A stretch of DNA of 64,000 bases, taken from sequence record NC_052663.1; one strand, given 5' to 3'. The position numbers and the translations under genes were made by a program. The notes beneath the pieces are model-generated. The model was given only the letters and a program-made list of their open reading frames with translations, did no database searches and had not been told where the DNA came from. Numbering within the stretch: position 1 is the stretch's first letter; every line of letters starts with the position of its first letter. Below, one piece after another: positions 1-64,000 of the stretch. This DNA is from Escherichia phage VEcB.

Positions 1-302
1 TCGCTCGTTTTACAGGAACAGAAAAAGAAACGATTAATACATACGTTGGATTAAATAAAACATTCGACGTATTCTTTTATAATTTGTGTCTACAATCCGA
101 TCAGGCAGTAGCACAGTTACTTAACGTTTTCCCGATCCTAAGTAGTTATCGCTTAGGTGCGAAAGCGGGTGCAGCCTTTGGTTTCACTTCCTATTATGCC
201 ACAACTCCACCTCATGGTATAGGTGGTTTAGGTTCTCTTTACACAGAGGCTGAAGGAGATGATACAGGGCGAATGACTATGCTGATAGCTCAAATAGAAT
301 AA
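1..302 (+). CDS. 3' end of an upstream gene entering the window (open frame from nt 3, no stop until 302); probably a structural/tail protein
   Basis: Frame of ORF 84..302 stays open back to the window edge; lies directly upstream of the tail fibre module. Confidence 0.35.
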   Translation, partial: ARFTGTEKETINTYVGLNKTFDVFFYNLCLQSDQAVAQLLNVFPILSSYRLGAKAGAAFGFTSYYATTPPHGIGGLGSLYTEAEGDDTGRMTMLIAQIE

Positions 303-315
303 GGAGTTACTCTTA

Positions 316-1299
316 ATGGCAAAGCCACAATACTACCCTGACTGGGCGACACAAACAGTAACCCTCCCAGGAACGGGAAACACAAACAAGATTAGACCAA
401 AAGAAACCATCCGTAATGTTGGTATGGACTTTGGTCAGATTATGACTTGTGAAGAAATGAACTGGATCTTAAACAATATTGGGTCTTGGATTCGCTATAT
501 GCAAGATGAATTCTTCCCAACATTGCCTACTACATATCTTCCTATAGTCGGTACTAAAATTACAATGGCAGGTGATGCTACAGGTGAAGTTACATGGAAT
601 GGTAATGCTGCTGTAACATTATCTATTCAAGTCGTAGATAACAGCCATAATCACTTATCAGCTAACATTACAGACGCAACATCAAACCAAGTTGTAGGGA
701 ACGTCCTTGTTAAGCGTGATAATGGTGGTGCTATCTATGCAGGTGATATTTACACTTGTGGTACAGGTGCTACAGATCCTGCAACATTATTCTTTAGAAA
801 CTACAACGGACAAACAGTAGGTAATATGTCCTCTGAACCAGGTGCAGGTGGTCAACTCTATATTTATAGAATGAATCCATCAACTGGGGGAACATCTTGT
901 GCAGTCCGTTTATATGATGCAGGTTATGTTTTAATAGACAATCCTCGTTCTAATTCTGGTCAAGATACTGGTAATGGTAATGCTCTTGTAAGATTAGACT
1001 ATCTTAACTCCAGACTAAACTCATTGCAAAGCACACTGCAAAATAATATTAACAACGTTAATAGTAACTTGCAAGGCCAAATTAATAGCATTAACAATAG
1101 AGTTTCTTCTGTTGTGTCTGCTATCCGTCTTGGAACACGTATCCAAGCTGGTGTGTCTGAGTCTCGTTTCTATGCTGGTCACGTGATCACAGGTTGGGGT
1201 TTTGGTGACAAGAAAGAACTTCGTGGTGCTTGGTATTGGTCAGCCCCGCTACAATATTATATTAATGGTAGCTGGATAACAGTAACCAACGTTTCGTAA
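316..1299 (+). CDS. Putative tail fibre / receptor-binding protein with central coiled coil
   Basis: AAGGAG RBS; heptad-like segment DYLNSRLNSLQSTLQNNINNVNSNLQGQINSINNRV; followed by a tail fibre assembly gene. Confidence 0.5.
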   Translation: MAKPQYYPDWATQTVTLPGTGNTNKIRPKETIRNVGMDFGQIMTCEEMNWILNNIGSWIRYMQDEFFPTLPTTYLPIVGTKITMAGDATGEVTWNGNAAVTLSIQVVDNSHNHLSANITDATSNQVVGNVLVKRDNGGAIYAGDIYTCGTGATDPATLFFRNYNGQTVGNMSSEPGAGGQLYIYRMNPSTGGTSCAVRLYDAGYVLIDNPRSNSGQDTGNGNALVRLDYLNSRLNSLQSTLQNNINNVNSNLQGQINSINNRVSSVVSAIRLGTRIQAGVSESRFYAGHVITGWGFGDKKELRGAWYWSAPLQYYINGSWITVTNVS

Positions 1300-1308
1300 G
1301 GAGAGTCT

Positions 1309-1860
1309 ATGAAAAAAGATGTTATTTTTACAGGTTTTGAATTGTATGAACCAGAATTAACAGAAGAAAATATTCTTTATCTTTCTGTTGGTGGTGGTTT
1401 TTTGCAAGACAAAGATGGTAACGACTGGTATCAGCTTCAAAAAACTTTGATGGTAGAATATCCCGACGCTTATTTTATTACCTTAGATGATAATAATATT
1501 GTACGTGGTGCTACTAAAGATGTTACTACCTATTTCCCTGCCGGACAATCTATTTTAGTTACATATAATGTACCAGATAAAATAGAAGATGAAAGTAACA
1601 TTGGCTCTTGGCAATATGTTGAAGGTAAGTTTGTTCCTCACAATAATCTTGCTATTGAAGATGCTACTCTTAAGTTAGAAAAGGAGCTAACTTGGGCTAC
1701 GAATCAAGTGTCTGCGATTCAAGATTTAGAGGAATTACAAGGTTTATCTGAAGAACAAAAAGATTGGTTAGGAAAAGTTAAACTCTATCGTGCAACATTA
1801 ATTCAAATTAACGTTGAAGATGCACCTAATATAACTTGGCCTACAAGACCTAAGAAATAG
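1309..1860 (+). CDS. Tail fibre assembly protein (Tfa-like chaperone)
   Basis: C-terminal region (KLYRATLIQINVEDAPNITWPTRP) resembles the conserved C-terminus of lambda-type Tfa proteins; sits between fibre genes. Confidence 0.5.
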   Translation: MKKDVIFTGFELYEPELTEENILYLSVGGGFLQDKDGNDWYQLQKTLMVEYPDAYFITLDDNNIVRGATKDVTTYFPAGQSILVTYNVPDKIEDESNIGSWQYVEGKFVPHNNLAIEDATLKLEKELTWATNQVSAIQDLEELQGLSEEQKDWLGKVKLYRATLIQINVEDAPNITWPTRPKK

Positions 1861-1869
1861 GGGCAATGT

Positions 1870-2211
1870 ATGGAGCTAACAGAAGTATGGGATATCGCTA
1901 AAGAGGCGATTATCCCTCTTATTGGCGTAATCTGGGTGGTCTTCAAACAGAAGATAGATGATATGGCAAGTGATTTGGATAAAATGGAAGACAAATACCG
2001 CGAACTAGAAAAGAAGTTGGTGTTTGTTGAATCCACTTATGCTACCAAAGCAGAACTTGCTCAAATGCTTAACCAGATCAACTCTACATTAATGGCAAAT
2101 AATACTGCCTTAGAACAGAAGATTGAAAAAATAATGGATTTAAAAAATGCTCCTGTTCAATTAATGCTAGAGGAGATTACAAAGCGCACACAAAGTAAGG
2201 ACAAAAATTAA
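1870..2211 (+). CDS. Small protein with N-terminal hydrophobic helix and coiled coil, function unknown
   Basis: ORF track; N-terminal IIPLIGVIWVVF segment then charged coiled-coil-like sequence. Confidence 0.3.
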   Translation: MELTEVWDIAKEAIIPLIGVIWVVFKQKIDDMASDLDKMEDKYRELEKKLVFVESTYATKAELAQMLNQINSTLMANNTALEQKIEKIMDLKNAPVQLMLEEITKRTQSKDKN

Positions 2212-4625
2212 TGGCGAATTTTCCAACATATCCTGCTACGACACTAGAACAAGGTGTTGATCTGGTTATATTCTCGTCTAACCAGATGCATGATGTTATT
2301 AATGGAGATGCTACAGCAACTGTAGAAACCGAAACAGGTTTAATACCTACACTGCGTAAAGCACTTGTTGATAACTTCTTCTTTAAGAGTCCTGTTGCTT
2401 GGTCAGCAGGATCAACTGAAACTGTATTTAACCAGTTACGTTATTTTGAAAACGGTATCTTGAGTGGGTACTATTATGCCCCATCTGCCACTACTGCGAA
2501 CCCTGTACCTATGCAGGGCACACCTGTAGGAGACAGTAACTGGACTCTGTACGCTCTTAAAACTGAACAGTTAGCTTCAGATGTGTATCCTTGGTATTTT
2601 AAAGGTGCTACAGGATATGAAACAGAAATCAGTCCTCCTTATATCTTTGATAATGCTATTGTCACCATTAACGGTGTAATTCAGATTCAAGGTGAAGCAT
2701 TTACTATCAGAGATAGTAAAATTATTCTGGCAGAACCATTAGGTTTAGATCCGTCTACTGGTCTACCTAACAAATTGTTTGCTTTTATTGGTAAAACAAC
2801 AGCCTCTACTTCTTACGTAGAGAAAAACCTTTTGTCATCTACCACTGGTGCAGCAATGGTTGGTCTTCCATCTGGAGGCAACCTGTTACAAGCTCAATAC
2901 TTTGTAACGCCTGAGCAGTTTGGTGCAATTGGTGATGGAGTTACCGATGATACTCAAGCAATTTTAAAAACTATTACTTTCGCTAACACGAATAACATTC
3001 AAGTACGTGCAGATAAGAATTATAGATTCACAAGCTCAATTGCTATGTCTGGTATTCGTTGGTATGGTGGTACATTCACTGGTAACGGTGGAACAATGAT
3101 TTCTACTGTGTCCTGTTGGATGGAAAACGTTCGCTTTGAAAAATGTTATGTTAAGATGTTAGGTGGTGATTGCCGATTCTATCGTAATATCTTCTCCAAC
3201 GCAACATCTACAGCAGCATTCTTAATGCAAGCAATGACAAGTGAAGGTACGTTGGACTTCAGTTACAACGAAATGTATGGTTGTAAATATGCGATCCTGC
3301 AACAAGGTACTGGAGAAGTAATGACCTATGGGCGTTACTCTAACAACTATATTCACGATATCAAAGGTGATGCTATTGAACTTAACGTAGTTCAAAAACA
3401 CTACACTGAAGGTTTGATTATCGAGAATAACCACATTGCTAACGTAGATGCTTCTGGACAAGGGGCAAACTGGGGTATTGGTATTGGTGTAGCAGGTAGT
3501 GGCCCATATGGTGTTGATGTTCCTGATTCACAATATGTACGTAATTTCAGTATCGTTGGGAATAGGGTTTACAATTGCCGTCAATGTTTACACGTTGAAA
3601 TGGGTAAAAACTTCACAATACGTGATAATGAAGTTTATCCTAACACAGCAGTTTCAACAGGTACAGGTTTAACTACTTGTGGTGTTGCATTATACGGATG
3701 CCAAGATTTTGAAGTTGATGGTTTAACTGGTTATCTGCTCAATGATCCTTCTGTTTCAACACGTATGGTCTTTATTGACTGGGGTGTTAACAGTGGAAGA
3801 TATGCGGGGCCACCAATTAACTTTACAATTAAGAATTTGGATATTCCAGAATCTTCAATTGAGATTGCAACATCTGGATCAGATGCCTGGGAAAACTCTA
3901 CAATTGTTAGTAATATCAATTGTAATGTTTTTAAATGGCGTGGGCTACCATCTAGCTCTACCTTTAATAATATTCGTTGCCGTAGTATTGACTTTATTGG
4001 TCAACACGGAAGCGGAGAAGGAAGTGGTGGCGGTTTCTATACTCGCAGCCAATTCACGTATATGAAGTGGGTAGGATGTACAGCACTTAGCGGAGATGAA
4101 ACAACAGTTTCTTTTGCTAAAATCTACACTGATCGTTGCGATCAGGTTGGAAATAACTTTGGTGTTCCAACTGCTGTTGATGGTACAGGTCATCGTGGGC
4201 CAGTTTTAACTACTATTTCTGAACAATATTTTACAACTTATGATGAATTCCCAGGTGGGCGTGAATTCCCTACTGGAACAGTTATTCATTGTGCAAGCGG
4301 TAAAAAACATGTTGTTACAGTAGGTGGTGCTTTCTTTAGTGCCAACGAGAAAATAAAAGCAACTGTTACAGGTCAAACCTATCTACAGTCTAATGCTTTA
4401 AACTGGGCTAGTAATGGCTACGCTAAAGCAGCAGGTACTAAAATTGTTATTCCAGGTGCAGGTGCAAATGGCGGCGATCTTGTGACAACTATAGCACGTG
4501 CTACATATGTGACAAATAGTTTGTACACAATAGATATTGCAGATCCAATTGTAACACCTACAGCAGAGAATACACAAATCAAAGCTCTGAACCCTGTTAC
4601 TTTTGTTACTGTCAATAATGCTTAA
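2211..4625 (+). CDS. Tailspike / depolymerase with right-handed beta-helix (pectate-lyase-like) domain
   Basis: 804 aa; motif QFGAIGDGVTDDTQAILK typical of the N-terminus of pectate-lyase-fold beta-helices; repetitive G/N/T-rich beta-strand-like sequence; hairpin terminator downstream. Confidence 0.65.
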   Translation: MANFPTYPATTLEQGVDLVIFSSNQMHDVINGDATATVETETGLIPTLRKALVDNFFFKSPVAWSAGSTETVFNQLRYFENGILSGYYYAPSATTANPVPMQGTPVGDSNWTLYALKTEQLASDVYPWYFKGATGYETEISPPYIFDNAIVTINGVIQIQGEAFTIRDSKIILAEPLGLDPSTGLPNKLFAFIGKTTASTSYVEKNLLSSTTGAAMVGLPSGGNLLQAQYFVTPEQFGAIGDGVTDDTQAILKTITFANTNNIQVRADKNYRFTSSIAMSGIRWYGGTFTGNGGTMISTVSCWMENVRFEKCYVKMLGGDCRFYRNIFSNATSTAAFLMQAMTSEGTLDFSYNEMYGCKYAILQQGTGEVMTYGRYSNNYIHDIKGDAIELNVVQKHYTEGLIIENNHIANVDASGQGANWGIGIGVAGSGPYGVDVPDSQYVRNFSIVGNRVYNCRQCLHVEMGKNFTIRDNEVYPNTAVSTGTGLTTCGVALYGCQDFEVDGLTGYLLNDPSVSTRMVFIDWGVNSGRYAGPPINFTIKNLDIPESSIEIATSGSDAWENSTIVSNINCNVFKWRGLPSSSTFNNIRCRSIDFIGQHGSGEGSGGGFYTRSQFTYMKWVGCTALSGDETTVSFAKIYTDRCDQVGNNFGVPTAVDGTGHRGPVLTTISEQYFTTYDEFPGGREFPTGTVIHCASGKKHVVTVGGAFFSANEKIKATVTGQTYLQSNALNWASNGYAKAAGTKIVIPGAGANGGDLVTTIARATYVTNSLYTIDIADPIVTPTAENTQIKALNPVTFVTVNNA

Positions 4626-4629
4626 TTAA

Positions 4630-4652
4630 AAAGGGGCGAAAGCCCCTTTATA
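4630..4652 (+). terminator. Rho-independent terminator after the tailspike gene
   Basis: GGGGC-GAAA-GCCCC hairpin then TTTA-rich tail. Confidence 0.5.
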
Positions 4653-4666
4653 AAAGGAGTAGTAAA

Positions 4667-6628
4667 GTGATTTTAACACGTCCAAATAGTGCCATTGCAG
4701 ACATGGTAGAGTCTCGCTATAGAAAGCGTAGAAGTTTTGCAAGTGGTTTTACCTTAAGAGATGCTCGTGAAGCATTGCTCTTTGAAACTGACGGTAACTA
4801 CTATCAGTGGAAAGGTTCTCTACCTAAAGTTGTACCTGCTAACTCTACTCCTACATCTACTGGAGGGATTTCAGATACAGCTTGGAAAAATGTGGGTAAT
4901 GCAGATGACATTGCTCAAATAGAATCAGAATTAGATGCTATTGAAGCTGAAATTGAAGATCTTAGAGAATCCATTCCAGAAGCTGGTAAATCAGCTTACC
5001 AGATTGCCGTAGACAATGGTTTCCAAGGTGCTGAGACAGACTGGTTGGCTTCTTTAAAAGGTGATCCAGGTGCTCCATTAAAGCTGCTAGGGACGCTATC
5101 TAATACCAACCAATTACCTACAACCGGAAACAATGCAGGAGATGCATGGATTGTAGGAGAAAATATGTATGCTTGGGATGGTACTGCTTGGAGAAAAGTA
5201 AACTCACAGGGGCCAGAAGGTAAATCAGCTTATCAAGTTTGGCTTGCAGCAGGAAACCAAGGTACAGAACTAGATTATCTTGCTTCAATTAAAGGTGATA
5301 AAGGGGAACCTGGCCCAGAGGGGCCACAAGGTGTACCAGGTAACAATGCTAATGGTTTTGATTACCAAGGTGCAGCTAATTCCGTTTCAGATCTTCCTTC
5401 TGCATCTCCTGGAAACACATCTCAAGCATGGAGTATTGGTACATATCTATACGTGTCAAACGGTGTAGAATGGATCAATATGGGCGCTATAGTGGGGCCA
5501 AAAGGAGATAAAGGCGACAAAGGAGATAAGGGTAACACTGGTGATTCAGCTTATCAAGTCTGGTTAAACGCTGGTAACGTTGGTACTATTGACGAATATA
5601 TTGCCTCTCTGAAAGGAGAAAAAGGTGATAAGGGAGACAAGGGTGATCAAGGTGAGCAGGGTATACAAGGCTTGACGGGGCCAACTGGTGCAGGGTTGAC
5701 CATTATTGATATTCTGACTGACACTTCTGAACTACCACAAACTGGAGAAGATGGTGATGGTTATCTGATCAATAATGAACTTTGGGTTTGGTTGCAAGGA
5801 GCCACACAGTGGACAAATGTTGGTCGTTTAGCTGGTACTCCAATCACTGCAAAAGGACACGTTGCGTCTGCAAGTGCACTTCCTCCTACATCCAATTACG
5901 GTGATGCTTATCTAACGGAAGACACAGGTCATCTTTACATTTACACCTATGATGAACAAACTCAAACTGCTGAATATGTAGATATGGGTAGTTTGAAAGG
6001 TGATAAGGGTGAGAAAGGTGACGCTGGTACTAACGGTACGGATGGTGCAACTTGGATTGTTAAAACAACAGATCCAATCTCTAGTGATGGTAAACAAGGT
6101 GATTATGCCTTTAATATCTCCACTGGCGAGGTGTTCTTAAAAACATCTGCAACTGTCTGGACTTCTCAAGGTACACTACCTAGCATCACAGATGCACCTA
6201 GTGACGGTAAGATCTATGCTCGTAAAGATGGAGCATGGGAAGAACTAACTAGTTCTGTAGATGGTCAAGATATAGTTCCAACAAAAGTAACAGCTAATTT
6301 TATAGAGGTTACAGCATACACCAACAACTCTGTTATAGGTGACTGGACACCTCCAGGAACACATAACATGAATGTGTTGAATCTTACTGGTAACGCTACT
6401 ATAAAAGCATGGCCTGGTGTCGAAGATAGCACAAAACCTAAACCATTCTCTGCAATAGTTTATCTTATCCAAGATGCCACTGGAGGTCGTACTGTTACTT
6501 TAGATCCATCTTACAAAGTAATTGGTTCTAGTGATATTAATACAGATCCTAACGGAGTAACAATACTACAACTAACATATTGTGGTGTTGGCAATTACGT
6601 GGATGCTATTGTTGCTAAACGCACATAA
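4667..6628 (+). CDS. Tail fibre protein with collagen-like Gly-X-Y tracts and three copies of a ~35-aa repeat
   Basis: GTG start with AAAGGAG RBS; GDKGDKGDKGNTGDS, GEKGDKGDKGDQGEQGIQGLTGPTG; repeat SAYQ(I/V)..G..GTE.DYLAS(L/I)KG(D/E) present three times. Confidence 0.6.
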   Translation: MILTRPNSAIADMVESRYRKRRSFASGFTLRDAREALLFETDGNYYQWKGSLPKVVPANSTPTSTGGISDTAWKNVGNADDIAQIESELDAIEAEIEDLRESIPEAGKSAYQIAVDNGFQGAETDWLASLKGDPGAPLKLLGTLSNTNQLPTTGNNAGDAWIVGENMYAWDGTAWRKVNSQGPEGKSAYQVWLAAGNQGTELDYLASIKGDKGEPGPEGPQGVPGNNANGFDYQGAANSVSDLPSASPGNTSQAWSIGTYLYVSNGVEWINMGAIVGPKGDKGDKGDKGNTGDSAYQVWLNAGNVGTIDEYIASLKGEKGDKGDKGDQGEQGIQGLTGPTGAGLTIIDILTDTSELPQTGEDGDGYLINNELWVWLQGATQWTNVGRLAGTPITAKGHVASASALPPTSNYGDAYLTEDTGHLYIYTYDEQTQTAEYVDMGSLKGDKGEKGDAGTNGTDGATWIVKTTDPISSDGKQGDYAFNISTGEVFLKTSATVWTSQGTLPSITDAPSDGKIYARKDGAWEELTSSVDGQDIVPTKVTANFIEVTAYTNNSVIGDWTPPGTHNMNVLNLTGNATIKAWPGVEDSTKPKPFSAIVYLIQDATGGRTVTLDPSYKVIGSSDINTDPNGVTILQLTYCGVGNYVDAIVAKRT

Positions 6629-6631
6629 TCA

Positions 6632-6657
6632 AAGCCCCTTCGGGGGCTTATTATTTA
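6632..6657 (+). terminator. Rho-independent terminator after the collagen-like fibre gene
   Basis: GCCCC-TTCG-GGGGC hairpin followed by TTATTATTT. Confidence 0.55.
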
Positions 6658-6667
6658 AGGAGATTAA

Positions 6668-8554
6668 ATGTATCCTATTCCTTTATTTATGTCAACAACA
6701 TCAGCTTCAGTAGTAACAGCTACATCTATAACCACTTCCTCTATTGGTATTGCAATAGTTGGTAGTAAAAAGCAACTGACATACACAGTTTCACCGGAAG
6801 ATGGTGCGTTATTTGATATAGCTTTTTCATCTTCAGATAATACCAAAATGGTTATAGATAATAGTGGTATGATGGAGTTTGTTGCCGAAGGTGGTTTTGA
6901 TGCAATAATGACAGCTAAAAATAATTTAGGTGCTGTCTTAACTGATCAATCTGGTGGTTATGCTTCAGAATTAAGCGTGTACACTGAAAGTCTATCCGCT
7001 ATGGATGTAGGCACTACTCAACAGTTGGTTGCTACAATCAGTCCAGAAGGTGCTAAAGACCTTCCAGATATGGTAATTACATACACCACAACAGATCCAG
7101 AAGTAGCTACTGTAAGCCCTACAGGATTAATAACTGCTCTTAAAGATGGCAATTGCCGTATAGGTTGTACTGCAACGTATCAAGGAACAGTTGTGGCCTC
7201 TGATAGTTCTTATTTAGGTGTTAATGCTATTCCTGTTATTTCTAATGTAACAGCCGTGGCAAACAGTTATGGAGACGTTCGTGTTGCTTGGGATGTAACT
7301 GATCCACTAGACGGTGATACTTATACTGTAGAAGTATTAGATTTAAGTGATAATAGTGTTCAGTGGACTACAACAACCACGAATACTTACGCTTACTTTG
7401 ATATCTCTGACTCTATTCCTCTTTATGGGTTTGCTCCAACATACCTTAAAATTAGCGTTAAGAGCACCAAAGCAGCAGCCGTTATCTTTAATAACTCAAT
7501 AGCTACAGATGATTCGTTCATTAAAGAAGTTATTGTCTTTGCTGGACAAGATAACGTAAATGCACACTTTACAGAATTATCTGGTGCAAATAAAGCAGTA
7601 ATGAGTAGCACAACAACCCGTAATGCATATGCTACGCAACGTGGTTTAGCAAATGCTGAAGTTCTTCCGTTAAATACAGCTTCTGGATCATCAGCAGCAG
7701 ATAAATATGCTGACGATAAAGCTGGAACAGGTACACCAGACAACTACTGGTATGATCTGGATAACACAGCAGATGGGCCATGCTTAACTAACTTTATCAC
7801 TAAAGTCACACCTTATGCAAGTAAGGTTAAAGCAATTATTTGGGGACAAGGTGAAAATGATGCTGTATCAGCATCTTCGACTGTTGCAGGTAGGTACAGT
7901 AACACTACACGTTACCATGATGCTACGATAGCTATCTTTGATAAGATGCGTACAATAGTTCCTGCTTCTCAAGCAAAAATTGTTTGGCAGATCCTAGGAC
8001 GTTCTTATTTATATGGTGTAGAAGTTAATGGTGTGGATTGGCAGAAGTACAGAAATGTACAAAGAACCATCTCTACAGCACGTGATGATGTTATCATTGG
8101 TTCTTGGGTAGATGGTGCTGAACGTTACAGTGGTTATGTTTATGAAGAAGGTATTGATGGTCGTATCCATTATATTTCTTCTGTATATCAAACAGCAGCT
8201 ACAAAACTTGCTAAATCAGCAGCAGACGGTACAGATTTAACATCAACACCACCTGTTTGGGTTGATATGTCTGTTCCAACAGGAGGAGCCGCTGTAAGAC
8301 AAGCTAACCAAGATGCAATTATTTCTTGGGAACCAGCAGGATATACCAAACATTACTTCCGAAATGTAAACGTCCTCACAGCAGCAATTCTTACAGAACA
8401 AACTCTTGATACTAACACTTACACATTTACTTATGCAGATCAGGTTGAACAATACGGGTTTGCAGCAGGTACAGCAGTGTTTGATGTTGCACACTATGAT
8501 GCTGATAATGACGTGTTATCACCTCTTGTCAGATTTACAGTCAATGTTACATAA
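6668..8554 (+). CDS. Tail fibre/spike protein with Ig-like (Big_2-type) region and C-terminal SASA/SGNH-like carbohydrate esterase-like domain
   Basis: Big_2-like segment (PEVATVSPTGLITALKDGNCRIGCTA); C-terminal IIWGQGENDA resembles the W-x-QGE-(S/N)-D motif of sialate O-acetylesterase-like domains; upstream FAGQDNVN where GQSN would be expected. Confidence 0.45.
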   Translation: MYPIPLFMSTTSASVVTATSITTSSIGIAIVGSKKQLTYTVSPEDGALFDIAFSSSDNTKMVIDNSGMMEFVAEGGFDAIMTAKNNLGAVLTDQSGGYASELSVYTESLSAMDVGTTQQLVATISPEGAKDLPDMVITYTTTDPEVATVSPTGLITALKDGNCRIGCTATYQGTVVASDSSYLGVNAIPVISNVTAVANSYGDVRVAWDVTDPLDGDTYTVEVLDLSDNSVQWTTTTTNTYAYFDISDSIPLYGFAPTYLKISVKSTKAAAVIFNNSIATDDSFIKEVIVFAGQDNVNAHFTELSGANKAVMSSTTTRNAYATQRGLANAEVLPLNTASGSSAADKYADDKAGTGTPDNYWYDLDNTADGPCLTNFITKVTPYASKVKAIIWGQGENDAVSASSTVAGRYSNTTRYHDATIAIFDKMRTIVPASQAKIVWQILGRSYLYGVEVNGVDWQKYRNVQRTISTARDDVIIGSWVDGAERYSGYVYEEGIDGRIHYISSVYQTAATKLAKSAADGTDLTSTPPVWVDMSVPTGGAAVRQANQDAIISWEPAGYTKHYFRNVNVLTAAILTEQTLDTNTYTFTYADQVEQYGFAAGTAVFDVAHYDADNDVLSPLVRFTVNVT

Positions 8555-8559
8555 ACAAA

Positions 8560-8588
8560 AAGGAGCCAATAGGCTCCTTTTCTTTTAT
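8560..8588. terminator. Bidirectional terminator at the convergence of the + strand tail block and the - strand block
   Basis: GGAGCC-AATA-GGCTCC hairpin with T-tracts on both sides. Confidence 0.6.
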
Positions 8589-8589
8589 C

Positions 8590-9021
8590 TTAATCAGTGA
8601 AAATTACGCTCACATCTTCTTTAGAGAAGAGTTTATGATCTTCACCTTTTGTCTCAAGAGTTTCATACAGGTTAAGAAGTTCTGAAACATCTTTCTCTAC
8701 TAGTTTCTTCAATGTTGCAATTTTCTGTTTGCGATTTTTAATACGTTCAGCTACAACCTTACGTTGGTATCCGGCAGTACGATAACCTGAGAAAGTTACA
8801 CCAGTGAGACTTGCAGTTACAGGATCGTAATGACGTTCAATCTGAAATTTATTAAAAGGTACAGCGTCATCACGAATAATCTTACCGCCATTACTTACTT
8901 GACGAAGACCAGTAACTTGTTCTAGTCGTGCCATAGAAATCTTTGGAGACAGACCAGAGTCCAGGTTCATACCGTTGTTAATCAGTGCTTTCAGGGTGAT
9001 TTTGCTGTTCAGTGTACTCAT
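8590..9021 (-). CDS. Hypothetical protein
   Basis: ORF track; GGAGGAA RBS 7 nt upstream of ATG; start overlaps the end of the methyltransferase gene. Confidence 0.35.
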   Translation of the reverse strand: MSTLNSKITLKALINNGMNLDSGLSPKISMARLEQVTGLRQVSNGGKIIRDDAVPFNKFQIERHYDPVTASLTGVTFSGYRTAGYQRKVVAERIKNRKQKIATLKKLVEKDVSELLNLYETLETKGEDHKLFSKEDVSVIFTD

Positions 9022-9709
9022 TTAGTCGTTCCTCCGCTTGCTTAAAAATATTTACATCGGCTTCACAGCCTAAGTATTCTCTACCTGTTAAAAGTGCCGC
9101 AACTTGTGTTGTTGCACTCCCAGAGAAGAAGTCTAAGACTACATCTCCTTCGTTGGTGTGTATATTAATAAGGTCACAAAACAAAGTCAAGTGTTTTTGT
9201 GTTGGATGAAAACGATCTGCTCCTTGATAGATAGGATACTCAAACACACCCTTATGGTAGGAAGCATTGAAGGTTGGCTTCGAACCTTTAACACAAACAA
9301 TAGCCATCTCTTTAGCGTTACTAAGATAGTTAACACCACTGTTGATGGGTACAGGGTTTGTTTTAATCCATTCGATAGTACGGAACATACGAAAACCAAG
9401 CGGTTCAAGGATTTCACGTAGCTCCTGGATCTTCCAGATATCATACCAAACTATGCAAGTACCACCTTTTCTAAGCACCCTGTAGGCTTCTTTGAATACT
9501 TCTTTAAAGTAAGGAATATCTACAACATCCCAATCACCAAAGTTGTAAGATACACGGAATCTATCCGTATCTTTTCCAGTAGGCTCTCCAGATTGAAAAT
9601 TTGTGTCACGAGAAATAGCATATGGTGGGTCAGTAAGAATCAAATCTACACTATTGCTTTCGAGGGTTTGCAGGTAGTTTAATGCGGTGTTGTTTACAAA
9701 TTCGCTCAT
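8978..9709 (-). CDS. DNA methyltransferase, beta-class (N6-adenine or N4-cytosine)
   Basis: N-terminal DPPY motif (LILTDPPYAISRD) and C-terminal AdoMet motif (VLDFFSGSATT): the circularly permuted order typical of beta-class amino-MTases. Confidence 0.7.
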   Translation of the reverse strand: MSEFVNNTALNYLQTLESNSVDLILTDPPYAISRDTNFQSGEPTGKDTDRFRVSYNFGDWDVVDIPYFKEVFKEAYRVLRKGGTCIVWYDIWKIQELREILEPLGFRMFRTIEWIKTNPVPINSGVNYLSNAKEMAIVCVKGSKPTFNASYHKGVFEYPIYQGADRFHPTQKHLTLFCDLINIHTNEGDVVLDFFSGSATTQVAALLTGREYLGCEADVNIFKQAEERLNEYTEQQNHPESTD

Positions 9710-9717
9710 TATATCTC

Positions 9718-9746
9718 CTTCAAAGAAAAGGAGCCGTTAGGCTCCT
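9718..9746 (-). terminator. Terminator downstream of the SSB-like gene
   Basis: GGAGCC-GTTA-GGCTCC hairpin followed on the minus strand by TTTTCTTT. Confidence 0.5.
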
Positions 9747-9769
9747 TATATTCACACAATATTTAACTA

Positions 9770-10717
9770 TTAGAAACAGTGCAGGAAGTTTCGACCATAC
9801 TGCAAACCAATAGGAGCAAATGGGATATCATCATCGAAATCTTGAACAACAGGTTCTGGTTCTTTCGGTGCTGGCTCTTTCTTCTCTACTTTTTTAGTTT
9901 CTTTCTTAACTTCTTGTACTGGGGTAGACATTCCACGGATAGCAGCAGCTACTTTATCAGACAAAGCAAGAACTTCACGAGCAGCTTCAATAATCTCTTC
10001 TGCCGTTACAGTTTTACCTGTATGATCACGACAAGCGTTAAGAATTGCGTGTCCAACTGAAGCACCAAGATCATAGTCAGTCACATCAACGCCACGATCT
10101 TTAGCAATTTCTGCTTTCAGAGTAACAGTTGCAGATTGTACCACACCAGCCAAGTCGAAAGCATCACCTTTCACACCAGCACGTAGAAGCTCCAGAGCGC
10201 CATTTACAGCGTGTCCTGTTTCAATCCCTACAGTATCACGTTTTTTGTAGTTAGGTTTGCTACCTTCGTTATTAGATGGCTTATTTCCACCTTTTGAAGA
10301 AGATTGTGCTTGCTGAACACCTTCTGTTGAAAGAACAGTGATTTTACCTTTAGAGGAGTTGTAGTATGTTTTGCCATTCCATTCGGAAGGTTTAACATCC
10401 ATAGTTACTTCTACACCTTTTTCGATAGTAATCCACTTATCACCATCTTTAACTTGCAGGTTTTCATGTTCTGGGTGCAGTTTAACTTCACCTAGGCTAA
10501 CCCAAACACCTTTATCATCAGCACCAGCACCTTTCTCTTTAATAAGCAGAGATGCTTTGTGAGTTGATTCAATTTTCTTATCTGGCTGACCTGCAACCTT
10601 AATATAAGAGACTTTCATTTCATCAAACTTATCCAGTTTGACATATTCAACGATACCTTCAGCCCAGAATGCTTCTTTTTTAGTACGACGGTCGATTTCA
10701 GAATTAATTACTGGCAT
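9770..10717 (-). CDS. Putative ssDNA-binding / recombination-associated protein carrying an SSB C-terminal-tip-like motif (DFDDDIPF)
   Basis: GAGGAG RBS; C-terminal region PVVQDFDDDIPF matches the E. coli SSB acidic tip but is followed by 14 more residues. Confidence 0.45.
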   Translation of the reverse strand: MPVINSEIDRRTKKEAFWAEGIVEYVKLDKFDEMKVSYIKVAGQPDKKIESTHKASLLIKEKGAGADDKGVWVSLGEVKLHPEHENLQVKDGDKWITIEKGVEVTMDVKPSEWNGKTYYNSSKGKITVLSTEGVQQAQSSSKGGNKPSNNEGSKPNYKKRDTVGIETGHAVNGALELLRAGVKGDAFDLAGVVQSATVTLKAEIAKDRGVDVTDYDLGASVGHAILNACRDHTGKTVTAEEIIEAAREVLALSDKVAAAIRGMSTPVQEVKKETKKVEKKEPAPKEPEPVVQDFDDDIPFAPIGLQYGRNFLHCF

Positions 10718-10733
10718 AAATTCTCCTCTATAA

Positions 10734-11132
10734 TTACATTACTTTAACACAAAACTCTCGTAAAAGAGTAGCGTCAGTTTCTTCCAACAGGTATTTACCA
10801 AGACCAATACCAAATCCTATTTCACCACTTTCGAAATGGAGGATTTGTATCTTTTCTCCACCAAGGTTAATTACTTTTGCTTTTCCAGGATTATCCAAAA
10901 CATCTCGTATTGTATCCTGTAGTAACATAAGTTCACGTTTTGTGATAGTGGTTTCAGATATCTCTTTGTTTTCTACTCTCACTGTTAAACGATTGTATCC
11001 ACCAAAGAGACATAGTATTTGAATAAAAAAGGTATTATCTTGAGGTTCAACATCTTTTTTAGTTAGCTCAAGACGATTAGTTTCTCTACTATAGAACGTC
11101 TCGACTAAGATTTTAGAACGATTATCTGTCAT
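10734..11132 (-). CDS. Hypothetical protein
   Basis: ORF track; GAGGA RBS. Confidence 0.35.
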   Translation of the reverse strand: MTDNRSKILVETFYSRETNRLELTKKDVEPQDNTFFIQILCLFGGYNRLTVRVENKEISETTITKRELMLLQDTIRDVLDNPGKAKVINLGGEKIQILHFESGEIGFGIGLGKYLLEETDATLLREFCVKVM

Positions 11133-11175
11133 TCAAGTCCTCATAATAACACATAATTATAATGTTTGTCAACAC

Positions 11176-11769
11176 TTAAATTTTAAATTCTTCGTTGTTA
11201 AATGAATCCAGTGTACGTACTTCTGGTTCTTTGGGAATGAAAACGTCTTTTACAAAGCGGAACATAGGGAAACGTTCTGCCATTTTACGGACGTGTGCTT
11301 CTTTACCTGTGTATCGGTGATTAATAGTACAAATATTAGTTTTCAGTGCAAATTCAAAATCTGGATGATATACATAATTTTGACCATCCCAGTAACACAA
11401 GCAAATAGCTACATCAAAGTTCCATACGATTTCACTGCGTACACCTTCTTCCATGATCATAAAGTTAAACTTAAGATCTTTATAGTATGCTTCAAATACC
11501 CATTTCAAATGTGGTAGTTCGGCATAAGTGTGTTCTGTTTGCTTAGTAATTTGTTTAACATTACGTGCACCAACACCCAACATCAAAAATTTCTCTACTA
11601 ATACAAGTGTATTGTGGTTAGGCATACGCAAGTAAATGTCAATATCTTGCGCAGGTTTCTCTAATCGCCAGTCACGTACAGCGCCGCCAGCTACAATTGC
11701 AAACGGATCTACCAGTTGGCACATACGTAATACTTCTAAAGCTCGTACTTTTTGATCTTCAATATTCAT
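11176..11769 (-). CDS. Putative nucleotidyltransferase (Pol-beta superfamily, CCA-adding/poly(A) polymerase head-domain-like)
   Basis: Motif VAGGAVRDWRLEKPAQDIDIYL (GGxVRD ... DxD); start moved to internal ATG (11769) with AGGAG RBS instead of the GTG at 11790. Confidence 0.4.
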   Translation of the reverse strand: MNIEDQKVRALEVLRMCQLVDPFAIVAGGAVRDWRLEKPAQDIDIYLRMPNHNTLVLVEKFLMLGVGARNVKQITKQTEHTYAELPHLKWVFEAYYKDLKFNFMIMEEGVRSEIVWNFDVAICLCYWDGQNYVYHPDFEFALKTNICTINHRYTGKEAHVRKMAERFPMFRFVKDVFIPKEPEVRTLDSFNNEEFKI

Positions 11770-11777
11770 ATTTTCTC

Positions 11778-12374
11778 CTATCGTGTCCACTCTTTGTGTT
11801 GTTCTACATGCTCAAGCATTTCATTATATAGTGCTTTAAGATGTGGAACAACTCTTTCATCTTCAGTTTCAAAGAATTTTGTAAGCTGTTCTGCCTTAGC
11901 CTTCAACCAACAAAGATGCGCTTCAATTTCAGTATTAAAACGTCCCAGTGTTATAACACGTCCATCACGTTGAATATGGGCTTTATACTTTTTACGATCT
12001 TTTTCGTAACTACATCCTACCATAGTCCCATGAGATCTTTTACTTACTCTATAAGCTAAGAACTTGTTAAGATCTCCTGTTACTAAAAGACAGGTATCGG
12101 GAGAGTAAACTCTCCCTCCTATAATATCTTTATCAAGTTCTAAGTTTTCCCAGTTATCCCAAGTTTGCAACCAAGAGTAGAAATTGGAGAACAGTTTCCA
12201 TTCTTCACAAACCGTCACCCCATTATAACAAGGATCACGTTCTTGTTGACAAGGGGAGTAACACCTCCCCAACATAGCCATCCATTTCATATAATGCGGC
12301 GTTAGTTTCTTACTACCAGGTAGCGTACTCTCGCCTTCCAAATCATTAATACCTTCACCATATACGGTAAGCAT
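11778..12374 (-). CDS. AP2-domain DNA-binding protein, possibly homing-endonuclease-like
   Basis: AP2-like segment KKYKAHIQRDGRVITLGRFNTEIEAHLCWLKAKA; Cys-rich N-terminal region; sits immediately downstream of the DNA polymerase gene. Confidence 0.35.
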   Translation of the reverse strand: MLTVYGEGINDLEGESTLPGSKKLTPHYMKWMAMLGRCYSPCQQERDPCYNGVTVCEEWKLFSNFYSWLQTWDNWENLELDKDIIGGRVYSPDTCLLVTGDLNKFLAYRVSKRSHGTMVGCSYEKDRKKYKAHIQRDGRVITLGRFNTEIEAHLCWLKAKAEQLTKFFETEDERVVPHLKALYNEMLEHVEQHKEWTR

Positions 12375-12401
12375 AAAAACTCCTTTAAAATCAAAGAGAT
12401 G

Positions 12402-14981
12402 TCAGTGACAAGTTGACCATGAACTACCAACATCGTAACCAGCAGTGAGAGGTACATTAAGATTGTAATACTCACCAGCTTTATTAACAGCGATAGATGC
12501 TAATTCTCCAGCACGACTGTAGGCTGTAAACCAACCACCTTTCGGAGATTCATGTACGTTAGCCCAAATCTTGCCAGTACGTTTCTCTTCCTCTTCTTTC
12601 CAGGCATTAACCTTATCCAAACATTCTTTATCAATTTTCTTTTGTTCTTCTGGATCATCAACTTGAGTCCAACCTAAAGATTCTTTAGAGAACCATTTAA
12701 AATGCACCAGATCACGAGTTACTTCAAGCTGTGCTTCATCGTGATATGCAATCATTTGTTGAACGAATGACTTATTTTTCCAGTCATCAACAAAAAAGTC
12801 AACAGCTAATCCTTCTTCTTCGATAAGATCGTCGTAGATAACCATTGCTCTTTTTGCACAAATAACACCACCACTCTGGAACAGAGAGTTAAGTATTGCG
12901 TGTGCAGATCGTGTAGGTACTTTCCTACCATCAATACCAAGAATGTATTTCTTACCTGTTTTAACCCAAAAATCATGCAGACGTTCTTTAAGAAGCGCAA
13001 GAGGTTTTGCAGCTTCCCAGAAAGCATCGTATACAAGCTGTCCTGTATACATATCACTACCTATAGTTTTTGCTACTTTTGCAGCTTGAGCACCATAAGT
13101 AATACCATACTTAACAGATTTAGCAGGGCTTCGTTCAAACTTACGACCAATAGTGTCAGAAATACGTCGAGCCATCATTGTATGAACATCATTAGGTTTT
13201 TCCAATAATAGAGCATTACAATATTCATGTGGTTCCTGCTCGTACCGCCAACAGTAGTGTGATTCTATTTTTGCCTCAAGAGAATCAAAGTCATAACCAA
13301 TTTGGAAGTATTTTGGAACTTCTACACCAAATAAGTTACGCATTTCATATCCGTACAGAGATGTTACACGTGGGATATTTGCTACTAACCTATGTTTCAT
13401 ACGAGACGTAGCTGCATCACACGTTGCAGCAGGAGTCGGTATACGACCATCAGCCCTTACTGCCGCCAGATAACCTTTATCGTAATCCTCTTCATCCTCT
13501 TCCCAATCAGCACCACCGCCTAGAATAGAGTTTCTACGATGTTTATACGTAAGATACTGCACAATCTGCGTAGCATAAGGAAACTTTTCACCTAGTGCTT
13601 CCAAGTTAGGACAAATATCCTTCTCTTGCCCTTTTGTAAAGGAAGGGTTAGTAAGCACCTTAACACCACGACCTTTAGCTTTAGCAATACGATCTCTTAG
13701 TTTCCATTCCAAAGTTTCTGGTGTGCACTCCAGATGATCACATCTATCCTGGCAGAAGTTAGATGCTAATGTTTGATCAACATAGTCACGAATAGCTTTC
13801 TCCATTTGTGCTTCATCTTTCTTAATCTTAGTGCCAGATTTAAGAGTGATATCTTTATCTTTATATTCAGATGGACTCCAACCTAAACCAACTAACCAAT
13901 TTTTAATATGTGTAGTGTCGTCTAAAGTAGCAGGTACTGTAGGATCACAAATAGGTTCTTCTGCTGGAATAGGCAGTTTAAACTCTTTACCTAATGCAAA
14001 TAACCACCAACCATCTTCTTTTTGTACAAGTTCACCAGAATGTTTCTCTGCAAACTTTATCATGTTACTTGAAGGTTCACCATTCTTTTTAAACTGTAGT
14101 TTAGGTGGAATGAATGATTTCAAATAACCTTTAGTAGCAGGTTTAGGAGGTAGCACAGGTTCTGCCTCTAAACGACATGCTTCCATTCGAGCATCCAGAT
14201 CACGAATATTATCTTCTGCTTGCTTCATATTGAAAGCAAAGCCACGGTGCTCTTGACGTGTAATAATATCAGCTACACGTTGTTCTAAGTTAAATGGTTC
14301 AGACCACTTATTATAATCACCCCACTCTTCCATCAAATAACGGAACACTGCGGTGTTAGCTTTGTTATCGTAAATACAGTAATACAGCATATCTGCTGCA
14401 AATGTTTTAAATCTTTCAGTTTCAGGGATGTTTTTTCTAAAATCAATTTTAACATCCCCTCCAGCTTTCTTAGATAACTCTGCCAGACTATGACCACCGA
14501 AGCGATCAGGGTTTAGTGTCTTACTTAAGATCATAGTATCACAAATTTCAATGTTACTATTACCCCAAGTATTGTACTTAATACTGTAGTTGAGTTTAAA
14601 AAATAATTTAATTGCCAGTAAGTCAAAGTTAATGATGTTATGTCCAACTACTTTGGTAATTTTATAGTTTGAATTACCTTTAAATTTACCTGTTCCATTT
14701 ACAAAATCAGGAAAATCTTTAAGAGGGAAATGGGTATATTCTAAATGCTCATATTCCTCCAGTCGGTATTCATACTTTCCGTCAGTCTCAATATACGGAC
14801 GACCATCGAAAAGATATTTATCACCATCATGGAAAGCAATAATCTCTCCAGTATCATGACTTTCGCACACAATACAGTGCATTGCAAAACTATCTTTTAA
14901 ACGATATGGACTTGCCAAGTAATCTACACTTTCGTCATTAAGCAAGTTGTTACTTTCAATGTCGAAAGTAAAAGCTCCCAT
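12402..14981 (-). CDS. DNA polymerase, family A, with N-terminal 3'-5' exonuclease domain
   Basis: 859 aa; exo motif FDIESNNL; motif B-like RSPAKSVKYGITYGAQ; motif C HDEAQLEV; AAGGAGGGAG RBS. Confidence 0.8.
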   Translation of the reverse strand: MGAFTFDIESNNLLNDESVDYLASPYRLKDSFAMHCIVCESHDTGEIIAFHDGDKYLFDGRPYIETDGKYEYRLEEYEHLEYTHFPLKDFPDFVNGTGKFKGNSNYKITKVVGHNIINFDLLAIKLFFKLNYSIKYNTWGNSNIEICDTMILSKTLNPDRFGGHSLAELSKKAGGDVKIDFRKNIPETERFKTFAADMLYYCIYDNKANTAVFRYLMEEWGDYNKWSEPFNLEQRVADIITRQEHRGFAFNMKQAEDNIRDLDARMEACRLEAEPVLPPKPATKGYLKSFIPPKLQFKKNGEPSSNMIKFAEKHSGELVQKEDGWWLFALGKEFKLPIPAEEPICDPTVPATLDDTTHIKNWLVGLGWSPSEYKDKDITLKSGTKIKKDEAQMEKAIRDYVDQTLASNFCQDRCDHLECTPETLEWKLRDRIAKAKGRGVKVLTNPSFTKGQEKDICPNLEALGEKFPYATQIVQYLTYKHRRNSILGGGADWEEDEEDYDKGYLAAVRADGRIPTPAATCDAATSRMKHRLVANIPRVTSLYGYEMRNLFGVEVPKYFQIGYDFDSLEAKIESHYCWRYEQEPHEYCNALLLEKPNDVHTMMARRISDTIGRKFERSPAKSVKYGITYGAQAAKVAKTIGSDMYTGQLVYDAFWEAAKPLALLKERLHDFWVKTGKKYILGIDGRKVPTRSAHAILNSLFQSGGVICAKRAMVIYDDLIEEEGLAVDFFVDDWKNKSFVQQMIAYHDEAQLEVTRDLVHFKWFSKESLGWTQVDDPEEQKKIDKECLDKVNAWKEEEEKRTGKIWANVHESPKGGWFTAYSRAGELASIAVNKAGEYYNLNVPLTAGYDVGSSWSTCH

Positions 14982-15047
14982 TCTCCCTCCTTAAAATATT
15001 TCTAAAGTCTTAATTTGTTAATACTGTACCACAAATTAATTGTTTTG

Positions 15048-15078
15048 TAAAGGGGCTTTCGCCCCTTCTTGTTATTTA
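15048..15078 (-). terminator. Hairpin terminator between 15072..15467 and the DNA polymerase gene
   Basis: GGGGC-TTTCG-GCCCC hairpin. Confidence 0.4.
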
Positions 15079-15467
15079 TTGTCAGCACTTAGTTGTACTT
15101 TAATAAGGCAATTAGGGACACCATTGGTATTTCTCAAGCCTACACGTTCAATTTTAACAGTGCCTGTCAAACCATTAAAAGTGGAAACAATGTTATTAAT
15201 GTTTTCATCCTTACTAGCGATATCAAGAACAACTTTATCACTAACATTTTTCAGCATACGATCTACAAGCTCTCCCACAAAACCACTGGTAGTTTGAATG
15301 AGAAGGTATAGGCAACCATCCTCAAACCACAAATGTTCACCATAAGCATAACCGTATGGTTCTAACTCCGATCCATCTTGAAATTTAAACTTAGCAACAG
15401 TTTTCGTATAATCATACCCTAACGCAGAAGGGGATACCCCATAAAGGATATTTTCGTTGTCTTTCAT
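15072..15467 (-). CDS. Hypothetical protein (start moved to internal ATG with AAGGAG RBS)
   Basis: Longest ORF would overlap the primase-helicase 3' end by ~120 nt; internal Met MKDNENILYG has a canonical RBS. Confidence 0.4.
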   Translation of the reverse strand: MKDNENILYGVSPSALGYDYTKTVAKFKFQDGSELEPYGYAYGEHLWFEDGCLYLLIQTTSGFVGELVDRMLKNVSDKVVLDIASKDENINNIVSTFNGLTGTVKIERVGLRNTNGVPNCLIKVQLSADNK

Positions 15468-15477
15468 ATTTCTCTCC

Positions 15478-17250
15478 TTAATAAGAACCATCAGGAATAT
15501 TCTCTGGGTTACTTGTGTATTGATCGTAATCGTGAAGTGTAGCTGTTTTAATCTCATAGAAGAAACTACCTGCTGCACCAGTCTCTGAGAACTCACGGTT
15601 CTTTAGAATGTAGCAATATGTGCGGTTACGTTCCATAGGATCTTCAGCTTGTTTATCACGCTCCAGCGCAATTGTGATACCAGCACCTTTAGCAAGGAAG
15701 CTACTACCCATTGCATCATCTTCTACAATATGTTCATTACTATTGTTAGAAGACTTTTTAACGTGTGAAATTACAACAATGGTTATTGCATACTCTTTCA
15801 TAATGCGTTTCAGCCACGTCGCAAGTTCCTCTTGTTGTGACACGTCCATACCAGAAAGCAAGTCAGAATAAGGGTCGATAACAAGAATGGTTACTCCGAA
15901 ATAAATAATCATTTCCAGAACCTTCTCTTTAATCACATCTACGTTAGCTCCACGATCATCACAAACATAGAAACGTGGTGTTCCATCTTCTCGTTCGTAA
16001 AAATCACGAATCTTTTCTTCATTATCTTTTAAAATCTTTTCCTTCTCTTCTTTCGTTTTACGGTGAAGAGGGATATGCAAGAATGAAGACAGTAAGTTAC
16101 GAGAATACTTCTTATACGTTGCCTCCAAAGATAAAATACCAAGAGTATGTTCTGGGTGTGCAAGAATAATGTGTTTCGTAATCTCGTTAACCAACAGTGT
16201 CTTACCGATACTTGTTTTTGCAAGTATAACAGTAATTTCTTCTTCTACCAAGCCTCCACCTAACATATTCGAAGCAACACGCATGAATGGAGGAAGGGTG
16301 ATCATTTTAGCTTCCAGGCATTCCAAGGCTGCTTCATATAGTACGTTAGAAGCGTAAACACCAGCAGGTGTGTACAGTTTAGCTTTGAAAAAGCGATCAA
16401 TAAAATGATCAATTTTTCCTTCTACTAGTGCCTGGTTAGGATCTTTAACATCCGTTAGTTCCATCACGTAAACTTTATTACGTGGTAAGATTTTAACACA
16501 TTTCTCAACTGCTGCACGTCCAGCTTCATCATTATCCATACATAGAACAATCTTTTTAAATTGATCTAAGAATTTATAACGATGTTGAAGCTGCTTATGC
16601 AGAGATGTTTCGCCACAAGTACCAGATACTACAGCAGGAACAGGATATTTACCACCCTTGTTATAATCTTTTAGCATCTGTGTTGCAGCCAGCATATCGT
16701 GTTCACCACCAACGATTAGAATAGTACCGCTGTGGTTACGATATTTAAACTCCCCAAAAAGATCACAATCCTTTCCTGTTTCACCGATAGGATGTGAGAA
16801 ATCTTTTGGATCGATACGTTGTTTATACCCAGCAATATTGTAATCTTTAGTTGTAGGGTATAGTGTTGAAATTACTTCGCCAGTAGCTTCATCGTACATA
16901 TAACGTACACCGAAAGGCTTAGAGATATCTTCACGAATACCGCGATAACCTTTTGGATTAGTTCCAGTGCTGGCTTTTAGTTTATCATGTACTTCTGGAT
17001 TAAACTCACTACCCAAGATATCCTCCTCTTCAATTTCTTCGCCGTGTGCATTTAACCATTTTTGATCAGGGATAGTAAAGCCACAAGAAAAACAATGTGC
17101 GCCTCGATGGTCTTCATCGGCATCTAAGCCATATACCATCAAATTGTTTTGTGATCGATCACGCCCTCCTTTCATACAACGAGGACACCCAGTATGTCCT
17201 TCTTGACTTAGATCAATGTTATACCCATATTTATTTACAACATAAGACAC
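15478..17250 (-). CDS. Bifunctional DNA primase-helicase (T7 gp4-like: zinc ribbon, TOPRIM primase, DnaB-like helicase)
   Basis: GTG start with AGGAG RBS; zinc ribbon CPRC...CFSCGF; TOPRIM-like IVLCMDNDEAGRAA; Walker A AKTSIGKT and Walker B-like VLVIDPYSDL. Confidence 0.75.
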   Translation of the reverse strand: MSYVVNKYGYNIDLSQEGHTGCPRCMKGGRDRSQNNLMVYGLDADEDHRGAHCFSCGFTIPDQKWLNAHGEEIEEEDILGSEFNPEVHDKLKASTGTNPKGYRGIREDISKPFGVRYMYDEATGEVISTLYPTTKDYNIAGYKQRIDPKDFSHPIGETGKDCDLFGEFKYRNHSGTILIVGGEHDMLAATQMLKDYNKGGKYPVPAVVSGTCGETSLHKQLQHRYKFLDQFKKIVLCMDNDEAGRAAVEKCVKILPRNKVYVMELTDVKDPNQALVEGKIDHFIDRFFKAKLYTPAGVYASNVLYEAALECLEAKMITLPPFMRVASNMLGGGLVEEEITVILAKTSIGKTLLVNEITKHIILAHPEHTLGILSLEATYKKYSRNLLSSFLHIPLHRKTKEEKEKILKDNEEKIRDFYEREDGTPRFYVCDDRGANVDVIKEKVLEMIIYFGVTILVIDPYSDLLSGMDVSQQEELATWLKRIMKEYAITIVVISHVKKSSNNSNEHIVEDDAMGSSFLAKGAGITIALERDKQAEDPMERNRTYCYILKNREFSETGAAGSFFYEIKTATLHDYDQYTSNPENIPDGSY

Positions 17251-17262
17251 AGGATTCTCCTA

Positions 17263-17532
17263 CTAAAATGATTCGTTTGTCTCCATAATATATTGCATTT
17301 CCAAATCTTCCATATGTTTCTTAAATTGGTAAACAATTTCCGATGGGGAAATATCTATATCAAAAAGGTCTTTTGTACCAGAATAAAACCTAATACCATC
17401 AACAATAAGACCACCATAATAATCCCAATCACTTTCTCGTGAGAAAGGGTTAGGTTCTTCATAATAGTAATCTACTTCAACAATAATAGGTTCTTTATTA
17501 TCTTGTTTATACTCAAAATCAAAAGTGTGCAT
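17263..17532 (-). CDS. Hypothetical protein
   Basis: ORF track; tightly packed between primase and glycosyltransferase-like gene. Confidence 0.35.
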   Translation of the reverse strand: MHTFDFEYKQDNKEPIIVEVDYYYEEPNPFSRESDWDYYGGLIVDGIRFYSGTKDLFDIDISPSEIVYQFKKHMEDLEMQYIMETNESF

Positions 17533-18476
17533 TATAAATCCTCGATAAGCAGTCTGCGGGTTTCATTTAAATCATCAATATTGTAGTTATCTCTTACATA
17601 CTTAGCAAGAGCCAATCCTTTCTCAATACAAACATCAGGGGATTCGATTAAGTATTCTACAATATCTTTCCACTCTTTAACTGAATCAGCAAAGAAGATT
17701 AGATCTTTAAATTCTTCAGTATAATAGTTCTCTCGTGGCGAACAAACGAGTGGCAAACCTTTAGCACCAGCTTCAAGAATTTTTAAATTACTTTTGGCAT
17801 TATTAAAATGATTATTTACTAATGGAGCTATGGAGATTTGATGACCATCGTATGCTTCCATATAACACTCATAAGGACGAATACCTTCATAAACACAATC
17901 TGGTTGAATATTTTCTTTAATTTGCAACCATTGAGCACTACTTAACTCTTCGTGATCTCTACGAAATCCACATAAAGTTAAATCTTTACCAAAATCAGGA
18001 AGAATTGCTAAATCATGTTTATGTGTTTCACTTCCCGCCCAAACCAGTGGACTTTTAGAATAACGATCTTTAGTAAGAACAAACTGTCCTTCATCAAAAG
18101 GTAGTCCGTTAGGCACAATATGTACATTATCATTGTATTGGCTTAATTCAACCTTTAATGCCGGAGTTGTTGTAGTTACAAGATCACTTCTTTCAAGGAA
18201 CCATTTTAGGTCATCTCGGATTTGATTTTCAAATAATCCTTCAAGCATATGCCCTTCAGGAATAATTAAAGAATCATCCAGATCCATTACCAATTTAAAC
18301 CCAAGTTGTTTAAGAGCCAGGAAACCTGGCTTTCCACGTGTTGGTACTCCATTGAACACAAAAATATTATGCTTAGGATTAATGGTCAGTTTGCGTTTAT
18401 ATGGCAAAATGATTCTATGAAAATCACATACACTATACTTTTCATTTCCGCGTGTGTCAAGAATAATATTAGGCAT
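17532..18476 (-). CDS. Glycosyltransferase-like protein, paralog 1 (GT-B-like)
   Basis: Clear paralogy with 18488..19462 (shared DLDD ... QF(V/T)LTKDRYS ... (I/V)WAG ... SIAPLV(N/D)N.FNN.KSNLKILEAGAKGLP); layout loosely recalls T4 beta-glucosyltransferase. Confidence 0.4.
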   Translation of the reverse strand: MPNIILDTRGNEKYSVCDFHRIILPYKRKLTINPKHNIFVFNGVPTRGKPGFLALKQLGFKLVMDLDDSLIIPEGHMLEGLFENQIRDDLKWFLERSDLVTTTTPALKVELSQYNDNVHIVPNGLPFDEGQFVLTKDRYSKSPLVWAGSETHKHDLAILPDFGKDLTLCGFRRDHEELSSAQWLQIKENIQPDCVYEGIRPYECYMEAYDGHQISIAPLVNNHFNNAKSNLKILEAGAKGLPLVCSPRENYYTEEFKDLIFFADSVKEWKDIVEYLIESPDVCIEKGLALAKYVRDNYNIDDLNETRRLLIEDL

Positions 18477-18487
18477 ATAGCTCCTTA

Positions 18488-19462
18488 TTAAAGACTTTCA
18501 ATAACTTGACGACGCAGTTCATTAGCATCTGCAAGATTATAATTAAGACGAACGTGTTCTGCAAGCATCATACCACGATCTTCTGTGTATCTAGGGTTCC
18601 TCATTAGCTTGACAACTTCATAATGCCAAGATGCTTTAGAGTCTGCATAGATAACAGCCTTTGCATCTACCGGATTGAAGTACGGCAGCACAGGAGAACA
18701 GATAATAGGAAGACCCTTTGCACCTGCTTCCAAAATCTTCAAATTGCTTTTACAGTTGTTGAAGTCATTATCTACCAGAGGAGCAATTGCAATACTGTGA
18801 CCGTCATACACAGACATATACTCACCTAAATTTTTAATAGCTGGTTTATACTGTGCATTTGGAATTTTACGTTTTACTTTAACCCACTCCGCAGTAGTTA
18901 GATACTGACTATTATTTCCAACAGGTGCAGAAGGATACACTTCATACCCTGCAATTGTCAATAGCGTATCATCAAATGTATTAGCTACAAGAGATAAATC
19001 AGGTTCATGGCTTGCTCCTCCCGCCCAAATAATAGGCGTGTCAGAATAACGGTCTTTTGTCAAAGTAAATTGACCTTCGTCGTAAGGTAGTGCGTTTCTA
19101 ATAACGACAACATTACGATTTAAATGACGAATTTTGTAAGCTAGGTATTCTGTTGTTACAGTAACCACATCTGCTAACTTAATCATCTCTACAATAGTCT
19201 TTGAGTGATTAGTAAATACGCCAGCCATATAATGTTCAGGATTAAGCGAATAAAAATCATCTAAATCAACAATAATCTTAACACCTTGTGCCTTCAGGCG
19301 TTTAACTTCGTCTGATCCACGAGAATACACTCTATTAAAAACTAAAACGTCTTTCTTAGGTTTAAACGTATTTCCAGCAAATGGCATTACAATACGATGG
19401 TAATCACAACCACTGCCTAACTTATTATCACACTTAAGTACAGGAGTATTAGGATTTACCAT
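18488..19462 (-). CDS. Glycosyltransferase-like protein, paralog 2
   Basis: Paralog of 17532..18476; start moved to internal ATG (MVNPNTP) with GAGGAGG RBS, matching the paralog N-terminus. Confidence 0.4.
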   Translation of the reverse strand: MVNPNTPVLKCDNKLGSGCDYHRIVMPFAGNTFKPKKDVLVFNRVYSRGSDEVKRLKAQGVKIIVDLDDFYSLNPEHYMAGVFTNHSKTIVEMIKLADVVTVTTEYLAYKIRHLNRNVVVIRNALPYDEGQFTLTKDRYSDTPIIWAGGASHEPDLSLVANTFDDTLLTIAGYEVYPSAPVGNNSQYLTTAEWVKVKRKIPNAQYKPAIKNLGEYMSVYDGHSIAIAPLVDNDFNNCKSNLKILEAGAKGLPIICSPVLPYFNPVDAKAVIYADSKASWHYEVVKLMRNPRYTEDRGMMLAEHVRLNYNLADANELRRQVIESL

Positions 19463-20135
19463 ATTTTTGAGCCTCCTCATAAGAGATAAAAGTTTTACCA
19501 TTGCGAAGATCCTCCAGGGATTGTTTATATTGTTCCCAGTTTACACCAATCCCCTGTTCTTTCTCTTCTTTTGACAGATTCGCAAAAGGTAAAGGATTGT
19601 CTCCAAATACATCATCAGGATGGATAAACGCCATAATTCGAATAGGACATGGTACGCCTTGAATACCTCGGTTCAAACCTGCCAGTGGGACGCGATGAAT
19701 CCACTCTGCATCTTCATACCCATAGCCGTGGGTGTATGAGCGGAAATAGCCAGCTTTCTCAATAACTGCACGGGAATACATACCAAACTGGCACATTCCT
19801 AGCTCCCAAATAACCACTTCCCCTTCAATACCTTTTACTTTATCTTTAAAGTATTCAGGCATACCAAAGAAATCCCAACCATTTTCCTTCGCCTGTTTTA
19901 CAAAATATGTTTCCCAACCTTGAACAACAGGATAGCAATCATCATCAAAAATAAACCAGTAATCATATCCTTCATCATAAAACTTTTTCATCAGTTCATT
20001 ACGAGCATATGCAACACCTTTTCGTTCCCGATCATACTGTACAACAAAAGTAGCACTAGGATCAGTCACAAGATAATCTTTAAGAGGACGCTTACCTACA
20101 GTAATAACACCAACACCAATTTTTGTATTTTCCAA
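19449..20135 (-). CDS. Putative GT-A-fold glycosyltransferase (DxD-type)
   Basis: TTG start with AAGGAG RBS; YWFIFDDDCYP (DxD-like acidic motif) after an N-terminal nucleotide-binding-like region. Confidence 0.4.
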   Translation of the reverse strand: MENTKIGVGVITVGKRPLKDYLVTDPSATFVVQYDRERKGVAYARNELMKKFYDEGYDYWFIFDDDCYPVVQGWETYFVKQAKENGWDFFGMPEYFKDKVKGIEGEVVIWELGMCQFGMYSRAVIEKAGYFRSYTHGYGYEDAEWIHRVPLAGLNRGIQGVPCPIRIMAFIHPDDVFGDNPLPFANLSKEEKEQGIGVNWEQYKQSLEDLRNGKTFISYEEAQKYGKS

Positions 20136-20144
20136 AATAACTCC

Positions 20145-20708
20145 TTAAATAATTTTATTCATGTCTTGACAATGTAAAAGGTGTGAAACAGCTTTTCTAG
20201 GATCATCATTACCTAAACGGTATGTGTGAAATAAATATAACCCACGTAGTAAACCTAGCCTTTTATTGTTAGCGTGCAATGCTTTAGAGAAAATTATATC
20301 AAACTGTATTGATCTTTCCTCAAAAGGAATTTCATTCCACAGACTCTTACGAAAGAGAAGAAAGAATCCTGCTAAGATAGCATCTGTAGGTACTTCCTCT
20401 ATTGAGTTTCCCCATTCTAGATGTGCTCTTTTTGCAATCTCAATGTGGTGTAATATATTCGGATCTTCACTTCTTTCATTATTAAATAATTGATATGTTG
20501 ATCCCAATCTGTTACAAGATGCACCAAGAACATCAAAATCAGGATTTGAACGGACAATTGATTCCAGCCAAGCAGGTTGTTCTGGAAGAAGAAACATTGT
20601 ATCAATGTCTCTTAGGCAAATCCAACTATCTTCTGGTAAGACACTTATTGTGTCATTGATACCTTTTCCAATATCTCCAGAAAGATAGGGAGTTATGTGA
20701 AATATCAT
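20145..20708 (-). CDS. Hypothetical protein, possibly nucleotide-sugar transferase-like
   Basis: GGAGGGAG RBS; ICLRDIDTMF acidic motif; clustered with glycosyltransferase-like genes. Confidence 0.3.
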   Translation of the reverse strand: MIFHITPYLSGDIGKGINDTISVLPEDSWICLRDIDTMFLLPEQPAWLESIVRSNPDFDVLGASCNRLGSTYQLFNNERSEDPNILHHIEIAKRAHLEWGNSIEEVPTDAILAGFFLLFRKSLWNEIPFEERSIQFDIIFSKALHANNKRLGLLRGLYLFHTYRLGNDDPRKAVSHLLHCQDMNKII

Positions 20709-20765
20709 ACTCCCTCCGTATTATTACTTTAGCATTTTTAGACTAAAAAGTCCAAATGGTTTTAC

Positions 20766-20960
20766 CTATTGATTACGTTTTGCGAGTTCCATTTGGATAG
20801 CTAAACTGTGATCTCGTGCTTCCATATACTCTTTATATGTTTCATTAAGATGATCACGACAAACATCACGCAGTTTAATCAGCTTATCTGTAGGGATACC
20901 ACTAAGATCATCCCAAGATTTTACAACTTCACCAGTATCATTGATCCCAATGGTTTTCAT
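20766..20960 (-). CDS. Hypothetical small protein
   Basis: ORF track. Confidence 0.3.
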   Translation of the reverse strand: MKTIGINDTGEVVKSWDDLSGIPTDKLIKLRDVCRDHLNETYKEYMEARDHSLAIQMELAKRNQ

Positions 20961-21216
20961 CTACAACCTCCTTAATTGCTACAGCACAGTTTTTGCAGAT
21001 ACACTGCCCTTTACCTTTAGAAATCTGGATGTAAGGTTCATTTTCATTTTCGCCCTTACGTGAGTCATATATTACAGAATTGAAGCACACAACGCAAATA
21101 TTTTTTAAGATTGTATACTTATCAACTTTCTTTTTTGTTTTAAAGTTAACCTCAATAACATCAGCCATCAGTGTAACACTCCCAGTATGTTGTTTTGTGA
21201 CATAACCATAGAACAT
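20938..21216 (-). CDS. Hypothetical small Zn-ribbon protein (true start probably an internal Met)
   Basis: CVVC ... CICKNC cysteine pairs. Confidence 0.3.
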   Translation of the reverse strand: MFYGYVTKQHTGSVTLMADVIEVNFKTKKKVDKYTILKNICVVCFNSVIYDSRKGENENEPYIQISKGKGQCICKNCAVAIKEVVDENHWDQ

Positions 21217-21446
21217 TCAACATTATCGTGACTACGTGAAAAACGTTCCCAAACATCTTCATCGACTCGTAAAGCTATACAAGGATAGACGTTATCATTG
21301 ATCATTTCAATTGAATAAACATCCATATTGTCTTCGTCTTCGATGAACATCATTGCAAACTGTTCTAAATGTTTCCTAATGTAATGTACATCCTCTTCTG
21401 TAAGACCAATAACAAGATAACTTGCAACGATAACGCCATCTTTCAT
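21168..21446 (-). CDS. Hypothetical small acidic protein
   Basis: ORF track. Confidence 0.3.
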   Translation of the reverse strand: MKDGVIVASYLVIGLTEEDVHYIRKHLEQFAMMFIEDEDNMDVYSIEMINDNVYPCIALRVDEDVWERFSRSHDNVECSMVMSQNNILGVLH

Positions 21447-21456
21447 CTATATCTCC

Positions 21457-21966
21457 TTAGCGATAGAATTGATGTTCTTTGTAGCGGTACACTAGAACCA
21501 TATCTTTTTCCCAGTGTGCTCTTATTGTAGATTTTTTAAAGTATAATGCTCCTTTTGTAATATCTAATGCAATTCGTAATTCTGGAAAATGCGTATCGAG
21601 ATAAAGCAGACGTTCTGCTATAGCCTTAGCTTCCTTCCACTTATCACGTTCCATAACGTTGAATGTCTTTGTGTAAGAGAATTGTCCTTTTTGAAACAAA
21701 ACTTCTTTTATAGTATCAGGGAAATATGAATCTCTAGCCCTATTTAATACTACATTACCAACAGCAGACATACCGCGCTTTCCTTGATTACGACTTTCTG
21801 CATAGATTGCACAAGCTAATAGATTTTCTTTACTATCACGCTTTGTACACTTGTGAACTACTTTAGCAGTTTTTACGTTTGCAGCTTCGGCTTGCGCCAC
21901 GACAGGTGTAAATGTAAAAGCAGTTAAGGATAGTAACGCAATTGCGACAAAGGTTTTTATTGACAA
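21457..21966 (-). CDS. Secreted cell-wall hydrolase, SleB/CwlJ-like (candidate endolysin or lysis accessory)
   Basis: N-terminal signal peptide (AIALLSLTAFTFTPVVAQAEA); motif AIYAESRNQGKRGMSAVGNVVLNRARDSYFPDTIKEVLFQKGQFS resembles the Hydrolase_2 family. Confidence 0.5.
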   Translation of the reverse strand: MSIKTFVAIALLSLTAFTFTPVVAQAEAANVKTAKVVHKCTKRDSKENLLACAIYAESRNQGKRGMSAVGNVVLNRARDSYFPDTIKEVLFQKGQFSYTKTFNVMERDKWKEAKAIAERLLYLDTHFPELRIALDITKGALYFKKSTIRAHWEKDMVLVYRYKEHQFYR

Positions 21967-22058
21967 ACTTGCCTCCTATTTTGTTAAACGAACTTTTATT
22001 GTAACACAGAAGAGGCTGTTTTGCAAGTTGAGGGGGATTATCCCCCTCTTACACCCTG

Positions 22059-22661
22059 TTAGATGTTGTAGACCTTCGTATGAGTTACTACACCATCTTC
22101 TACAAAATCAATACGTTCTTGATCCGTAATTAGTGCAGACAATACTTTAAATTTAATTGTTACACGTTCAAAAGCTGGTTGACCATCTTTAAGATAATTA
22201 TGTTCAGTTGTTACTGTCTTGTTTACAAAATCAACTTTTGCTTTACCGTTTTCGCGCAAGTGGAATGTTTTTCCTGCTTTATACACAATTTCAACATTAC
22301 CTTCGAGAGTAATTCCTTCAAAAAGTTCACCCTCTTCTTCATTTTCTTCATTTTTGAACAGACGACGAAACTCTTCCATATCAAGATAAACAACATCTTC
22401 AGAATAACTATCAGTAAGGTATGTCTTACCATCCATTAACCCGAAATATTGCCAGATTGCCGAATAAACATCACTAGTTGATCCAAGGGTATCTCTGAGT
22501 TTAGTTCCACGGATTACTTCATAAACTTCAAAATTGAAACCAGACTGCAAAGCATTAAACAGTACATCACTAACTTCTAAAGCATAATCTTCATTGTTGT
22601 CAATATCCACAAGAAAATTACCGCTACGAATAAGTTTTTGACCTTCTAAAGTAATACCCAT
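22059..22661 (-). CDS. Hypothetical protein
   Basis: ORF track; RBS present; hairpin downstream. Confidence 0.4.
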   Translation of the reverse strand: MGITLEGQKLIRSGNFLVDIDNNEDYALEVSDVLFNALQSGFNFEVYEVIRGTKLRDTLGSTSDVYSAIWQYFGLMDGKTYLTDSYSEDVVYLDMEEFRRLFKNEENEEEGELFEGITLEGNVEIVYKAGKTFHLRENGKAKVDFVNKTVTTEHNYLKDGQPAFERVTIKFKVLSALITDQERIDFVEDGVVTHTKVYNI

Positions 22662-22679
22662 TGTTTTCTCCTCTTCTAT

Positions 22680-22706
22680 TTAAAATATGCGCCCCGAAGG
22701 GCGCTA
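22680..22706 (-). terminator. Terminator downstream of the TerD gene
   Basis: GCGCCC-GAAG-GGCGC hairpin followed on the minus strand by ATATTTTAAAT. Confidence 0.5.
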
Positions 22707-22713
22707 TGATTTA

Positions 22714-23310
22714 TTACTCGAACCAATCGTCGCCAGCGCCAAACGCTTTAACTACATCATAAATGTCAAGTCCAGCTTTACCTACACCATATGCTTTCAG
22801 TTTCCATTCGCTATCTTCCCGTACCAGGGAGGCAACGTGGCAAATGGTATTACCTGCAAGTTCTGGAGCCAAGAAGTCAAAATCCAGCAGTTCAACGTTA
22901 CGTTCATCATCGAAGATTTTAAGGAAACCTTCGGTAGCGTGACCAAGGCGTTTCTTACCCGTTTCGTCATCAATAGTGATTACGAATGCAATTTCCTGTG
23001 CTTCAGCAGAGATATTACCCAGTGTAACATCAATCTGCTCCATCTGTCCTACACCATCACGAACATCTTCACCTGCAAAAGTAGAACGTTCAGGATCAAA
23101 TTTCTGTGCGTAGCATACCAGGTGGCGAGGAGACAACAGTTCCGGCAGACCAGATGCATTGTGTCGGCAAATCAGAGCACTAACATCCAGATCCAGTTTT
23201 TCGTTAGATTTCCAAGAGAATTCCAGACGAATGCGTTTCAGTGCTGGTGCAATCTTTTTCAGAGAAACTTTTTCGCTAGAACCTTTTTTCAGGGAAATTT
23301 TCTGAGTCAT
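22714..23310 (-). CDS. TerD-family protein
   Basis: Colinear similarity to E. coli TerD: KISLKKGSSEKVSLKK (cf. VSLSKGGNVSLSK), DLDVSALIC (cf. DLDASAFLL), EIAFVITIDD (cf. KIIFVVTIHD), SEWKLKAYGVGKAGL (cf. GEWKFRAVGQGYAGG). Confidence 0.8.
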   Translation of the reverse strand: MTQKISLKKGSSEKVSLKKIAPALKRIRLEFSWKSNEKLDLDVSALICRHNASGLPELLSPRHLVCYAQKFDPERSTFAGEDVRDGVGQMEQIDVTLGNISAEAQEIAFVITIDDETGKKRLGHATEGFLKIFDDERNVELLDFDFLAPELAGNTICHVASLVREDSEWKLKAYGVGKAGLDIYDVVKAFGAGDDWFE

Positions 23311-23382
23311 AATTTATTATCTCCTTTGTTGTTAATTTACGTTATCTATTTTACTAATCTTTTCTACAAAGTCAAGCGTTTT

Positions 23383-24177
23383 TTACGCTTTTGCTCCGAA
23401 TTTTTTAACCCACTCGCCAAACTCTTCGGATAGCAGTTTATCGTAAAGTTCTTCGTCAGACAAGGACAAATCTGCAATACCGATAAAGTCAACGTTATCG
23501 TATTCTTTTGCCAAGTCTTTCAGGAATTTAAAGTTTGCATTACCTACACCAACCATAAACCAGTAAACAGGAGTGTTGCGGTGTTTGTTCAGCAAACTAC
23601 GTACTGCTGAAGTATCCATGTTCTCCCCGTCAGTTTGGAAGAAAATCATTGCAGGAGTACGATCAACTTGTGCATCAGTATCTACAACCTGTTCTACAAC
23701 AGTACGTGTAACTTCTACAAGTTCTTTTTTACCAGTCAGTTTAGCAAGGAAACCCTTAGCCGGAACTTCTTCATACTCAACGACTTCGCGTGTAATATTT
23801 TTCATAGGTACACTACCGAAGTATGTATCATAGATCTCTTGCATTACTGGAGCATAAGCTGTACCACCATTGATGCAAATGTTAGACATGCAAGAGCCGA
23901 CATAATCATCATATACATCAGCCGTTGCAGGAGGCAGTTCAAAAGAAGAACTATTGAAAGCCCACATGTCAATCTGTGCATTATCATCAAACTTCATACC
24001 AAACGGCAGCAGTTTACCTACAAAATCACTAACAGTGCCATCACGATATAGCTCACACATACTACCCGAAATATCTAAGGCGCTACCGACACGAAGAACA
24101 ACATCGTTAATCTTTTTCTTACGCAGAGATACAGTAAGAGTTTCTTGACGTTTTTTAAGACTGATTTTATTGGACAT
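23383..24177 (-). CDS. von Willebrand factor A domain protein (TerY/TerF-like) with short TerD-like N-terminal motif
   Basis: MIDAS motif DISGSM; N-terminus KISLKK...VSLRKK; adjacent to TerD. Confidence 0.6.
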   Translation of the reverse strand: MSNKISLKKRQETLTVSLRKKKINDVVLRVGSALDISGSMCELYRDGTVSDFVGKLLPFGMKFDDNAQIDMWAFNSSSFELPPATADVYDDYVGSCMSNICINGGTAYAPVMQEIYDTYFGSVPMKNITREVVEYEEVPAKGFLAKLTGKKELVEVTRTVVEQVVDTDAQVDRTPAMIFFQTDGENMDTSAVRSLLNKHRNTPVYWFMVGVGNANFKFLKDLAKEYDNVDFIGIADLSLSDEELYDKLLSEEFGEWVKKFGAKA

Positions 24178-24178
24178 A

Positions 24179-24448
24179 TTATTTCTCCTTTCTGACTGTA
24201 ATGTTAGTAACTTCTAAATCCACTTCTACCACTTCTGTATCATATAAAATACAGTTAAGTTGACCTCTTTGTGAACCGTTCAGACACATTGCTTGGTTTG
24301 TATTAACCTTAATAAACACTAAGTTTCTGAACGTATCTAAACCAGCATCTTGATAGGCAACATAATATACAAATGTATCACCTGCGTCAAGTTCTCCAAA
24401 ACATTTAGGTTCATCTGATTCGTCGTCTTTGATATTAAATTTAAGCAC
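24179..24448 (-). CDS. Hypothetical small protein
   Basis: ORF track. Confidence 0.3.
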   Translation of the reverse strand: MLKFNIKDDESDEPKCFGELDAGDTFVYYVAYQDAGLDTFRNLVFIKVNTNQAMCLNGSQRGQLNCILYDTEVVEVDLEVTNITVRKEK

Positions 24449-25004
24449 TATCTTCTCCTTTACCTACTTTCAAGCCTAAATAGAAAGCCTCTCTAGTGAT
24501 TTTTTGCAACTCGTTTAAAGAGATAGTTACAACTAAATCATCTTCAATTTCTAGCTTTGAGTCTTCTTCTGTCTCAATGCAAGTATTATGCACTTTGTGG
24601 TAAGGATTGTCAACACGTTTAAATTTATTATTTTCAGTGCTGAAGAAGCAATCTGGATCTTCCTCCCCATCACCCCAACCCTGGTTAGGATCTTCTTCAG
24701 ATCTTTCTGTTGGGATCTCGCCTGTAAAGTGCTCTTCTAATACCAGAGCAATCCCATCTCCAAGATCGGAAGAGAACATCAAATTACAAACTTCTTCCCA
24801 AGGCATAGACCACTTAAATCTTTTACGATTGCCATGTTTATCTTCTTCGTTAGAGAAAACACTACCATAACTATCATAATTCCCATACATCTCTTCGACA
24901 ACCTTACCACCTTTCAAAAGAAATAGGTAGCAAGGAGAGCCATCGAAAGAGGTAGAAAGAGCAGCATTACCAGACTCTTTGCACAAGAAACTAAAACACC
25001 CCAT
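24441..25004 (-). CDS. Hypothetical acidic protein
   Basis: ORF track. Confidence 0.35.
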   Translation of the reverse strand: MGCFSFLCKESGNAALSTSFDGSPCYLFLLKGGKVVEEMYGNYDSYGSVFSNEEDKHGNRKRFKWSMPWEEVCNLMFSSDLGDGIALVLEEHFTGEIPTERSEEDPNQGWGDGEEDPDCFFSTENNKFKRVDNPYHKVHNTCIETEEDSKLEIEDDLVVTISLNELQKITREAFYLGLKVGKGEDSA

Positions 25005-25204
25005 TATACACCAGCCTTAAGATCAATTAAAGCCAAAGTTGTTTCAGAGTGTGTTTGCTCGTCTACAGGTGCAGTCATATGATAATACAAAAAATCTTCA
25101 GCATCATACCAATCTGATTCTTGACCTTGTTTCCAACCATCAATGAAAGCATCTTCCATAATGGTTTGCAATTCTTCACGAGTTAAGTGAATATCTTTAC
25201 TCAT
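25004..25204 (-). CDS. Hypothetical small protein
   Basis: ORF track. Confidence 0.3.
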   Translation of the reverse strand: MSKDIHLTREELQTIMEDAFIDGWKQGQESDWYDAEDFLYYHMTAPVDEQTHSETTLALIDLKAGV

Positions 25205-25437
25205 TACACATTCTCCTCTTTTACCAATTCCATCGTTGAATTGTCAAAACCATCTTTAGAAGAATAGGTATAGACAGAACGTAGTTCTCGCAGGACAGTG
25301 AATACATTAGGATCATCTAACCAAGCATCCTGGAGGAGAACATAACGATCTTCATTGTCATACTGAACAGCAATCATAGAACCAGACAGTTTGTAAATTT
25401 TAATATTCATAATATATTTCTCCTTAAAGTAGACCAC
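25204..25437 (-). CDS. Hypothetical small protein
   Basis: ORF track. Confidence 0.3.
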   Translation of the reverse strand: MVYFKEKYIMNIKIYKLSGSMIAVQYDNEDRYVLLQDAWLDDPNVFTVLRELRSVYTYSSKDGFDNSTMELVKEENV

Positions 25438-26527
25438 GTTTAACAGTTTGAATCATACCATCTTCAAGAGATTGCACTTCTTGAATGTAATCAATACGAG
25501 CAGCACGGGCTTCAGTGTTGATTCGGTTAGTTTCTTCCAACATTTTAACTAAGTTTTCTTGATCGCGACGTAATGTTTCAATATCCAATACTTGACGATT
25601 AGCAAGTTTTGTAGCTTCAATTTGGTTTTGTGCAGCCAGATCACTACCCATTGCAATAGCAGCATTAAATTCATTCAGTACATTGTTCTGTGTATCGGCT
25701 GCTTTCTTCTGGCGTAAACTTTCAATATACATAGAAAAGTTTGCAGAGTAAGCAGGAATAACATTATTCACAATATTACGGGCTGATCGCATCAAACTTG
25801 CAGATACTTTCTGCATACTTTGTACACGTGGCCCCATCTGAACACACAGTAAACGCAAGGCTTTCAGGTCTGCAATACGAATTTCAAGCAGATCCATAGT
25901 ATCACGAGTACGTTGACGCTCTTCTACTTCATTTTCAGGTAGTGTATTAAGGCGAACTTCTTCTTTTTCATAAGTAGCTGTTAGAAGCTCTATATCCCTG
26001 TTTAAGCTAAGAGCATATTTTGCAATAGCCTCCTCTAAACGTTGCAGATATCGTAAAGAATCTTCTTCTTTTTTCAAATCTGTTTGGAGTGTCTTTACCA
26101 AACCTTCAATACGGTTATTGATGGTGTCAAATTCTCCAAACAAATCTTCTTTCATACCTAAAACTTTCTTAACTAGTTTACCTAAACCTTTAGATTGTTT
26201 AATAGAGTTAGGATCAAGTTGCTTTGCTTGCTTAATAAGTGCAGTTAAACGTTCACTCATTTCATCTCCCTGAGATGAACGCTGGTGTTTAAGCACTTCA
26301 GCATTAAGGTTACGAAGAGTAAGTCCTGCATCAGCACCAACCTGTTCAATCTCTTCACGAGACATTGGAGGCAGCATTTGTACAGGGCGTGCAACAGCAG
26401 GGGCATATACAGGGCTTGCATCCATAGCACTTGGAGCAAACAAAGACTTACTTTTTTCTGTTGTTGCCGTGAATACACTCATTTCAGACGGTTTGCTTTT
26501 TACGGCACTGATAAAAGGACTGGACAT
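25424..26527 (-). CDS. TelA-like (toxic anion resistance family) protein, tentative
   Basis: 367 aa, predominantly alpha-helical/coiled-coil; size and position within a TerC/TerD/vWA cluster fit TelA; not verified by profile. Confidence 0.4.
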   Translation of the reverse strand: MSSPFISAVKSKPSEMSVFTATTEKSKSLFAPSAMDASPVYAPAVARPVQMLPPMSREEIEQVGADAGLTLRNLNAEVLKHQRSSQGDEMSERLTALIKQAKQLDPNSIKQSKGLGKLVKKVLGMKEDLFGEFDTINNRIEGLVKTLQTDLKKEEDSLRYLQRLEEAIAKYALSLNRDIELLTATYEKEEVRLNTLPENEVEERQRTRDTMDLLEIRIADLKALRLLCVQMGPRVQSMQKVSASLMRSARNIVNNVIPAYSANFSMYIESLRQKKAADTQNNVLNEFNAAIAMGSDLAAQNQIEATKLANRQVLDIETLRRDQENLVKMLEETNRINTEARAARIDYIQEVQSLEDGMIQTVKRGLL

Positions 26528-26595
26528 TCAATTTCCTCCATATTCTTTAGTAAATGGTGATACCTCTGTACCACCATAATAACACAAGTTAAGTA

Positions 26596-27447
26596 TTAAA
26601 CAAACATATCTAAATAATTTGTAGTAATAAATGCTCCATCTGCTTCCAGATTAACATAACCCGTGGTATTAGCAGTTAAGAAATCTAGATCGAAGGACTC
26701 TTTAACACCCCGTACCTCAACACGAGAGATATCGAATACAGGTAGTGTAACAGCCTCTTCGTGCAATACCGTACCTTTGTAGGTTGCCTTAATGATAAAC
26801 TTGATATTACCTGTTCCAGCATCATATAAAACACTTTCAAACCCTTTGAGAGTATATTTATCACCAGAAGTGAAGTGCAAAGTTGCTTTGTTTACAGTAC
26901 GTTTCTTACGAGGAGTTCCTTTCACACGTTTATGATCACTACGTTTTTTGTATTTAGGAATGAATACAAACGATACACTCTCAAGAAAGGTATCAACATC
27001 AAGGATTTTAATATCCTCTGTTGCAGCAAATTTTGAAGTCGTTGCATCAAAATGCTTTTCCCTGCGATCATACATAAAGATATCAAACCGATCTTCTAAA
27101 TCAAACAAATTATGTATTTTAATTTCAGAATGCTTGCGCATTGCAGCAACCTTGAACTCTTCAAAACGTGGGTGTTCTACAAGTTCTTCAAGTTTTACAC
27201 CAAAGACAGTATATGGCTTCGAAGTCTTTTCTGGTGTTGGCATTACAGAAGCATAGTCCCCGATTGCGCTCTTAAAGCAAAATTGTTCTTGACCTGTATT
27301 TTTACCAACGAATTTACAGTATTCATCATCGTGCATACTTTCCTTGGTAGTACCAACAAACTCAAAACCATCTTTATTCTTCTCAAGGATTTCTTGATTA
27401 AAGATCCAACCTTCCAGGCGATATACTTTACCAACTTCTAGTTTCAT
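26596..27447 (-). CDS. Hypothetical protein within the Ter-like cluster
   Basis: ORF track; GAAGGAG RBS. Confidence 0.4.
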   Translation of the reverse strand: MKLEVGKVYRLEGWIFNQEILEKNKDGFEFVGTTKESMHDDEYCKFVGKNTGQEQFCFKSAIGDYASVMPTPEKTSKPYTVFGVKLEELVEHPRFEEFKVAAMRKHSEIKIHNLFDLEDRFDIFMYDRREKHFDATTSKFAATEDIKILDVDTFLESVSFVFIPKYKKRSDHKRVKGTPRKKRTVNKATLHFTSGDKYTLKGFESVLYDAGTGNIKFIIKATYKGTVLHEEAVTLPVFDISRVEVRGVKESFDLDFLTANTTGYVNLEADGAFITTNYLDMFV

Positions 27448-27482
27448 CTGTTTCTCCTTCTTATTTAATCTGTATTAAATTA

Positions 27483-28073
27483 TTAACGACGACGTGAGCT
27501 ACTAAAACTACGTTTCGACGAAGAATAACTTTTCGAAGACTTACTATAAGAACTAATAGGGCTTGAGTAAGACTTACGAGCAGAGTAATCACTATTCACT
27601 TTTGTTGTTGACGGGCGTGAATACGTTTGTACACTTTGCTGCTTAATTGTGTTTTGTTTAGTGGTTGTATATGTATTTCCTTGTTTATCATAAAAACTAT
27701 GCTTTTGTGTTGTATATGCTTTACTGTTAGTTGTAGGAGCAGCGTTGTTATTAATAATTGTTGTGCTGCTACCACCATCTCTATAACCGCCACCGCCACT
27801 ATTACCACTCAACATATGACCAAGAAGCATACCTGTAGCAAACTCACCTACACCAGAAGAACCACTGCCGCCTCCTTGCACAACAACTGTTGAAGGTTGT
27901 GCAGGTGCTGCTTGAACAACTTGAGGTGCAGGCTGATTTACATATTGTTCATCTACCATCTGATTTGGTGTTTGTTGGTAACGTTGATTTTGTACATTTT
28001 CAGAATCATCACAACCTACCAGCAATGCACTACCTAATACAACTGCAACAATAAAAGATTTAATGTTTTTCAT
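27483..28073 (-). CDS. Predicted lipoprotein with low-complexity Q/S/Y/G-rich body and basic Ser-rich tail
   Basis: Signal peptide plus lipobox (LLVGC); GGGSGSSG and SYSKSSKSYSSSKRSFSSSRRR tracts; start taken at internal Met MKNIKSF. Confidence 0.45.
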   Translation of the reverse strand: MKNIKSFIVAVVLGSALLVGCDDSENVQNQRYQQTPNQMVDEQYVNQPAPQVVQAAPAQPSTVVVQGGGSGSSGVGEFATGMLLGHMLSGNSGGGGYRDGGSSTTIINNNAAPTTNSKAYTTQKHSFYDKQGNTYTTTKQNTIKQQSVQTYSRPSTTKVNSDYSARKSYSSPISSYSKSSKSYSSSKRSFSSSRRR

Positions 28074-28269
28074 TTGTAACCCTCTCATTTAAAGTCTCAA
28101 CACAATTTTTAAAATCCCTAGAGAAACAATACATCTGTTCTCCGTTCCTGTTGATAGTAATTGTATGGTTATCAATATATGTTGTCAAGATAAAAATCAA
28201 ACAAAACAACCCTAGAGCAAAACAAATATTTTCAAACAGAATCCAAAGAACACGTAAAACCACCATCAG

Positions 28270-28300
28270 ATCACCTCAACAAAGCCCCCGAAGGGGCTTA
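28270..28300 (-). terminator. Terminator downstream of the TerC gene
   Basis: AGCCCC-CGAA-GGGGCT hairpin followed on the minus strand by TTTGTT. Confidence 0.5.
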
Positions 28301-28317
28301 ATGAATTAAGCAACAGT

Positions 28318-29283
28318 CTAGTCTTCTTTTTCAGGGAAGATTAAACTTGCAATAACACCCAGCCCAAGAGTACCTAACACAATATACATACTGATCGTCG
28401 GATCAATGTGTGCTGGCAGGAAACTCACTTTTGCGTGCAGAGTTTCTGCAAACGGGTGATACATCAGTTTTACACCCACAAATACCAGGACTACGATAAC
28501 TGCTTTCTCCAGATGAACCAAATACTTCAGTGCAACACTAAGAACAAAGAACAGAGCACGTAAACCTAAGATTGCACAGAGCATCGAAGAGAACACCAGC
28601 AGAGGTTCTTGTGTCACCGCAATTACCGCTGGAACAGAGTCTACTGCAAAGATTACGTCAACCATTTCCATTACAAACACACAAACCAGAGCCGGAGTTG
28701 CTACACGAACACCATTTTTGATTGTGAAGAACTTCTCACCATCCATCTGATCAGATACAGGGAACAGCTTACGAACAATGCGAGTAGCCCAGTGTTTAGA
28801 GTAATCAACTTCTGCATCATTATCCCCAGCGAATACCATTTTAGCCGCACAGAAAAGGATGACAGCACCGAAGAAGATATTAACATACCAGCCCAAACTC
28901 AACAAGTAAGTGCCTACTGCTACAAACACACCTCGGAAGACAATCGCACCTGCAATACCCCAAAGTAGAATTTTGTGCTGCAAGTGTGTGCTTTTAATAC
29001 CAAAACTTGCGAAGACTGCCACAAATACTACTAAGTTATCTACAGAAAGAGATTTCTCCAACACATACCCACTCAAGAACAAGCTCGCAAAATCAGCACC
29101 GTGTTGGAAGTATACAAAACCATAGTAGGCTAATGATACCCCAATCCAGAAAATTGACCAGCCAATTGCAGATTTAAATGAAATTTCTTTGTTTTCTCTG
29201 TGTCCAAAGAAGTCAATACAAATCGACAAGACTAAAATACCCACTAAAACAACCACATCAATAATTGGGAAACCCAGTTGCAT
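28318..29283 (-). CDS. TerC-family integral membrane protein
   Basis: Multiple TM helices; signature YVLEKSLSVDNLVVFV and second repeat DVIFAVDSVPAVIAV typical of TerC/Alx. Confidence 0.75.
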   Translation of the reverse strand: MQLGFPIIDVVVLVGILVLSICIDFFGHRENKEISFKSAIGWSIFWIGVSLAYYGFVYFQHGADFASLFLSGYVLEKSLSVDNLVVFVAVFASFGIKSTHLQHKILLWGIAGAIVFRGVFVAVGTYLLSLGWYVNIFFGAVILFCAAKMVFAGDNDAEVDYSKHWATRIVRKLFPVSDQMDGEKFFTIKNGVRVATPALVCVFVMEMVDVIFAVDSVPAVIAVTQEPLLVFSSMLCAILGLRALFFVLSVALKYLVHLEKAVIVVLVFVGVKLMYHPFAETLHAKVSFLPAHIDPTISMYIVLGTLGLGVIASLIFPEKED

Positions 29284-29360
29284 TCTTTTCTCCTCTTTAA
29301 TGCGGAGGACAATCCTCCGCTCTATGTCTTATACTATAAACTGTTTTTAAAGAAAGTCAA

Positions 29361-29609
29361 CTAGTTCAGTTCTGTAATTTTAAGTTTATCTTCTTTGTTA
29401 ATGATAGGGAAAGCTACAGCATCACCTACGTCATCAATAAAGCAAATAGCAAGACCACCTTCCACTTTGCTAATCTGACCATTAAAGGCGTGATACGGGG
29501 CAGGAACTTGATCTCCATCTTCAAGGAGAATAGCCTCGTAAACCTTGCCGATAGTACAATCACGAGTGTTTTTAAATTTTTCAAGCACTTCAACATTTAC
29601 TTTACGCAT
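29361..29609 (-). CDS. Hypothetical small protein
   Basis: ORF track. Confidence 0.3.
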   Translation of the reverse strand: MRKVNVEVLEKFKNTRDCTIGKVYEAILLEDGDQVPAPYHAFNGQISKVEGGLAICFIDDVGDAVAFPIINKEDKLKITELN

Positions 29610-29623
29610 ATAAAGATCCTCTC

Positions 29624-29830
29624 TTATTTGTTAGATTGAAAGATACCACGAAGTACCGCAAGAATGAACGTCACACAGACTACACTCCAAAACGTTACAG
29701 GAACATGATGCCAGTCTAAACCGATAATGTCAATCATATAGTTGTATGCTAAAAGCAGTAGCCAACTAGGGATTAACACAATCAAGAACACAACAATAAA
29801 ACAACCTAATACTGCTAAAACACCTGCCAT
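29624..29830 (-). CDS. Small membrane protein (two hydrophobic helices)
   Basis: ORF track; hydrophobic composition. Confidence 0.35.
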   Translation of the reverse strand: MAGVLAVLGCFIVVFLIVLIPSWLLLLAYNYMIDIIGLDWHHVPVTFWSVVCVTFILAVLRGIFQSNK

Positions 29831-29839
29831 ACTTTCTCC

Positions 29840-30556
29840 TTATTTCAGTTTGTAAACAATTACATTTAAACCTTTGTTCACTAGAGTTTCTTCGATCATA
29901 AGTTTTACAATATTCCAAGAACCTCCAGCCAAACCACAACCAAGCATTGGTAAACCTACAATTTTACCGCCTGAAGATACAACATCGTCTCCCATACTAT
30001 CTAACGCATTGTAGATAGCTTCATAATTCAGGTCACGCTTACCTTCCTCACGACGACTATAACCATATTGTCCATATAAATTATAAATTGTCAAATTGTT
30101 TTCTGCATACTTAGTAAACGTACCTAATTTTTTATAATCACCACGTTTAGTGGCACAATCTGCTTTAAACGCACCAGGCCACTTGCTTTTAATTTTTGGT
30201 GCAATACCACTACCCATAGTGCAAAAACAGTTACAGCAGTGTGCTATAGCGTCTATATCGCCTCTCTCGGCTGCTGCTAAAAGATCACCGTACACCTCAA
30301 TGATACCTGCTGGATAACTTGTTACAATTTCATCTTCCCAGTACATTTTCTCTACACCACCGATCAGTGCAAAGTTTTGTGTAATACGATCATCAATGTA
30401 ATTAAGACCTGAGACATACACAGCGTATTCATCACGTGCTGTGATACCTTGTACACGAATTCTTAAGACACCATCTTTATCTGTTGCTACACGCCCAAAA
30501 TCTTTTTCTGTAATATTGGTGATAGGATCTCCGAAAGTCATTACTTTATTAGACAT
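29840..30556 (-). CDS. Macro-domain-like protein (putative ADP-ribose binding/processing)
   Basis: DAIAHCCNCFCTMGSGIA aligns in pattern with the macro motif (AIVNAAN..LLGGGGVDGAI); second glycine-rich motif GLPMLGCGLAGGSW; ATG overlaps the PRTase stop (AGGGGA RBS). Confidence 0.4.
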   Translation of the reverse strand: MSNKVMTFGDPITNITEKDFGRVATDKDGVLRIRVQGITARDEYAVYVSGLNYIDDRITQNFALIGGVEKMYWEDEIVTSYPAGIIEVYGDLLAAAERGDIDAIAHCCNCFCTMGSGIAPKIKSKWPGAFKADCATKRGDYKKLGTFTKYAENNLTIYNLYGQYGYSRREEGKRDLNYEAIYNALDSMGDDVVSSGGKIVGLPMLGCGLAGGSWNIVKLMIEETLVNKGLNVIVYKLK

Positions 30557-31406
30557 AATAATCCCCTTTAACATTAGGTTTGTTGATAATGTTGCTTTCA
30601 AAAAATTGACGTAGGAAATCAAAGTTCTCTTTGTATTTTTCAATGTTATTGTAACCTTCTGCAAGGCAACCAAAGAACAGTTGTTCTACATAATACAAAG
30701 GAAGTTGTGAAAGTGCAATTTTAAAGTCAACTTCGCTTTGACTCATTAGATACTTAATAGGACGAACCAAACATTTAGCATCAGCTTCTTGCTTAATCAT
30801 TTTAATAAAAGCTGCCAGATTATTGATATAGTTGAAGTTAAGTGCAGCTTCGGTGTTGGCTTCTGTACCTTCATACTTTGCAAAGTACAGGAAAAACGTA
30901 TTGTTTTCAACACCTTCTTTGTCTAAAATTTCAATAAGTTTTTCTTCGTGTGTACCTGTAATATTAACATCATCAATGAAAATCAGATTTTTATCGCCCC
31001 AAAAATCACGATTGATAGAGAAAGTATCACCATCGATCAAAGCCTTACGATCTTCTTTGCTAAGAAATCCATAATCATTGATATAGCTTACTTTACGATG
31101 AACGATATCCCACTCTACTGCTTTACCTCCTTTGATAGAGATTAGGTAGTTGAGGTGATCTACAAAATGTTCAGATAACACTGTAGCTGCATTTTTAACA
31201 TAGTTATACGGAGATGGAATAACAACAGAACTTTCATTTACCAGTCGTTCTTCATATTTAGAAAAGAAACTTTCAGCCAGAATGCGTCCCATTCTTTTTG
31301 CTGCCTGGTTACTACCAAACTTTAGTTTGGAATAATCTGCAATGTTAAATTTTGCTTCCTTCAGGTTAGTAAAAGTATTAGCAAAATGTTGAATTTGATT
31401 ACGCAT
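30549..31406 (-). CDS. Phosphoribosyltransferase-like (PRTase) protein
   Basis: PRPP-binding-type motif NLIFIDDVNITGTHEEKL; 8-nt overlaps with both neighbouring genes. Confidence 0.55.
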   Translation of the reverse strand: MRNQIQHFANTFTNLKEAKFNIADYSKLKFGSNQAAKRMGRILAESFFSKYEERLVNESSVVIPSPYNYVKNAATVLSEHFVDHLNYLISIKGGKAVEWDIVHRKVSYINDYGFLSKEDRKALIDGDTFSINRDFWGDKNLIFIDDVNITGTHEEKLIEILDKEGVENNTFFLYFAKYEGTEANTEAALNFNYINNLAAFIKMIKQEADAKCLVRPIKYLMSQSEVDFKIALSQLPLYYVEQLFFGCLAEGYNNIEKYKENFDFLRQFFESNIINKPNVKGDYYV

Positions 31407-32055
31407 TAATAAGTTCCTCTTTTTTAAGTTTAGCCAACAAGTCTTCTGGATTAATAATATGACAGAACTTCATCCCTATGTCAACAGCTTTTCCATCATA
31501 AATCAAACTATCTCCAACGTGTAAAATCTCCTCTGGTGCGAGATCAAACGTCACCATTTCATCAAAAGAGAGTTTAAAAAACCTAGGATCTGGTTTACAC
31601 AAGCAAAACTCGTCAGAAAAATGCATAAAGTCGAATGGTAATTTTGTTAAGCCAGAATATACAGCTAAGAAACTACCTGGTACAAAATTAGTATTGCTCT
31701 TAATACTCAAAGAGTAGGTTGAACTTAACTCTTCCAACTTCTTGCAAAGTTCAGGATTCAATGTTGGAGGATGTTTTATAAACATTGCTAAACAGTCTCT
31801 TTTTAACCCATCCACTTTATCAAGATCAATGTTCAAACGAGTAGAAAGTGTTACCCAAGCATCCTTAGACGTTCCACAAATGCCTTTTTCTGCTTTTAAA
31901 TCCAAGAGAGTTTTTACCTCTTTATATACGGTAGCTGCTTCTACCTCAGAACAAGAGGCATACTCGGCAATAACCTTGTTGCGCTCTTCTGCATACAAAG
32001 GGTTAGCAGTAATAAGAGTATTCCATACATCAAAAGAAATATGCTTAACAGTCAT
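31399..32055 (-). CDS. HAD-superfamily hydrolase (phosphatase/dehalogenase-like)
   Basis: Motif I ISFDVWNTL, KPDPR, motif IV HVGDSLIYDG; start set at Met with GGAGG RBS. Confidence 0.6.
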   Translation of the reverse strand: MTVKHISFDVWNTLITANPLYAEERNKVIAEYASCSEVEAATVYKEVKTLLDLKAEKGICGTSKDAWVTLSTRLNIDLDKVDGLKRDCLAMFIKHPPTLNPELCKKLEELSSTYSLSIKSNTNFVPGSFLAVYSGLTKLPFDFMHFSDEFCLCKPDPRFFKLSFDEMVTFDLAPEEILHVGDSLIYDGKAVDIGMKFCHIINPEDLLAKLKKEELINA

Positions 32056-32225
32056 TTTTAATCCTCCGTCCAAAAGAATATCATCTGCTTAATTTTATTG
32101 ATCTCTTGATGTAGTAACTTTCCAGCATGTGATTGATCTTTAATATTGACAGCAAGAATTTCAAGCTCCGTTAGTTTTTCCTGGATAGCTTTATATTCAT
32201 CATCTGTAAGCATTTTCTTCCCCCT

Positions 32226-32429
32226 TTAGAATGGTAATCTTTGTATGTCACTTATCCCCACACCAAGAAGTCTAGCAATATCCTTATCTAAAAGCAACTC
32301 TTTTTGTTCTAAAATGTTAATCAGATCTCCTAATACTTCTTTAATGTCACGATCATTTTTAGCAACGTGACCACCTGCCGTATCAACTTTATCTTTAAAA
32401 ACAAAGTAATGATCCATAATACCCTCCAT
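32226..32429 (-). CDS. Hypothetical small protein
   Basis: ORF track. Confidence 0.3.
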   Translation of the reverse strand: MEGIMDHYFVFKDKVDTAGGHVAKNDRDIKEVLGDLINILEQKELLLDKDIARLLGVGISDIQRLPF

Positions 32430-32435
32430 ATAAAT

Positions 32436-32458
32436 AAAGGAGGCTTTCGCCTCCTTTT
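32436..32458. terminator. Hairpin terminator between the ATPase paralog A gene and 32226..32429
   Basis: GGAGGC-TTTC-GCCTCC hairpin with T-rich flanks. Confidence 0.45.
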
Positions 32459-32463
32459 ATCAC

Positions 32464-33624
32464 TTAGTAAGAACGACCACCAAACACATACTCTGTGTAG
32501 TTTTTACGTTCTTTGTTTTTAATAACAACTTCAATGTTGTTACCTTTATCATCGGTGAACACAAAGTGATAACCGTCACCACCCATTGTACGGATGTGTT
32601 TTTCATCATACGTCAGCAAGATACGGTCTACACCCCAGTAGTAGTCACCTTCTTCATCTTTGTCTTCTACTGTAACGACCCCTTCCATTTCAGGAAGATG
32701 TTCTTCTCCTAGCTTATGGTCTACAGCTACAACATAACGATTACCGCTAAACAAACCCTGTGCTGTCATACCGTCAATATCGGTATCTGCCGAAACATCT
32801 CCTGTACGATCTACACCGTTGACTTTCAGAAGTTTAACTTCTTTTGCAGCATAGCGGTGTTCAGTAATACTGATACCCATTAATGCAAGTGCATCAGAGA
32901 ATTTGTCATTAGGGTAACGGTTAAGTTCTTCTACTAATGACTGAACAATATCAAAGTTCAAGTCCACGGACAGATTATAAAGCGTTTCAAAATCTGGTAA
33001 AAAGGCTTTGTTCTCCAGATTTTTAGCCAGATAATCATCCATAGTAGCTTTAGGTAGTTTCTTATAGCTAAAACTGTAGAAAATACGGCTAGGACGATTA
33101 CGCAAAAATTCTGATACATAACCATCATTTTTAGTCAATACAAACAGCTTGTCATAACCACCAACACCATCCAGCAGGGTAAGCAAACCATCTTGTGCAT
33201 CTTTTTCAGCATACAGTTTATCAAATTCATCGATCATAATCATCACAGGTTGTGTGATTTTAGACATAAAGTTGATAAAGCCTTCACCATTAAAAGCACT
33301 ACCGATAGAAATAGTAGGAATACCCATTTCACGAAGAGCAGAAGACAGCATTTTAGCTTGCAAAGTTTTACCGCTACCTTTCGTACCCTCAAGGAGAACA
33401 CCTGTGTTTTTACCTTTGCGGCTAAGGAACGTCTTGATAATACGTTCTGATTTATCATCAGTATCACCGTATGTTACTGAAGGGACTTCCATATCGTTTT
33501 TAGGATACAGGAAGAACTCGCCACTTTGAGTAACACCTACACCAAAAGTTCCTGCTGGAATTTCTTCAATATCTGTACCAGACTTCTGACGCAGGAAGAT
33601 TTGATTGCCGAATACTGTAAACAT
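32464..33624 (-). CDS. P-loop NTPase (AAA-like), paralog A
   Basis: Walker A GTKGSGKT, Walker B MIMIDEFDK; colinear paralog of 49159..50286 on the + strand. Confidence 0.55.
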   Translation of the reverse strand: MFTVFGNQIFLRQKSGTDIEEIPAGTFGVGVTQSGEFFLYPKNDMEVPSVTYGDTDDKSERIIKTFLSRKGKNTGVLLEGTKGSGKTLQAKMLSSALREMGIPTISIGSAFNGEGFINFMSKITQPVMIMIDEFDKLYAEKDAQDGLLTLLDGVGGYDKLFVLTKNDGYVSEFLRNRPSRIFYSFSYKKLPKATMDDYLAKNLENKAFLPDFETLYNLSVDLNFDIVQSLVEELNRYPNDKFSDALALMGISITEHRYAAKEVKLLKVNGVDRTGDVSADTDIDGMTAQGLFSGNRYVVAVDHKLGEEHLPEMEGVVTVEDKDEEGDYYWGVDRILLTYDEKHIRTMGGDGYHFVFTDDKGNNIEVVIKNKERKNYTEYVFGGRSY

Positions 33625-33644
33625 AGTTTTCTCCTCTATTTAAT

Positions 33645-34115
33645 TTAGTCAGATTCCCAAATGTTGTCTTTCTTAACCCACATTCGTTGATTATCTGAAC
33701 CTCTATAACGTTTCGTTGTTGGTTGAGTCATATCATACTTACCATCTATTACTATGTCAACCAGTTTTTTAATTTTCTCTGGAATTTCTTCAAAAAGATA
33801 TCCTGTATATAAGACAATATCTTTTTTGTTTCCAAAACAATCTCTTACCTTCTCAAGAACATACTCTACAGTGTCAATGTTCTCTTTGTCAAGAGGTTCA
33901 CCACCTAAAACTGTTAATCCTTTAATGAAAGGTCGAGATAAATCTTCCAAGATAAGATCTAATGTTTCAGTAGTGAACTCTTGTCCGTAGTTATACGACC
34001 AGGCTTTCTGGTTGAAGCAGCCACGGCAACCGTGGCTACAACCGCTCACCCACAAAGAGCATCTTACACCGTCACCGTTGAGCATGTCAACAGGTTCATA
34101 TCCGGCGTAATTCAA
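33645..34115 (-). CDS. nrdG: Anaerobic ribonucleotide reductase activating protein (radical SAM)
   Basis: Cys cluster CSHGCRGC near N-terminus; 156 aa; directly downstream of nrdD; TTG start with RBS. Confidence 0.65.
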   Translation of the reverse strand: MNYAGYEPVDMLNGDGVRCSLWVSGCSHGCRGCFNQKAWSYNYGQEFTTETLDLILEDLSRPFIKGLTVLGGEPLDKENIDTVEYVLEKVRDCFGNKKDIVLYTGYLFEEIPEKIKKLVDIVIDGKYDMTQPTTKRYRGSDNQRMWVKKDNIWESD

Positions 34116-35050
34116 AAATGTTTCTCCCTTTCTAATACTTCTTGCATTTTACCTTTATTATAAGGGCGAGAGTTAGGGGCAGAAAGGTATCCTGACACTC
34201 TTCTGATCACAGATATGGATTCTTCTTCATGATTACCGCAACTTGGACACTCGAAGCCTTTAGCCGTTGCTTTAAATTCACCATGAAAACCACATTTGAA
34301 ACACTGATCTACAGGTTGGTTCACGCCAAAATAAGGAATTTTGTTGTAGGCATAATCTACAAGAGTTTCCAGTGCTTGCAAGTTATTTTTAAGGTTTGGT
34401 GTTTCTACATAACCTATGTTCCCACCATTACTAATTTGTGCAAAACCTTCCTCATAATCCCACTTTTGGAACGGGGTAGTGTGCATCCACACAGGTTGAT
34501 GGAAAGAGTTTGTCAAGTAGTCACGATCAATAGAACCAGGATAGCGATCATTTAATGCTTTGGCAAATTTATAGCACAAGGATTCTGCTGGTGTTCCATA
34601 CAAACTAAAAGCTAAACCAGAACGTTCTTTAAATGTGCCACAGATATCCTTCATATATTGAAGGATGTTTTTACCCATTGCTTTTGGATTGGTGTTACCT
34701 GGGTATAAAATCTCCATAGCTTCTGCTAAACCTACATAACCGATACTAATAGAGGCATAACCACCTTCGAATAGTTTACCAATCTCTTCATTAGCTTCTA
34801 GTCGAGCTAAAGCCCCTTCCATAAACAATGTAGGGTTTTGAGATGCTTTGGTATGTCTAATACGGTTAACACGTAGCATATGTGCCTTATACGCCATCTC
34901 CATATGTTGTTCCAACAGTTCAGTAAATAAGATGCCCTTTTCACGGGACTCTGCTGCAATGATAGGTAAGTTTAAAGAAACTACGCCTAAGTTGAAACGA
35001 CCATCATATTTTTCACCTTGCTCTGTTGCATAGTATGACAAGAAACTTCT
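34112..35050 (-). CDS. nrdD: Anaerobic ribonucleoside-triphosphate reductase, 3' exon (C-terminal half); upstream boundary is the intron 3' splice site, not mapped
   Basis: C-terminal Zn ribbon CFKCG...CPSCG and glycyl-radical motif RRVSGYL; the first residues of the track ORF are intron sequence. Confidence 0.7.
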   Translation of the reverse strand, partial: RSFLSYYATEQGEKYDGRFNLGVVSLNLPIIAAESREKGILFTELLEQHMEMAYKAHMLRVNRIRHTKASQNPTLFMEGALARLEANEEIGKLFEGGYASISIGYVGLAEAMEILYPGNTNPKAMGKNILQYMKDICGTFKERSGLAFSLYGTPAESLCYKFAKALNDRYPGSIDRDYLTNSFHQPVWMHTTPFQKWDYEEGFAQISNGGNIGYVETPNLKNNLQALETLVDYAYNKIPYFGVNQPVDQCFKCGFHGEFKATAKGFECPSCGNHEEESISVIRRVSGYLSAPNSRPYNKGKMQEVLEREKHF

Positions 35051-35083
35051 ACACATTATGTTCAAAGTGGCTCGCAAGGCCAC

Positions 35084-35814
35084 TCCCGCACCATTACGTG
35101 CTGCTGCATGTCACCATGCAGATCAGACTATATCTTCATGCTTAAAGCATGTCTACCATTTGGGGTGTCATAGGCTTACACCCTACGCTGCTACATTCAT
35201 CACAGCTAGTCGTTAGGCATTTCGTAACAGAACTCATAATCATAATTATTTGGTGCTCCGCGCTTTAAGATTGCAGATATTCTTTTTCTGTCCAACCCTA
35301 AAGCGTCAGCACAACATCTCAGACTTTTAAAGTAAAAAACTTCACCAGTAGCCTTATGAGTAGCTTTTACACTGTGACACCTTGTGTAGAAAGCATAACA
35401 GTTATTATCGTAACCCTCTTGCGTGTTGTCTGGACAAGATCCCCACTCAAGATTGTATACACTGTTGTCTTTCCTATTGTCACCTTTATGCTTCACATAA
35501 GGTAAATTGTCTGGATTGGGTAAAAACGCTTCAGCTACAAGTCTGTGCACCCGAAAGCAAACAGTTTTCTTGTTTTTACGTATTCTGACAAGTTGGTATC
35601 CTGTGTTTATTTCTTCCCACGAGCGAAGGATTCTTTCATCCTTATACCTGGTACAATAAACATTTCCAAGCTCGTCAATTTCATACCCTTCAAAATCACG
35701 AATTTGTTTTCTCATATCAGTACCCCCCTTCTTCTGTGTTGGGAGTTCTGTTACGTTTAGCACGGGATTGTCTCGTTGAGAGTTCCCCCGTTTAGGCAGA
35801 TTTTACATGAGCAG
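35084..35814 (-). mobile_element. Group I self-splicing intron interrupting nrdD, carrying an HNH endonuclease ORF
   Basis: nrdD is split into two same-strand ORFs; intervening RNA (minus strand) begins ...CUGCCUAAACGGGGGAACUCUCAACGAGACAAUCCCGUGCUAAACG, closely resembling the conserved core of T4-type group I introns; boundaries approximate. Confidence 0.6.
35206..35715 (-). CDS. Intron-encoded HNH homing endonuclease
   Basis: HNH-type motif HRLVAEAFLPNP...HKGDNRKDNSVYNLEWGS; start at internal ATG with AAGGGGGG RBS; lies within the nrdD intron. Confidence 0.6.
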   Translation of the reverse strand: MRKQIRDFEGYEIDELGNVYCTRYKDERILRSWEEINTGYQLVRIRKNKKTVCFRVHRLVAEAFLPNPDNLPYVKHKGDNRKDNSVYNLEWGSCPDNTQEGYDNNCYAFYTRCHSVKATHKATGEVFYFKSLRCCADALGLDRKRISAILKRGAPNNYDYEFCYEMPND

Positions 35815-36681
35815 TTATAGTTTACCCATGCTTGTGACGCGACCATCTGAAGATCCTGTAACTTCTTTGTTTAAAGGTACAGAGATAAAATCAGGATAAA
35901 TGCGTTCAGCACAACACTCCATTGCCAGTTGCTTCAAATCATAATTTGGATCGCCAGCTTTCATGTTAACACCATCTTCCAAGAAGAAGATAACTTTAGG
36001 AAACACAGGAGTTACCCTATCTTTTCCTAATCCTTGTTTGTGCACCATTAGGTAGTTTTTAGTGATCATTCTACCAAAAGCAGAGGTATCCAAACCTAAA
36101 CTAATTGTTATAAAAGGTGACTGACCATTTACACTCATTAGGGTGTTCACCTGGTAGATTAAAGTTTGCATTGCATCATAGACCTGTTTATCTACCATAC
36201 GCATAGCAATATCATAATCGCCAACATCGGCATATATTTTATTAAAACTTGCTTTAACGTATTGACTAAGCCCAGTATCAACATGTGCACAAGTTTGTCC
36301 ACCATATTGGCTAGAAGCTACTGCTTGAATAATTTGAGTTAGGACAGTAGTTGCTACACCAATAGATTTTGGTTTTTCAATATGTGCATTACCAATACGG
36401 AAACCGTTCTCAAGCATATCTTGGTAATTTACCAGGCAACAATTAGTTAAAGGTGAGAGTAAATAATCTAAATCGTGGATGTGACCATACCCACTTTTAT
36501 GCCATTCTGCTAAATCTTCAGGCAAAATATGGGTCATTGCCATGTGCTTGCTTAGGATACCTGCTAGTAAATCTCGGTGAGTATTAACAATCATTGCAGG
36601 TTTGTTTGCATTTTCACGAGTAAATTCTTCGGATGTTTGTTCGAGGAATCCGATTACATCCTCATATAGTTTTTGGGTCAT
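35815..36681 (-). CDS. nrdD: Anaerobic ribonucleoside-triphosphate reductase, 5' exon (N-terminal half); true exon end is the 5' splice site a little upstream of the in-frame stop
   Basis: Start at ATG with GGAGG RBS (MTQKLYEDV...); exon 1 plus exon 2 total about 600 aa. Confidence 0.65.
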   Translation of the reverse strand: MTQKLYEDVIGFLEQTSEEFTRENANKPAMIVNTHRDLLAGILSKHMAMTHILPEDLAEWHKSGYGHIHDLDYLLSPLTNCCLVNYQDMLENGFRIGNAHIEKPKSIGVATTVLTQIIQAVASSQYGGQTCAHVDTGLSQYVKASFNKIYADVGDYDIAMRMVDKQVYDAMQTLIYQVNTLMSVNGQSPFITISLGLDTSAFGRMITKNYLMVHKQGLGKDRVTPVFPKVIFFLEDGVNMKAGDPNYDLKQLAMECCAERIYPDFISVPLNKEVTGSSDGRVTSMGKL

Positions 36682-36699
36682 TAATCCTCCGTGGAAAAT

Positions 36700-36724
36700 A
36701 AAAGCCAGCATTAAGCTGGCTTTA
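36700..36724 (-). terminator. Terminator upstream of nrdD
   Basis: GCCAGC-ATTAA-GCTGGC hairpin followed on the minus strand by TTTTATTTT. Confidence 0.5.
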
Positions 36725-36770
36725 GGGTGGATCTTTATTTTAAATCTTTTTCGTAAGATTGTCCTTGATC

Positions 36771-37721
36771 TTAGTCAAGGTTTTTGGTAATACGTGTACA
36801 ACCGTCAGAAGTCAAACCGTCAACTTGAGTTTCCCAAGTGCCATGAATATTTCGGAACAATGTTGTTACACCTTTTGGTTCATTAATAATGATTGCCATA
36901 ACAAGTTTAGGATCGATAACAGACATAATCTTTTCCTCAATACCCTCTGTAATAACATTATTACGCACAATATTAATTACATCTTCTTGTACAGTAAGAG
37001 TGCTTACGTTCTTAAGAGTATATACCTGCTGCGTAGTGTAAATGATACGAACATAGCTTACAGAACGAGTAGGCACAGGTTTACGCGGTCGGCGAAAACG
37101 TGGTTTTGGTGAAGATTCAGTCTTACTTTCATTTTTTGAATAATACTCCTCAAACAGTTTAGTAAATGTTTTTACATCAACTACAAACCGATCTTTCCTA
37201 TATGGAGAATACTTATGTGCACCATTAATTCCACTGTTTTCATCAAAGAAAGTAATATTTTCTTCAGTTGAATATGTTAGATAATGGTCTGCATCTTTCC
37301 AATGTGGTTGTGGACAATGCGGATTACAAACGGAAAGCAGATAACTAATATCTTCTTCCGTTGCACTAGTATCCAGGAAACATGTATTATGCACAGACAG
37401 TTCTACTTTTTCAACCATATCCTTTTCTTTATCCTCTTTGGCAAGATACTCAGTACGAATAATATCCAGAAAATCTTTAGGTGTTACTTCCATAAATGTA
37501 TATTCAGGGTGAAGTTCCATATATTCAAATCCACAACCATCTAATTGCTGTAGGAAGTTAGGATAGAAGAACAAGTCATTAACACTATGAATCAGATCAT
37601 TGATTTCTGCTTCAGATGTGTAACCAAAACTCTTGTGAATTGCTTCATTAAGAATATGCAGGATACCCATCTCTTCTGCTGCTTTTTTAACTTCCAGTTT
37701 ATTAGCGTAAAATGCAATCAT
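36771..37721 (-). CDS. Hypothetical protein
   Basis: ORF track; AAGGAG RBS. Confidence 0.4.
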   Translation of the reverse strand: MIAFYANKLEVKKAAEEMGILHILNEAIHKSFGYTSEAEINDLIHSVNDLFFYPNFLQQLDGCGFEYMELHPEYTFMEVTPKDFLDIIRTEYLAKEDKEKDMVEKVELSVHNTCFLDTSATEEDISYLLSVCNPHCPQPHWKDADHYLTYSTEENITFFDENSGINGAHKYSPYRKDRFVVDVKTFTKLFEEYYSKNESKTESSPKPRFRRPRKPVPTRSVSYVRIIYTTQQVYTLKNVSTLTVQEDVINIVRNNVITEGIEEKIMSVIDPKLVMAIIINEPKGVTTLFRNIHGTWETQVDGLTSDGCTRITKNLD

Positions 37722-37738
37722 TATGTTCTCCTTCTAAA

Positions 37739-38173
37739 TTAGTTTAAAATTTCTTTGGCAATGGTAGAAGCAAGTTTTCCATCATATTGATTAGGATACT
37801 CTGCTTTAAGGTGTTTCATCATATCTGGCATTTTCTTGCCTGTCAAGGCAAATTCTTCAGCAATCGCTCGAAGGTCATCTTCAGATAGCATTTCTGGTAA
37901 ATATTTTTCCAGAGTGGTGATATCACGCATAGCTCGCTCACATTTGCTAATGGAAGCATTAACTTTCTTAAGTGAGTCTAGCTCCTCTTTAGCGTGTGCA
38001 ATACCAATCTTAACAATGTTAATCATAATATCATCTTCTGATTTATTTAGATTTGCCTTTTGAGTACGAGCAAGGTCAAACTCACCAATAATATTAGTTA
38101 ACAAAGCAAAAGCACCTTTATCGGTTGTACGTGCTAAGATACGATCTGCTTTCATTTGTGTCACAATAGACAT
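37739..38173 (-). CDS. GatB/YqeY-domain protein
   Basis: C-terminal MMKHLKAEYPNQYDGKLASTIAKEIL resembles the YqeY/GatB C-terminal domain; 144 aa. Confidence 0.5.
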   Translation of the reverse strand: MSIVTQMKADRILARTTDKGAFALLTNIIGEFDLARTQKANLNKSEDDIMINIVKIGIAHAKEELDSLKKVNASISKCERAMRDITTLEKYLPEMLSEDDLRAIAEEFALTGKKMPDMMKHLKAEYPNQYDGKLASTIAKEILN

Positions 38174-38185
38174 TCTATTCTCCTC

Positions 38186-38758
38186 TTATTTGCTAATGCT
38201 TTGAATCTTATTTACAACACGGTTTATTGCCAGTGAAGCCCTAGGCTCCGCAATACCTGTTGCATAGATATAAGGATGACCTTTTGGAGACTCCCTCATA
38301 CCGAATGAACCTAATTCTAAACCATATTCATCCTCTACGTCAACCCCAATATTAGTGGGTACTAAATATGTTTTAACTCCATAGTAAGTAGAGAAGAAAC
38401 AGCGCATAGAGTTAGCATACTCTTCAATTGTAGCATCAGGGTAGAACTCAATCAACTCCAATTTCAAGAAAATATTGAAATGAGTGTCATCTAAATTTTC
38501 TTCTGTACGGTAACATGGTGTTAGTGCCATATAAGGATTACCTGCTGCAAATTCAAAACCATCCTTCTCCATTTGCAGGAAAGATTGTTCTGCACTGGCT
38601 ACATAGTATTTACCGTTAGGATGCCCTAATGGGCGATCCTCTTTATTTTCTGGTAGTGTGTACGCCAGTATATCAGCATCCACGAGATATGGAACTTCCA
38701 ACATTTGTGCAAACCGACCATAGTAATCAATAGCTTGAGCTATTACTTCAACATTCAT
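38186..38758 (-). CDS. Hypothetical protein
   Basis: ORF track. Confidence 0.35.
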   Translation of the reverse strand: MNVEVIAQAIDYYGRFAQMLEVPYLVDADILAYTLPENKEDRPLGHPNGKYYVASAEQSFLQMEKDGFEFAAGNPYMALTPCYRTEENLDDTHFNIFLKLELIEFYPDATIEEYANSMRCFFSTYYGVKTYLVPTNIGVDVEDEYGLELGSFGMRESPKGHPYIYATGIAEPRASLAINRVVNKIQSISK

Positions 38759-39006
38759 GAGCGACCTCCATTGCGGAATGCACGTTTAGTAATGTTCGAC
38801 ATAGTGATCAAATCTTGAAGCGTCATATCAGGAAAATGCTGTTCAAGAACACCTTCAACAGCGCCTACAATATCTGATAACTCAATAAGTTGCATCAGCT
38901 TGCAATCTTGATCAATAGCATCCTGAAGTTCATAAAGCTCTTCCTGAATTTTAGCAATAGAACCATATTCCTCTTTGCTAATCTCCTTCAAATGATACCC
39001 TGCCAC
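38755..39006 (-). CDS. Hypothetical small protein
   Basis: ORF track; overlapping stop/start with neighbour. Confidence 0.3.
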   Translation of the reverse strand: MAGYHLKEISKEEYGSIAKIQEELYELQDAIDQDCKLMQLIELSDIVGAVEGVLEQHFPDMTLQDLITMSNITKRAFRNGGRS

Positions 39007-39016
39007 TTTAACCCCC

Positions 39017-41791
39017 TTAGTTTACCAGTTTATTTATATCTGGTAAAAGATTTATTTCACCTAAAAAATCACCTTCACCTTCCTCTAACCAACTCTCATA
39101 TGCTTGTGCATGATTATAGTTACCATCAAAAGAATCTGCAACAAATTTTTCTACAGCTTTTCGAGATGTGCCAGCGCCAAATACACCAAGTTTAATACCA
39201 TTGATCGGTAAAGTGGTGCTTGTTGGTACTTTCTCTGTTGCAACACGGTTGATATCTATAATCTCCTGTACGGTTGTGTTCCATTGTAAGCATTTAACAC
39301 AACGGGTATGCGCTACATACAGTAGGTTTCGCTCTGCCTCTTCCAGTCCTACCCATTCACCAGTCTTTTTATCATAGTTGGAAGGAAAATCATTAGCAAC
39401 AATAACCTGATCCCACTCCAAACCTTTAGACTTGTGTGCTGTAGTAAGTGTGACTTTTGCTGTAGGAGAATTTCTGTGCGTTCTAAGTGTATGTGCTATG
39501 GTGTTCGCCTTACCAGAAACTACGATGTTTAACAAGCGTTTAGCATCTGGATCAGCCTCTGCACACTCAACAAATTCATCCCAGTCTGCGTAAGGTAATA
39601 CAGTTTCATGTTTTACTTTCTCAATATCTCCTCTCCGAAGAGCATTAACACTATCTACCATAGAGATAAAATCCCTGGTATCTACGTTAATAATAATTTC
39701 TTCCCCATCTGCAATACGATCCATTGCCTCCATAAGCAAGGTTAAATTCTTGCGAAAGATGATAGTGTAAGGTTTTGTATAGTCTACAACATCTGATTTG
39801 TAGCTACCTACTACAGTATCAAAGCCTTTACCAACCAAAGGATGACGCAAAGGTTCTTTATCGCTTAAAATCATATTGGCAATGTTTGCCACTTTGGGGC
39901 CAAAACGGAAGCAAGCAGTTAATGGAAGCTCTGCCCCATACTTAGCTGTTTCAATCATCATATTAGAGCTACCTCTAAATTGATAAATGCAGTTGTGGCT
40001 AAGAATTTCATTGCCAAAGAAGTTAGCAGTATCCTCTACTTCAATATCATAATAGATACCCTCACTATCTACAATGTCCACAATCTCTTCTGCCGTTACA
40101 GTATCACCATCTTTTACCAACACAGACATGCCTTTAAACAAACCCGCTGCCGGAATTAAGTTATATTTGGCACTGTTCACAGAGGACATGCATTCTTTTA
40201 AAGATGCAAACGGAACTATTTCAAGGATCTTTTGTGCAAAACTCAATGCTTCACGATAAGAATTGAAATATTTACGTACACGGTAACGACCTTCCAATTT
40301 AGCAGCACTTACGCTTACACCTGCTTTAATCAGTGAAGAATAGATCGGCATTTCACTTTCTGTCCACTCAAAACTAACTTGTGTTCCTTTACAACCTTGT
40401 GCTCGCAAAGTCACTGTTAGCATTTTTCTTTCATCTACTGCACAATTGATGCTGTGCCAGTGTGGATAAGCAAAATGATAATCTTTATCCTCTAAAAGTT
40501 TAAAACCATTTTGTCCGAATTGTTCAAAGATGTTATTGATCCTTTCTTGATTAATGCCGCGTGAACTTGCTTCAAATACACAAGTAGGAATGCCATATTG
40601 TAAACTGTATGCCATTTCTTTTTCCATAGCAGCTTCACGGTTTTCAACAATATCCAACACCCATAATTTCTGTGCTTTTTCAGAACGTGTACGTTGCCCC
40701 AGTTTAGAAAAACCTTCTTTATCATCGAATTTGTTAGTGATCCCTACTCGGAAACCTAAATCTTTCCTCCACATTAGGTATACCACCATCTGATCATCTT
40801 TCAGAACATAGGATGAAGCCCAAATACGATGGTTATGTGTCATATCTAAAGTTTTACCTGTGGCAGTAATAATATTCCTACCTTTTGTACGTGTAGATAA
40901 AGTCTTATTTGTTACTTTTCTAAATGTAATTTTACCATTAGAATAAGACTCTACCTTATCACCGATTTGTAGGTCTTTCATTGTAACCTGACCATTCTCG
41001 GTATTAAGTACCGTGTTTTCCGACACACATTGGAATTCATCGCCCACTACCACAATTTGTTTTGCAGATTTAGCATTTCGCAGAATAGACAAGAATGCAG
41101 GGTTAACATCCTGGAATTCATCACCAAAAATAATGTCATAACCAAGGTCAGCACCTGATAATTCAAACAATTTTACATAGGTGTCATGCGTCATCAAAGT
41201 ATCTGTGTTAGGATCGATGCGCTCTCGCCACAATTGTTTTGCATACTTAACCACTTCTGTAATTAGTTTGTGTTCGTTAATACCTTTTCTTTTAATATCT
41301 GCAAGATGTACACTAGGAAAATGTTTACGGCTGATAAAAGGATCATCCGAAAATTCAAACTTACCTACGGTTTGCTTGATCATTAAACCGATCATAGCAC
41401 GAGTTAAAAGTGTTTTACCTCGTTTATCAATAAGATTATTAATCTTAAATTTCTTTGCTATCTCGCTACCTGTACCTGCAACGTTAACATACTGTCCTTC
41501 TGGTCGTGACAGTTTTGCGCGTAAACGATGATCCAGGAATTGATAGCAAATAGAATGCAATGTACGGCATTCTACATTTAGTGGCATCTTACGTCGTGCT
41601 TCTTCTGCCATGCTTTTATTGAAAGCTAAGTAAAGAATGCGATCTTCTGTACTGTTAGCCAGCAAATAAAGTGTTGACGTTTTGCCTGATCCAGATTTAG
41701 CTTGGATAGTTAAAAAGCGATGGTCTGGAAAAGCCTCCTTAATAGCTGTTTGCTCTTCTGTTGGAGTGAAGCTCAACTCTTTCTTAGCCAT
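39017..41791 (-). CDS. SF1 (UvrD/PcrA-like) DNA helicase interrupted by an intein
   Basis: Motif I AKSGSGKT, motif II GDEFQD, motif III split as VVVGDEFQ / [intein] / CIYQFRGSS; start at MAKKELS with AGAGG RBS. Confidence 0.7.
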   Translation of the reverse strand: MAKKELSFTPTEEQTAIKEAFPDHRFLTIQAKSGSGKTSTLYLLANSTEDRILYLAFNKSMAEEARRKMPLNVECRTLHSICYQFLDHRLRAKLSRPEGQYVNVAGTGSEIAKKFKINNLIDKRGKTLLTRAMIGLMIKQTVGKFEFSDDPFISRKHFPSVHLADIKRKGINEHKLITEVVKYAKQLWRERIDPNTDTLMTHDTYVKLFELSGADLGYDIIFGDEFQDVNPAFLSILRNAKSAKQIVVVGDEFQCVSENTVLNTENGQVTMKDLQIGDKVESYSNGKITFRKVTNKTLSTRTKGRNIITATGKTLDMTHNHRIWASSYVLKDDQMVVYLMWRKDLGFRVGITNKFDDKEGFSKLGQRTRSEKAQKLWVLDIVENREAAMEKEMAYSLQYGIPTCVFEASSRGINQERINNIFEQFGQNGFKLLEDKDYHFAYPHWHSINCAVDERKMLTVTLRAQGCKGTQVSFEWTESEMPIYSSLIKAGVSVSAAKLEGRYRVRKYFNSYREALSFAQKILEIVPFASLKECMSSVNSAKYNLIPAAGLFKGMSVLVKDGDTVTAEEIVDIVDSEGIYYDIEVEDTANFFGNEILSHNCIYQFRGSSNMMIETAKYGAELPLTACFRFGPKVANIANMILSDKEPLRHPLVGKGFDTVVGSYKSDVVDYTKPYTIIFRKNLTLLMEAMDRIADGEEIIINVDTRDFISMVDSVNALRRGDIEKVKHETVLPYADWDEFVECAEADPDAKRLLNIVVSGKANTIAHTLRTHRNSPTAKVTLTTAHKSKGLEWDQVIVANDFPSNYDKKTGEWVGLEEAERNLLYVAHTRCVKCLQWNTTVQEIIDINRVATEKVPTSTTLPINGIKLGVFGAGTSRKAVEKFVADSFDGNYNHAQAYESWLEEGEGDFLGEINLLPDINKLVN
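39992..41029 (-). mobile_element. Intein (about 346 aa) in helicase motif III
   Basis: Begins with Cys (CVSENTVLNTENGQ), block B TLDMTHNHRIW, block F/G DIEVEDTANFFGNEILSHN followed by extein Cys; extein junction reconstitutes GDEFQ-CIYQFRG. Confidence 0.6.
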
Positions 41792-41792
41792 T

Positions 41793-42269
41793 TCAACCTC
41801 TCTTAATTTGTTTAACAAGCATAGGAACAAAATCTCGTTTTAAAATTTGTTCAATAATATGATCAGGTAGCTGTTGGAAATTATAATTAAAAGCTACTGT
41901 CTCACCTTTAGGTGTTTCTACCCGCACATATAACATGTTACGAAGTTTATCCACTTGTGCTGTATATTCTAAACCATGTAATTGATGCATTGCAAACATC
42001 AAATCATCAGTTTCAGTTTGGAATCTATCATTTGCTTGCATTAAGGATAAGGTAAAAGGTAGATTTTCCCTAAGAGCCACCTTCTTAGGAACTAGTGAAG
42101 GAAAATACTCACCAATAACTTCCTGTGTAAGCTGGATACACTCTTTTTCAAGTTGGTTTTGTTCCTTAAGTTCACAAACACTTTTTTGTAAAGTGTTAAC
42201 CTCTTTTTGCAAAGCTGCTAGTTGAGCACTTAACTTTCTTTTTTGATTACGACCAAAACGTTTAGACAT
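41793..42269 (-). CDS. Hypothetical coiled-coil protein
   Basis: ORF track. Confidence 0.35.
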   Translation of the reverse strand: MSKRFGRNQKRKLSAQLAALQKEVNTLQKSVCELKEQNQLEKECIQLTQEVIGEYFPSLVPKKVALRENLPFTLSLMQANDRFQTETDDLMFAMHQLHGLEYTAQVDKLRNMLYVRVETPKGETVAFNYNFQQLPDHIIEQILKRDFVPMLVKQIKRG

Positions 42270-42277
42270 ATTTCCCC

Positions 42278-42793
42278 CTAGTAAAACCCTTTAACAATCT
42301 GTATTAACTCGGCACAACGGTTGACCAACTTTTCCTCATACAATACACGTTGTGGCATATGTTGTATAATATACTCCATTTGCTCATGCCATGTCCACTT
42401 TTCTTTTTTGTCTGGGATAACATCACTAGCACGAGAATTATCTTTTAATGTTTGTATAATCCAATTGCTTGGAAAGTGCTCTCCACCTTTCTTAAATGGT
42501 TTATAGTGGCCTAGAGTAAATTGAGAATCTCCTGTTAGAGCACCCAATTTATTTAGATGAATAATCAAACTACGAAACACGTAGTATTCATAGATGTTAT
42601 CCACCGTATAGCAAGCATAATATTTCAAGATGCCCTTATCTCGCGGATACTTACCAACATCCAGATTGCACCAGTTGACATTTTCTGGATCATAGTGGTG
42701 TTCCTTAAGCCATATTTCTCTTTCATCAAAGTCTGGATATATTACCGCCCTGCTTACAGAGTCAACAAGTGGAGATTGAGCATCAAAAAACAT
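42278..42793 (-). CDS. Hypothetical protein
   Basis: ORF track. Confidence 0.35.
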   Translation of the reverse strand: MFFDAQSPLVDSVSRAVIYPDFDEREIWLKEHHYDPENVNWCNLDVGKYPRDKGILKYYACYTVDNIYEYYVFRSLIIHLNKLGALTGDSQFTLGHYKPFKKGGEHFPSNWIIQTLKDNSRASDVIPDKKEKWTWHEQMEYIIQHMPQRVLYEEKLVNRCAELIQIVKGFY

Positions 42794-42814
42794 TATATTT
42801 TCCTTATTGGTTTG

Positions 42815-43180
42815 TTAAACGTTTTCTAAATCTTTTAAGGCATTACCCAACGTTAGAACAATAACATCGTTTGCTGCCTCTTCCCCATTGATATTGGTGA
42901 AATTTGGTGTGACAAAAGTAACCATATAAAACTCGTCTACCTGGAAGACAGCAATAACACCATCCATCTTAACATCTTGACGAAAGGAAAAACCAATCAT
43001 CTTCTCTTGCAAAGGCATATCCCCTTCCTTCATTACCGCTAGGGAGTTTTCAGGAATGTTATATTTATCTGCTCCGATGTAGATGTACGTAATGTTATCT
43101 TTATCGTGATGATACAGGGTTGCTTTTTCCATATCTAAACCTGACAGATCAAATACGTTAATTTCTTGTGTAGTCTTCAT
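42815..43180 (-). CDS. Hypothetical protein (start at internal Met with GGAGG RBS)
   Basis: ORF track; the longer form would overlap the upstream gene by ~100 nt. Confidence 0.35.
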   Translation of the reverse strand: MKTTQEINVFDLSGLDMEKATLYHHDKDNITYIYIGADKYNIPENSLAVMKEGDMPLQEKMIGFSFRQDVKMDGVIAVFQVDEFYMVTFVTPNFTNINGEEAANDVIVLTLGNALKDLENV

Positions 43181-43544
43181 AAATATCCTCCCAAATCCAA
43201 TAATCATCTGTGTAAGTAGGATGCCTTTTATCCCACTCTGTTCTAGCCCAAGCAACCGCTGCTACCAACACATCACCATGACAAGGTTGAGGTGCGCAGA
43301 AGCAAACTAAGTCTTTCCCTTCTAATTCTAACAAATCCTCAAGAGTGATTTTACCACAACGAATTTGTTCCCACAACCACTCTTTATATCTTTGTATAGT
43401 TGATCCTCGTGGTTCATCATCCTTTAACTTAAAAGGATTTGCAAACTTTGAGGCTTTTAACCCCATATGAGGCATAGCTCTGCCAATGTACACTGCACCT
43501 TCAGGTATTACTTTACCTAAGTGGTAAAAATTTAATACTTTCAT
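43158..43544 (-). CDS. Hypothetical protein with Cys/His motif (VCFCAPQPCHGDVL)
   Basis: ORF track; start at internal Met MKVLNF. Confidence 0.35.
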   Translation of the reverse strand: MKVLNFYHLGKVIPEGAVYIGRAMPHMGLKASKFANPFKLKDDEPRGSTIQRYKEWLWEQIRCGKITLEDLLELEGKDLVCFCAPQPCHGDVLVAAVAWARTEWDKRHPTYTDDYWIWEDIYEDYTRN

Positions 43545-43545
43545 A

Positions 43546-43896
43546 TTAACCCAAACACATCTGTGCAATCAAGCCCTGTATAAATTTATTAGCTTCTTTA
43601 CTGTCGTAATCAGTCTCTTCTGGATATCCATCTTCATCGTACACAACTGTACCTTCAATATACCCTGCCTCAATTAAGGCGCGGATCATATCAAATTGCC
43701 GGCATGAGTTACCAAATGGACGTTTACCATTAAAACACTCTTCTTCTCTCCATAACGTAGAGAGTAGTTGTCGGAAATATTCCCGTACAGTGACAGTACC
43801 AAGATCTGAATCCTCAAACATAACATCCAAGGCATCAGGATTGCTTTTCTCTACATAAGGAATATATTTAACACCATTAATAGTTACATCAAGCAT
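43546..43896 (-). CDS. Hypothetical protein
   Basis: ORF track. Confidence 0.35.
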   Translation of the reverse strand: MLDVTINGVKYIPYVEKSNPDALDVMFEDSDLGTVTVREYFRQLLSTLWREEECFNGKRPFGNSCRQFDMIRALIEAGYIEGTVVYDEDGYPEETDYDSKEANKFIQGLIAQMCLG

Positions 43897-44259
43897 TTAT
43901 TTCTCCTTATCATCATATTCTAGGAACATATCTGCACGATATGCTTTACGCTCTTCAAACTTAGCAGGATCTACAACAATAAGCAATACAAGGTTAACAT
44001 CTAAATACTTTTTAACAAATAGAAATAAATCTTTTCCACAGTTAAAACCTACACCAGTATAGGCATCCCCATATTGATCTACTGATTTAATCTTCTTACT
44101 AACCGTACATTCTATGCTATTCTTTTCTTCTTGGTATAAGGCTTTTCCACCCCAATATGTAAAGAATTTAGTACCGTCAGCACCAAGTTTAAAACCTTCT
44201 GTTGCATGTCCAGCAAATGAAAGTAAACATAACCAAGTAATCATCAGGTACTTTAGCAT
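43897..44259 (-). CDS. Predicted secreted protein
   Basis: Signal peptide MLKYLMITWLCLLSFAGHA at the internal Met. Confidence 0.35.
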   Translation of the reverse strand: MLKYLMITWLCLLSFAGHATEGFKLGADGTKFFTYWGGKALYQEEKNSIECTVSKKIKSVDQYGDAYTGVGFNCGKDLFLFVKKYLDVNLVLLIVVDPAKFEERKAYRADMFLEYDDKEK

Positions 44260-44260
44260 T

Positions 44261-44743
44261 TTAACCACCCAATTGCAAATGTTTAGAAAGAACAATATCC
44301 CATTGATCACCACAACCGTTATCTATGCGGAACATAATGTACGTATCATCTTCTTCTACAACATACCGTACCTCATAGGAGTTACAACAGCCTTCCCAAT
44401 TTTTAACAGCTTCTGGTGTATCATGTGTAAAAATTTCATTACCATCATATGACCAAAACAAAGGGGTAAGGTTTTCGAAGGTCAGTGAAGTAGGGTTTAC
44501 TTCATCTTTAACTGCTTCCTCATATTCTTTATGCGTTTGTACTGCTTTAGTTAGTGTACTCATGTCTATCTCCTTTTCTCCTTCTTGACTATGGAGGATA
44601 GCAAACTCTCTAAACTCCACTTCACGCCATGTTTTCAGGTAGTGCTTTATAATTTTATCAACATCTGCCTGTTCAACATTACTTTTCAAGCAATAGTAAT
44701 CATGGTCTTCGCCCATTCTACCCCATATGCTATACATTGTCAT
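44261..44743 (-). CDS. Hypothetical protein
   Basis: ORF track. Confidence 0.35.
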   Translation of the reverse strand: MTMYSIWGRMGEDHDYYCLKSNVEQADVDKIIKHYLKTWREVEFREFAILHSQEGEKEIDMSTLTKAVQTHKEYEEAVKDEVNPTSLTFENLTPLFWSYDGNEIFTHDTPEAVKNWEGCCNSYEVRYVVEEDDTYIMFRIDNGCGDQWDIVLSKHLQLGG

Positions 44744-45011
44744 CTGATTGATCCTTTACATTGTTCTTGGCATACACAGGAATAACATCGTCGTGATCTT
44801 TATTACTTTCATCTGTTAAAGCCCAAAACAATTTACCTGCTGGATGTTTAAAGATGTAAGCAATAGGTTCCTCTTCCTGGGCTTCTTTGCTACGGATACC
44901 ATCCCGCCAGGCAAGCCAAGTGTAGATCATCACTTCTTGACGTTCTTCTTCGTTAGGCCACATATGTGGTGGAAAGTTTTTATCAAACCATTGCTTAAAT
45001 TCTTCAGTCAT
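44730..45011 (-). CDS. Hypothetical small protein
   Basis: ORF track. Confidence 0.3.
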   Translation of the reverse strand: MTEEFKQWFDKNFPPHMWPNEEERQEVMIYTWLAWRDGIRSKEAQEEEPIAYIFKHPAGKLFWALTDESNKDHDDVIPVYAKNNVKDQSDDNV

Positions 45012-45021
45012 AGTCTACTCC

Positions 45022-45186
45022 TTAACGTACAAAGTTAATCTCTGCTTCTTTCAGCTTTGACACTTCTACATAACCACCATGATCATCTTTAATCCATTCT
45101 TTTCCTTTACGGATGATAACAGGATATGTAGAGTGAGTAAGTTTAGGTACAGATCTTTTTGTTTTAGTGATAGAAATGTTTTGCAT
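45022..45186 (-). CDS. Small ORF (54 aa), not in the ORF track
   Basis: ATG preceded by AAGGAG at ideal spacing; fills an otherwise empty gap. Confidence 0.3.
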   Translation of the reverse strand: MQNISITKTKRSVPKLTHSTYPVIIRKGKEWIKDDHGGYVEVSKLKEAEINFVR

Positions 45187-45246
45187 AGTAGTCTCCTTAG
45201 TAAATTTTACATAGAGTCTAGATTATTTAGTAGATAGAGTCAATAA

Positions 45247-45513
45247 CTAATTACTGTTAGATCTGTATTCTGTCTTCCATTCACAATGGTAAACTTCAAC
45301 AGGTTCTAACTTCCAATGTTCAGGAACTAATTCAGGACAATATCTACAAAAGAGAAATAGATAGATAACTAAGACAGGTATTAAATAGTAAAATGGTATA
45401 CGATCATAACCATACTTACGAGATAACATGTAGACATATAGATAGGGTATAACAATTAATCCTATAACTATAAGTAAGAAGAGAAGTATAAACCTTAGTG
45501 TAGTAACATCCAT
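45247..45513 (-). CDS. Small membrane protein
   Basis: Two hydrophobic helices; nested inverted repeat directly upstream. Confidence 0.35.
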   Translation of the reverse strand: MDVTTLRFILLFLLIVIGLIVIPYLYVYMLSRKYGYDRIPFYYLIPVLVIYLFLFCRYCPELVPEHWKLEPVEVYHCEWKTEYRSNSN

Positions 45514-45600
45514 AGTATTCTCTTATACAGTAATATACTCTGTTCCTGCCCCTCCATGAGTGACAGGAACAATATCTATAGAGAATACTAACTCGCTTCG
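45513..45600. repeat. Nested inverted repeats upstream of the membrane-protein gene 45247..45513
   Basis: Outer perfect 11-bp arms TAGTATTCTCT / AGAGAATACTA enclosing inner perfect 7-bp arms GTTCCTG / CAGGAAC. Confidence 0.5.
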
Positions 45601-45677
45601 CTCGTCACCTTTCAGGTTTAGGGTAGCATGTTTTTCTGAAAAAGTCAATACTCTCCACAAAACTTTACAAAATACTT

Positions 45678-45950
45678 TTACATAGGTACAACAGAGTCTG
45701 TTTTGAAGTCGTACATATGATTTACACCTGTGATTTTTGACATAGAGATTGCACGTTTAGCACCTGCAATTACCTGGTCTGTCTTCTTAATCTCTTCACG
45801 GAACTTACGTACAGTTAAAGAGAAGAAACGATGATCCATCCATTGACGATTCACACGATCACGCTTGAAGTGACGGAAATCTTCAATCTGTTTATTGCGC
45901 AATCGGCGCAGTACATGTAACAGTTTATAGTAAGGGTGTTTATTTTTCAT
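45678..45950 (-). CDS. Hypothetical small basic protein
   Basis: ORF track. Confidence 0.3.
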   Translation of the reverse strand: MKNKHPYYKLLHVLRRLRNKQIEDFRHFKRDRVNRQWMDHRFFSLTVRKFREEIKKTDQVIAGAKRAISMSKITGVNHMYDFKTDSVVPM

Positions 45951-45953
45951 AAT

Positions 45954-46382
45954 TTATTCTCCAAATCGAAAATCGTCAATATCATCAAACCATACACAAT
46001 GGCGAGTCCTTTCTTTTTCTGTTGCAGACATTGTTTCAACAGCTTTAGGACTAAGCACAACAGGAATGTAACGAACAGGTCGTTCATAATAGTAGCCATA
46101 CTTTTCTGTATTAGCTGCCTCAAAGACTTTACGGCGTTCTTCAAGATCTTCTATGGTGAATCCTACCATATAACCATCATGTTTGCTACCCCATCCTTCC
46201 TCACTTTCAACAATCGGGATATAAAAGCCGTTACGCGTCCCTGACGCTGGTTCTTCTTGAGCCTGACGGCAAGCCTCCCATCCTGCTTTAAAGACGTTAT
46301 AGAGCGATTTACGCACGTTATGAGTGCCGCTTTCGCTTGCTGGATAGAGTTCATTAAATTTATCTTGGATTTGTTGTGTCAT
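45954..46382 (-). CDS. Hypothetical protein
   Basis: ORF track. Confidence 0.35.
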   Translation of the reverse strand: MTQQIQDKFNELYPASESGTHNVRKSLYNVFKAGWEACRQAQEEPASGTRNGFYIPIVESEEGWGSKHDGYMVGFTIEDLEERRKVFEAANTEKYGYYYERPVRYIPVVLSPKAVETMSATEKERTRHCVWFDDIDDFRFGE

Positions 46383-46525
46383 ACTCGCCCCTTAGTGATT
46401 ATTTGACCAGCTAAACAAATAGCTTGTAGTACAATAAAGAAGTAGCCTAATTTTACACTACCCAATACCCAGAATGCAATGTTTGCAAACAAACAAAAAG
46501 CAATATTAAGTTTAAAGAATAACAT

Positions 46526-46726
46526 TTAATCCCCTTCATATTTAGGTAAAGGCATATATGCCACAATAGGAGGGTAATCAAAGTGAAAATGATGGTTCAC
46601 CACAATAATCTTACCAGACATACTTTTATGCACTTCACAATACCCTTTTTCACCATCTTCCATTACCACCACATACTCACCTAGTGGAATATCGTATGGA
46701 TCTTCTACTTTTACCCATTCTGTCAT
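46526..46726 (-). CDS. Hypothetical small protein
   Basis: ORF track. Confidence 0.3.
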   Translation of the reverse strand: MTEWVKVEDPYDIPLGEYVVVMEDGEKGYCEVHKSMSGKIIVVNHHFHFDYPPIVAYMPLPKYEGD

Positions 46727-46858
46727 TTTGTAAACTCCTCATAGTAAGGTAAAGCCTTGATCAGTTGTTCTGAAGTGCCATTTTGCACCCACGTAACACC
46801 ATTGTCAACAGAAACATACCCCTTTTTGTTAATAAATTTACGCAGACAACCAGTGAAC

Positions 46859-47038
46859 TTATTTTTGTAGATCATTTCTTCTTTCCTTTTTGATTACAGC
46901 CCCGTCACTTCCTTGCCAAACTTCCGCTCTGAATTCCATCTCAAACCACTCACCACCGCAAAAACGGCTGTGTTCAACACGTCTATCTTCCTTCATTGCT
47001 TCTTTAGCTTCGATAGAAGTTAGTTCGATGTTTTGCAT
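46859..47038 (-). CDS. Hypothetical small protein, first gene of the minus-strand block (start at internal ATG with AAGGAG RBS)
   Basis: The longer track ORF would run into the divergent promoter region. Confidence 0.3.
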   Translation of the reverse strand: MQNIELTSIEAKEAMKEDRRVEHSRFCGGEWFEMEFRAEVWQGSDGAVIKKERRNDLQK

Positions 47039-47156
47039 TTGCTTTTCTCCTTTCATTTGGTATGCGCTAATCTTAACAAAATAAAAATGTATGTCAATAC
47101 TTGATTTGAAATTAGTTTCTGGTACTCTGTGTGTATCGTAACAAAAGAGGTTAGAT

Positions 47157-47447
47157 ATGAACATCACACTAGCAACTAAGAATATTACAGAAACTTTCGA
47201 TGGTTTTGGCATTATTATTGCTGTTCATGGGCATAACGAAAAATGGTTAGCCTCTTTTGAAGAGGACAAAGAACGCAATGTACGTTTGAATGCACCAATC
47301 AAAGTTTTACACCAGGTAGGTGAGAATAAGAAACAATGGAGATCATACAAAGAGTGGAACATTACAAACGAATTAATACACAAACTTGACAAAGTGATAA
47401 ACATGTTCGACAATGCACCAAGCAGTGCAAAACGTGTTTTACTATAA
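47157..47447 (+). CDS. Hypothetical small protein
   Basis: ORF track; first + strand gene after the strand switch. Confidence 0.35.
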   Translation: MNITLATKNITETFDGFGIIIAVHGHNEKWLASFEEDKERNVRLNAPIKVLHQVGENKKQWRSYKEWNITNELIHKLDKVINMFDNAPSSAKRVLL

Positions 47448-47458
47448 AGGAGAGTGAT

Positions 47459-47812
47459 ATGAAAATTGTACACGATGAAATTCAATTTGAAGAGAGTGAT
47501 CTTCTTGATCTGGATGTGACACTAAGTAAACTGATCTACAACGCACTTTCTGCATATCGTGCAAAAGTGATAGCCACAAACAATGTTAAAATTCCTAGCG
47601 GGTTACTTCGTCGGATGTACCCACACGCTAAAGGTGACTATCTACCTTATATGGAAGAACGAGCAGCAGAACACTGGTTAGAAATTCTTGAAAAAATGGA
47701 GTCCTCTTTTAAGGATTCAACCCCACCTGAAGAAGTTAATGAAAAACAACGGCAAGAGCGTTTAGAAGGTCGTATTTTGTTTGCTAAGTATTTCCATAAT
47801 TTGTGGAGCTAA
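47459..47812 (+). CDS. Hypothetical protein
   Basis: ORF track; RBS AAGGAGAG. Confidence 0.4.
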   Translation: MKIVHDEIQFEESDLLDLDVTLSKLIYNALSAYRAKVIATNNVKIPSGLLRRMYPHAKGDYLPYMEERAAEHWLEILEKMESSFKDSTPPEEVNEKQRQERLEGRILFAKYFHNLWS

Positions 47813-47910
47813 ACATAGCTGGTAAAATCACTTATATGTTCTTAGTATACTTGTGTAAAGAAGTTATCTAACAGGTGTTGAGTGGACTATTAAATTAGGA
47901 GGGCTTTAAT

Positions 47911-48249
47911 ATGTTTAGTAAAGAAATGAGAGAAGTAATTGCCACTTTGGTAGTTGATCATGGTGTTGAAGTTGAGCGTCACGTTTGGAACGATGAACCT
48001 CCTTTCTTCGATTTGGCATCACGAGCTAAAAGTCATATGCACCTGCTGGAAGACGGTAATGAGTTTGTTCTCCGTATGCGTTATGATCGAGAGTTTCGAA
48101 TTCCGCTTGACACTGAACCAGATGGTGTAGTAATGTGGTTGGCAGAACATTTCGCATACGATGCACTACATGGAAGAAGTTTTGGTAATGAGCGTTGGGA
48201 TGCCATTTGTCGTAAGCATAATATTGAACCAGAGTACGGAGTTTTATAA
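47911..48249 (+). CDS. Hypothetical protein
   Basis: ORF track; RBS AGGAGGG. Confidence 0.4.
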   Translation: MFSKEMREVIATLVVDHGVEVERHVWNDEPPFFDLASRAKSHMHLLEDGNEFVLRMRYDREFRIPLDTEPDGVVMWLAEHFAYDALHGRSFGNERWDAICRKHNIEPEYGVL

Positions 48250-48500
48250 TGTTAAGTATCAAACCTAAAATGATAACAGCAGATGAAGCAGACTTTATTT
48301 TCAAATGTGGACGTGTATGGAGAGAGTTCACAAAAGGGAATGAAGTGGTTGTTGTTGTCGAACACAAGATATCTATTCAGGATCTGTTTGGACAATATGT
48401 TGATGTTATTAAATTAGGTATTGACAAGGGTTTAGTTGAGGTGTTAACATTAGATCAAGTTGAAGCAGAGCACCTCGACAAAGTAGTGGTTGAATTTTAA
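48249..48500 (+). CDS. Hypothetical small protein
   Basis: ORF track; overlapping stop/start. Confidence 0.35.
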   Translation: MLSIKPKMITADEADFIFKCGRVWREFTKGNEVVVVVEHKISIQDLFGQYVDVIKLGIDKGLVEVLTLDQVEAEHLDKVVVEF

Positions 48501-48520
48501 AATACAGACGGGAGAAAGGT

Positions 48521-48694
48521 ATGAGTTTCTTTGTTACAGTATTTATGGCTATCTGGATTGTAGTCTCACTCGTTCTTTTCCTGGTGGGTTGTCTGGAAGA
48601 GATTAAGAAAGCGGTTATTTGCGGTTTCTTTGGCTTTATTATCTCTCCTGCCTGGATGTGGTTCTTCATTATGATTGGTTTCCTTAAAAGGTAA
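48521..48694 (+). CDS. Small membrane protein (57 aa, two hydrophobic helices), not in the ORF track
   Basis: ATG with GGGAGAAAGG RBS; strongly hydrophobic. Confidence 0.35.
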   Translation: MSFFVTVFMAIWIVVSLVLFLVGCLEEIKKAVICGFFGFIISPAWMWFFIMIGFLKR

Positions 48695-48708
48695 GTGAGG
48701 AATAAAGA

Positions 48709-49146
48709 ATGAGTAAAACAAACGCAATCGCAGATAAAGCAACGGATGTACTTCTGAACATGGTTAACGTCACTATTCAAACAATGAGTGATGTTGTGGA
48801 GTTTGGAAAACAACAAATTCCAGAAGTAATCCATCAATTGTTAGTGTGGAAAGCAGTATCCGCAGGTTTATGGCAACTTTTTAGTATTTGCTTTATGTTT
48901 ATTACTTTTATTGCTGTACGGAACCTCGTAAAAGCAATTAAAGATAAAGAATGCCTGTGGTCACGAGATCGCTATGGTGAAGTATCTGCTTTACCTATTG
49001 TTGGCCTTGTTGTCTGTGCTTTCTTTTTCTTTTTAGGATTTGTTATTTTCTTTTCGAATTTTGATTGGCTAAAAATCATTATTGCACCAAAAGTGTATCT
49101 GATTGAATTTGCTGCTGATTTAATTCGTTCATCTCAACAAAGATAA
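48709..49146 (+). CDS. Membrane protein
   Basis: Several hydrophobic segments; RBS GTGAGGAA. Confidence 0.4.
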   Translation: MSKTNAIADKATDVLLNMVNVTIQTMSDVVEFGKQQIPEVIHQLLVWKAVSAGLWQLFSICFMFITFIAVRNLVKAIKDKECLWSRDRYGEVSALPIVGLVVCAFFFFLGFVIFFSNFDWLKIIIAPKVYLIEFAADLIRSSQQR

Positions 49147-49158
49147 AAGGGGTTTAAA

Positions 49159-50286
49159 ATGAAATACACGATTTATGGTGATATTGTAAGTGTAAATAAA
49201 GATATGGGCGTGGAATCTAACTATCTTCCACCTGGATTCTATACTGTTAGTCGTGATCCCCTTGGCAATTATTTTTTAAGCCGTGGTAATCTGACAGGTG
49301 TACCGGATGTTCTGTATGGTGAAACAGAAAAACGAGCAAATCACGTTATTCGTACATTCCATCGCCGGAGTGCACAAGGTAAAAATACAGGCTTGCTTCT
49401 GACAGGAACTAAGGGCAGTGGTAAAACTATGTTAGCCAAACTCATTAGTCGTGACCTTGTAGAAGAAGGTATTCCAACTATTATGGTTACTCAAGCCTAC
49501 AGCGATGCTAATTTCATTGAACTTATTAGCAAGATCACCGACAAAGCAGTGATTATTTTTGACGAGTTTGATAAAGTATATGAGAAGAAACAAGATCAAG
49601 AAGCACTTCTCACTTTGTTAGATGGTACTGGCAGTGGTAATAAACTGTTTATTCTGACTAAAAACAGTGGTTTTATCTCTGAATTCTTTTTAAATCGTCC
49701 TAGTCGTGTGTTTTATAATTTTAATTATGATAAAATCTCACTAGAAACTATGATTGACTATTTAGATAAAAACCTGGATAACAAAGCACACTTTGATAAT
49801 TTCCAAAGACTTTGGGATGTAAGTTTAGAGTTGTCCTTTGATGTGATCCAAGGTATAGTAGAAGAACTTAATTTCTACCCTGATTTGTCCTTTAAAGAAT
49901 GCATCTCTATGATGGGCGTTTCTTTGGGTGGTGGTAATAAATGGGATATCAGCAGCGTTGTTATTAATGGGAAACTTCAGAAAGTTAGCTGGGTATCTAG
50001 TTGGCATAACTTTACACCTGCAATCTTTTTAGGTGGTTCGTGCACACTAGACGTGTATTTGTCATCTCCAAGTGATGCAGACTCTAAAGAAGCCCTTGCT
50101 AATAGCTCTTACGTGGTTTTTGATGATGAAGGCGATGCTCGAATTCCATTGAATGCGACAAAAATGAAAGCAGATCTTATCACAGGCGGTAAAATCGTTG
50201 TGTTTAGTGATGATCCAGAAGATTCTTTCCGTATTGTTCTGGAACCAACTATCACCAATGGTGCAACTTTGGCAAGTGTGTTTTAA
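49159..50286 (+). CDS. P-loop NTPase (AAA-like), paralog B
   Basis: Walker A GTKGSGKT, Walker B IIFDEFDK; colinear with 32464..33624; hairpin terminator downstream. Confidence 0.55.
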   Translation: MKYTIYGDIVSVNKDMGVESNYLPPGFYTVSRDPLGNYFLSRGNLTGVPDVLYGETEKRANHVIRTFHRRSAQGKNTGLLLTGTKGSGKTMLAKLISRDLVEEGIPTIMVTQAYSDANFIELISKITDKAVIIFDEFDKVYEKKQDQEALLTLLDGTGSGNKLFILTKNSGFISEFFLNRPSRVFYNFNYDKISLETMIDYLDKNLDNKAHFDNFQRLWDVSLELSFDVIQGIVEELNFYPDLSFKECISMMGVSLGGGNKWDISSVVINGKLQKVSWVSSWHNFTPAIFLGGSCTLDVYLSSPSDADSKEALANSSYVVFDDEGDARIPLNATKMKADLITGGKIVVFSDDPEDSFRIVLEPTITNGATLASVF

Positions 50287-50299
50287 GTAAGCCAGCAAA

Positions 50300-50326
50300 T
50301 AAAAACCCGCTTCGGCGGGTTTTCTT
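50300..50326 (+). terminator. Rho-independent terminator after ATPase paralog B
   Basis: AAAACCCGC-TTCG-GCGGGTTTTCTT. Confidence 0.6.
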
Positions 50327-50360
50327 GCATTAATGCCAGATTTAATAAGAGGAGTAGTAG

Positions 50361-51350
50361 ATGGCAGCACCAAAATCATGGGAACAATATAAAGAAGAGT
50401 GTATACCAATAGCAGAGAGTAAGCAAATCCAAATCTTAGGATGGACGGGACAATGGAAAGGGGTCCACACAAAACTTGATTTGTTGTGCCATTGTGGTTA
50501 TAAATGGGATACTACAAGTATTAACAGTTTTAAATGTGGTAGCGGTTGTCCACAATGTAGGAGGAAGAATATAAGGAAGTCACAAACAATGTCCGACGAT
50601 CAACATATTGCAGATTTCTTTTCTACAGGGGAATTTAAGGAAGGCACTATCTTCACTAACACAGGAACACGGGGTAAAGGATGTAGGAATATTATCTGGA
50701 TGGTTGAATGTCCTGTTTGCTCTCATGATGAATATGTTCAAGCAGGTGTTTGTGATGGTAAATTTTACTCTGAAGGAGATAACCTTAAACGAGGGTATAT
50801 TCCGTGTCGTTGTGGGAACTATCGGTATACAGAAGACCAGATCACCTATAGGGTAAAAAAGGAAGTAGAAGGGAAAGGGTATGTCTGGGTAGATTGGATT
50901 ACCAAACCCTCTTCTATAGGTAAGTTTAAATATCTTTGTCTTGTGCATGGTGAGCAGATAGGGAGTGCTCATAATTTATTAAGCCTCGGTCGAGGTTGTC
51001 CTATGTGTGCTGGTCATAGTCAGCAGCAGTTATATATTAATATTGTTAAGGATGATAATATTATAGTTGCTCTTAAGTTTGGTATAGCTAAAGATAGTGA
51101 TAGACGATTAAAAATTCAAAATAGCCGTAATATGTTTCCTATGGAGCGTATTTGTTTATATGATTTTAGCACAGTAAAACAATGTAAGGCTGCTGAAAGA
51201 GCTATAAAGAAAAAATTAAAAACTGGTATTTTAACGGAAAGAGAGTTGAAAGACGGTTATACAGAAACAGTAAGTGTTTCTGATTTGGAAAATCTTCAAA
51301 AAATTATTACACAATATGGTGGCAAATTAGTATACAGTAAGGAGATGTAA
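50361..51350 (+). CDS. Zinc-ribbon-rich protein, possibly nuclease/homing-endonuclease-like
   Basis: Several CxxC pairs (CGSGCPQC, CPVCSHDE, CPMC); RBS AAGAGGAG. Confidence 0.3.
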   Translation: MAAPKSWEQYKEECIPIAESKQIQILGWTGQWKGVHTKLDLLCHCGYKWDTTSINSFKCGSGCPQCRRKNIRKSQTMSDDQHIADFFSTGEFKEGTIFTNTGTRGKGCRNIIWMVECPVCSHDEYVQAGVCDGKFYSEGDNLKRGYIPCRCGNYRYTEDQITYRVKKEVEGKGYVWVDWITKPSSIGKFKYLCLVHGEQIGSAHNLLSLGRGCPMCAGHSQQQLYINIVKDDNIIVALKFGIAKDSDRRLKIQNSRNMFPMERICLYDFSTVKQCKAAERAIKKKLKTGILTERELKDGYTETVSVSDLENLQKIITQYGGKLVYSKEM

Positions 51351-51902
51351 ATGCGGATTACTGATAAGTATGTGTTCTTCTTTTCAGCAAAAGATGAATT
51401 TAGCAACTGGTATCTATCATCTTTTATTGAACCTTTAGCACCCAAGTATAATAATTCTATTACAAGTTCTGTTGAATTTACTTGTGTGGAACAATATATG
51501 ATGTGGAGAAAAGCATGTTTGTTTTATGATTACAGTATTGCATCTTCTATTTTAACCGGAGATCTAAGATATACAGGAGAAAAAGAACAAGCATATTATA
51601 AGCGACTAGGCAGATTAGTTAAAGATTATGATGAAGATACCTGGACTTCTTTACGGGAGAAGATTGTCAAACGTGGTTTGTATCTTAAATACACACAAAA
51701 TGAAGATCTCAAAAATAAACTTATAACCTACGCAGATAAGGAGTTCGTAGAGGCAAGCCCTTATGATTCTATTTATGGTATCAAAATGGGGATGTGGGAT
51801 CGTGACGTGGAAAATAAGGACTGTTGGAAAGGACAAAATCTTTTAGGAAAATGGCATACAGACCTTGCTGTTTATCTAAAAGCACAATCTGATATTTCCT
51901 GA
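51351..51902 (+). CDS. NADAR-domain (YbiA-like) protein
   Basis: Motifs FFFSAKDEFSNWYLSSF and W..G.NLLGKWHTDL match the NADAR/DUF1768 family pattern; ATG overlaps the upstream stop. Confidence 0.55.
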   Translation: MRITDKYVFFFSAKDEFSNWYLSSFIEPLAPKYNNSITSSVEFTCVEQYMMWRKACLFYDYSIASSILTGDLRYTGEKEQAYYKRLGRLVKDYDEDTWTSLREKIVKRGLYLKYTQNEDLKNKLITYADKEFVEASPYDSIYGIKMGMWDRDVENKDCWKGQNLLGKWHTDLAVYLKAQSDIS

Positions 51903-52099
51903 TATTTTGAAAATTTTTATTTTTATAAAAAGGGGTGTGGGTTTCATGTACGGAAATTCACCCTCTGAATAATATATTCAGAGTAAATATTATTTTGTAC
52001 TCTGTTAATAAATTATTTAATTTGTTTGTTGGATTATGATATCTGGTTTTTAAAAGGCATACTATCTCTTAACTACTATTTATAACAGAACAGTAAAAT

Positions 52100-52330
52100 C
52101 ATTTTTATAAAAAGGACAAAATTATTTAAAGTTTTTACAGATTTTTGGATACAAATTTTGAAAATGAAAAGTTCAAGTTTGGTCAAAATTATTTAAAGTT
52201 TTTGTATGTATTTCTATCCATATTTTGAAAATGAAAACTTCAATTTTTTAAAAATTCCCCAGTTTATTTAAAGTTTTTTTGCCTTTTTCCGTAGAAAAAT
52301 GAAAAATGAAAAGTTCAATTTCGTGTTTTT
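52100..52330. repeat. Three tandem ~65-70-bp direct repeats in an AT-rich non-coding region
   Basis: Each unit carries AAATTATTTAAAGTTTTT and TTTTGAAAATGAAAAGTTCAA; TTTTTATAAAAAGG also occurs twice upstream. Confidence 0.6.
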
Positions 52331-52339
52331 ATAGGTGTG

Positions 52340-52455
52340 CTAATGAGAATCATTTTCGTTTGTAAATGAGAATCATTATCATTTAACTATGTAAGTGATA
52401 ATCATTCTCAGTAAGAGAATGAGAATCATTAGCAAATGAGAATTTTATCATTTAG
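52340..52455. promoter_or_regulatory. Cluster of five 13-bp palindromes AATGAGAATCATT (and variants) resembling the Fur-box core
   Basis: Copies at ~52342, 52365, 52397 (inverted), 52430, 52434; the 52362-52380 copy matches 16/19 positions of GATAATGATAATCATTATC. Confidence 0.5.
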
Positions 52456-52714
52456 AGAATAACGCGCAGGGGTGGTGTTTGTCTCGCGCTCCCGTGTCCC
52501 CTCGCCATACAATAAGAATAGCATAACCAACAACAAAAGCAAGCGATTATTTTTATCTTTACATTTCTTTACAAATTTATTTTAGACGAGCTACCGGCGA
52601 TCAACCTTCCAACCAGTGCCCCCTGGTATGTTAGCCCCGCCTTTACGCCGTGGGGGTGGCGCTTCCTCTTCTGTATGTAAAACAGTATAAGCCCGATCCC
52701 TGGGCTTGTCAAGA

Positions 52715-53062
52715 TTATTTTTTGTTTTCTTGCCAGGATAGGACACCTAACCAAAAATACATGTCGCCCCGCGCCCCTGGTGGGATCTTGCTTTCCCCGC
52801 CGCCACTGCAAGCCCATAGATAACCATTTGCGAACGTATCAAAATGATCTATTTCTTCCACCTTATGATCGCCCAGGTTGAGAACGGTTTCAACCTTTAA
52901 GCCCGTTGCGCTTGCTACCTGGTGCACCGTGCCGCCTTGCCAGCCCAATGAGTGCATGAGGTGTAAAGTAGTATTTGTCATGGTATCGCCCTTTCTTTGA
53001 TGTGCGCCCTGGTTGGCGCGGTAGAAAGATAATAGCCCCTTTCCTTTATAGATAGCAAGCAA
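52715..53062 (-). CDS. Hypothetical protein inside a GC-rich island (true start possibly the internal Met MTNTT)
   Basis: ORF track; local GC clearly above the window average. Confidence 0.3.
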   Translation of the reverse strand: MLAIYKGKGLLSFYRANQGAHQRKGDTMTNTTLHLMHSLGWQGGTVHQVASATGLKVETVLNLGDHKVEEIDHFDTFANGYLWACSGGGESKIPPGARGDMYFWLGVLSWQENKK

Positions 53063-53248
53063 AAAAGAAATGAAAAAAGATTAAAAAAGGGGTTGACGTT
53101 CCTCACCTGGTAGCGTATTATTCATCTTGTCGAGGGGGGCGAGGCACAACGACAATAAACAAAAGGAGGGCGCAATGTAGGACGGGCAAAGGTGAGGATC
53201 TCCACAATCCACCGTCACAATAACATTACTTATAAAAGGTTGATAACG

Positions 53249-53344
53249 ATGGTCAAGAAAGAAAACAGCTTGACGGTTGGAACGATTAACGCTATCATTC
53301 TCGCCGTTCCATTTTGGATTGTAGTTGCGGTTATTATTTTCTAA
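53249..53344 (+). CDS. Small hydrophobic peptide (31 aa), not in the ORF track
   Basis: ATG downstream of TTGACG-N17-TATTAT promoter-like sequence; single TM-like helix. Confidence 0.25.
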   Translation: MVKKENSLTVGTINAIILAVPFWIVVAVIIF

Positions 53345-53353
53345 AAAATATTC

Positions 53354-53413
53354 TTGACAACGTTTTTTAATCTGATAAGATGTATCACATAGGGCGGGAA
53401 ATGGTTTCCCGCC
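53354..53413 (+). promoter_or_regulatory. Sigma70-type promoter (TTGACA ... TAAGAT) plus conserved leader hairpin GGCGGGAAA-TGG-TTTCCCGCC
   Basis: -35 TTGACA, 16-nt spacer, -10 TAAGAT; perfect 9-bp stem with 3-nt loop starting near the predicted +1. Confidence 0.6.
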
Positions 53414-53435
53414 AAATCAAAGAAAGGGTAATGCA

Positions 53436-53798
53436 ATGAGCAAGCAAATCAATACTATCATGTTAAACCTGGTATCTTTCCGCGACGACGTGAAAAATCT
53501 TCCACGTGATGCAGTGGATGCACGGATCGAAAGCTATCGCTCACAGATCGCAACGCTACCGCTAAAACGTGATCAACATGCCGCTAATATGATGCTTAAT
53601 GCTATGCTTAAAAAGATGATTCAATGTGATCTTACCCTGGCTTATGAATATGCTGGCGATCTCTTTGTAACATATAGCAAGCCCGTACCAGGTATGAGCA
53701 CAACCGAAGAATTGCATGCCTTAAATCTGCGACAAGATGCATGGGATAACATGCGCCGTGTTATGGTATGGGTAGAAAGCGGTAAAATTTACGAATAA
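53436..53798 (+). CDS. Hypothetical early protein
   Basis: ORF track; preceded by sigma70 promoter plus conserved leader hairpin. Confidence 0.5.
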   Translation: MSKQINTIMLNLVSFRDDVKNLPRDAVDARIESYRSQIATLPLKRDQHAANMMLNAMLKKMIQCDLTLAYEYAGDLFVTYSKPVPGMSTTEELHALNLRQDAWDNMRRVMVWVESGKIYE

Positions 53799-53804
53799 AA
53801 ACGG

Positions 53805-53856
53805 TTGACATTGCACTAAAACCTGATAAACTATCTTAAAGCGGGAATAGTTCCCG
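53805..53856 (+). promoter_or_regulatory. Sigma70-type promoter (TTGACA ... TAAACT) plus hairpin variant AGCGGGAA-TA-GTTCCCGCT
   Basis: Same architecture as 53354-53413. Confidence 0.5.
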
Positions 53857-53875
53857 CTTACATAGGATAAAACTT

Positions 53876-54023
53876 TATGAAACAATATGTAATGAGTATT
53901 CACACCAAAAACGGCGCTACTGTTACGACTCCGGCACGGTTTGCACTTGTAAACCGTTGCAAGAGACTAAAACGAGAGCTAAAAAACAACCGTGCAACGG
54001 GCTTTAAACGCTGGGGAGGATAA
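53876..54023 (+). CDS. Candidate mini-ORF region (two overlapping ~43-aa frames, one Cys-rich, one basic); which is translated is unresolved
   Basis: Follows promoter plus hairpin at 53805-53856; weak RBS. Confidence 0.2.
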
Positions 54024-54025
54024 TC

Positions 54026-54286
54026 TTGTTTTTTCTAAAAGTTTTTGATAATGTGATCGCTTTTGAACATGCTACAACGTTCGACCTGGCGAGATACGCT
54101 ATCAGGTTTAAAGATAATGTTTATCCCCGTGCTGGCGGCGGTTACACTATTTTTAATCATCGTAATTCCCAACTAACGGATATAACTAATCCAGATCCGG
54201 GCGTGTATCGCATAGGCTGGCTACCGTCAAAAGACGCGGCAAGCATGTTTAAGGTATGTAAACTACTAACAGAAGAGGCGAACTAA
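54026..54286 (+). CDS. Hypothetical early protein (TTG start)
   Basis: GGGGAGGA RBS 5 nt upstream of TTG. Confidence 0.4.
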   Translation: MFFLKVFDNVIAFEHATTFDLARYAIRFKDNVYPRAGGGYTIFNHRNSQLTDITNPDPGVYRIGWLPSKDAASMFKVCKLLTEEAN

Positions 54287-54287
54287 C

Positions 54288-54842
54288 ATGGGGCGTGAGT
54301 ATGTGATCCAGTCCTGGGTAAAGCATGACGCTAATGATCCGCGCATAATACCAGATGACATGATCGATCACATGGTAGGGTATAGCGGGGAGCAGATAGG
54401 AAATCGAGCGGCAAAGAGCAACGGCAACACAAAGGCGCGATCCGTTCGCCCTGGTTGGCTGGCAAATGGTAACGCTGACATTGCAAGCGCCGCAGATCCA
54501 AGCGATGACGCTAAAAATAATCCCTTATACAGTATTGATCCGGCTTTTAAGGTGTTGGAAGAGTATCCCGCTAAATTAGCCGCACTAGATAAAGCATACG
54601 AAGAAAAACGGGTGGCATGGACGGTATACAACACCGCTAAAATGGTGCTAGATGCAAAATTGATTAAAGCCCAGGAGAAGATCAATAAACTTGTTGCAGT
54701 AGCGCAAGAGGAAGACCAGGACGACCAGGAGGAAGAGGAAGAAATCATGCCTACCCTGGAAGAGGAAGAGATCCAGCCATACATGCCGACGGAAGAGGAA
54801 AAAAGACAAGCCCTAAAAAATTATGAAAATTGTATTGTGTAA
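54288..54842 (+). CDS. Hypothetical early protein with strongly acidic C-terminal tail
   Basis: C-terminal EEDQDDQEEEEEIMPTLEEEEIQ. Confidence 0.45.
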   Translation: MGREYVIQSWVKHDANDPRIIPDDMIDHMVGYSGEQIGNRAAKSNGNTKARSVRPGWLANGNADIASAADPSDDAKNNPLYSIDPAFKVLEEYPAKLAALDKAYEEKRVAWTVYNTAKMVLDAKLIKAQEKINKLVAVAQEEDQDDQEEEEEIMPTLEEEEIQPYMPTEEEKRQALKNYENCIV

Positions 54843-54845
54843 GGC

Positions 54846-54951
54846 TTGACATATGCAAACAAGCCCCGTAATATGTACCACATAAAGCGGGGCAACGCCC
54901 CATAAGGTGAAATAAAAAATCACTTGACACCTGAAATCAGTAAGCTATAAT
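54846..54951 (+). promoter_or_regulatory. Tandem promoters: TTGACA-N17-TAATAT with hairpin variant (GCGGGGC-AAC-GCCCC), then consensus TTGACA-N16-TATAAT
   Basis: Two consensus -35 hexamers 78 bp apart, both upstream of the 59-aa ORF at 54989. Confidence 0.55.
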
Positions 54952-54988
54952 GCTTATATAGATTGAAACATTACTAAGGAATAAAAGC

Positions 54989-55168
54989 ATGGCTATTATT
55001 GCAAAGACTGAGATCGTAGGTTTAGATTCTATCATCCTGGCATATGAGGAAGCTATAGAAATGTATGTGGTTTCCTATGGTGATTATATCCGTGAATATA
55101 AATCTATTGATCTAGCTTTTGAATGCTATATTCGCCAGGTCAATAAAGCCTATGATGATTATCGTTAA
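54989..55168 (+). CDS. Small early protein (59 aa), not in the ORF track
   Basis: ATG with AAGGA RBS; tandem promoters upstream. Confidence 0.4.
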   Translation: MAIIAKTEIVGLDSIILAYEEAIEMYVVSYGDYIREYKSIDLAFECYIRQVNKAYDDYR

Positions 55169-55187
55169 AAGTTTTAGTCTTGTGCTA

Positions 55188-55216
55188 TTGACAACGAACG
55201 ATAGTACAAGCATAAT
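55188..55216 (+). promoter_or_regulatory. Sigma70-type promoter (TTGACA-N17-CATAAT)
   Basis: Consensus -35; upstream of 55264..55629. Confidence 0.5.
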
Positions 55217-55263
55217 AACTTTTATCGGGAATACTCCTAACTAATCAAAAGAGATTAAAGACT

Positions 55264-55629
55264 ATGGCTAAAAATATCAATGTTTCTGCTTATGCTACCC
55301 TGGCTAACACTGCTAAAATTGAACTATCCAGCATTGAAGCGGTACATATTAGCGCCCGTCGCTGGTTTCAAAAGTCTTATGGTAACACTTATTTCTCTTT
55401 GATGGTTGACGTTGAGATCGGCGGTAAACTGATTGAAGTCGTTAACGTTCCGTTTCAATATGGCTACGGGGATCATTTTGATACCGTTGCCCTAGAAGAG
55501 TTTAGCAAGGTTATCAACCTGGAAGGTAAAGAATTTTCAAATTATGCCTACCTTTCCCGTTTTTGCCGTGACAATGGGATCACTGTATACAGTCATGCAA
55601 GCGATGTTAAACGTAAAAAAGATTTATAA
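55264..55629 (+). CDS. Hypothetical early protein
   Basis: ORF track; own promoter (TTGACA ... CATAAT). Confidence 0.45.
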   Translation: MAKNINVSAYATLANTAKIELSSIEAVHISARRWFQKSYGNTYFSLMVDVEIGGKLIEVVNVPFQYGYGDHFDTVALEEFSKVINLEGKEFSNYAYLSRFCRDNGITVYSHASDVKRKKDL

Positions 55630-55635
55630 AAAGCA

Positions 55636-55696
55636 TTGACAGCACGAATAAAAAGCATATAATACTTATATCGAGAGCGGGAATAGTTCCCGCCTC
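55636..55696 (+). promoter_or_regulatory. Consensus sigma70 promoter (TTGACA-N16-TATAAT) plus hairpin GAGCGGGAA-TA-GTTCCCGCCTC
   Basis: Perfect -35 and -10 hexamers; hairpin near +1. Confidence 0.6.
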
Positions 55697-55717
55697 ACTG
55701 AAAAAGAGATTAACATC

Positions 55718-55957
55718 ATGGCTAAATCTAAAATGTTCTTAGGTCACAAAAACAAAACTCATTGGAATGTAAGCCTTTGGATCAACAACGATGAAGGTTT
55801 TTATAATCTTGCGCGTGAATTTATCGCAGCTAACACCAATAAGAATGACGCAGCGCGTGATATGATGTTATTTCTTGAAAGTATGGATCAAGATAAAACG
55901 CCAGACGGTTACAAGTTCAGTAAAACCGCGATCCGTGCCGCTATGGTTGGAATGTAA
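55718..55957 (+). CDS. Hypothetical early protein
   Basis: ORF track; promoter TTGACA-N16-TATAAT plus hairpin upstream. Confidence 0.45.
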   Translation: MAKSKMFLGHKNKTHWNVSLWINNDEGFYNLAREFIAANTNKNDAARDMMLFLESMDQDKTPDGYKFSKTAIRAAMVGM

Positions 55958-56052
55958 AGGAGACATAAAAATGAAACATCGTTCGACCTATCTCACAAAA
56001 CGTTTTAGCTTAGATCATAAATTGGGCTATTACGGAAGAAATAGAAAATAAT

Positions 56053-56112
56053 TTGACAACGTTTTAAATTAGTGTAAGATATATCACATAGGGCGGGAAA
56101 TGGTTTCCCGCC
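56053..56112 (+). promoter_or_regulatory. Sigma70-type promoter plus canonical leader hairpin; near-identical copy of the 53354-53430 element
   Basis: About 45 bp (ATCACATAGGGCGGGAAATGGTTTCCCGCCAAATCAAAGAAAGG) identical to the leader of 53436..53798. Confidence 0.6.
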
Positions 56113-56134
56113 AAATCAAAGAAAGGTTATCATT

Positions 56135-56362
56135 ATGGCTATCGTTATTGTTCGCGTATCCGGTACGGTTGGAATCTCTCAGGTAGTAGCAGTTATCACA
56201 GAGAAGAAAGGGGATGATCTTCACTCCTCCTTGAATAGCTGGGCGGTCGCTAACTTTGGGCAATGGTCGAGCGTTGAGTACATCGAAGCCTACCAGGTGC
56301 CGACGATTAGCCTAACCGATCTAAATGTTGATCGCTTGTTGTGCCTGGATGGATTAAACTAA
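56135..56362 (+). CDS. Hypothetical early protein
   Basis: ORF track; promoter/leader nearly identical to that of 53436..53798. Confidence 0.45.
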   Translation: MAIVIVRVSGTVGISQVVAVITEKKGDDLHSSLNSWAVANFGQWSSVEYIEAYQVPTISLTDLNVDRLLCLDGLN

Positions 56363-56370
56363 AAATAATC

Positions 56371-56427
56371 TTGACAAGATAACTAAAATCAGTAAAATGT
56401 AATGCATAGGGCGGCAATAGTGCCGCT
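56371..56427 (+). promoter_or_regulatory. Sigma70-type promoter (TTGACA-N16-TAAAAT) plus hairpin GGGCGGCA-ATA-GTGCCGCTC
   Basis: Same architecture; hairpin variant shared with 60181-60237. Confidence 0.55.
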
Positions 56428-56449
56428 CATAGTAAGAGAGATTATCAAA

Positions 56450-56665
56450 ATGGCTAATATCCGCACACTGTTAAAAAATGCAAGTCAAGTTTTATTTTCA
56501 GATGACGAGTATTTCAACAAAGACATTACAGGCGTGAAAAATTTAAAAGACGTGAAGGATGTTATCGGTATCCGTGGATCTTTACGTAAAGGTGACATAT
56601 ACGGTAACAAGGTGCAATATAAACTGTCAAAAGATTATGATTTTACTTTGACATTTATTTCATAA
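56450..56665 (+). CDS. Hypothetical early protein (start at internal ATG after the leader hairpin)
   Basis: Track ORF N-terminus is the translated hairpin; ATG with AGAGAG RBS. Confidence 0.45.
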   Translation: MANIRTLLKNASQVLFSDDEYFNKDITGVKNLKDVKDVIGIRGSLRKGDIYGNKVQYKLSKDYDFTLTFIS

Positions 56666-56671
56666 AACCGC

Positions 56672-56732
56672 TTGCAATACTGCAAAAATAAAGTAAACTG
56701 TATTCATCAAGGCGGTGGAATAGCTCACCGCC
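56672..56732 (+). promoter_or_regulatory. Sigma70-type promoter (TTGCAA-N16-TAAACT) plus hairpin GGCGGTG-GAATAGCT-CACCGCC
   Basis: Same architecture with a divergent loop. Confidence 0.5.
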
Positions 56733-56756
56733 TAACAAAGAGAAGAGGAAAACATC

Positions 56757-56927
56757 ATGATCACTTTCGCCACCCGTGAAGCCGCTCGCAACGTTGCACG
56801 TAAAGTTAATGCCGCCAACCTGGGCGCTACGCTTAAAGCCCCGGTAAAAGATGAATCAGGAAAATGGATCTTCCCTGGTCTGCGTCACGCTGATAAGCTG
56901 GGAACATTAACGTTAAAAAATAAATAA
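56757..56927 (+). CDS. Small early protein (56 aa), not in the ORF track
   Basis: ATG with AAGAGGAAAA RBS; promoter plus hairpin upstream. Confidence 0.4.
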   Translation: MITFATREAARNVARKVNAANLGATLKAPVKDESGKWIFPGLRHADKLGTLTLKNK

Positions 56928-56934
56928 TATCCGC

Positions 56935-56993
56935 TTGACAGTAGCATGATTTATAAGTAAAGTAACAACAACGGCGGGAAATGGTTTCCCGCC
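56935..56993 (+). promoter_or_regulatory. Sigma70-type promoter (TTGACA-N17-TAAAGT) plus canonical hairpin GGCGGGAAA-TGG-TTTCCCGCC
   Basis: Canonical hairpin identical to the 53392 and 61294 copies. Confidence 0.55.
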
Positions 56994-57013
56994 ATCAATA
57001 AAGAGATAAGATT

Positions 57014-57373
57014 ATGAAATCAGCAAAAGCAATTAAAACTTACATTGTGTCGGCTATTTCTTTTGAAGGTACTACAACAGAAAAAGAAAAGATCACCGAA
57101 CTGATGCGCCGTTTTAACTCTGAATACTGGTATCCCGATAATCAAAAACGTTACAATTATAACGTGATCAAGGCGATAGCCTCATGGTTACAAGGTTTAC
57201 CGTCAGACATTAACATCGCCTTTGATTATAACGAGATTGATCATTTATTAATTGAATGGAAGTACATAAAAGAAACAAGCAAAGAAACAACCGTTACCCG
57301 TGAGCGGGAAAATTATTGGTTATATATTGCAAGCATGATCGTAATCCTGGCAAAACAGCATAACGTGGCGTAA
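57014..57373 (+). CDS. Hypothetical early protein
   Basis: ORF track; promoter plus canonical hairpin upstream. Confidence 0.45.
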   Translation: MKSAKAIKTYIVSAISFEGTTTEKEKITELMRRFNSEYWYPDNQKRYNYNVIKAIASWLQGLPSDINIAFDYNEIDHLLIEWKYIKETSKETTVTRERENYWLYIASMIVILAKQHNVA

Positions 57374-57388
57374 TTAAGAGGAAGAAAC

Positions 57389-57526
57389 ATGAACGCATCA
57401 CAGCAGATCGAAAAATTCAACCGCAGCAAGGCGCGTAAAGATTGGAACGAAGAGATCACCAAAAAAGGCGACAAGCGGAACAAAACAAAAAGAGATCGCA
57501 GCACAAAAAGATACTGGAACGAATAA
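57389..57526 (+). CDS. Small highly basic protein (45 aa), not in the ORF track
   Basis: ATG with AAGAGGAAG RBS; K/R-rich; immediately followed by a rho-independent terminator. Confidence 0.4.
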   Translation: MNASQQIEKFNRSKARKDWNEEITKKGDKRNKTKRDRSTKRYWNE

Positions 57527-57530
57527 CAAA

Positions 57531-57556
57531 AAAGGGCGCAATAAGCGCCCTTTTAG
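57531..57556 (+). terminator. Rho-independent terminator
   Basis: GGGCGC-AATAA-GCGCCC followed by TTTT. Confidence 0.6.
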
Positions 57557-57644
57557 CTTATATAGAGGCTTGTTACCCATAGGCAATGGTAACGCCAGGA
57601 TAAGCCTATAAACCACGTTAGACAGCTTTACAGGAGCTTTAAAA

Positions 57645-57827
57645 ATGAAATTAGACGAAATAAGCAAGGCACTAGCCCAGGGGCAAAGGTTATGCGCCCG
57701 ATATCGTGATCAATATGGCTTCATAACCAGCGGCGTGATCCTGGGGATTGAAGGCAATAAGATTTTTATTGACACGTTGAAAAACGTTGTATATAGTGAC
57801 AATATAATCTCAATAAAACATATATGA
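57645..57827 (+). CDS. Hypothetical small protein
   Basis: ORF track. Confidence 0.4.
   Translation: MKLDEISKALAQGQRLCARYRDQYGFITSGVILGIEGNKIFIDTLKNVVYSDNIISIKHI
57769..57797 (+). promoter_or_regulatory. Sigma70-type promoter (TTGACA-N17-TATAGT) embedded in the 3' end of ORF 57645..57827
   Basis: Consensus hexamers; drives the signal-peptide gene at 57836. Confidence 0.45.
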
Positions 57828-57835
57828 GGCAAGAA

Positions 57836-58237
57836 ATGAAAAAATTATTGATCGCTGGTTTAATCTCTTTTGGCATGGTTGGAACATCTAGCGCGGCGAT
57901 ATCCTCCACAGTAGCAGAATTAAGCGCCGTTGATGCAATGGAAAACGTCATGCTTATTAATAATGCGATCCCCGATGAAATCATGGAGGATTCACACATG
58001 ATCGCTTATGGTGCTGTTACACAACTAACGGCAAAAATAGATAAATCTATTGTTAACGGCTTAAATGAAGATGTGCCATGTGAAATTATTACCAGTGTGC
58101 TGACTACTCAAAATTTTACGCCGTGGTTAAAAAGTATTCAAAAAGTACACAGTACAGCCGCAGATCGTAGTAATGAAAAACTAGTGTCAGCACTTGCAAC
58201 GTATACCCTAGCAAAATGCACCGAGATAAAAGATTGA
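57836..58237 (+). CDS. Predicted secreted/periplasmic protein
   Basis: Signal peptide MKKLLIAGLISFGMVGTSSA; promoter TTGACA-N17-TATAGT inside the 3' end of the upstream ORF. Confidence 0.45.
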   Translation: MKKLLIAGLISFGMVGTSSAAISSTVAELSAVDAMENVMLINNAIPDEIMEDSHMIAYGAVTQLTAKIDKSIVNGLNEDVPCEIITSVLTTQNFTPWLKSIQKVHSTAADRSNEKLVSALATYTLAKCTEIKD

Positions 58238-58262
58238 CAACATAGAAAGCACGTTATAAGAT
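58234..58262 (+). promoter_or_regulatory. Sigma70-type promoter (TTGACA-N17-TAAGAT), no hairpin
   Basis: Consensus -35; upstream of 58285..58587. Confidence 0.5.
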
Positions 58263-58284
58263 ACACACAACAAAGGAGAACTAC

Positions 58285-58587
58285 ATGAACGGCATAGCTA
58301 AAACGTTTTTTCTTTTTTCTGGTGTAAATGATCCATCAATAAAAGTCGATAGTGTAAAAGAAAACAATACTATCACCGCTAAATTGTTTCAAGATGAAAC
58401 AAATAACGTGCTAATCATTAATCTTAAAGAAATAACGAAAGGTTATTATACTATTGCTTACCATGCAATCTATCATGCTGGTACTAGTGAGGAAGTGCAA
58501 ACAAGCAACAACGAAAGCGCGGCGCTACCTGGTGATCTGGTGCTGGGCGTTATCAGTTTAATTGTCAATGATTTTTTTAAGGAGTAA
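58285..58587 (+). CDS. Hypothetical protein
   Basis: ORF track; promoter TTGACA ... TAAGAT upstream; RBS AAAGGAG. Confidence 0.45.
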   Translation: MNGIAKTFFLFSGVNDPSIKVDSVKENNTITAKLFQDETNNVLIINLKEITKGYYTIAYHAIYHAGTSEEVQTSNNESAALPGDLVLGVISLIVNDFFKE

Positions 58588-58591
58588 AACC

Positions 58592-58687
58592 ATGCCCTAT
58601 TTACATTTATTTTTCGGGATCTTATTGTCAGGATCTTTTTTCTTCTGTATACTTGTTTCTATTGTAAACCACGTTTTAAGACATTAA
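58592..58687 (+). CDS. Small hydrophobic peptide (31 aa), not in the ORF track
   Basis: ATG 4 nt after the upstream stop; RBS AAGGAG embedded in the upstream gene end. Confidence 0.3.
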   Translation: MPYLHLFFGILLSGSFFFCILVSIVNHVLRH

Positions 58688-58696
58688 GGAAACAAC

Positions 58697-58816
58697 ATGA
58701 AAATTATTCCCGTACAGTATAGCGTAATAAATCCAGCATATGAGGAAGGAAGGAAAACAAGCATGGTTTTATGTTATATTGCTACTATAGCCATGTTGTT
58801 ATATATTGTGTTTTAA
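58697..58816 (+). CDS. Small peptide with C-terminal hydrophobic helix (39 aa), not in the ORF track
   Basis: ATG with AAGGAAAC RBS. Confidence 0.3.
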   Translation: MKIIPVQYSVINPAYEEGRKTSMVLCYIATIAMLLYIVF

Positions 58817-58845
58817 TAGGTTTTATAGTTGTACGCTTTAAAGGC

Positions 58846-58880
58846 TTGACAATTTTTTGTTATGCTTTAAACTATATCTT
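58846..58880 (+). promoter_or_regulatory. Sigma70-type promoter (TTGACA ... TAAACT)
   Basis: Consensus -35; upstream of 58917..59240. Confidence 0.45.
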
Positions 58881-58916
58881 GAAAACGGCAAAGGCCGCAA
58901 ACAAAAGGGTAAAATT

Positions 58917-59240
58917 ATGAAATCTGTGATCGGTGTTTATTTGGATAACTCTGATTTTTTCTATCATCGCGCTCGTTTCCTTGATGCGATTGAAATGATA
59001 GAATCAGGCTTTAAAGAGTATCGCCTTGCACATGATGACCTGGAAGCATTACAGGGCAATAGTGTTTTTACATTGCAAGCTAAAGCACTATGCAAAAGCC
59101 GAATCGACATTGCGAGCAAAAAGATAGAACGCGGCATGTCCTGGTTGCGCACCGCAGAAATCAACATGGGGCAATGGTACGGCGAAAACTTAGAAAATAA
59201 ACATGCTTTTGTCAATGTAGAAAATATTGAAGATTATTGA
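58917..59240 (+). CDS. Hypothetical early protein (start at internal ATG)
   Basis: Promoter TTGACA at ~58846; RBS AAAGGGTAAAA. Confidence 0.45.
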   Translation: MKSVIGVYLDNSDFFYHRARFLDAIEMIESGFKEYRLAHDDLEALQGNSVFTLQAKALCKSRIDIASKKIERGMSWLRTAEINMGQWYGENLENKHAFVNVENIEDY

Positions 59241-59302
59241 TTGACAGCACACTGAACGGGTAGTATATTGTATCTCATAGAGCGGGGAAATGGTTTCCCC
59301 GC
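59241..59302 (+). promoter_or_regulatory. Sigma70-type promoter (TTGACA-N17-TATATT) plus hairpin GCGGGGAAA-TGG-TTTCCCCGC
   Basis: Same architecture. Confidence 0.55.
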
Positions 59303-59322
59303 CTTAAAAGAAGAGATAAGCT

Positions 59323-59607
59323 ATGAAGATCACAAAAGCACTTTCCAACTATGCAGCACGTCGCGGCTTATGTTTAACCGTTGAAAACCTGGGGAAAGAA
59401 GATTTTTTGTGCTTTTGGGAGCTTGAGAATGATAATGAGTGGATCTTCTCTTATTCTATCTGCGAAGATCAAAACGGTTGTTTATTAACCTGGCGCGGTA
59501 ATATCTATCTACCGGAAGAAATCAAAGAAGAATTGCCAGGCACGATCATGACTGAGAAACAGCTTAAGGAAGTGATTAATTTTGTAGGGCAAAACATTAA
59601 AAAATAA
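59323..59607 (+). CDS. Hypothetical early protein
   Basis: ORF track; promoter plus hairpin upstream. Confidence 0.45.
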   Translation: MKITKALSNYAARRGLCLTVENLGKEDFLCFWELENDNEWIFSYSICEDQNGCLLTWRGNIYLPEEIKEELPGTIMTEKQLKEVINFVGQNIKK

Positions 59608-59608
59608 T

Positions 59609-59668
59609 TTGACACTAGGCAAACAACGTAGTAAAGTTTATCACATAGGGCGGGAAATGGTTTCCCGC
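59609..59668 (+). promoter_or_regulatory. Sigma70-type promoter (TTGACA-N17-TAAAGT) plus hairpin GGGCGGGAAA-TGG-TTTCCCGC
   Basis: Same architecture. Confidence 0.55.
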
Positions 59669-59691
59669 TCACAACAGAAGAGAAACACATC

Positions 59692-59862
59692 ATGATCCCG
59701 ACTATGTTTTACGTATCGCGCAAAGGTCACAATATTTTTTGGTCTGAAGATTTAAATGAAGCCATGACGTTTGCCCGTGATCGTGTTGCTATCGGTGGCG
59801 TTAACATTACTGTAACCGATGAAAACGGCATTGAATACTATAACGGCGACGATGAAGAGTAA
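59692..59862 (+). CDS. Small early protein (56 aa), not in the ORF track
   Basis: ATG with AGAAGAGAAA RBS after promoter plus hairpin. Confidence 0.4.
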   Translation: MIPTMFYVSRKGHNIFWSEDLNEAMTFARDRVAIGGVNITVTDENGIEYYNGDDEE

Positions 59863-59869
59863 TTAATAA

Positions 59870-59890
59870 GGCGGGGGAGTATTCCCCGCC
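59870..59890 (+). promoter_or_regulatory. Leader-type hairpin (GGCGGGGGA-GTA-TTCCCCGCC) without an adjacent consensus promoter
   Basis: Occurs between a stop codon and the RBS of 59910..60179. Confidence 0.4.
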
Positions 59891-59909
59891 GTCAATAAAG
59901 AGGTAAATC

Positions 59910-60179
59910 ATGAAAATATCTTTGGACGTTGCAATCAAGGCCATCGAATCCGGTTACACCCTGGTTAAAGATGATAAGGCTAAAACCGTGCACCACGTTA
60001 ACAAGGAAACAGGCGAAAGCATGATCACATATAAAGCCGCCTACTTTCTCCAATCAGTAGCAGATCCGCGCGTACAACGCCAGGTTACGGCGGCTATTGC
60101 TAAAAAATTATGTGCTTTACAGGGTATAAGTTTTAACGAGATCGCCCCGTGTTTTGACTGGTCGAGCTTGAAAAAATAG
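59910..60179 (+). CDS. Hypothetical early protein
   Basis: ORF track; preceded by a leader-type hairpin without an obvious promoter. Confidence 0.45.
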   Translation: MKISLDVAIKAIESGYTLVKDDKAKTVHHVNKETGESMITYKAAYFLQSVADPRVQRQVTAAIAKKLCALQGISFNEIAPCFDWSSLKK

Positions 60180-60180
60180 T

Positions 60181-60237
60181 TTGACAACAATTATAAATCG
60201 GGTAGAATGTATTTCGTAGGGCGGCAATAGTGCCGCT
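60181..60237 (+). promoter_or_regulatory. Sigma70-type promoter (TTGACA-N16-TAGAAT) plus hairpin GGGCGGCA-ATA-GTGCCGCTC
   Basis: Hairpin identical to the 56408-56427 copy. Confidence 0.55.
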
Positions 60238-60259
60238 CATAACTAAAAGAGAAATCAGC

Positions 60260-60454
60260 ATGGCGCTTAAAAAACTAACAAGCAATACTCGTTGGGATGA
60301 AATCGACGGAGAAGTTTACATTTTCGCCCGTAAACCAGGTGATCAAAAATGGTCAAAGGCTTTTACTTGCCACCCTGCAACAATAGATCTAATAAAAAGT
60401 AAAGGTTTACGTGAAGCGGTAGCAAGAAGTTTACTGATCCCTTATAAAAAATAG
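60260..60454 (+). CDS. Hypothetical small protein (start at internal ATG)
   Basis: Promoter TTGACA-N16-TAGAAT plus hairpin upstream. Confidence 0.4.
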   Translation: MALKKLTSNTRWDEIDGEVYIFARKPGDQKWSKAFTCHPATIDLIKSKGLREAVARSLLIPYKK

Positions 60455-60455
60455 T

Positions 60456-60517
60456 TTGACAATACGCGGTTATCTGGTAAAGTGTACGACATAGGGCGGG
60501 GCAATAAGGCAACGCCC
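60456..60517 (+). promoter_or_regulatory. Sigma70-type promoter (TTGACA-N16-TAAAGT) plus degenerate GC-rich hairpin
   Basis: Same architecture. Confidence 0.45.
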
Positions 60518-60535
60518 ATTAATGAGGGTAGAATC

Positions 60536-60640
60536 ATGTTAGAGAAAATTTTCACGGTTGTAGTAGTTGGCCTGGCGTTATCGGTTGGATTGGTTGCAAC
60601 TATGGCTAACATGATCCTATCTTCCCACGGTATTGGATAA
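60536..60640 (+). CDS. Small hydrophobic peptide (34 aa), not in the ORF track
   Basis: ATG with GAGGG RBS; single TM-like helix. Confidence 0.3.
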   Translation: MLEKIFTVVVVGLALSVGLVATMANMILSSHGIG

Positions 60641-60650
60641 GGTGAATCAA

Positions 60651-60866
60651 ATGATCACGAATAAGACAGGTAAAACAGAATTTTTACGCGGCTTGCAAAT
60701 AGGTAAGCCTGAGATCTGGCATTGCACTAAATCCGCGCATAATGAAATGAAAGATTTTACCGCTACTTTACAACGTGTTAAAATATCTATCACACAGAAA
60801 AAAGCCTTGTTAGTAGTAGAAAACGAGATACCGCAAACCATTATTATTGTCGAGCGTACAGCATGA
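60651..60866 (+). CDS. Hypothetical small protein (start at internal ATG)
   Basis: RBS AAGGTGA. Confidence 0.4.
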   Translation: MITNKTGKTEFLRGLQIGKPEIWHCTKSAHNEMKDFTATLQRVKISITQKKALLVVENEIPQTIIIVERTA

Positions 60867-61249
60867 AAACAGAAATCATTATTGAAATCATCAACGGTTA
60901 TAAAGAAGCCTTTATTTTTGCTGAATCAGCCAGGGATCATGAAGGTAATTTTATTGATAACTTAGACGATTATGATTTTTCAGATCAAGCCCACCAGCGG
61001 ATCATTCATGACGTAGCGGCTTATTGTGATGCCAATGATGCTGCTATCTCTGAGGCAATGAGCGACGGCGCAACAGCAAACCAGATCGGGAATGATTTAC
61101 ATTTTACCCGTAACGGTCACGGCGTAGGCTTTTGGGATCGCCCTGAAATATACACTACTAACACCGCCAACCGCCTAACAAATGCAGCTAAATTAATGCC
61201 ATCGGTGCATGCTTACATTGGTGAAGATAATTTGATTTATATCGAATAA
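60863..61249 (+). CDS. Hypothetical acidic protein
   Basis: ORF track; overlapping stop/start; D/E-rich. Confidence 0.4.
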   Translation: MKTEIIIEIINGYKEAFIFAESARDHEGNFIDNLDDYDFSDQAHQRIIHDVAAYCDANDAAISEAMSDGATANQIGNDLHFTRNGHGVGFWDRPEIYTTNTANRLTNAAKLMPSVHAYIGEDNLIYIE

Positions 61250-61255
61250 AAAGTA

Positions 61256-61314
61256 TTGACACCGATCCCCAATATGGTATTATTTACCACGTAGGCGGGA
61301 AATGGTTTCCCGCC
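61256..61314 (+). promoter_or_regulatory. Sigma70-type promoter (TTGACA-N16-TATTAT) plus canonical hairpin
   Basis: Canonical GGCGGGAAA-TGG-TTTCCCGCC. Confidence 0.6.
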
Positions 61315-61337
61315 AGGTAATCAAAAAGGTAAATACT

Positions 61338-61727
61338 ATGCGCAACCTGGTTTCTGTTTCTAACGTTGAAAAATTTCAATCTTTACAGGGTATCGTTAAC
61401 AACGTAGCGCCTTTTTTAGTCAACGGCTTGATTGCAAAGATGAAAAATAAACATCATGCGGCATGGTCTGCTTACTGCTTTGATAATGATGAAAAAGCGG
61501 CTGAAATGATGTTAAATATGCTGTTAGACAGTGTAGAATCATCTTTACCGGAAAACATCGCAGAAGAGATCACCTATCGTTATAATATGGCGATCACTTA
61601 CCAGGAGGTTGCGCAATTTAATATGATGGACGATGACGAACAACAGGATCAGGAAATGTTTTGGGAGTATGCAGATCGTCAATCGGCTTTTGATGAAAAG
61701 TTAGCAATGTATTATAACGAATATTAA
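61338..61727 (+). CDS. Hypothetical acidic protein (start at internal ATG after the leader hairpin)
   Basis: Promoter TTGACA-N16-TATTAT plus canonical hairpin; acidic tract MMDDDEQQDQEMFWEY; terminator downstream. Confidence 0.45.
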   Translation: MRNLVSVSNVEKFQSLQGIVNNVAPFLVNGLIAKMKNKHHAAWSAYCFDNDEKAAEMMLNMLLDSVESSLPENIAEEITYRYNMAITYQEVAQFNMMDDDEQQDQEMFWEYADRQSAFDEKLAMYYNEY

Positions 61728-61740
61728 TACACGGTAAAAG

Positions 61741-61770
61741 AAAGGGGCGCACTAAGCGCCCTTTTTTTTT
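61741..61770 (+). terminator. Rho-independent terminator
   Basis: GGGGCGC-ACTAA-GCGCCC followed by a T9 run. Confidence 0.7.
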
Positions 61771-62115
61771 GTATTCTTTTTTCACGATGGAAGTAACACG
61801 TAAAGAATAGGCGTAAAGGTGGCGTAAAACAGCCTAAAACCGATTATAACCGCTTAAACAAGGTAGGAATGATTAATCACCTTACCAGGATGAAAAAGCT
61901 GTTATAAAGCTATCTAGGGCGTTTAAAGAACATAGGAAATAATTTGCTTTTTATCTTGCCTTTTATCCTGCTTTTGATTATTATTATGGAACGGGCGGCA
62001 CCTGGGGACAGGGGAAGATAATCACCGGAAGATCCCGCTATATATTGATAGCTAACATCTATCAAACAACAAAACATCAAAGGAATAAACTATCAAATCT
62101 TTACAATCTTATCTA

Positions 62116-62144
62116 TTGACCGATAAATCATAACCGTTTAATAT
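62116..62144 (+). promoter_or_regulatory. Sigma70-type promoter (TTGACC-N17-TAATAT)
   Basis: Near-consensus hexamers upstream of 62193..62429. Confidence 0.45.
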
Positions 62145-62192
62145 TGTTTTTAGAGGGTAGAACATACCCAAAACGAAAACAGGAAAAAGAAA

Positions 62193-62429
62193 ATGAAAGA
62201 AGTCATGATCCTCAAAAAATCACCTATTTTACGTGGTGGCTTTATCGCTTACTCTGATGATCTGTTAATTGCAACGGTTGCAAAAATACTAAAATCAGAA
62301 GAGGATAGTAAAAACGGCGTTTATCGTATCTGTTTCACCCGTGGGAAATTGCAAGGCAAGATCGCCTATGCTTTTGATTTACAAGATGTAAATGATAAAA
62401 TCTGCGCTGTTATTGATTATGCAAAATAA
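62193..62429 (+). CDS. Hypothetical small protein
   Basis: Promoter TTGACC-N17-TAATAT upstream. Confidence 0.4.
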   Translation: MKEVMILKKSPILRGGFIAYSDDLLIATVAKILKSEEDSKNGVYRICFTRGKLQGKIAYAFDLQDVNDKICAVIDYAK

Positions 62430-62441
62430 TTAACTTTCTTA

Positions 62442-62470
62442 TTGACACCGGATCACGCTTACATTATTAT
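62442..62470 (+). promoter_or_regulatory. Sigma70-type promoter (TTGACA-N17-TATTAT) with degenerate leader (CACGTAGGGCAAATCATTTT)
   Basis: Consensus -35; leader keeps the CAC-TAGGGC start but lost the stem. Confidence 0.5.
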
Positions 62471-62516
62471 TTATCACGTAGGGCAAATCATTTTAAACGG
62501 TAAACGAGGAATCACC

Positions 62517-62900
62517 ATGAGCAATATCATCAACCTGGCGGCTACTGTAAACGGTAAAGACTTTAACGGCGCTGTAGATCGTGATCCTATGTGGTGCTTG
62601 TCAGTATTTAAAGGTGATTTAGTTGAAGTTAGAACAACCGAAGGGTATAGCGATGATTATAAATGCGAGATCCATTTACATAACTGGTACACGGGTAAAA
62701 CTTATGCGCTGAATCACGCGTTTATCGGGAAAATTGAATATCGTGAGATGATCGACGAAGAAACGGGGCAAGATTTTAGCCAGCATGTTTATATTCGTTC
62801 CGAAACATTAGCCGAACGTTTGATCGAGAAAATGAAAGCAAAAAATAAAATTAATTTATCTCATTGGATTGATATAACAAACGATCCTGCTTATCAGTAA
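62517..62900 (+). CDS. Hypothetical protein (start at internal ATG)
   Basis: Promoter TTGACA-N17-TATTAT upstream; terminator downstream. Confidence 0.45.
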   Translation: MSNIINLAATVNGKDFNGAVDRDPMWCLSVFKGDLVEVRTTEGYSDDYKCEIHLHNWYTGKTYALNHAFIGKIEYREMIDEETGQDFSQHVYIRSETLAERLIEKMKAKNKINLSHWIDITNDPAYQ

Positions 62901-62912
62901 ATAACATTTCAT

Positions 62913-62945
62913 ACCAGGGCGCACAAAGCGCCCTTTCTTTTTACC
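62913..62945 (+). terminator. Rho-independent terminator closing the small-gene array
   Basis: AGGGCGC-ACAAA-GCGCCCT followed by TTCTTTTT. Confidence 0.6.
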
Positions 62946-63149
62946 TAAATAAAGATGATAGCTTTTACCTATCAAAAACGTTCACCGAAAAAAGTGAATA
63001 GATCGCGGTATCGAGCTAATCAAGGAGCAGATGAATAACCATACCATGAAGATCATAAGGCGTTTACAACGTGTTTTAGACCGCTTGTTTTTAATTTCTT
63101 CATGCAACTATCTGGCAAAAACAGCCTTTTTCTTGTCTTTCCTCTTAAA

Positions 63150-63222
63150 TAATAATCATTCTCATTTATAGCTGATTATTTATGCAATAAACTGAATAAT
63201 GTAATAATGATAATCATTCTTA
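63150..63222. promoter_or_regulatory. Two further Fur-box-like palindromes
   Basis: AATAATCATTCTCATT at ~63151 and TAATAATGATAATCATTCT at ~63202 (16/19 to the Fur-box consensus, core AATGATAATCATT exact). Confidence 0.45.
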
Positions 63223-64000
63223 ACTTAAGGCCATCTAACCTATAAAATAATAAGCTATCTAACTAAATTAAAGCTAATTATCTCACCTTTATTTATAACT
63301 TACTGTTACTATCTCATTGATAACCTTATATTAAACAACAATAACTAATATAAATCATTACCAAGCTAAATATAATCTATCTAACCTTTAAAACTATAAC
63401 TATAATCTATTGAATTATTGCACAAAGTAACTATTAAATCGTTAGTAACATTACTAAATAATTCATATCCTATCTATTTATGATCTAACCTTTACCTTCT
63501 TATCTATTACCTAAGTAATCATTTCATACAATAACTATAACAAGAAATATAATTCGCAAGCGTATCATTAGCAGCCTATGCCGGACACATAGGCGGCTAA
63601 TAATAACGCAACTACACACCCCACATAATAACCATCACCGATAGTTATTATTTGTGCTTATGTAGCTTGCAACAATTGCAAGCGCAACAATATACATGGT
63701 ATATTGTATTCCCTTACATTGTTGCGGTGCGTTATTATTAGCTAATGTTTAGAACATTGGCTATAATATAAGCTATCCAATAATAAACATAATGAATAAT
63801 GATACTGAAATGAATAATGACACTGATGATCATAATGCGCCACCTTCCAGGGGGCGCTATGTGAACACAAAGAAATCTTTCTTGTCAAGAAAAATATTAC
63901 CACTATTGCGCAAAATTATTTTTATCTGAATAGATGATTTTTCATACTATTGCCCCCTTGATTATTACTATTTGTTGAGTATAGTTATCCCTATTTGTTG

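Follow-up and report, generated by a model that had tools for sequence, protein, structure and literature searches.

Fur-box-like palindromes near the terminal repeat of a phi92-like phage and their match to Fur operators of Escherichia coli

Fur boxes belong to the textbook knowledge on iron regulation in bacteria. On phage DNA such a box is part of the Fur-regulated stx1 promoter, where a single operator belongs to a toxin cargo gene of a temperate phage. Multicopy Fur boxes derepress the Fur regulon, which is the principle of the Fur titration assay (FURTA). For Fur clusters of E. coli, secondary sites at a 6-bp offset were described, and 83% of these clusters overlap with sigma-70 -35/-10 elements (PMC2189734). 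The injection stop signal of phage T5 is thought to act via host DNA-binding proteins; it was attributed to paired DnaA boxes, and Fur is unmentioned (bioRxiv 10.1101/866236). Furthermore, an unexplained induction of iron-uptake genes in iron-replete medium by virulent phages was reported (PMC5563952; PMC6024767).

Here, a window of 64,000 nucleotides (the whole stretch of DNA analysed) was investigated regarding two Fur-box-like palindromes near its right end. The stx1 promoter on lambdoid prophages also has a Fur box on phage DNA; in contrast, the phage considered here is virulent and has ~13 boxes, which are located in gene-free control DNA and terminal repeats. The likeness to FURTA is that many high-affinity boxes on replicating DNA are expected to lower free Fur. 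However, FURTA is a cloning artefact of the laboratory, whereas here the boxes would be a natural viral feature. PAK_P4 (Pseudomonas) and NCTC 12673 (Campylobacter) are likewise virulent phages perturbing the Fur regulon (PMC5563952; PMC6024767), but PAK_P4 is without a Fur-box cluster and hence does not use the same mechanism.

The T5 injection stop signal resembles the present case: it is a gene-free, repeat-rich region tied to a terminal repeat, and its AAATGAGAATCATT core is the same as in the arrays of this phage. T5-type AAATGAGAATCATT repeats in a large untranslated region are present in five copies at 52339-52455 and in two copies at 63145-63221. In contrast, the terminal repeat comprises ~10 kb in T5 and 343 bp here, and the left terminal repeat of T5 has the signal at its inner end, whereas the locus of the two boxes is outside its repeat. 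Two-step DNA transfer is a T5 feature and is not known for phi92-like phages. A full-text literature search revealed no paper in which virulent phages are described as having conserved sets of Fur boxes in control regions or terminal repeats, and no transcriptome or binding experiment for phi92-like phages.

The two boxes and their surroundings

The window is the right-hand 64 kb of the genome of a phi92-like virulent myophage. The phi92-like genus Justusliebigvirus (subfamily Stephanstirmvirinae) comprises virulent myophages of E. coli and Salmonella with ~147 kb. With the final 1.6 kb and the final 13 kb of the window as queries, more than 100 phage records matched, those of Justusliebigvirus best; Phage alia shows 96.6% identity over 13 kb of the window end. 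A plasmid origin was rejected, as no match was obtained in PLSDB.

All sites were scored with a weight matrix derived solely from 13 Fur operator sites of E. coli K-12. The features of the window needed here are the following.

52339-52455, unstranded: sister locus, tandem array of five boxes (four scored and a weaker fifth copy)
62517-62900: last array gene, Phage_30_8 family (Pfam PF06019, E 6e-29)
62916-62934, plus strand: intrinsic terminator of the last array gene (terminator scan), where the terminal stretch starts
63031-63171, plus strand: probable small gene of 46 codons with the strong Shine-Dalgarno sequence AAGGAG at 63022-63027; its last codons overlap box 1
63145-63163, unstranded: Fur box 1, TTAAATAATAATCATTCTC, 13.2 bits with the K-12-only matrix
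63203-63221, unstranded: Fur box 2, AATAATGATAATCATTCTT, 16.7 bits with the K-12-only matrix; 13-nt core at 63206-63218
63220-63248, plus strand: promoter-like element TTAACT-17-TAAAAT, 9.2 bits; its -35 hexamer adjoins box 2
63978-64000: approach to the direct terminal repeat, which is annotated in UAB_1 and phi92

A preliminary description of this DNA had named two strings, and both were located where it had placed them, AATAATCATTCTCATT at 63151-63166 and TAATAATGATAATCATTCT at 63202-63220. The core AATGATAATCATT at 63206-63218 is, as described there, exact to the Fur-box core. The first string is better seen as part of a 19-nt run at 63148-63166 (AATAATAATCATTCTCATT), in which 19 of 19 nucleotides are the same as in the K-12 ryhB operator. 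In addition, 15 of 15 nucleotides at 63149-63163 are the same as in the fhuA operator. A weaker overlapping site (63151-63169, 6.3 bits) lies 6 bp rightward of box 1, and a strong site with a weaker one at a 6-bp offset is the layout common to box 1, ryhB and fhuA. By this additional site box 1 shows the hexamer arrangement of a Fur operator, i.e. a row of three or more GATAAT-like hexamers and secondary sites which overlap at an offset of 6 or 3 bp. For box 2 no secondary site above 3 bits was seen.

Ten Fur-controlled promoter regions of K-12 (fepA-fes, fepD-entS, fepB-entC, fhuA, ryhB, fur, tonB, fecA, cirA and fhuF) were used for calibration. Host sites left out of the matrix reached 6-19 bits. 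Compared to the 19-bp consensus GATAATGATAATCATTATC, the best sites in the ten regions have 2-7 mismatches and the phage boxes 2-5 (three in box 2, five in box 1). The former naming as Fur-box-like palindromes is thus justified: the phage sites match validated operators as well as those match each other, and their scores are within the range of validated operators.

The locus differs from the ryhB and fhuA operators in its context. The host sites overlap the -10/-35 elements of a defined promoter of an iron-regulated gene, whereas a convincing promoter, a downstream gene and a RyhB-like RNA are all absent at the phage locus; moreover, a virulent phage carries the element, and outside the box no homology is seen. 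A RyhB-type sRNA gene beside box 1 was rejected, as the identity to the ryhB locus ends at 19 nt and no RyhB, no other iron-related RNA and no credible family was detected in an Rfam scan of 50000-64000 with E values up to 1. A captured host promoter was rejected as well, since identity to host operators is at most 19 nt at the locus of the two boxes. When the sister array was compared with 5,426 E. coli genomes by blastn, just short matches with E values of at least 1 were obtained.

The locus is a stretch of ~1 kb between the last gene of the small-gene array and the terminal repeat. The direct terminal repeat of 343 bp, annotated in Salmonella phage UAB_1 and phi92, starts approximately at the end of the window; according to the annotation of these relatives, the two boxes are ~760-830 bp outside of it. 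Past the terminator no gene is annotated in the terminal stretch of relatives, except for the 46-codon open reading frame. The nearest downstream gene, whose position the preliminary description had left to be checked, was found from relatives past the 343-bp repeat, ~650-730 bp beyond the window. In circularly permuted records, e.g. alia, a single gap of 1.8 kb free of annotated genes comprises the stretch, the repeat and the leader of the first genes. A 23-nt tandem duplication (TTATTACTATTTGTTG / TTATCCCTATTTGTTG) at 63962-64000, right before the repeat start of the relatives, is absent in alia and UAB_1.

An AT-rich and non-coding setting had been proposed for the boxes. The tail is AT-rich (30% GC), but the region is not entirely non-coding, as the probable 46-codon gene ends inside box 1. 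In ten genomes five variable sites were found in the first 23 codons of this gene, all of them synonymous, and the first 32 residues of its product are 90-100% identical in 54 phage records. It is annotated in some relatives only, e.g. in phage EmilieFrey, and is absent in the sister genus Phapecoctavirus.

The element TTAACT-17-TAAAAT is a weak candidate for a Fur-controlled promoter. With the same promoter model 9.5 bits were obtained for the ryhB promoter and 13-15 bits for the strong early promoters of the phage. Promoter candidates near the boxes reached 7-9 bits, and hits in this region were no commoner than in shuffles (two scans). For an overlap of the boxes with promoters, both scans gave only candidates at chance level. 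Between the candidate promoter and the terminal repeat downstream of it, the list of open reading frames contains no gene.

Further sequence elements were observed in the surroundings. Between the boxes, at 63181-63198, an inverted repeat TATGCA-N6-TGCATA is kept in both genera, with TGAATA as right arm in the window; possibly, another protein binds there. In a very AT-rich stretch of ~300 bp at 63230-63515, about eight iteron-like copies of (T)ATCTAAC(C)/TATCTNNN are located; the counterpart of this stretch in Phapecoctavirus is a different, shorter sequence. A multi-stem structured element at 63574-63742, ~240 bp before the terminal repeat, contains a 15-bp long-range stem (63596-63610 with 63728-63742) and shows compensatory double changes at six base pairs between Justusliebigvirus and Phapecoctavirus.

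Frequency and retention of the boxes

The preliminary description would have been contradicted by a motif no commoner in this DNA than in shuffled sequences of the same composition. This control was carried out and the motif proved to be far commoner. With two mismatches allowed at most, 27 copies of the 13-mer core were counted in the window, compared to 6.0 expected; none of 100 shuffles reached 27. For the 19-bp consensus with three mismatches at most, five sites (40471, 52339, 52362, 52415 and 63203) compare with 0.05 expected, and four sites with at least 16 bits in the whole window with 0.09 expected from shuffles. As local control, 2000 dinucleotide-preserving shuffles of the AT-rich tail (62935-64000, 30% GC) were used. 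Two sites of at least 13 bits were obtained in 0.25% of them, one site of at least 16.7 bits in 0.15%, and two sites of at least 13 bits within the 161-nt core in none.

In the complete genome of UAB_1 (147,769 bp) nine sites with at least 16 bits were found, with 0.27 expected from shuffles, and eight of the nine fall in the three gene-free places listed below.

UAB_1 136041-136158 (window 52339-52455): 19.4, 19.4, 13.8 and 19.5 bits; fifth copy as two weaker overlapping sites of 10.9 and 11.0 bits
UAB_1 146582-146658 (window 63145-63221): 11.9 and 16.7 bits
UAB_1 terminal repeat, 74-92 and 263-293, at both genome ends (just beyond the window): 23.4 bits; best 19.5 bits

The two groups inside the terminal repeat are stronger than box 1 and box 2. 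Altogether ~13 boxes are present per virion DNA: two at the locus studied here, five or six at 52339-52455 and three per copy of the terminal repeat. In the window the four scored boxes of the sister array start at 52339, 52362, 52391 and 52415 with 21.0, 19.4, 13.8 and 19.5 bits and a spacing of 23-29 bp; its gap holds four sites of at least 12 bits, compared to 0.05 expected locally.

It is extremely improbable that the palindromes are chance products of AT-rich DNA without function. The region has 27-30% GC and AT-rich DNA yields Fur-like hexamers, but both the local and the genome-wide shuffles reject this reading, and it is also opposed by the clusters in three gene-free places and by the retention in a second genus. 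The former argument that two distant non-coding loci speak for function agrees with the shuffles, with the three gene-free clusters and with the boxes of the second genus.

Ten Justusliebigvirus genomes were compared. Their whole tail is ~90% identical, and footprinting within the genus is therefore uninformative. Where the sequence of the boxes varies, it stays compatible with Fur (AATAAT versus AATGAT; GATAAT to GAGAAT). Box 2 is invariant in nine of the ten genomes and has the still Fur-compatible change from GATAAT to GAGAAT in the tenth.

For comparison across genera, phAPEC8, ZCKP1 and DIJ07P2 of the sister genus Phapecoctavirus were used, in which the identity of the gap to Justusliebigvirus is 48%. 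Boxes were found at the aligned positions of box 1 (12.7 bits) and of both groups of the terminal repeat, and the array at 52339 has its counterpart at 82605-82716 of DIJ07P2. The gap of phAPEC8 holds four sites of at least 12 bits, with 0.07 expected. Box 2 is degenerate in Phapecoctavirus, as are the neighbouring promoter-like hexamers. The overlapping small gene is absent there and box 1 is kept nevertheless; thus, coding constraint is not the reason for the retention of box 1. Identity inside the boxes across the genera ranks in the top 13-36% of 19-nt windows, which is above average, not exceptional. The retention of high-scoring sites is a stronger argument than this identity.

Isolated Fur-like sites were also seen. 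The site at 40471-40489 (CAAAATGATAATCTTTATC, 15.5 bits) has its UAB_1 counterpart inside a UvrD-like helicase gene and is kept in DIJ07P2 with 13.1 bits; its retention may be due to coding constraint rather than function. The only UAB_1 site with at least 16 bits outside gene-free DNA (24985-25003, 17.7 bits, outside the window) is located at the start of a glutaredoxin gene, upstream of the ribonucleotide reductase cluster.

Other phages and the binding protein

No phage homologue of Fur was detected with tblastn when E. coli Fur was searched against the window and two complete relatives (E values above 6). Thus, host Fur is the likely binder. Arrays in other phages were sought in IMG/VR with an exact Fur-box pattern as seed, a scan which shows that arrays exist elsewhere, not how common they are. 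Of 120 loci examined among the matches listed, 18 have at least three strong boxes within 400 bp, and these loci have nothing but boxes in common with the present phage. The gaps of the other phages are each far above shuffle expectation; since they were chosen via one perfect box, at least one site in each is preselected.

Klebsiella jumbo phage RaK2 has about six boxes with a spacing of 23-26 bp at 225598-225717, in a gene-free gap of 1.5 kb that precedes a small-gene array. The T5-like phage chee24 also has boxes (9506-9669), and the left terminal repeat has its inner end 300-460 bp away from them. T5 itself has tandem AAATGAGAATCATT repeats at 9549-9712, within the annotated injection stop signal (9140-10149), and these repeats reach 10.8-18.2 bits as Fur boxes. 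Five boxes with 19-22.5 bits are present in the uncultured contig L124 (5783-5909). In contig L131 a box is at the -35 position of a promoter with the extended -10 element TGnTATAAT, and in contig L035 one lies between a strong promoter and the first gene. In L131, L041, L035 and L078 the boxes are just upstream of open reading frames resembling terminase subunits, as judged by eye.

Unrelated phages having nothing in common except box arrays point to a host protein. From the sequences, host Fur is likely to bind the boxes. An operator or iteron for a phage-encoded DNA-binding protein, merely resembling a Fur box, was considered as well and is regarded as very unlikely. Dozens of small early genes of this phage are without assigned function, and repeated palindromes in gene-free phage DNA often bind phage proteins. 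Nevertheless, no Fur-like protein is encoded, 15-19 nt are identical to host operators, and the top scores were obtained with a host-only matrix; furthermore, with boxes in phages without other DNA similarity, the same specificity would need several origins.

DnaA boxes (TTWTNCACA) were also counted. Nine are present in the window, compared to 12 expected, and none in either gap. A DnaA-box mechanism as proposed for T5 was hence rejected for the gaps of the window.

Possible roles of Fur binding

The boxes match host operators in sequence, are placed non-randomly and are retained across two genera. We favour, with a probability of about 45%, the reading that they are genuine, selectively maintained sites of host Fur which serve local repression or a roadblock of transcription. 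We infer occupancy by Fur from the match to host operators; repression or a roadblock as outcome is suggested more weakly. Abundant Fe2+-Fur would fill the boxes on DNA entry in an iron-replete cell, and the bound protein would repress or block transcription starting in, or reading into, the terminal region. Box 2 would cover the -35 side of TTAACT-17-TAAAAT, and box 1, the copy of the ryhB operator, would act from its place just past the last terminator and the small gene. Events in the terminal region would thereby be coupled to the iron and Fur status of the host and to the number of Fur molecules relative to phage DNA copies.

A role as operator is supported by the box at the -35 position in L131, by the box between promoter and first gene in L035, and by the fact that box 2 adjoins a promoter-like element of 9.2 bits, near the score of the ryhB promoter. 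Several observations count against it: the promoters are at chance level, and no gene or known RNA follows; the nearest conserved promoter-like block is separated from the boxes of the terminal repeat by 200 bp or more; and the discrete, non-overlapping spacing of 23-29 bp in the array is unlike host operators.

This spacing leads to another explanation, in which the boxes mainly soak up Fur and local transcription is incidental. Hundreds of genome copies with ~13 strong boxes each would deplete free Fe2+-Fur, iron-uptake genes would be derepressed, and iron would be supplied to the phage ribonucleotide reductases. We consider this doubtful. Strong boxes side by side, 23-29 bp apart in gene-free DNA, as seen at 52339-52455, in RaK2 and in L124, are in favour of it, and so are the distribution over several loci without consistent relation to promoters and the iron-dependent reductases of class Ia and class III encoded by UAB_1. 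Derepression by multicopy boxes, as in the titration assay, is a further point in favour. The pool of Fur comprises ~5,000-10,000 molecules per cell; the explanation presumes that copy number times box number exceeds this pool, which weakens it. In addition, three box positions are kept between the genera, which is not required of a pure sponge. The induction of iron-uptake genes by other virulent phages (PMC5563952; PMC6024767) fits, but PAK_P4, the best-documented inducer, has no Fur-box cluster: the best site in its 93-kb genome reached 11.3 bits, and none is within five mismatches of the consensus. An extension of this idea to PAK_P4 was rejected for that reason.

Comparable to the use of IHF at lambda cos, Fur could instead form a nucleoprotein structure serving a DNA transaction at the genome end, such as the pausing or anchoring of DNA on entry, packaging together with the formation of the terminal repeat, or initiation of replication. 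Boxes inside and beside the terminal repeat are consistent with such an architectural role, as are the association with terminal repeats in the T5 injection stop signal and chee24, the boxes upstream of the terminase-like frames of L131, L041, L035 and L078 (by eye), and the neighbourhood with iteron-like ATCTAAC repeats and a structured element with compensatory changes. The array at 52339 is 11.7 kb (7.9%) from the right end of UAB_1, and the T5 array is also located at 7.9% of its genome. On the other hand, the DnaA boxes stressed for the T5 signal are missing in the gaps of the window, the terminal repeat has 343 bp instead of 10 kb, and for the array of RaK2 no link to a terminus is known. 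Since large gene-free regions are frequently found near termini anyway, the association may be indirect. In consideration of both sides, the architectural role is held to be unlikely.

If Fur binds the boxes, a strictly lytic phage would read or manipulate the iron regulator of its host. A wider reading, possible and at present tentative, is that unrelated virulent enterobacterial phages independently acquired operator-grade Fur-box arrays in their gene-free control DNA and thereby use the abundant host Fur as a component of the infection programme. It would cover phi92-like and phAPEC8-like myophages, T5-like siphophages, RaK2 and several uncultured contigs, the arrays being often at or near terminal repeats. 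If true, the arrays might be used as a Fur sponge, as a timer based on the ratio of phage DNA to Fur, or for a host factor pausing DNA entry. In the latter case, Fur would be the protein bound by the repeats in the T5 injection stop signal, with the five-box array at 52339 as counterpart of this signal. Binding of Fur could also bear on the question why some virulent phages induce iron-uptake genes of the host in iron-rich medium, and on the identity of the host factor at the T5 signal. For phage therapy, iron limitation in the infected host would change the Fur occupancy of the sites.

Some minor observations concern the sister locus and the records of relatives. Three direct repeats of ~60 bp, each consisting of ATTATTTAAAGTTTTT and the palindrome TTGAAAATGAAAAGTTCAA, adjoin the left side of the array at 52118-52330; their annotation in alia is repeat_region only. 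A non-coding block of ~300 bp at 52455-52760 shows almost 100% identity between the two genera, with much more diverged flanks. A very strong promoter on the minus strand (TTGACA-17-TATACT, 52712-52684) is directed through this block toward the Fur array. A stable RNA from the block was rejected, as the fold of the minus strand was no better than those of shuffles (z +0.94). The small open reading frame at 52715-52927 (minus strand, 70 aa, motif LGWQGGTVHQV, without Pfam match) is highly conserved between the genera. Finally, the GenBank records MG065645, MG065689, MG065639 and MG065656, labelled 'Campylobacter phage' with C. jejuni as host, are ~93% identical to this coliphage lineage, and their host assignment appears doubtful.

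Follow-up and report, generated by a model that had tools for sequence, protein, structure and literature searches.

A conserved bottom-strand fold beside the direct terminal repeat of phi92-like phages

The right end of the DNA analysed here, a stretch of 64,000 nucleotides from Escherichia phage VEcB (NC_052663.1; "the window"), carries several palindromes in non-coding sequence, and the question is whether these are separate features and what they serve. A sequence-only reading had described a long-range inverted repeat, a CCTATG...CATAGG hairpin, a perfect palindrome and, upstream, a short sequence repeated three to four times in direct orientation, and had proposed a terminus, an origin or a recombination hotspot. 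The sequence contains everything described, and the stated coordinates differ by 0-3 bases from those in Table 1. The inverted repeat is perfect over 15 nt, and its flanking bases (..AC / TTGCGG..) belong to other helices. The hairpin is extended by one base pair to GCCTATG...CATAGGC, the palindrome has the loop CAA, and four direct repeats were found.

Table 1. Coordinates of the fold and of its surroundings in the window
Feature	Position	Strand	Description
Terminator-like site	62916-62934		After the last gene (phi92 gp248 homologue); sole such site in a terminator scan of the region
AT-rich tract	63150-63550	+	21-24% GC over 400 nt; nearly without G on the plus strand
Direct repeats ATCTAACC(T)TTA	63233, 63280, 63379, 63483	+	Inside the AT-rich tract; span 63233-63494
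Alternative pairing	63563-63605	-	TATCATTAGC (63563-63572) can pair with GCTAATAATA (63596-63605)
H1 hairpin	63574-63594	-	Stem 63574-63581 / 63587-63594; eight pairs, the eighth a U.G on the minus strand
H1 seven-base arms	63574-63580, 63588-63594		GCCTATG and CATAGGC on the plus strand
P1 long-range stem	63596-63742	-	GCTAATAATAACGCA (63596-63610) with TGCGTTATTATTAGC (63728-63742); closes the multi-branch domain
P2 stem	63613-63664	-	63613-63617 / 63660-63664; bears hairpin P2a
P2a hairpin	63628-63636 / 63640-63648	-	3-nt loop
P3 hairpin	63665-63683	-	Perfect palindrome GCTTGCAA-CAA-TTGCAAGC
P4 stem	63684-63726	-	GCAACAAT (63684-63691) with ATTGTTGC (63718-63725)
Hairpin inside P4	63688-63706		CAATATAC-ATG-GTATATTG; Justusliebigvirus only; competes with part of P4
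DTR junction	63968-64000	+	CTATTTGTTG twice (63968-63977, 63991-64000); the DTR begins at the next base, outside the window

The genomic position of the structure was determined with the last 1.1 kb of the window, which matched 65 phage records in a megablast search. All of them were phi92-like myoviruses (Justusliebigvirus, Stephanstirmvirinae), and 54 gave a single match that covered at least 80% of the query with 92-97% identity. The window is the right end of the genome of a phi92-like phage (Justusliebigvirus). The non-coding stretch with the fold starts past the last plus-strand gene, the phi92 gp248 homologue that ends at 62900, and its terminator. The reference annotation of phi92 has a right direct terminal repeat (DTR) of 343 bp, and window position 64000 aligns to the base directly preceding this repeat, the last unique base. 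CTATTTGTTG stands immediately before the DTR sequence AGCCTACTTTC... in phi92, UAB_1 and muut. A DTR of 342 bp was determined by PhageTerm for BME3 (PMC12210895), and Stephanstirmvirinae are generally reported with DTR ends (PMC12695924). The DTR edge is 258 bp from the end of P1, with the fold on the unique side; in phAPEC8 the distance is ~210 bp when the edge is placed by homology to the phi92 DTR. The structure adjoins the concatemer junction and lies in unique DNA directly beside an exact short DTR. The proposed terminus is partly supported: the genome termini map beside the structure (phi92 annotation; CTATTTGTTG junctions of UAB_1 and muut) and not within the palindrome. For a recombination hotspot no evidence was found, and the GC skew over the window tracked gene orientation and located no origin.

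A coding role of the fold region was rejected, since its single-base indels and compensatory stem changes are unlike a conserved ORF. No ORF of at least 40 aa was found within 63172-63741.

The helices form a structure of ~170 bases (63574-63742), in which the hairpin H1 is followed at a spacing of 1 nt by the 15-bp long-range stem P1, and P1 surrounds three or four hairpins. The arms of P1 are 100% complementary and 117 nt apart, and they are the only spaced inverted repeat of at least 14 nt within 250 nt in the whole 64 kb. The loop of H1 is conserved (CCGGACA on the plus strand), and between P2 and P2a there is a single-stranded stretch that is C-rich on the plus strand. P3, P2a and the inserted hairpin inside P4 have 3-nt loops, but their stems are 8-9 bp long. 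The alternative pairing of Table 1 lengthens H1 to 18 bp (18 nt, 89%) and opens P1, and it is used in the minimum free energy structure of the minus strand. The motif (T/C)ATTAGC recurs on either side of the fold: one ATTAGC copy, shared by all lineages, lies upstream of H1, and the Klebsiella and Citrobacter phages have additional TATTATTAGC copies downstream, which share lineage-specific bases. P2, P2a, P4 and the hairpin inside P4 are helices beyond those listed in the sequence-only reading. Other copies of GCTTGCAA in the window have no palindromic partner, and no link between them and the element was found. A second copy of the whole element was found neither in the window, searched with the covariance model R1, nor in ~119 kb of related loci.

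When 63555-63750 was folded as one strand, a closed multi-branch domain with a flanking hairpin was obtained. The z-scores were -5.8 for RNA of the plus strand, -7.0 for RNA of the minus strand and -7.6 for DNA, and none of 200 shuffles folded as well. The secondary-structure prediction that had been suggested as a check returned one multi-helix fold.

The conservation of the structure was tested by a sensitive BLAST search with 63540-63790, which found 131 phage records. Beyond Justusliebigvirus, matches of ~77-82% identity were obtained in Phapecoctavirus (phAPEC8, ESCO5 and others) and in Klebsiella and Citrobacter phages, and the surrounding non-coding DNA was mostly unalignable in these relatives. 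Scans of IMG/VR and of metagenomes added 12 further copies; 3 of the 11 metagenome matches were unrelated. In looser scans of IMG/VR, the pattern GCTTGCAA-N3-TTGCAAGC occurred at 38 loci and the pattern GCTAATAATA-N95-125-TATTATTAGC at 8; only L016-L019 among all of these were taken as relatives, and the six new loci of the second pattern proved unrelated when folded. Comparison with related phages, the other check that had been suggested, showed that the region is conserved across the subfamily.

Base pairing was then followed in alignments of the relatives with RNAalifold. The plus-strand alignment (20 sequences) gave 43 pairs and -43.4 kcal/mol, with compensatory changes in 12 pairs and almost no pair broken. 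The minus-strand alignment of 26 sequences from Justusliebigvirus, Phapecoctavirus, Klebsiella and Citrobacter phages and metagenomes gave 45 pairs and -57.7 kcal/mol. Standard pairs were present in 99.4% of its 1170 pair cells, and 13 of the 45 pairs had compensatory changes on both sides. All five measures were above every one of 500 shuffles (0/500 reached them), and when the partners were shifted by 1-3 columns as a control, at most 4 compensatory pairs were left.

In H1, 3 of 8 pairs were compensatory (GC<->CG twice, UA<->CG once), with 100% of the cells paired in the 26 sequences. P1 was likewise 100% paired and covaried in 4 of 15 pairs, one case being the exchange of A-U for U-A in arall, a close relative. 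One segment of P1 reads AACGCA/TGCGTT here, AAGCCA/TGGCTT in phAPEC8 and ACCGCA/TGCGGT in Klebsiella phages; a contig of IMG/VR has AACACA/TGTGTT. No change was seen in the ten outer bases of the stem. P2a covaried in 6 of 9 pairs and appears as at least six unrelated yet self-complementary sequences. The stem of P3 was invariant in 28 relatives except for one G.U in Paula, and its loop varied (CAA, TAA, TGA, TTA, TGT, TAG). P4 covaried between lineages (CGCAAC.. / CGTAAT.., each with the matching partner), with the alignment shifted by one column. The palindromes are not separate features but belong to a single fold that covariation supports.

Which of the two strands folds can be read from the G.U pairs. 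At nine pair positions the minus strand has G.U where the plus strand has A.C or C.A; among them are the universal U.G closing H1, two alternating positions in P2 and interior positions of P2a. The P2 positions alternate between A-U and G-U and between U-G and C-G on the minus strand, and the plus strand would mismatch. The opposite case was found at one position only, in P4 of the phAPEC8 clade, which is U.G on the plus strand. A single alignment of 28 sequences, folded in both orientations, gave 45 pairs and -55.6 on the minus strand and 38 pairs and -44.7 on the plus strand. Taken as independent events, 9 versus 1 corresponds to a one-sided binomial p of ~0.01, in a sample of ~10 events whose 9:1 count could be inflated by a strong strand-biased mutation spectrum. 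Because nine G.U positions are on the minus strand and one is on the plus strand, the bottom (minus) strand is the folding strand; selection has acted on its fold, read 5'->3' away from the DTR. The asymmetry also excludes a reading as pure duplex binding sites; it does not discriminate RNA from single-stranded DNA.

In the AT-rich tract beside the fold, the plus strand contains 16-20% C and ~6% G over 400 nt. A depletion of G in the 200-400 nt before the fold was seen in every lineage, with 4-14% G versus 14-27% C in most 200-nt bins, and was weaker at -400 to -200 in two Klebsiella phages. This strand-skewed composition is kept in all lineages though the sequence of the tract is not conserved. 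The direct repeats were searched for as ATCTAACCTTTA with at most one mismatch, and the four copies, all on the plus strand, occur nowhere else in the window. The 12-mer is absent from the phAPEC8, Klebsiella and Citrobacter relatives which retain the fold, and the repeats are therefore a genus-level feature outside the conserved core. A lambda-like, iteron-type origin, in which iterons, an AT-rich region and a palindrome are combined, would have at least three direct iterons conserved among relatives, which were not found here, and an adjacent AT-rich, easily melted tract, which is present. Many short repeats of 70-80% identity near the fold are probably chance matches.

An element of similar layout was found in V5-like phages. 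The terminal repeat of the V5-like phage LL12, 459 bp as mapped with PhageTerm (PMC6658697), lies in a 2.5-kb non-coding region between convergent genes. At 212 bp from the DTR edge there is a nested palindrome (locus L073, 3137-3333; z = -9) with 18-bp perfect outer arms (3137-3154/3303-3320), 18-bp perfect inner arms and one more hairpin, and it is immediately followed by the GC hairpin GCGAC-TCC-GTCGC. The plus strand of LL12 has the layout of the phi92-like minus strand, with the DTR 5' of the fold and the small GC hairpin 3'. The V5-like element was present in 120 Vequintavirus records, several of which start ~570-700 bp before it, as would be expected of records opened at the DTR. Both elements lie in a large non-coding region ~210-260 bp from a DTR and have a long closing stem around hairpins and a small GC hairpin. 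They differ in that the perfect arms are longer in the V5-like element (18 bp twice), which also is without the strongly skewed AT-rich flank and has no detectable homology to the phi92-like one: the covariance model R1 found no homologue in LL12, and an Rfam scan of the V5-like element gave no match above noise. The V5-like core is nearly invariant in six sequences, so that the fold there is without covariation support of its own. The likeness is architectural only, and the nested palindrome is undescribed before. That architecture, distance and polarity agree in two subfamilies whose flanking genes are oriented differently points to a function tied to the DTR and not to a free-standing RNA gene.

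The fold is conserved, belongs to the bottom strand and keeps a fixed position beside the DTR, and it probably serves as a replication or packaging signal not described so far, or else as a small RNA. Our tentative reading is that 63563-63746 may be a cis-acting element, active as single-stranded bottom-strand DNA in DTR-linked replication or in packaging and concatemer maturation; both the nature of the molecule, DNA and not RNA, and the process that it serves are our inference. On the bottom strand such an element would present, 5'->3', P1 around P4, P3 and P2/P2a, then the GC-rich H1 and then the long AT-rich, C-poor tract. The bottom strand would turn single-stranded beside the concatemer junction, possibly by a leftward fork, by an R-loop or by displacement from a nick placed at the edge of the DTR, and once freed it would snap into the fold. 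The invariant sequences GCTAATAATA/TATTATTAGC, GTAGCTTGCAA...TTGCAAGCG and CTACAC might then be recognised by a phage protein, which would be the terminase or a factor for replication or priming, and the recognised site would mark the start of right-end replication or of DTR duplication and packaging. The invariant boxes would serve as protein contacts and the covarying helices as the scaffold. The single-stranded state of the bottom strand and the recognition by a protein are both putative.

Several traits are more typical of DNA: the perfect stems of 15-18 bp, the three hairpins with 3-nt loops, the invariant stems with variable loops and the ATTAGC/GCTAAT copies outside the fold. The flanking 400 nt, AT-rich and strand-skewed, look like an unwinding region. 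Against DNA stands the tolerance of G.U in a covarying multi-branch fold, which is the classic signature of RNA, G.T being less tolerated in DNA; in addition, the fold is 258 bp off the cut site and not at it. A more specific proposal, which we regard as unlikely, is that terminal-repeat formation is initiated at this fold, which would be its recognition signal. The displaced bottom strand would recruit a terminase or a priming enzyme, one DTR would become two, and the V5-like phages would use an analogous, independently diverged structure.

Instead of a DNA element, the fold could be a small structured non-coding RNA gene of ~170-200 nt, transcribed leftward from the bottom strand and acting in trans or as a primer or R-loop RNA. 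The compensatory pairing on one strand is common to RNA genes and folded single-stranded DNA elements; the 13 covarying pairs of 45, the abundant G.U on one strand with the universal U.G closing pair, the multi-branch architecture with H1 as a 3' hairpin and the z-score of -7.0 for minus-strand RNA all suit an RNA. A leftward transcript would enter the AT-rich skewed tract in the manner of origin primer RNAs, which run into such tracts at the ColE1, T7 and T4 origins. Weak promoter-like hexamers were present 22-44 nt upstream of P1 in several lineages. In a scan of the minus strand of 14 lineages, with phage-specific promoter types outside its scope, the sigma-70-like hexamers had 8-10 of 12 matches at distances of 22-44 nt or more, and no convincing sigma-70 promoter at a fixed distance was found. 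Promoter-like hits were about as frequent as in shuffled sequence, with 11 against the 11-12 expected in AT-rich DNA. H1 is not followed by a U-tract (the sequence after it, GGCTAATAAT in plus-strand and TGCTAATGAT in minus-strand reading, has no T/U run), and an intrinsic terminator was found at neither end of the fold. The best hits in Rfam release 15 had 15-19 bits versus gathering scores of 35-100 (E 0.7-10), so that no family matched, ARAGORN predicted 0 tRNA or tmRNA genes in 62900-64000, and the literature searched gave no transcriptome data for phi92-like phages. Perfect helices of 15-18 bp would be substrates of RNase III, and the stem motif also occurs outside the fold. The DTR position and polarity are kept in a second subfamily with another arrangement of flanking genes, and a trans-acting RNA needs neither. 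An RNA gene is the main rival, somewhat less likely than the DNA element.

The remaining explanations leave more of the data unaccounted for. The region could be an array of direct and inverted duplex sites for a dimeric DNA-binding protein (an operator regulator, an initiator or a small terminase), in which no strand folds and the palindromes reflect the symmetry of the sites. The sequence-invariant P3 stem and GCTAATAATA/TATTATTAGC motif fit such an array, as do the ATTAGC-type motifs outside the fold, with lineage-specific bases shared by the downstream copies, and the V5-like element, which is built of four GGCAACTAT copies in alternating orientation. It is nevertheless improbable, since the stems of H1 and P2a become many unrelated sequences with their complementarity kept, and neither the 9:1 excess of minus-strand G.U over A.C nor the nested long-range pairing, with 99.4% of the cells paired, is explained. 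Still less can be said for a transcription barrier, in which the hairpins and a rut-like, unstructured plus-strand tract with C over G would halt rightward read-through before the concatemer junction. An intrinsic terminator does stand right behind the last gene, and the composition of the next 400 nt of the plus strand favours Rho loading. The fold, however, is selected on the minus strand and not on the rightward (plus-sense) transcript, all hairpins are without a U-tract, and a terminator requires neither a 15-bp long-range stem nor invariant stems; we consider a barrier very unlikely. An origin of the palindromes by chance, in AT-rich non-coding DNA of low complexity, is suggested by the AT-rich and repetitive nature of the region, with its many probably fortuitous short repeats. 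This was ruled out, to a probability close to nil, by the fold z-scores (-5.8 to -7.6), the 13 pairs with compensatory changes, the uniqueness of the long-range pair in 64 kb and the ~80% identity within the fold versus unalignable flanks.

According to a 2026 review (PMC13595956), end formation is understood less well for DTR phages than for phages with cos or headful packaging. Detailed data on how the DTR junction is recognised and the repeat duplicated come only from T7 and T3. Should the fold be the initiation signal for terminal-repeat formation, no cis-element for DTR generation would have been defined earlier except in T7/T3, and a duplex-DNA phage would here be reading single-stranded DNA in a multi-helix fold. 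Sharply delimited, strand-specific, supported by covariation and fixed in its distance from the DTR throughout a large group of Klebsiella phages and therapeutic coliphages, the element is a precise, mutable target for how DTRs are recognised and duplicated. It also marks the location of the genome end in arbitrarily opened assemblies, and the tiny "hypothetical protein" ORFs called across the region in several GenBank records are almost certainly spurious. No description of the region was found in the literature searched (Stephanstirmvirinae, phi92, phAPEC8, rV5).

Among known systems, the pRNA of phi29 (RF00044) is likewise a structured nucleic acid of ~120-170 nt within a few hundred bases of a defined genome end, and if the element were RNA, a packaging role would be the natural analogy. 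Phi29 differs in its protein-primed ends without a DTR, and the pRNA has a promoter and a defined transcript. The pRNA and all other Rfam families gave only noise-level hits at E<=10.

The right-end pac region of T7 and T3 is also a non-coding cis-element in unique sequence immediately left of a short exact DTR, with short direct repeats nearby and a folded or hairpin DNA form proposed in the making of two repeats from one. Processing in T7 depends on the pausing of the phage RNA polymerase at the junction, and we know of no RNA polymerase of this kind in phi92-like phages. A DNA hairpin intermediate of T7 is reported by Chung & Hinkle 1990, as cited in PMC4281155. As in a T7-type signal, the phi92-like element lies in unique DNA adjoining an exact short DTR, but it has no similarity to the T7/T3 right end in sequence or structure. 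The T7 right end showed only inverted repeats of 10-12 nt and heptamer repeats of the CCTAAAG type and no multi-helix fold of 170 nt; T7 is the only DTR phage with experimental data on this matter, and its lack of a comparable structure counts against a DTR function of the fold.

The complementary-strand origin of phage G4 with its three hairpins, the plasmid ssi/Frpo elements and the N4 hairpin promoters are single-strand initiation signals or single-stranded DNA promoters, and primase or RNA polymerase recognises them only in single-stranded form. Like the phi92-like element they are strand-specific folded DNA of ~100-300 nt with several hairpins, and N4 has 3-nt loops as well. They work on DNA that is single-stranded on entry into the cell or during replication, whereas a DTR myovirus injects duplex DNA, and no sequence match was found. 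Priming from a terminal hairpin is reported for N4, as summarised in PMC3896407. A hairpin promoter of the N4 type has a 5-7-bp stem and a 3-nt loop and is used by the virion RNA polymerase, whereas the stems here are 8-9 bp.

At OriS*/OriL of HSV-1, one strand of the origin folds into a hairpin that is recognised by the origin-binding protein. This, too, is a double-stranded DNA virus with a palindrome of which one strand is thought to be read in folded form, and with invariant boxes and a stem. The virus and its proteins are unrelated, and OriS is a single palindrome of ~45 bp and not a closed multi-branch domain; a putative origin activity of the phi92-like element is plausible. By sequence or by the tested defining features, the element is a member of none of the T7/T3, N4, HSV OriS* and G4 types. 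It is a real, conserved and previously unannotated structure, and in kind it belongs with the structured cis-elements at viral genome ends.

Across the conserved fold, 'hypothetical proteins' of 30-40 aa are annotated in several records. These open reading frames were considered as genes and rejected, since single-base indels together with compensatory stem changes point to spurious gene calls. The stretch of about 350 nt directly after the terminator of gp248, the last plus-strand gene, is 68-82% conserved with the phAPEC8-like phages and contains an ORF of 46 aa.

The half-site GCTTGCAA of the fold hairpin P3 was over-represented in the window, where 10 copies were found and 2.7 were expected, and none of 100 shuffles reached 10. 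Within the window, no palindromic partner was found for the copies outside P3. Between the fold and the direct terminal repeat (DTR), a tandem 18-mer, AATGAATAATGA(T/C)ACTGA, occurs twice; downstream of it comes a GC-rich stem (GCGCC...GGCGC) that lacks a T-run. Immediately 5' of the DTR cut site lies a 16-nt motif with CTATTTGTTG at its end, which is present in two copies 23 nt apart in the window genome and in the relative muut, and in one copy in UAB_1. Because this motif is duplicated, many megablast matches stop at about 63977-63980.

Coordinates of the features (in the window unless a locus of another record is named)
Feature	Locus	Position	Strand
Fur-box-like motif	window	63145-63168, 63203-63221, 40471, 52339-52433 (three copies)	
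Fur-box-like motif	L072 (phi92 DTR)	~70-93, ~265-290	
Fur-box-like motif	L004	2189, 2945, 3124	
Fur-box-like motif	L006	2243, 3067	
GCTTGCAA outside P3	window	33356, 34374, 38898, 54481, 56670, 57327, 59073, 60691	
Fold-spanning gene calls	L001	3752-3874	
Fold-spanning gene calls	L005, L009, L012	2450-2780	
Stretch after gp248 terminator	window	62917-63262	
46-aa ORF	window	63031-63171	+
Tandem 18-mer and GC-rich stem	window	63791-63826, 63838-63858	
16-nt junction motif	window	63962-64000	
Nested palindrome and GC hairpin	L073 (LL12, MH491969)	3137-3333	

The V5-like phage LL12 carries a nested palindrome and a GC hairpin 212 bp from its DTR, both of which are kept in 120 Vequintavirus records. 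Four GGCAACTAT/ATAGTTGCC copies, which alternate in orientation, make up the palindrome, and it is non-homologous to the phi92-like fold. GenBank records labelled 'Campylobacter phage' (host C. jejuni; MG065639, MG065645, MG065656, MG065689 and others) were 93-98% identical, over the region compared, to phi92-like and V5-like phages of E. coli. For this deposit set, mislabelling or contamination seems likely.

A search with GATAATGATAATCATTATC, allowing up to 3 mismatches, gave 5 matches against 0.05 expected. Copies of the repeated motif, AATGA(T/G)AATCATT(C/A)T, were observed subfamily-wide within the DTR and the right-end non-coding region. The motif closely resembles the Fur box of E. coli and may represent either a Fur site or an operator of the phage.
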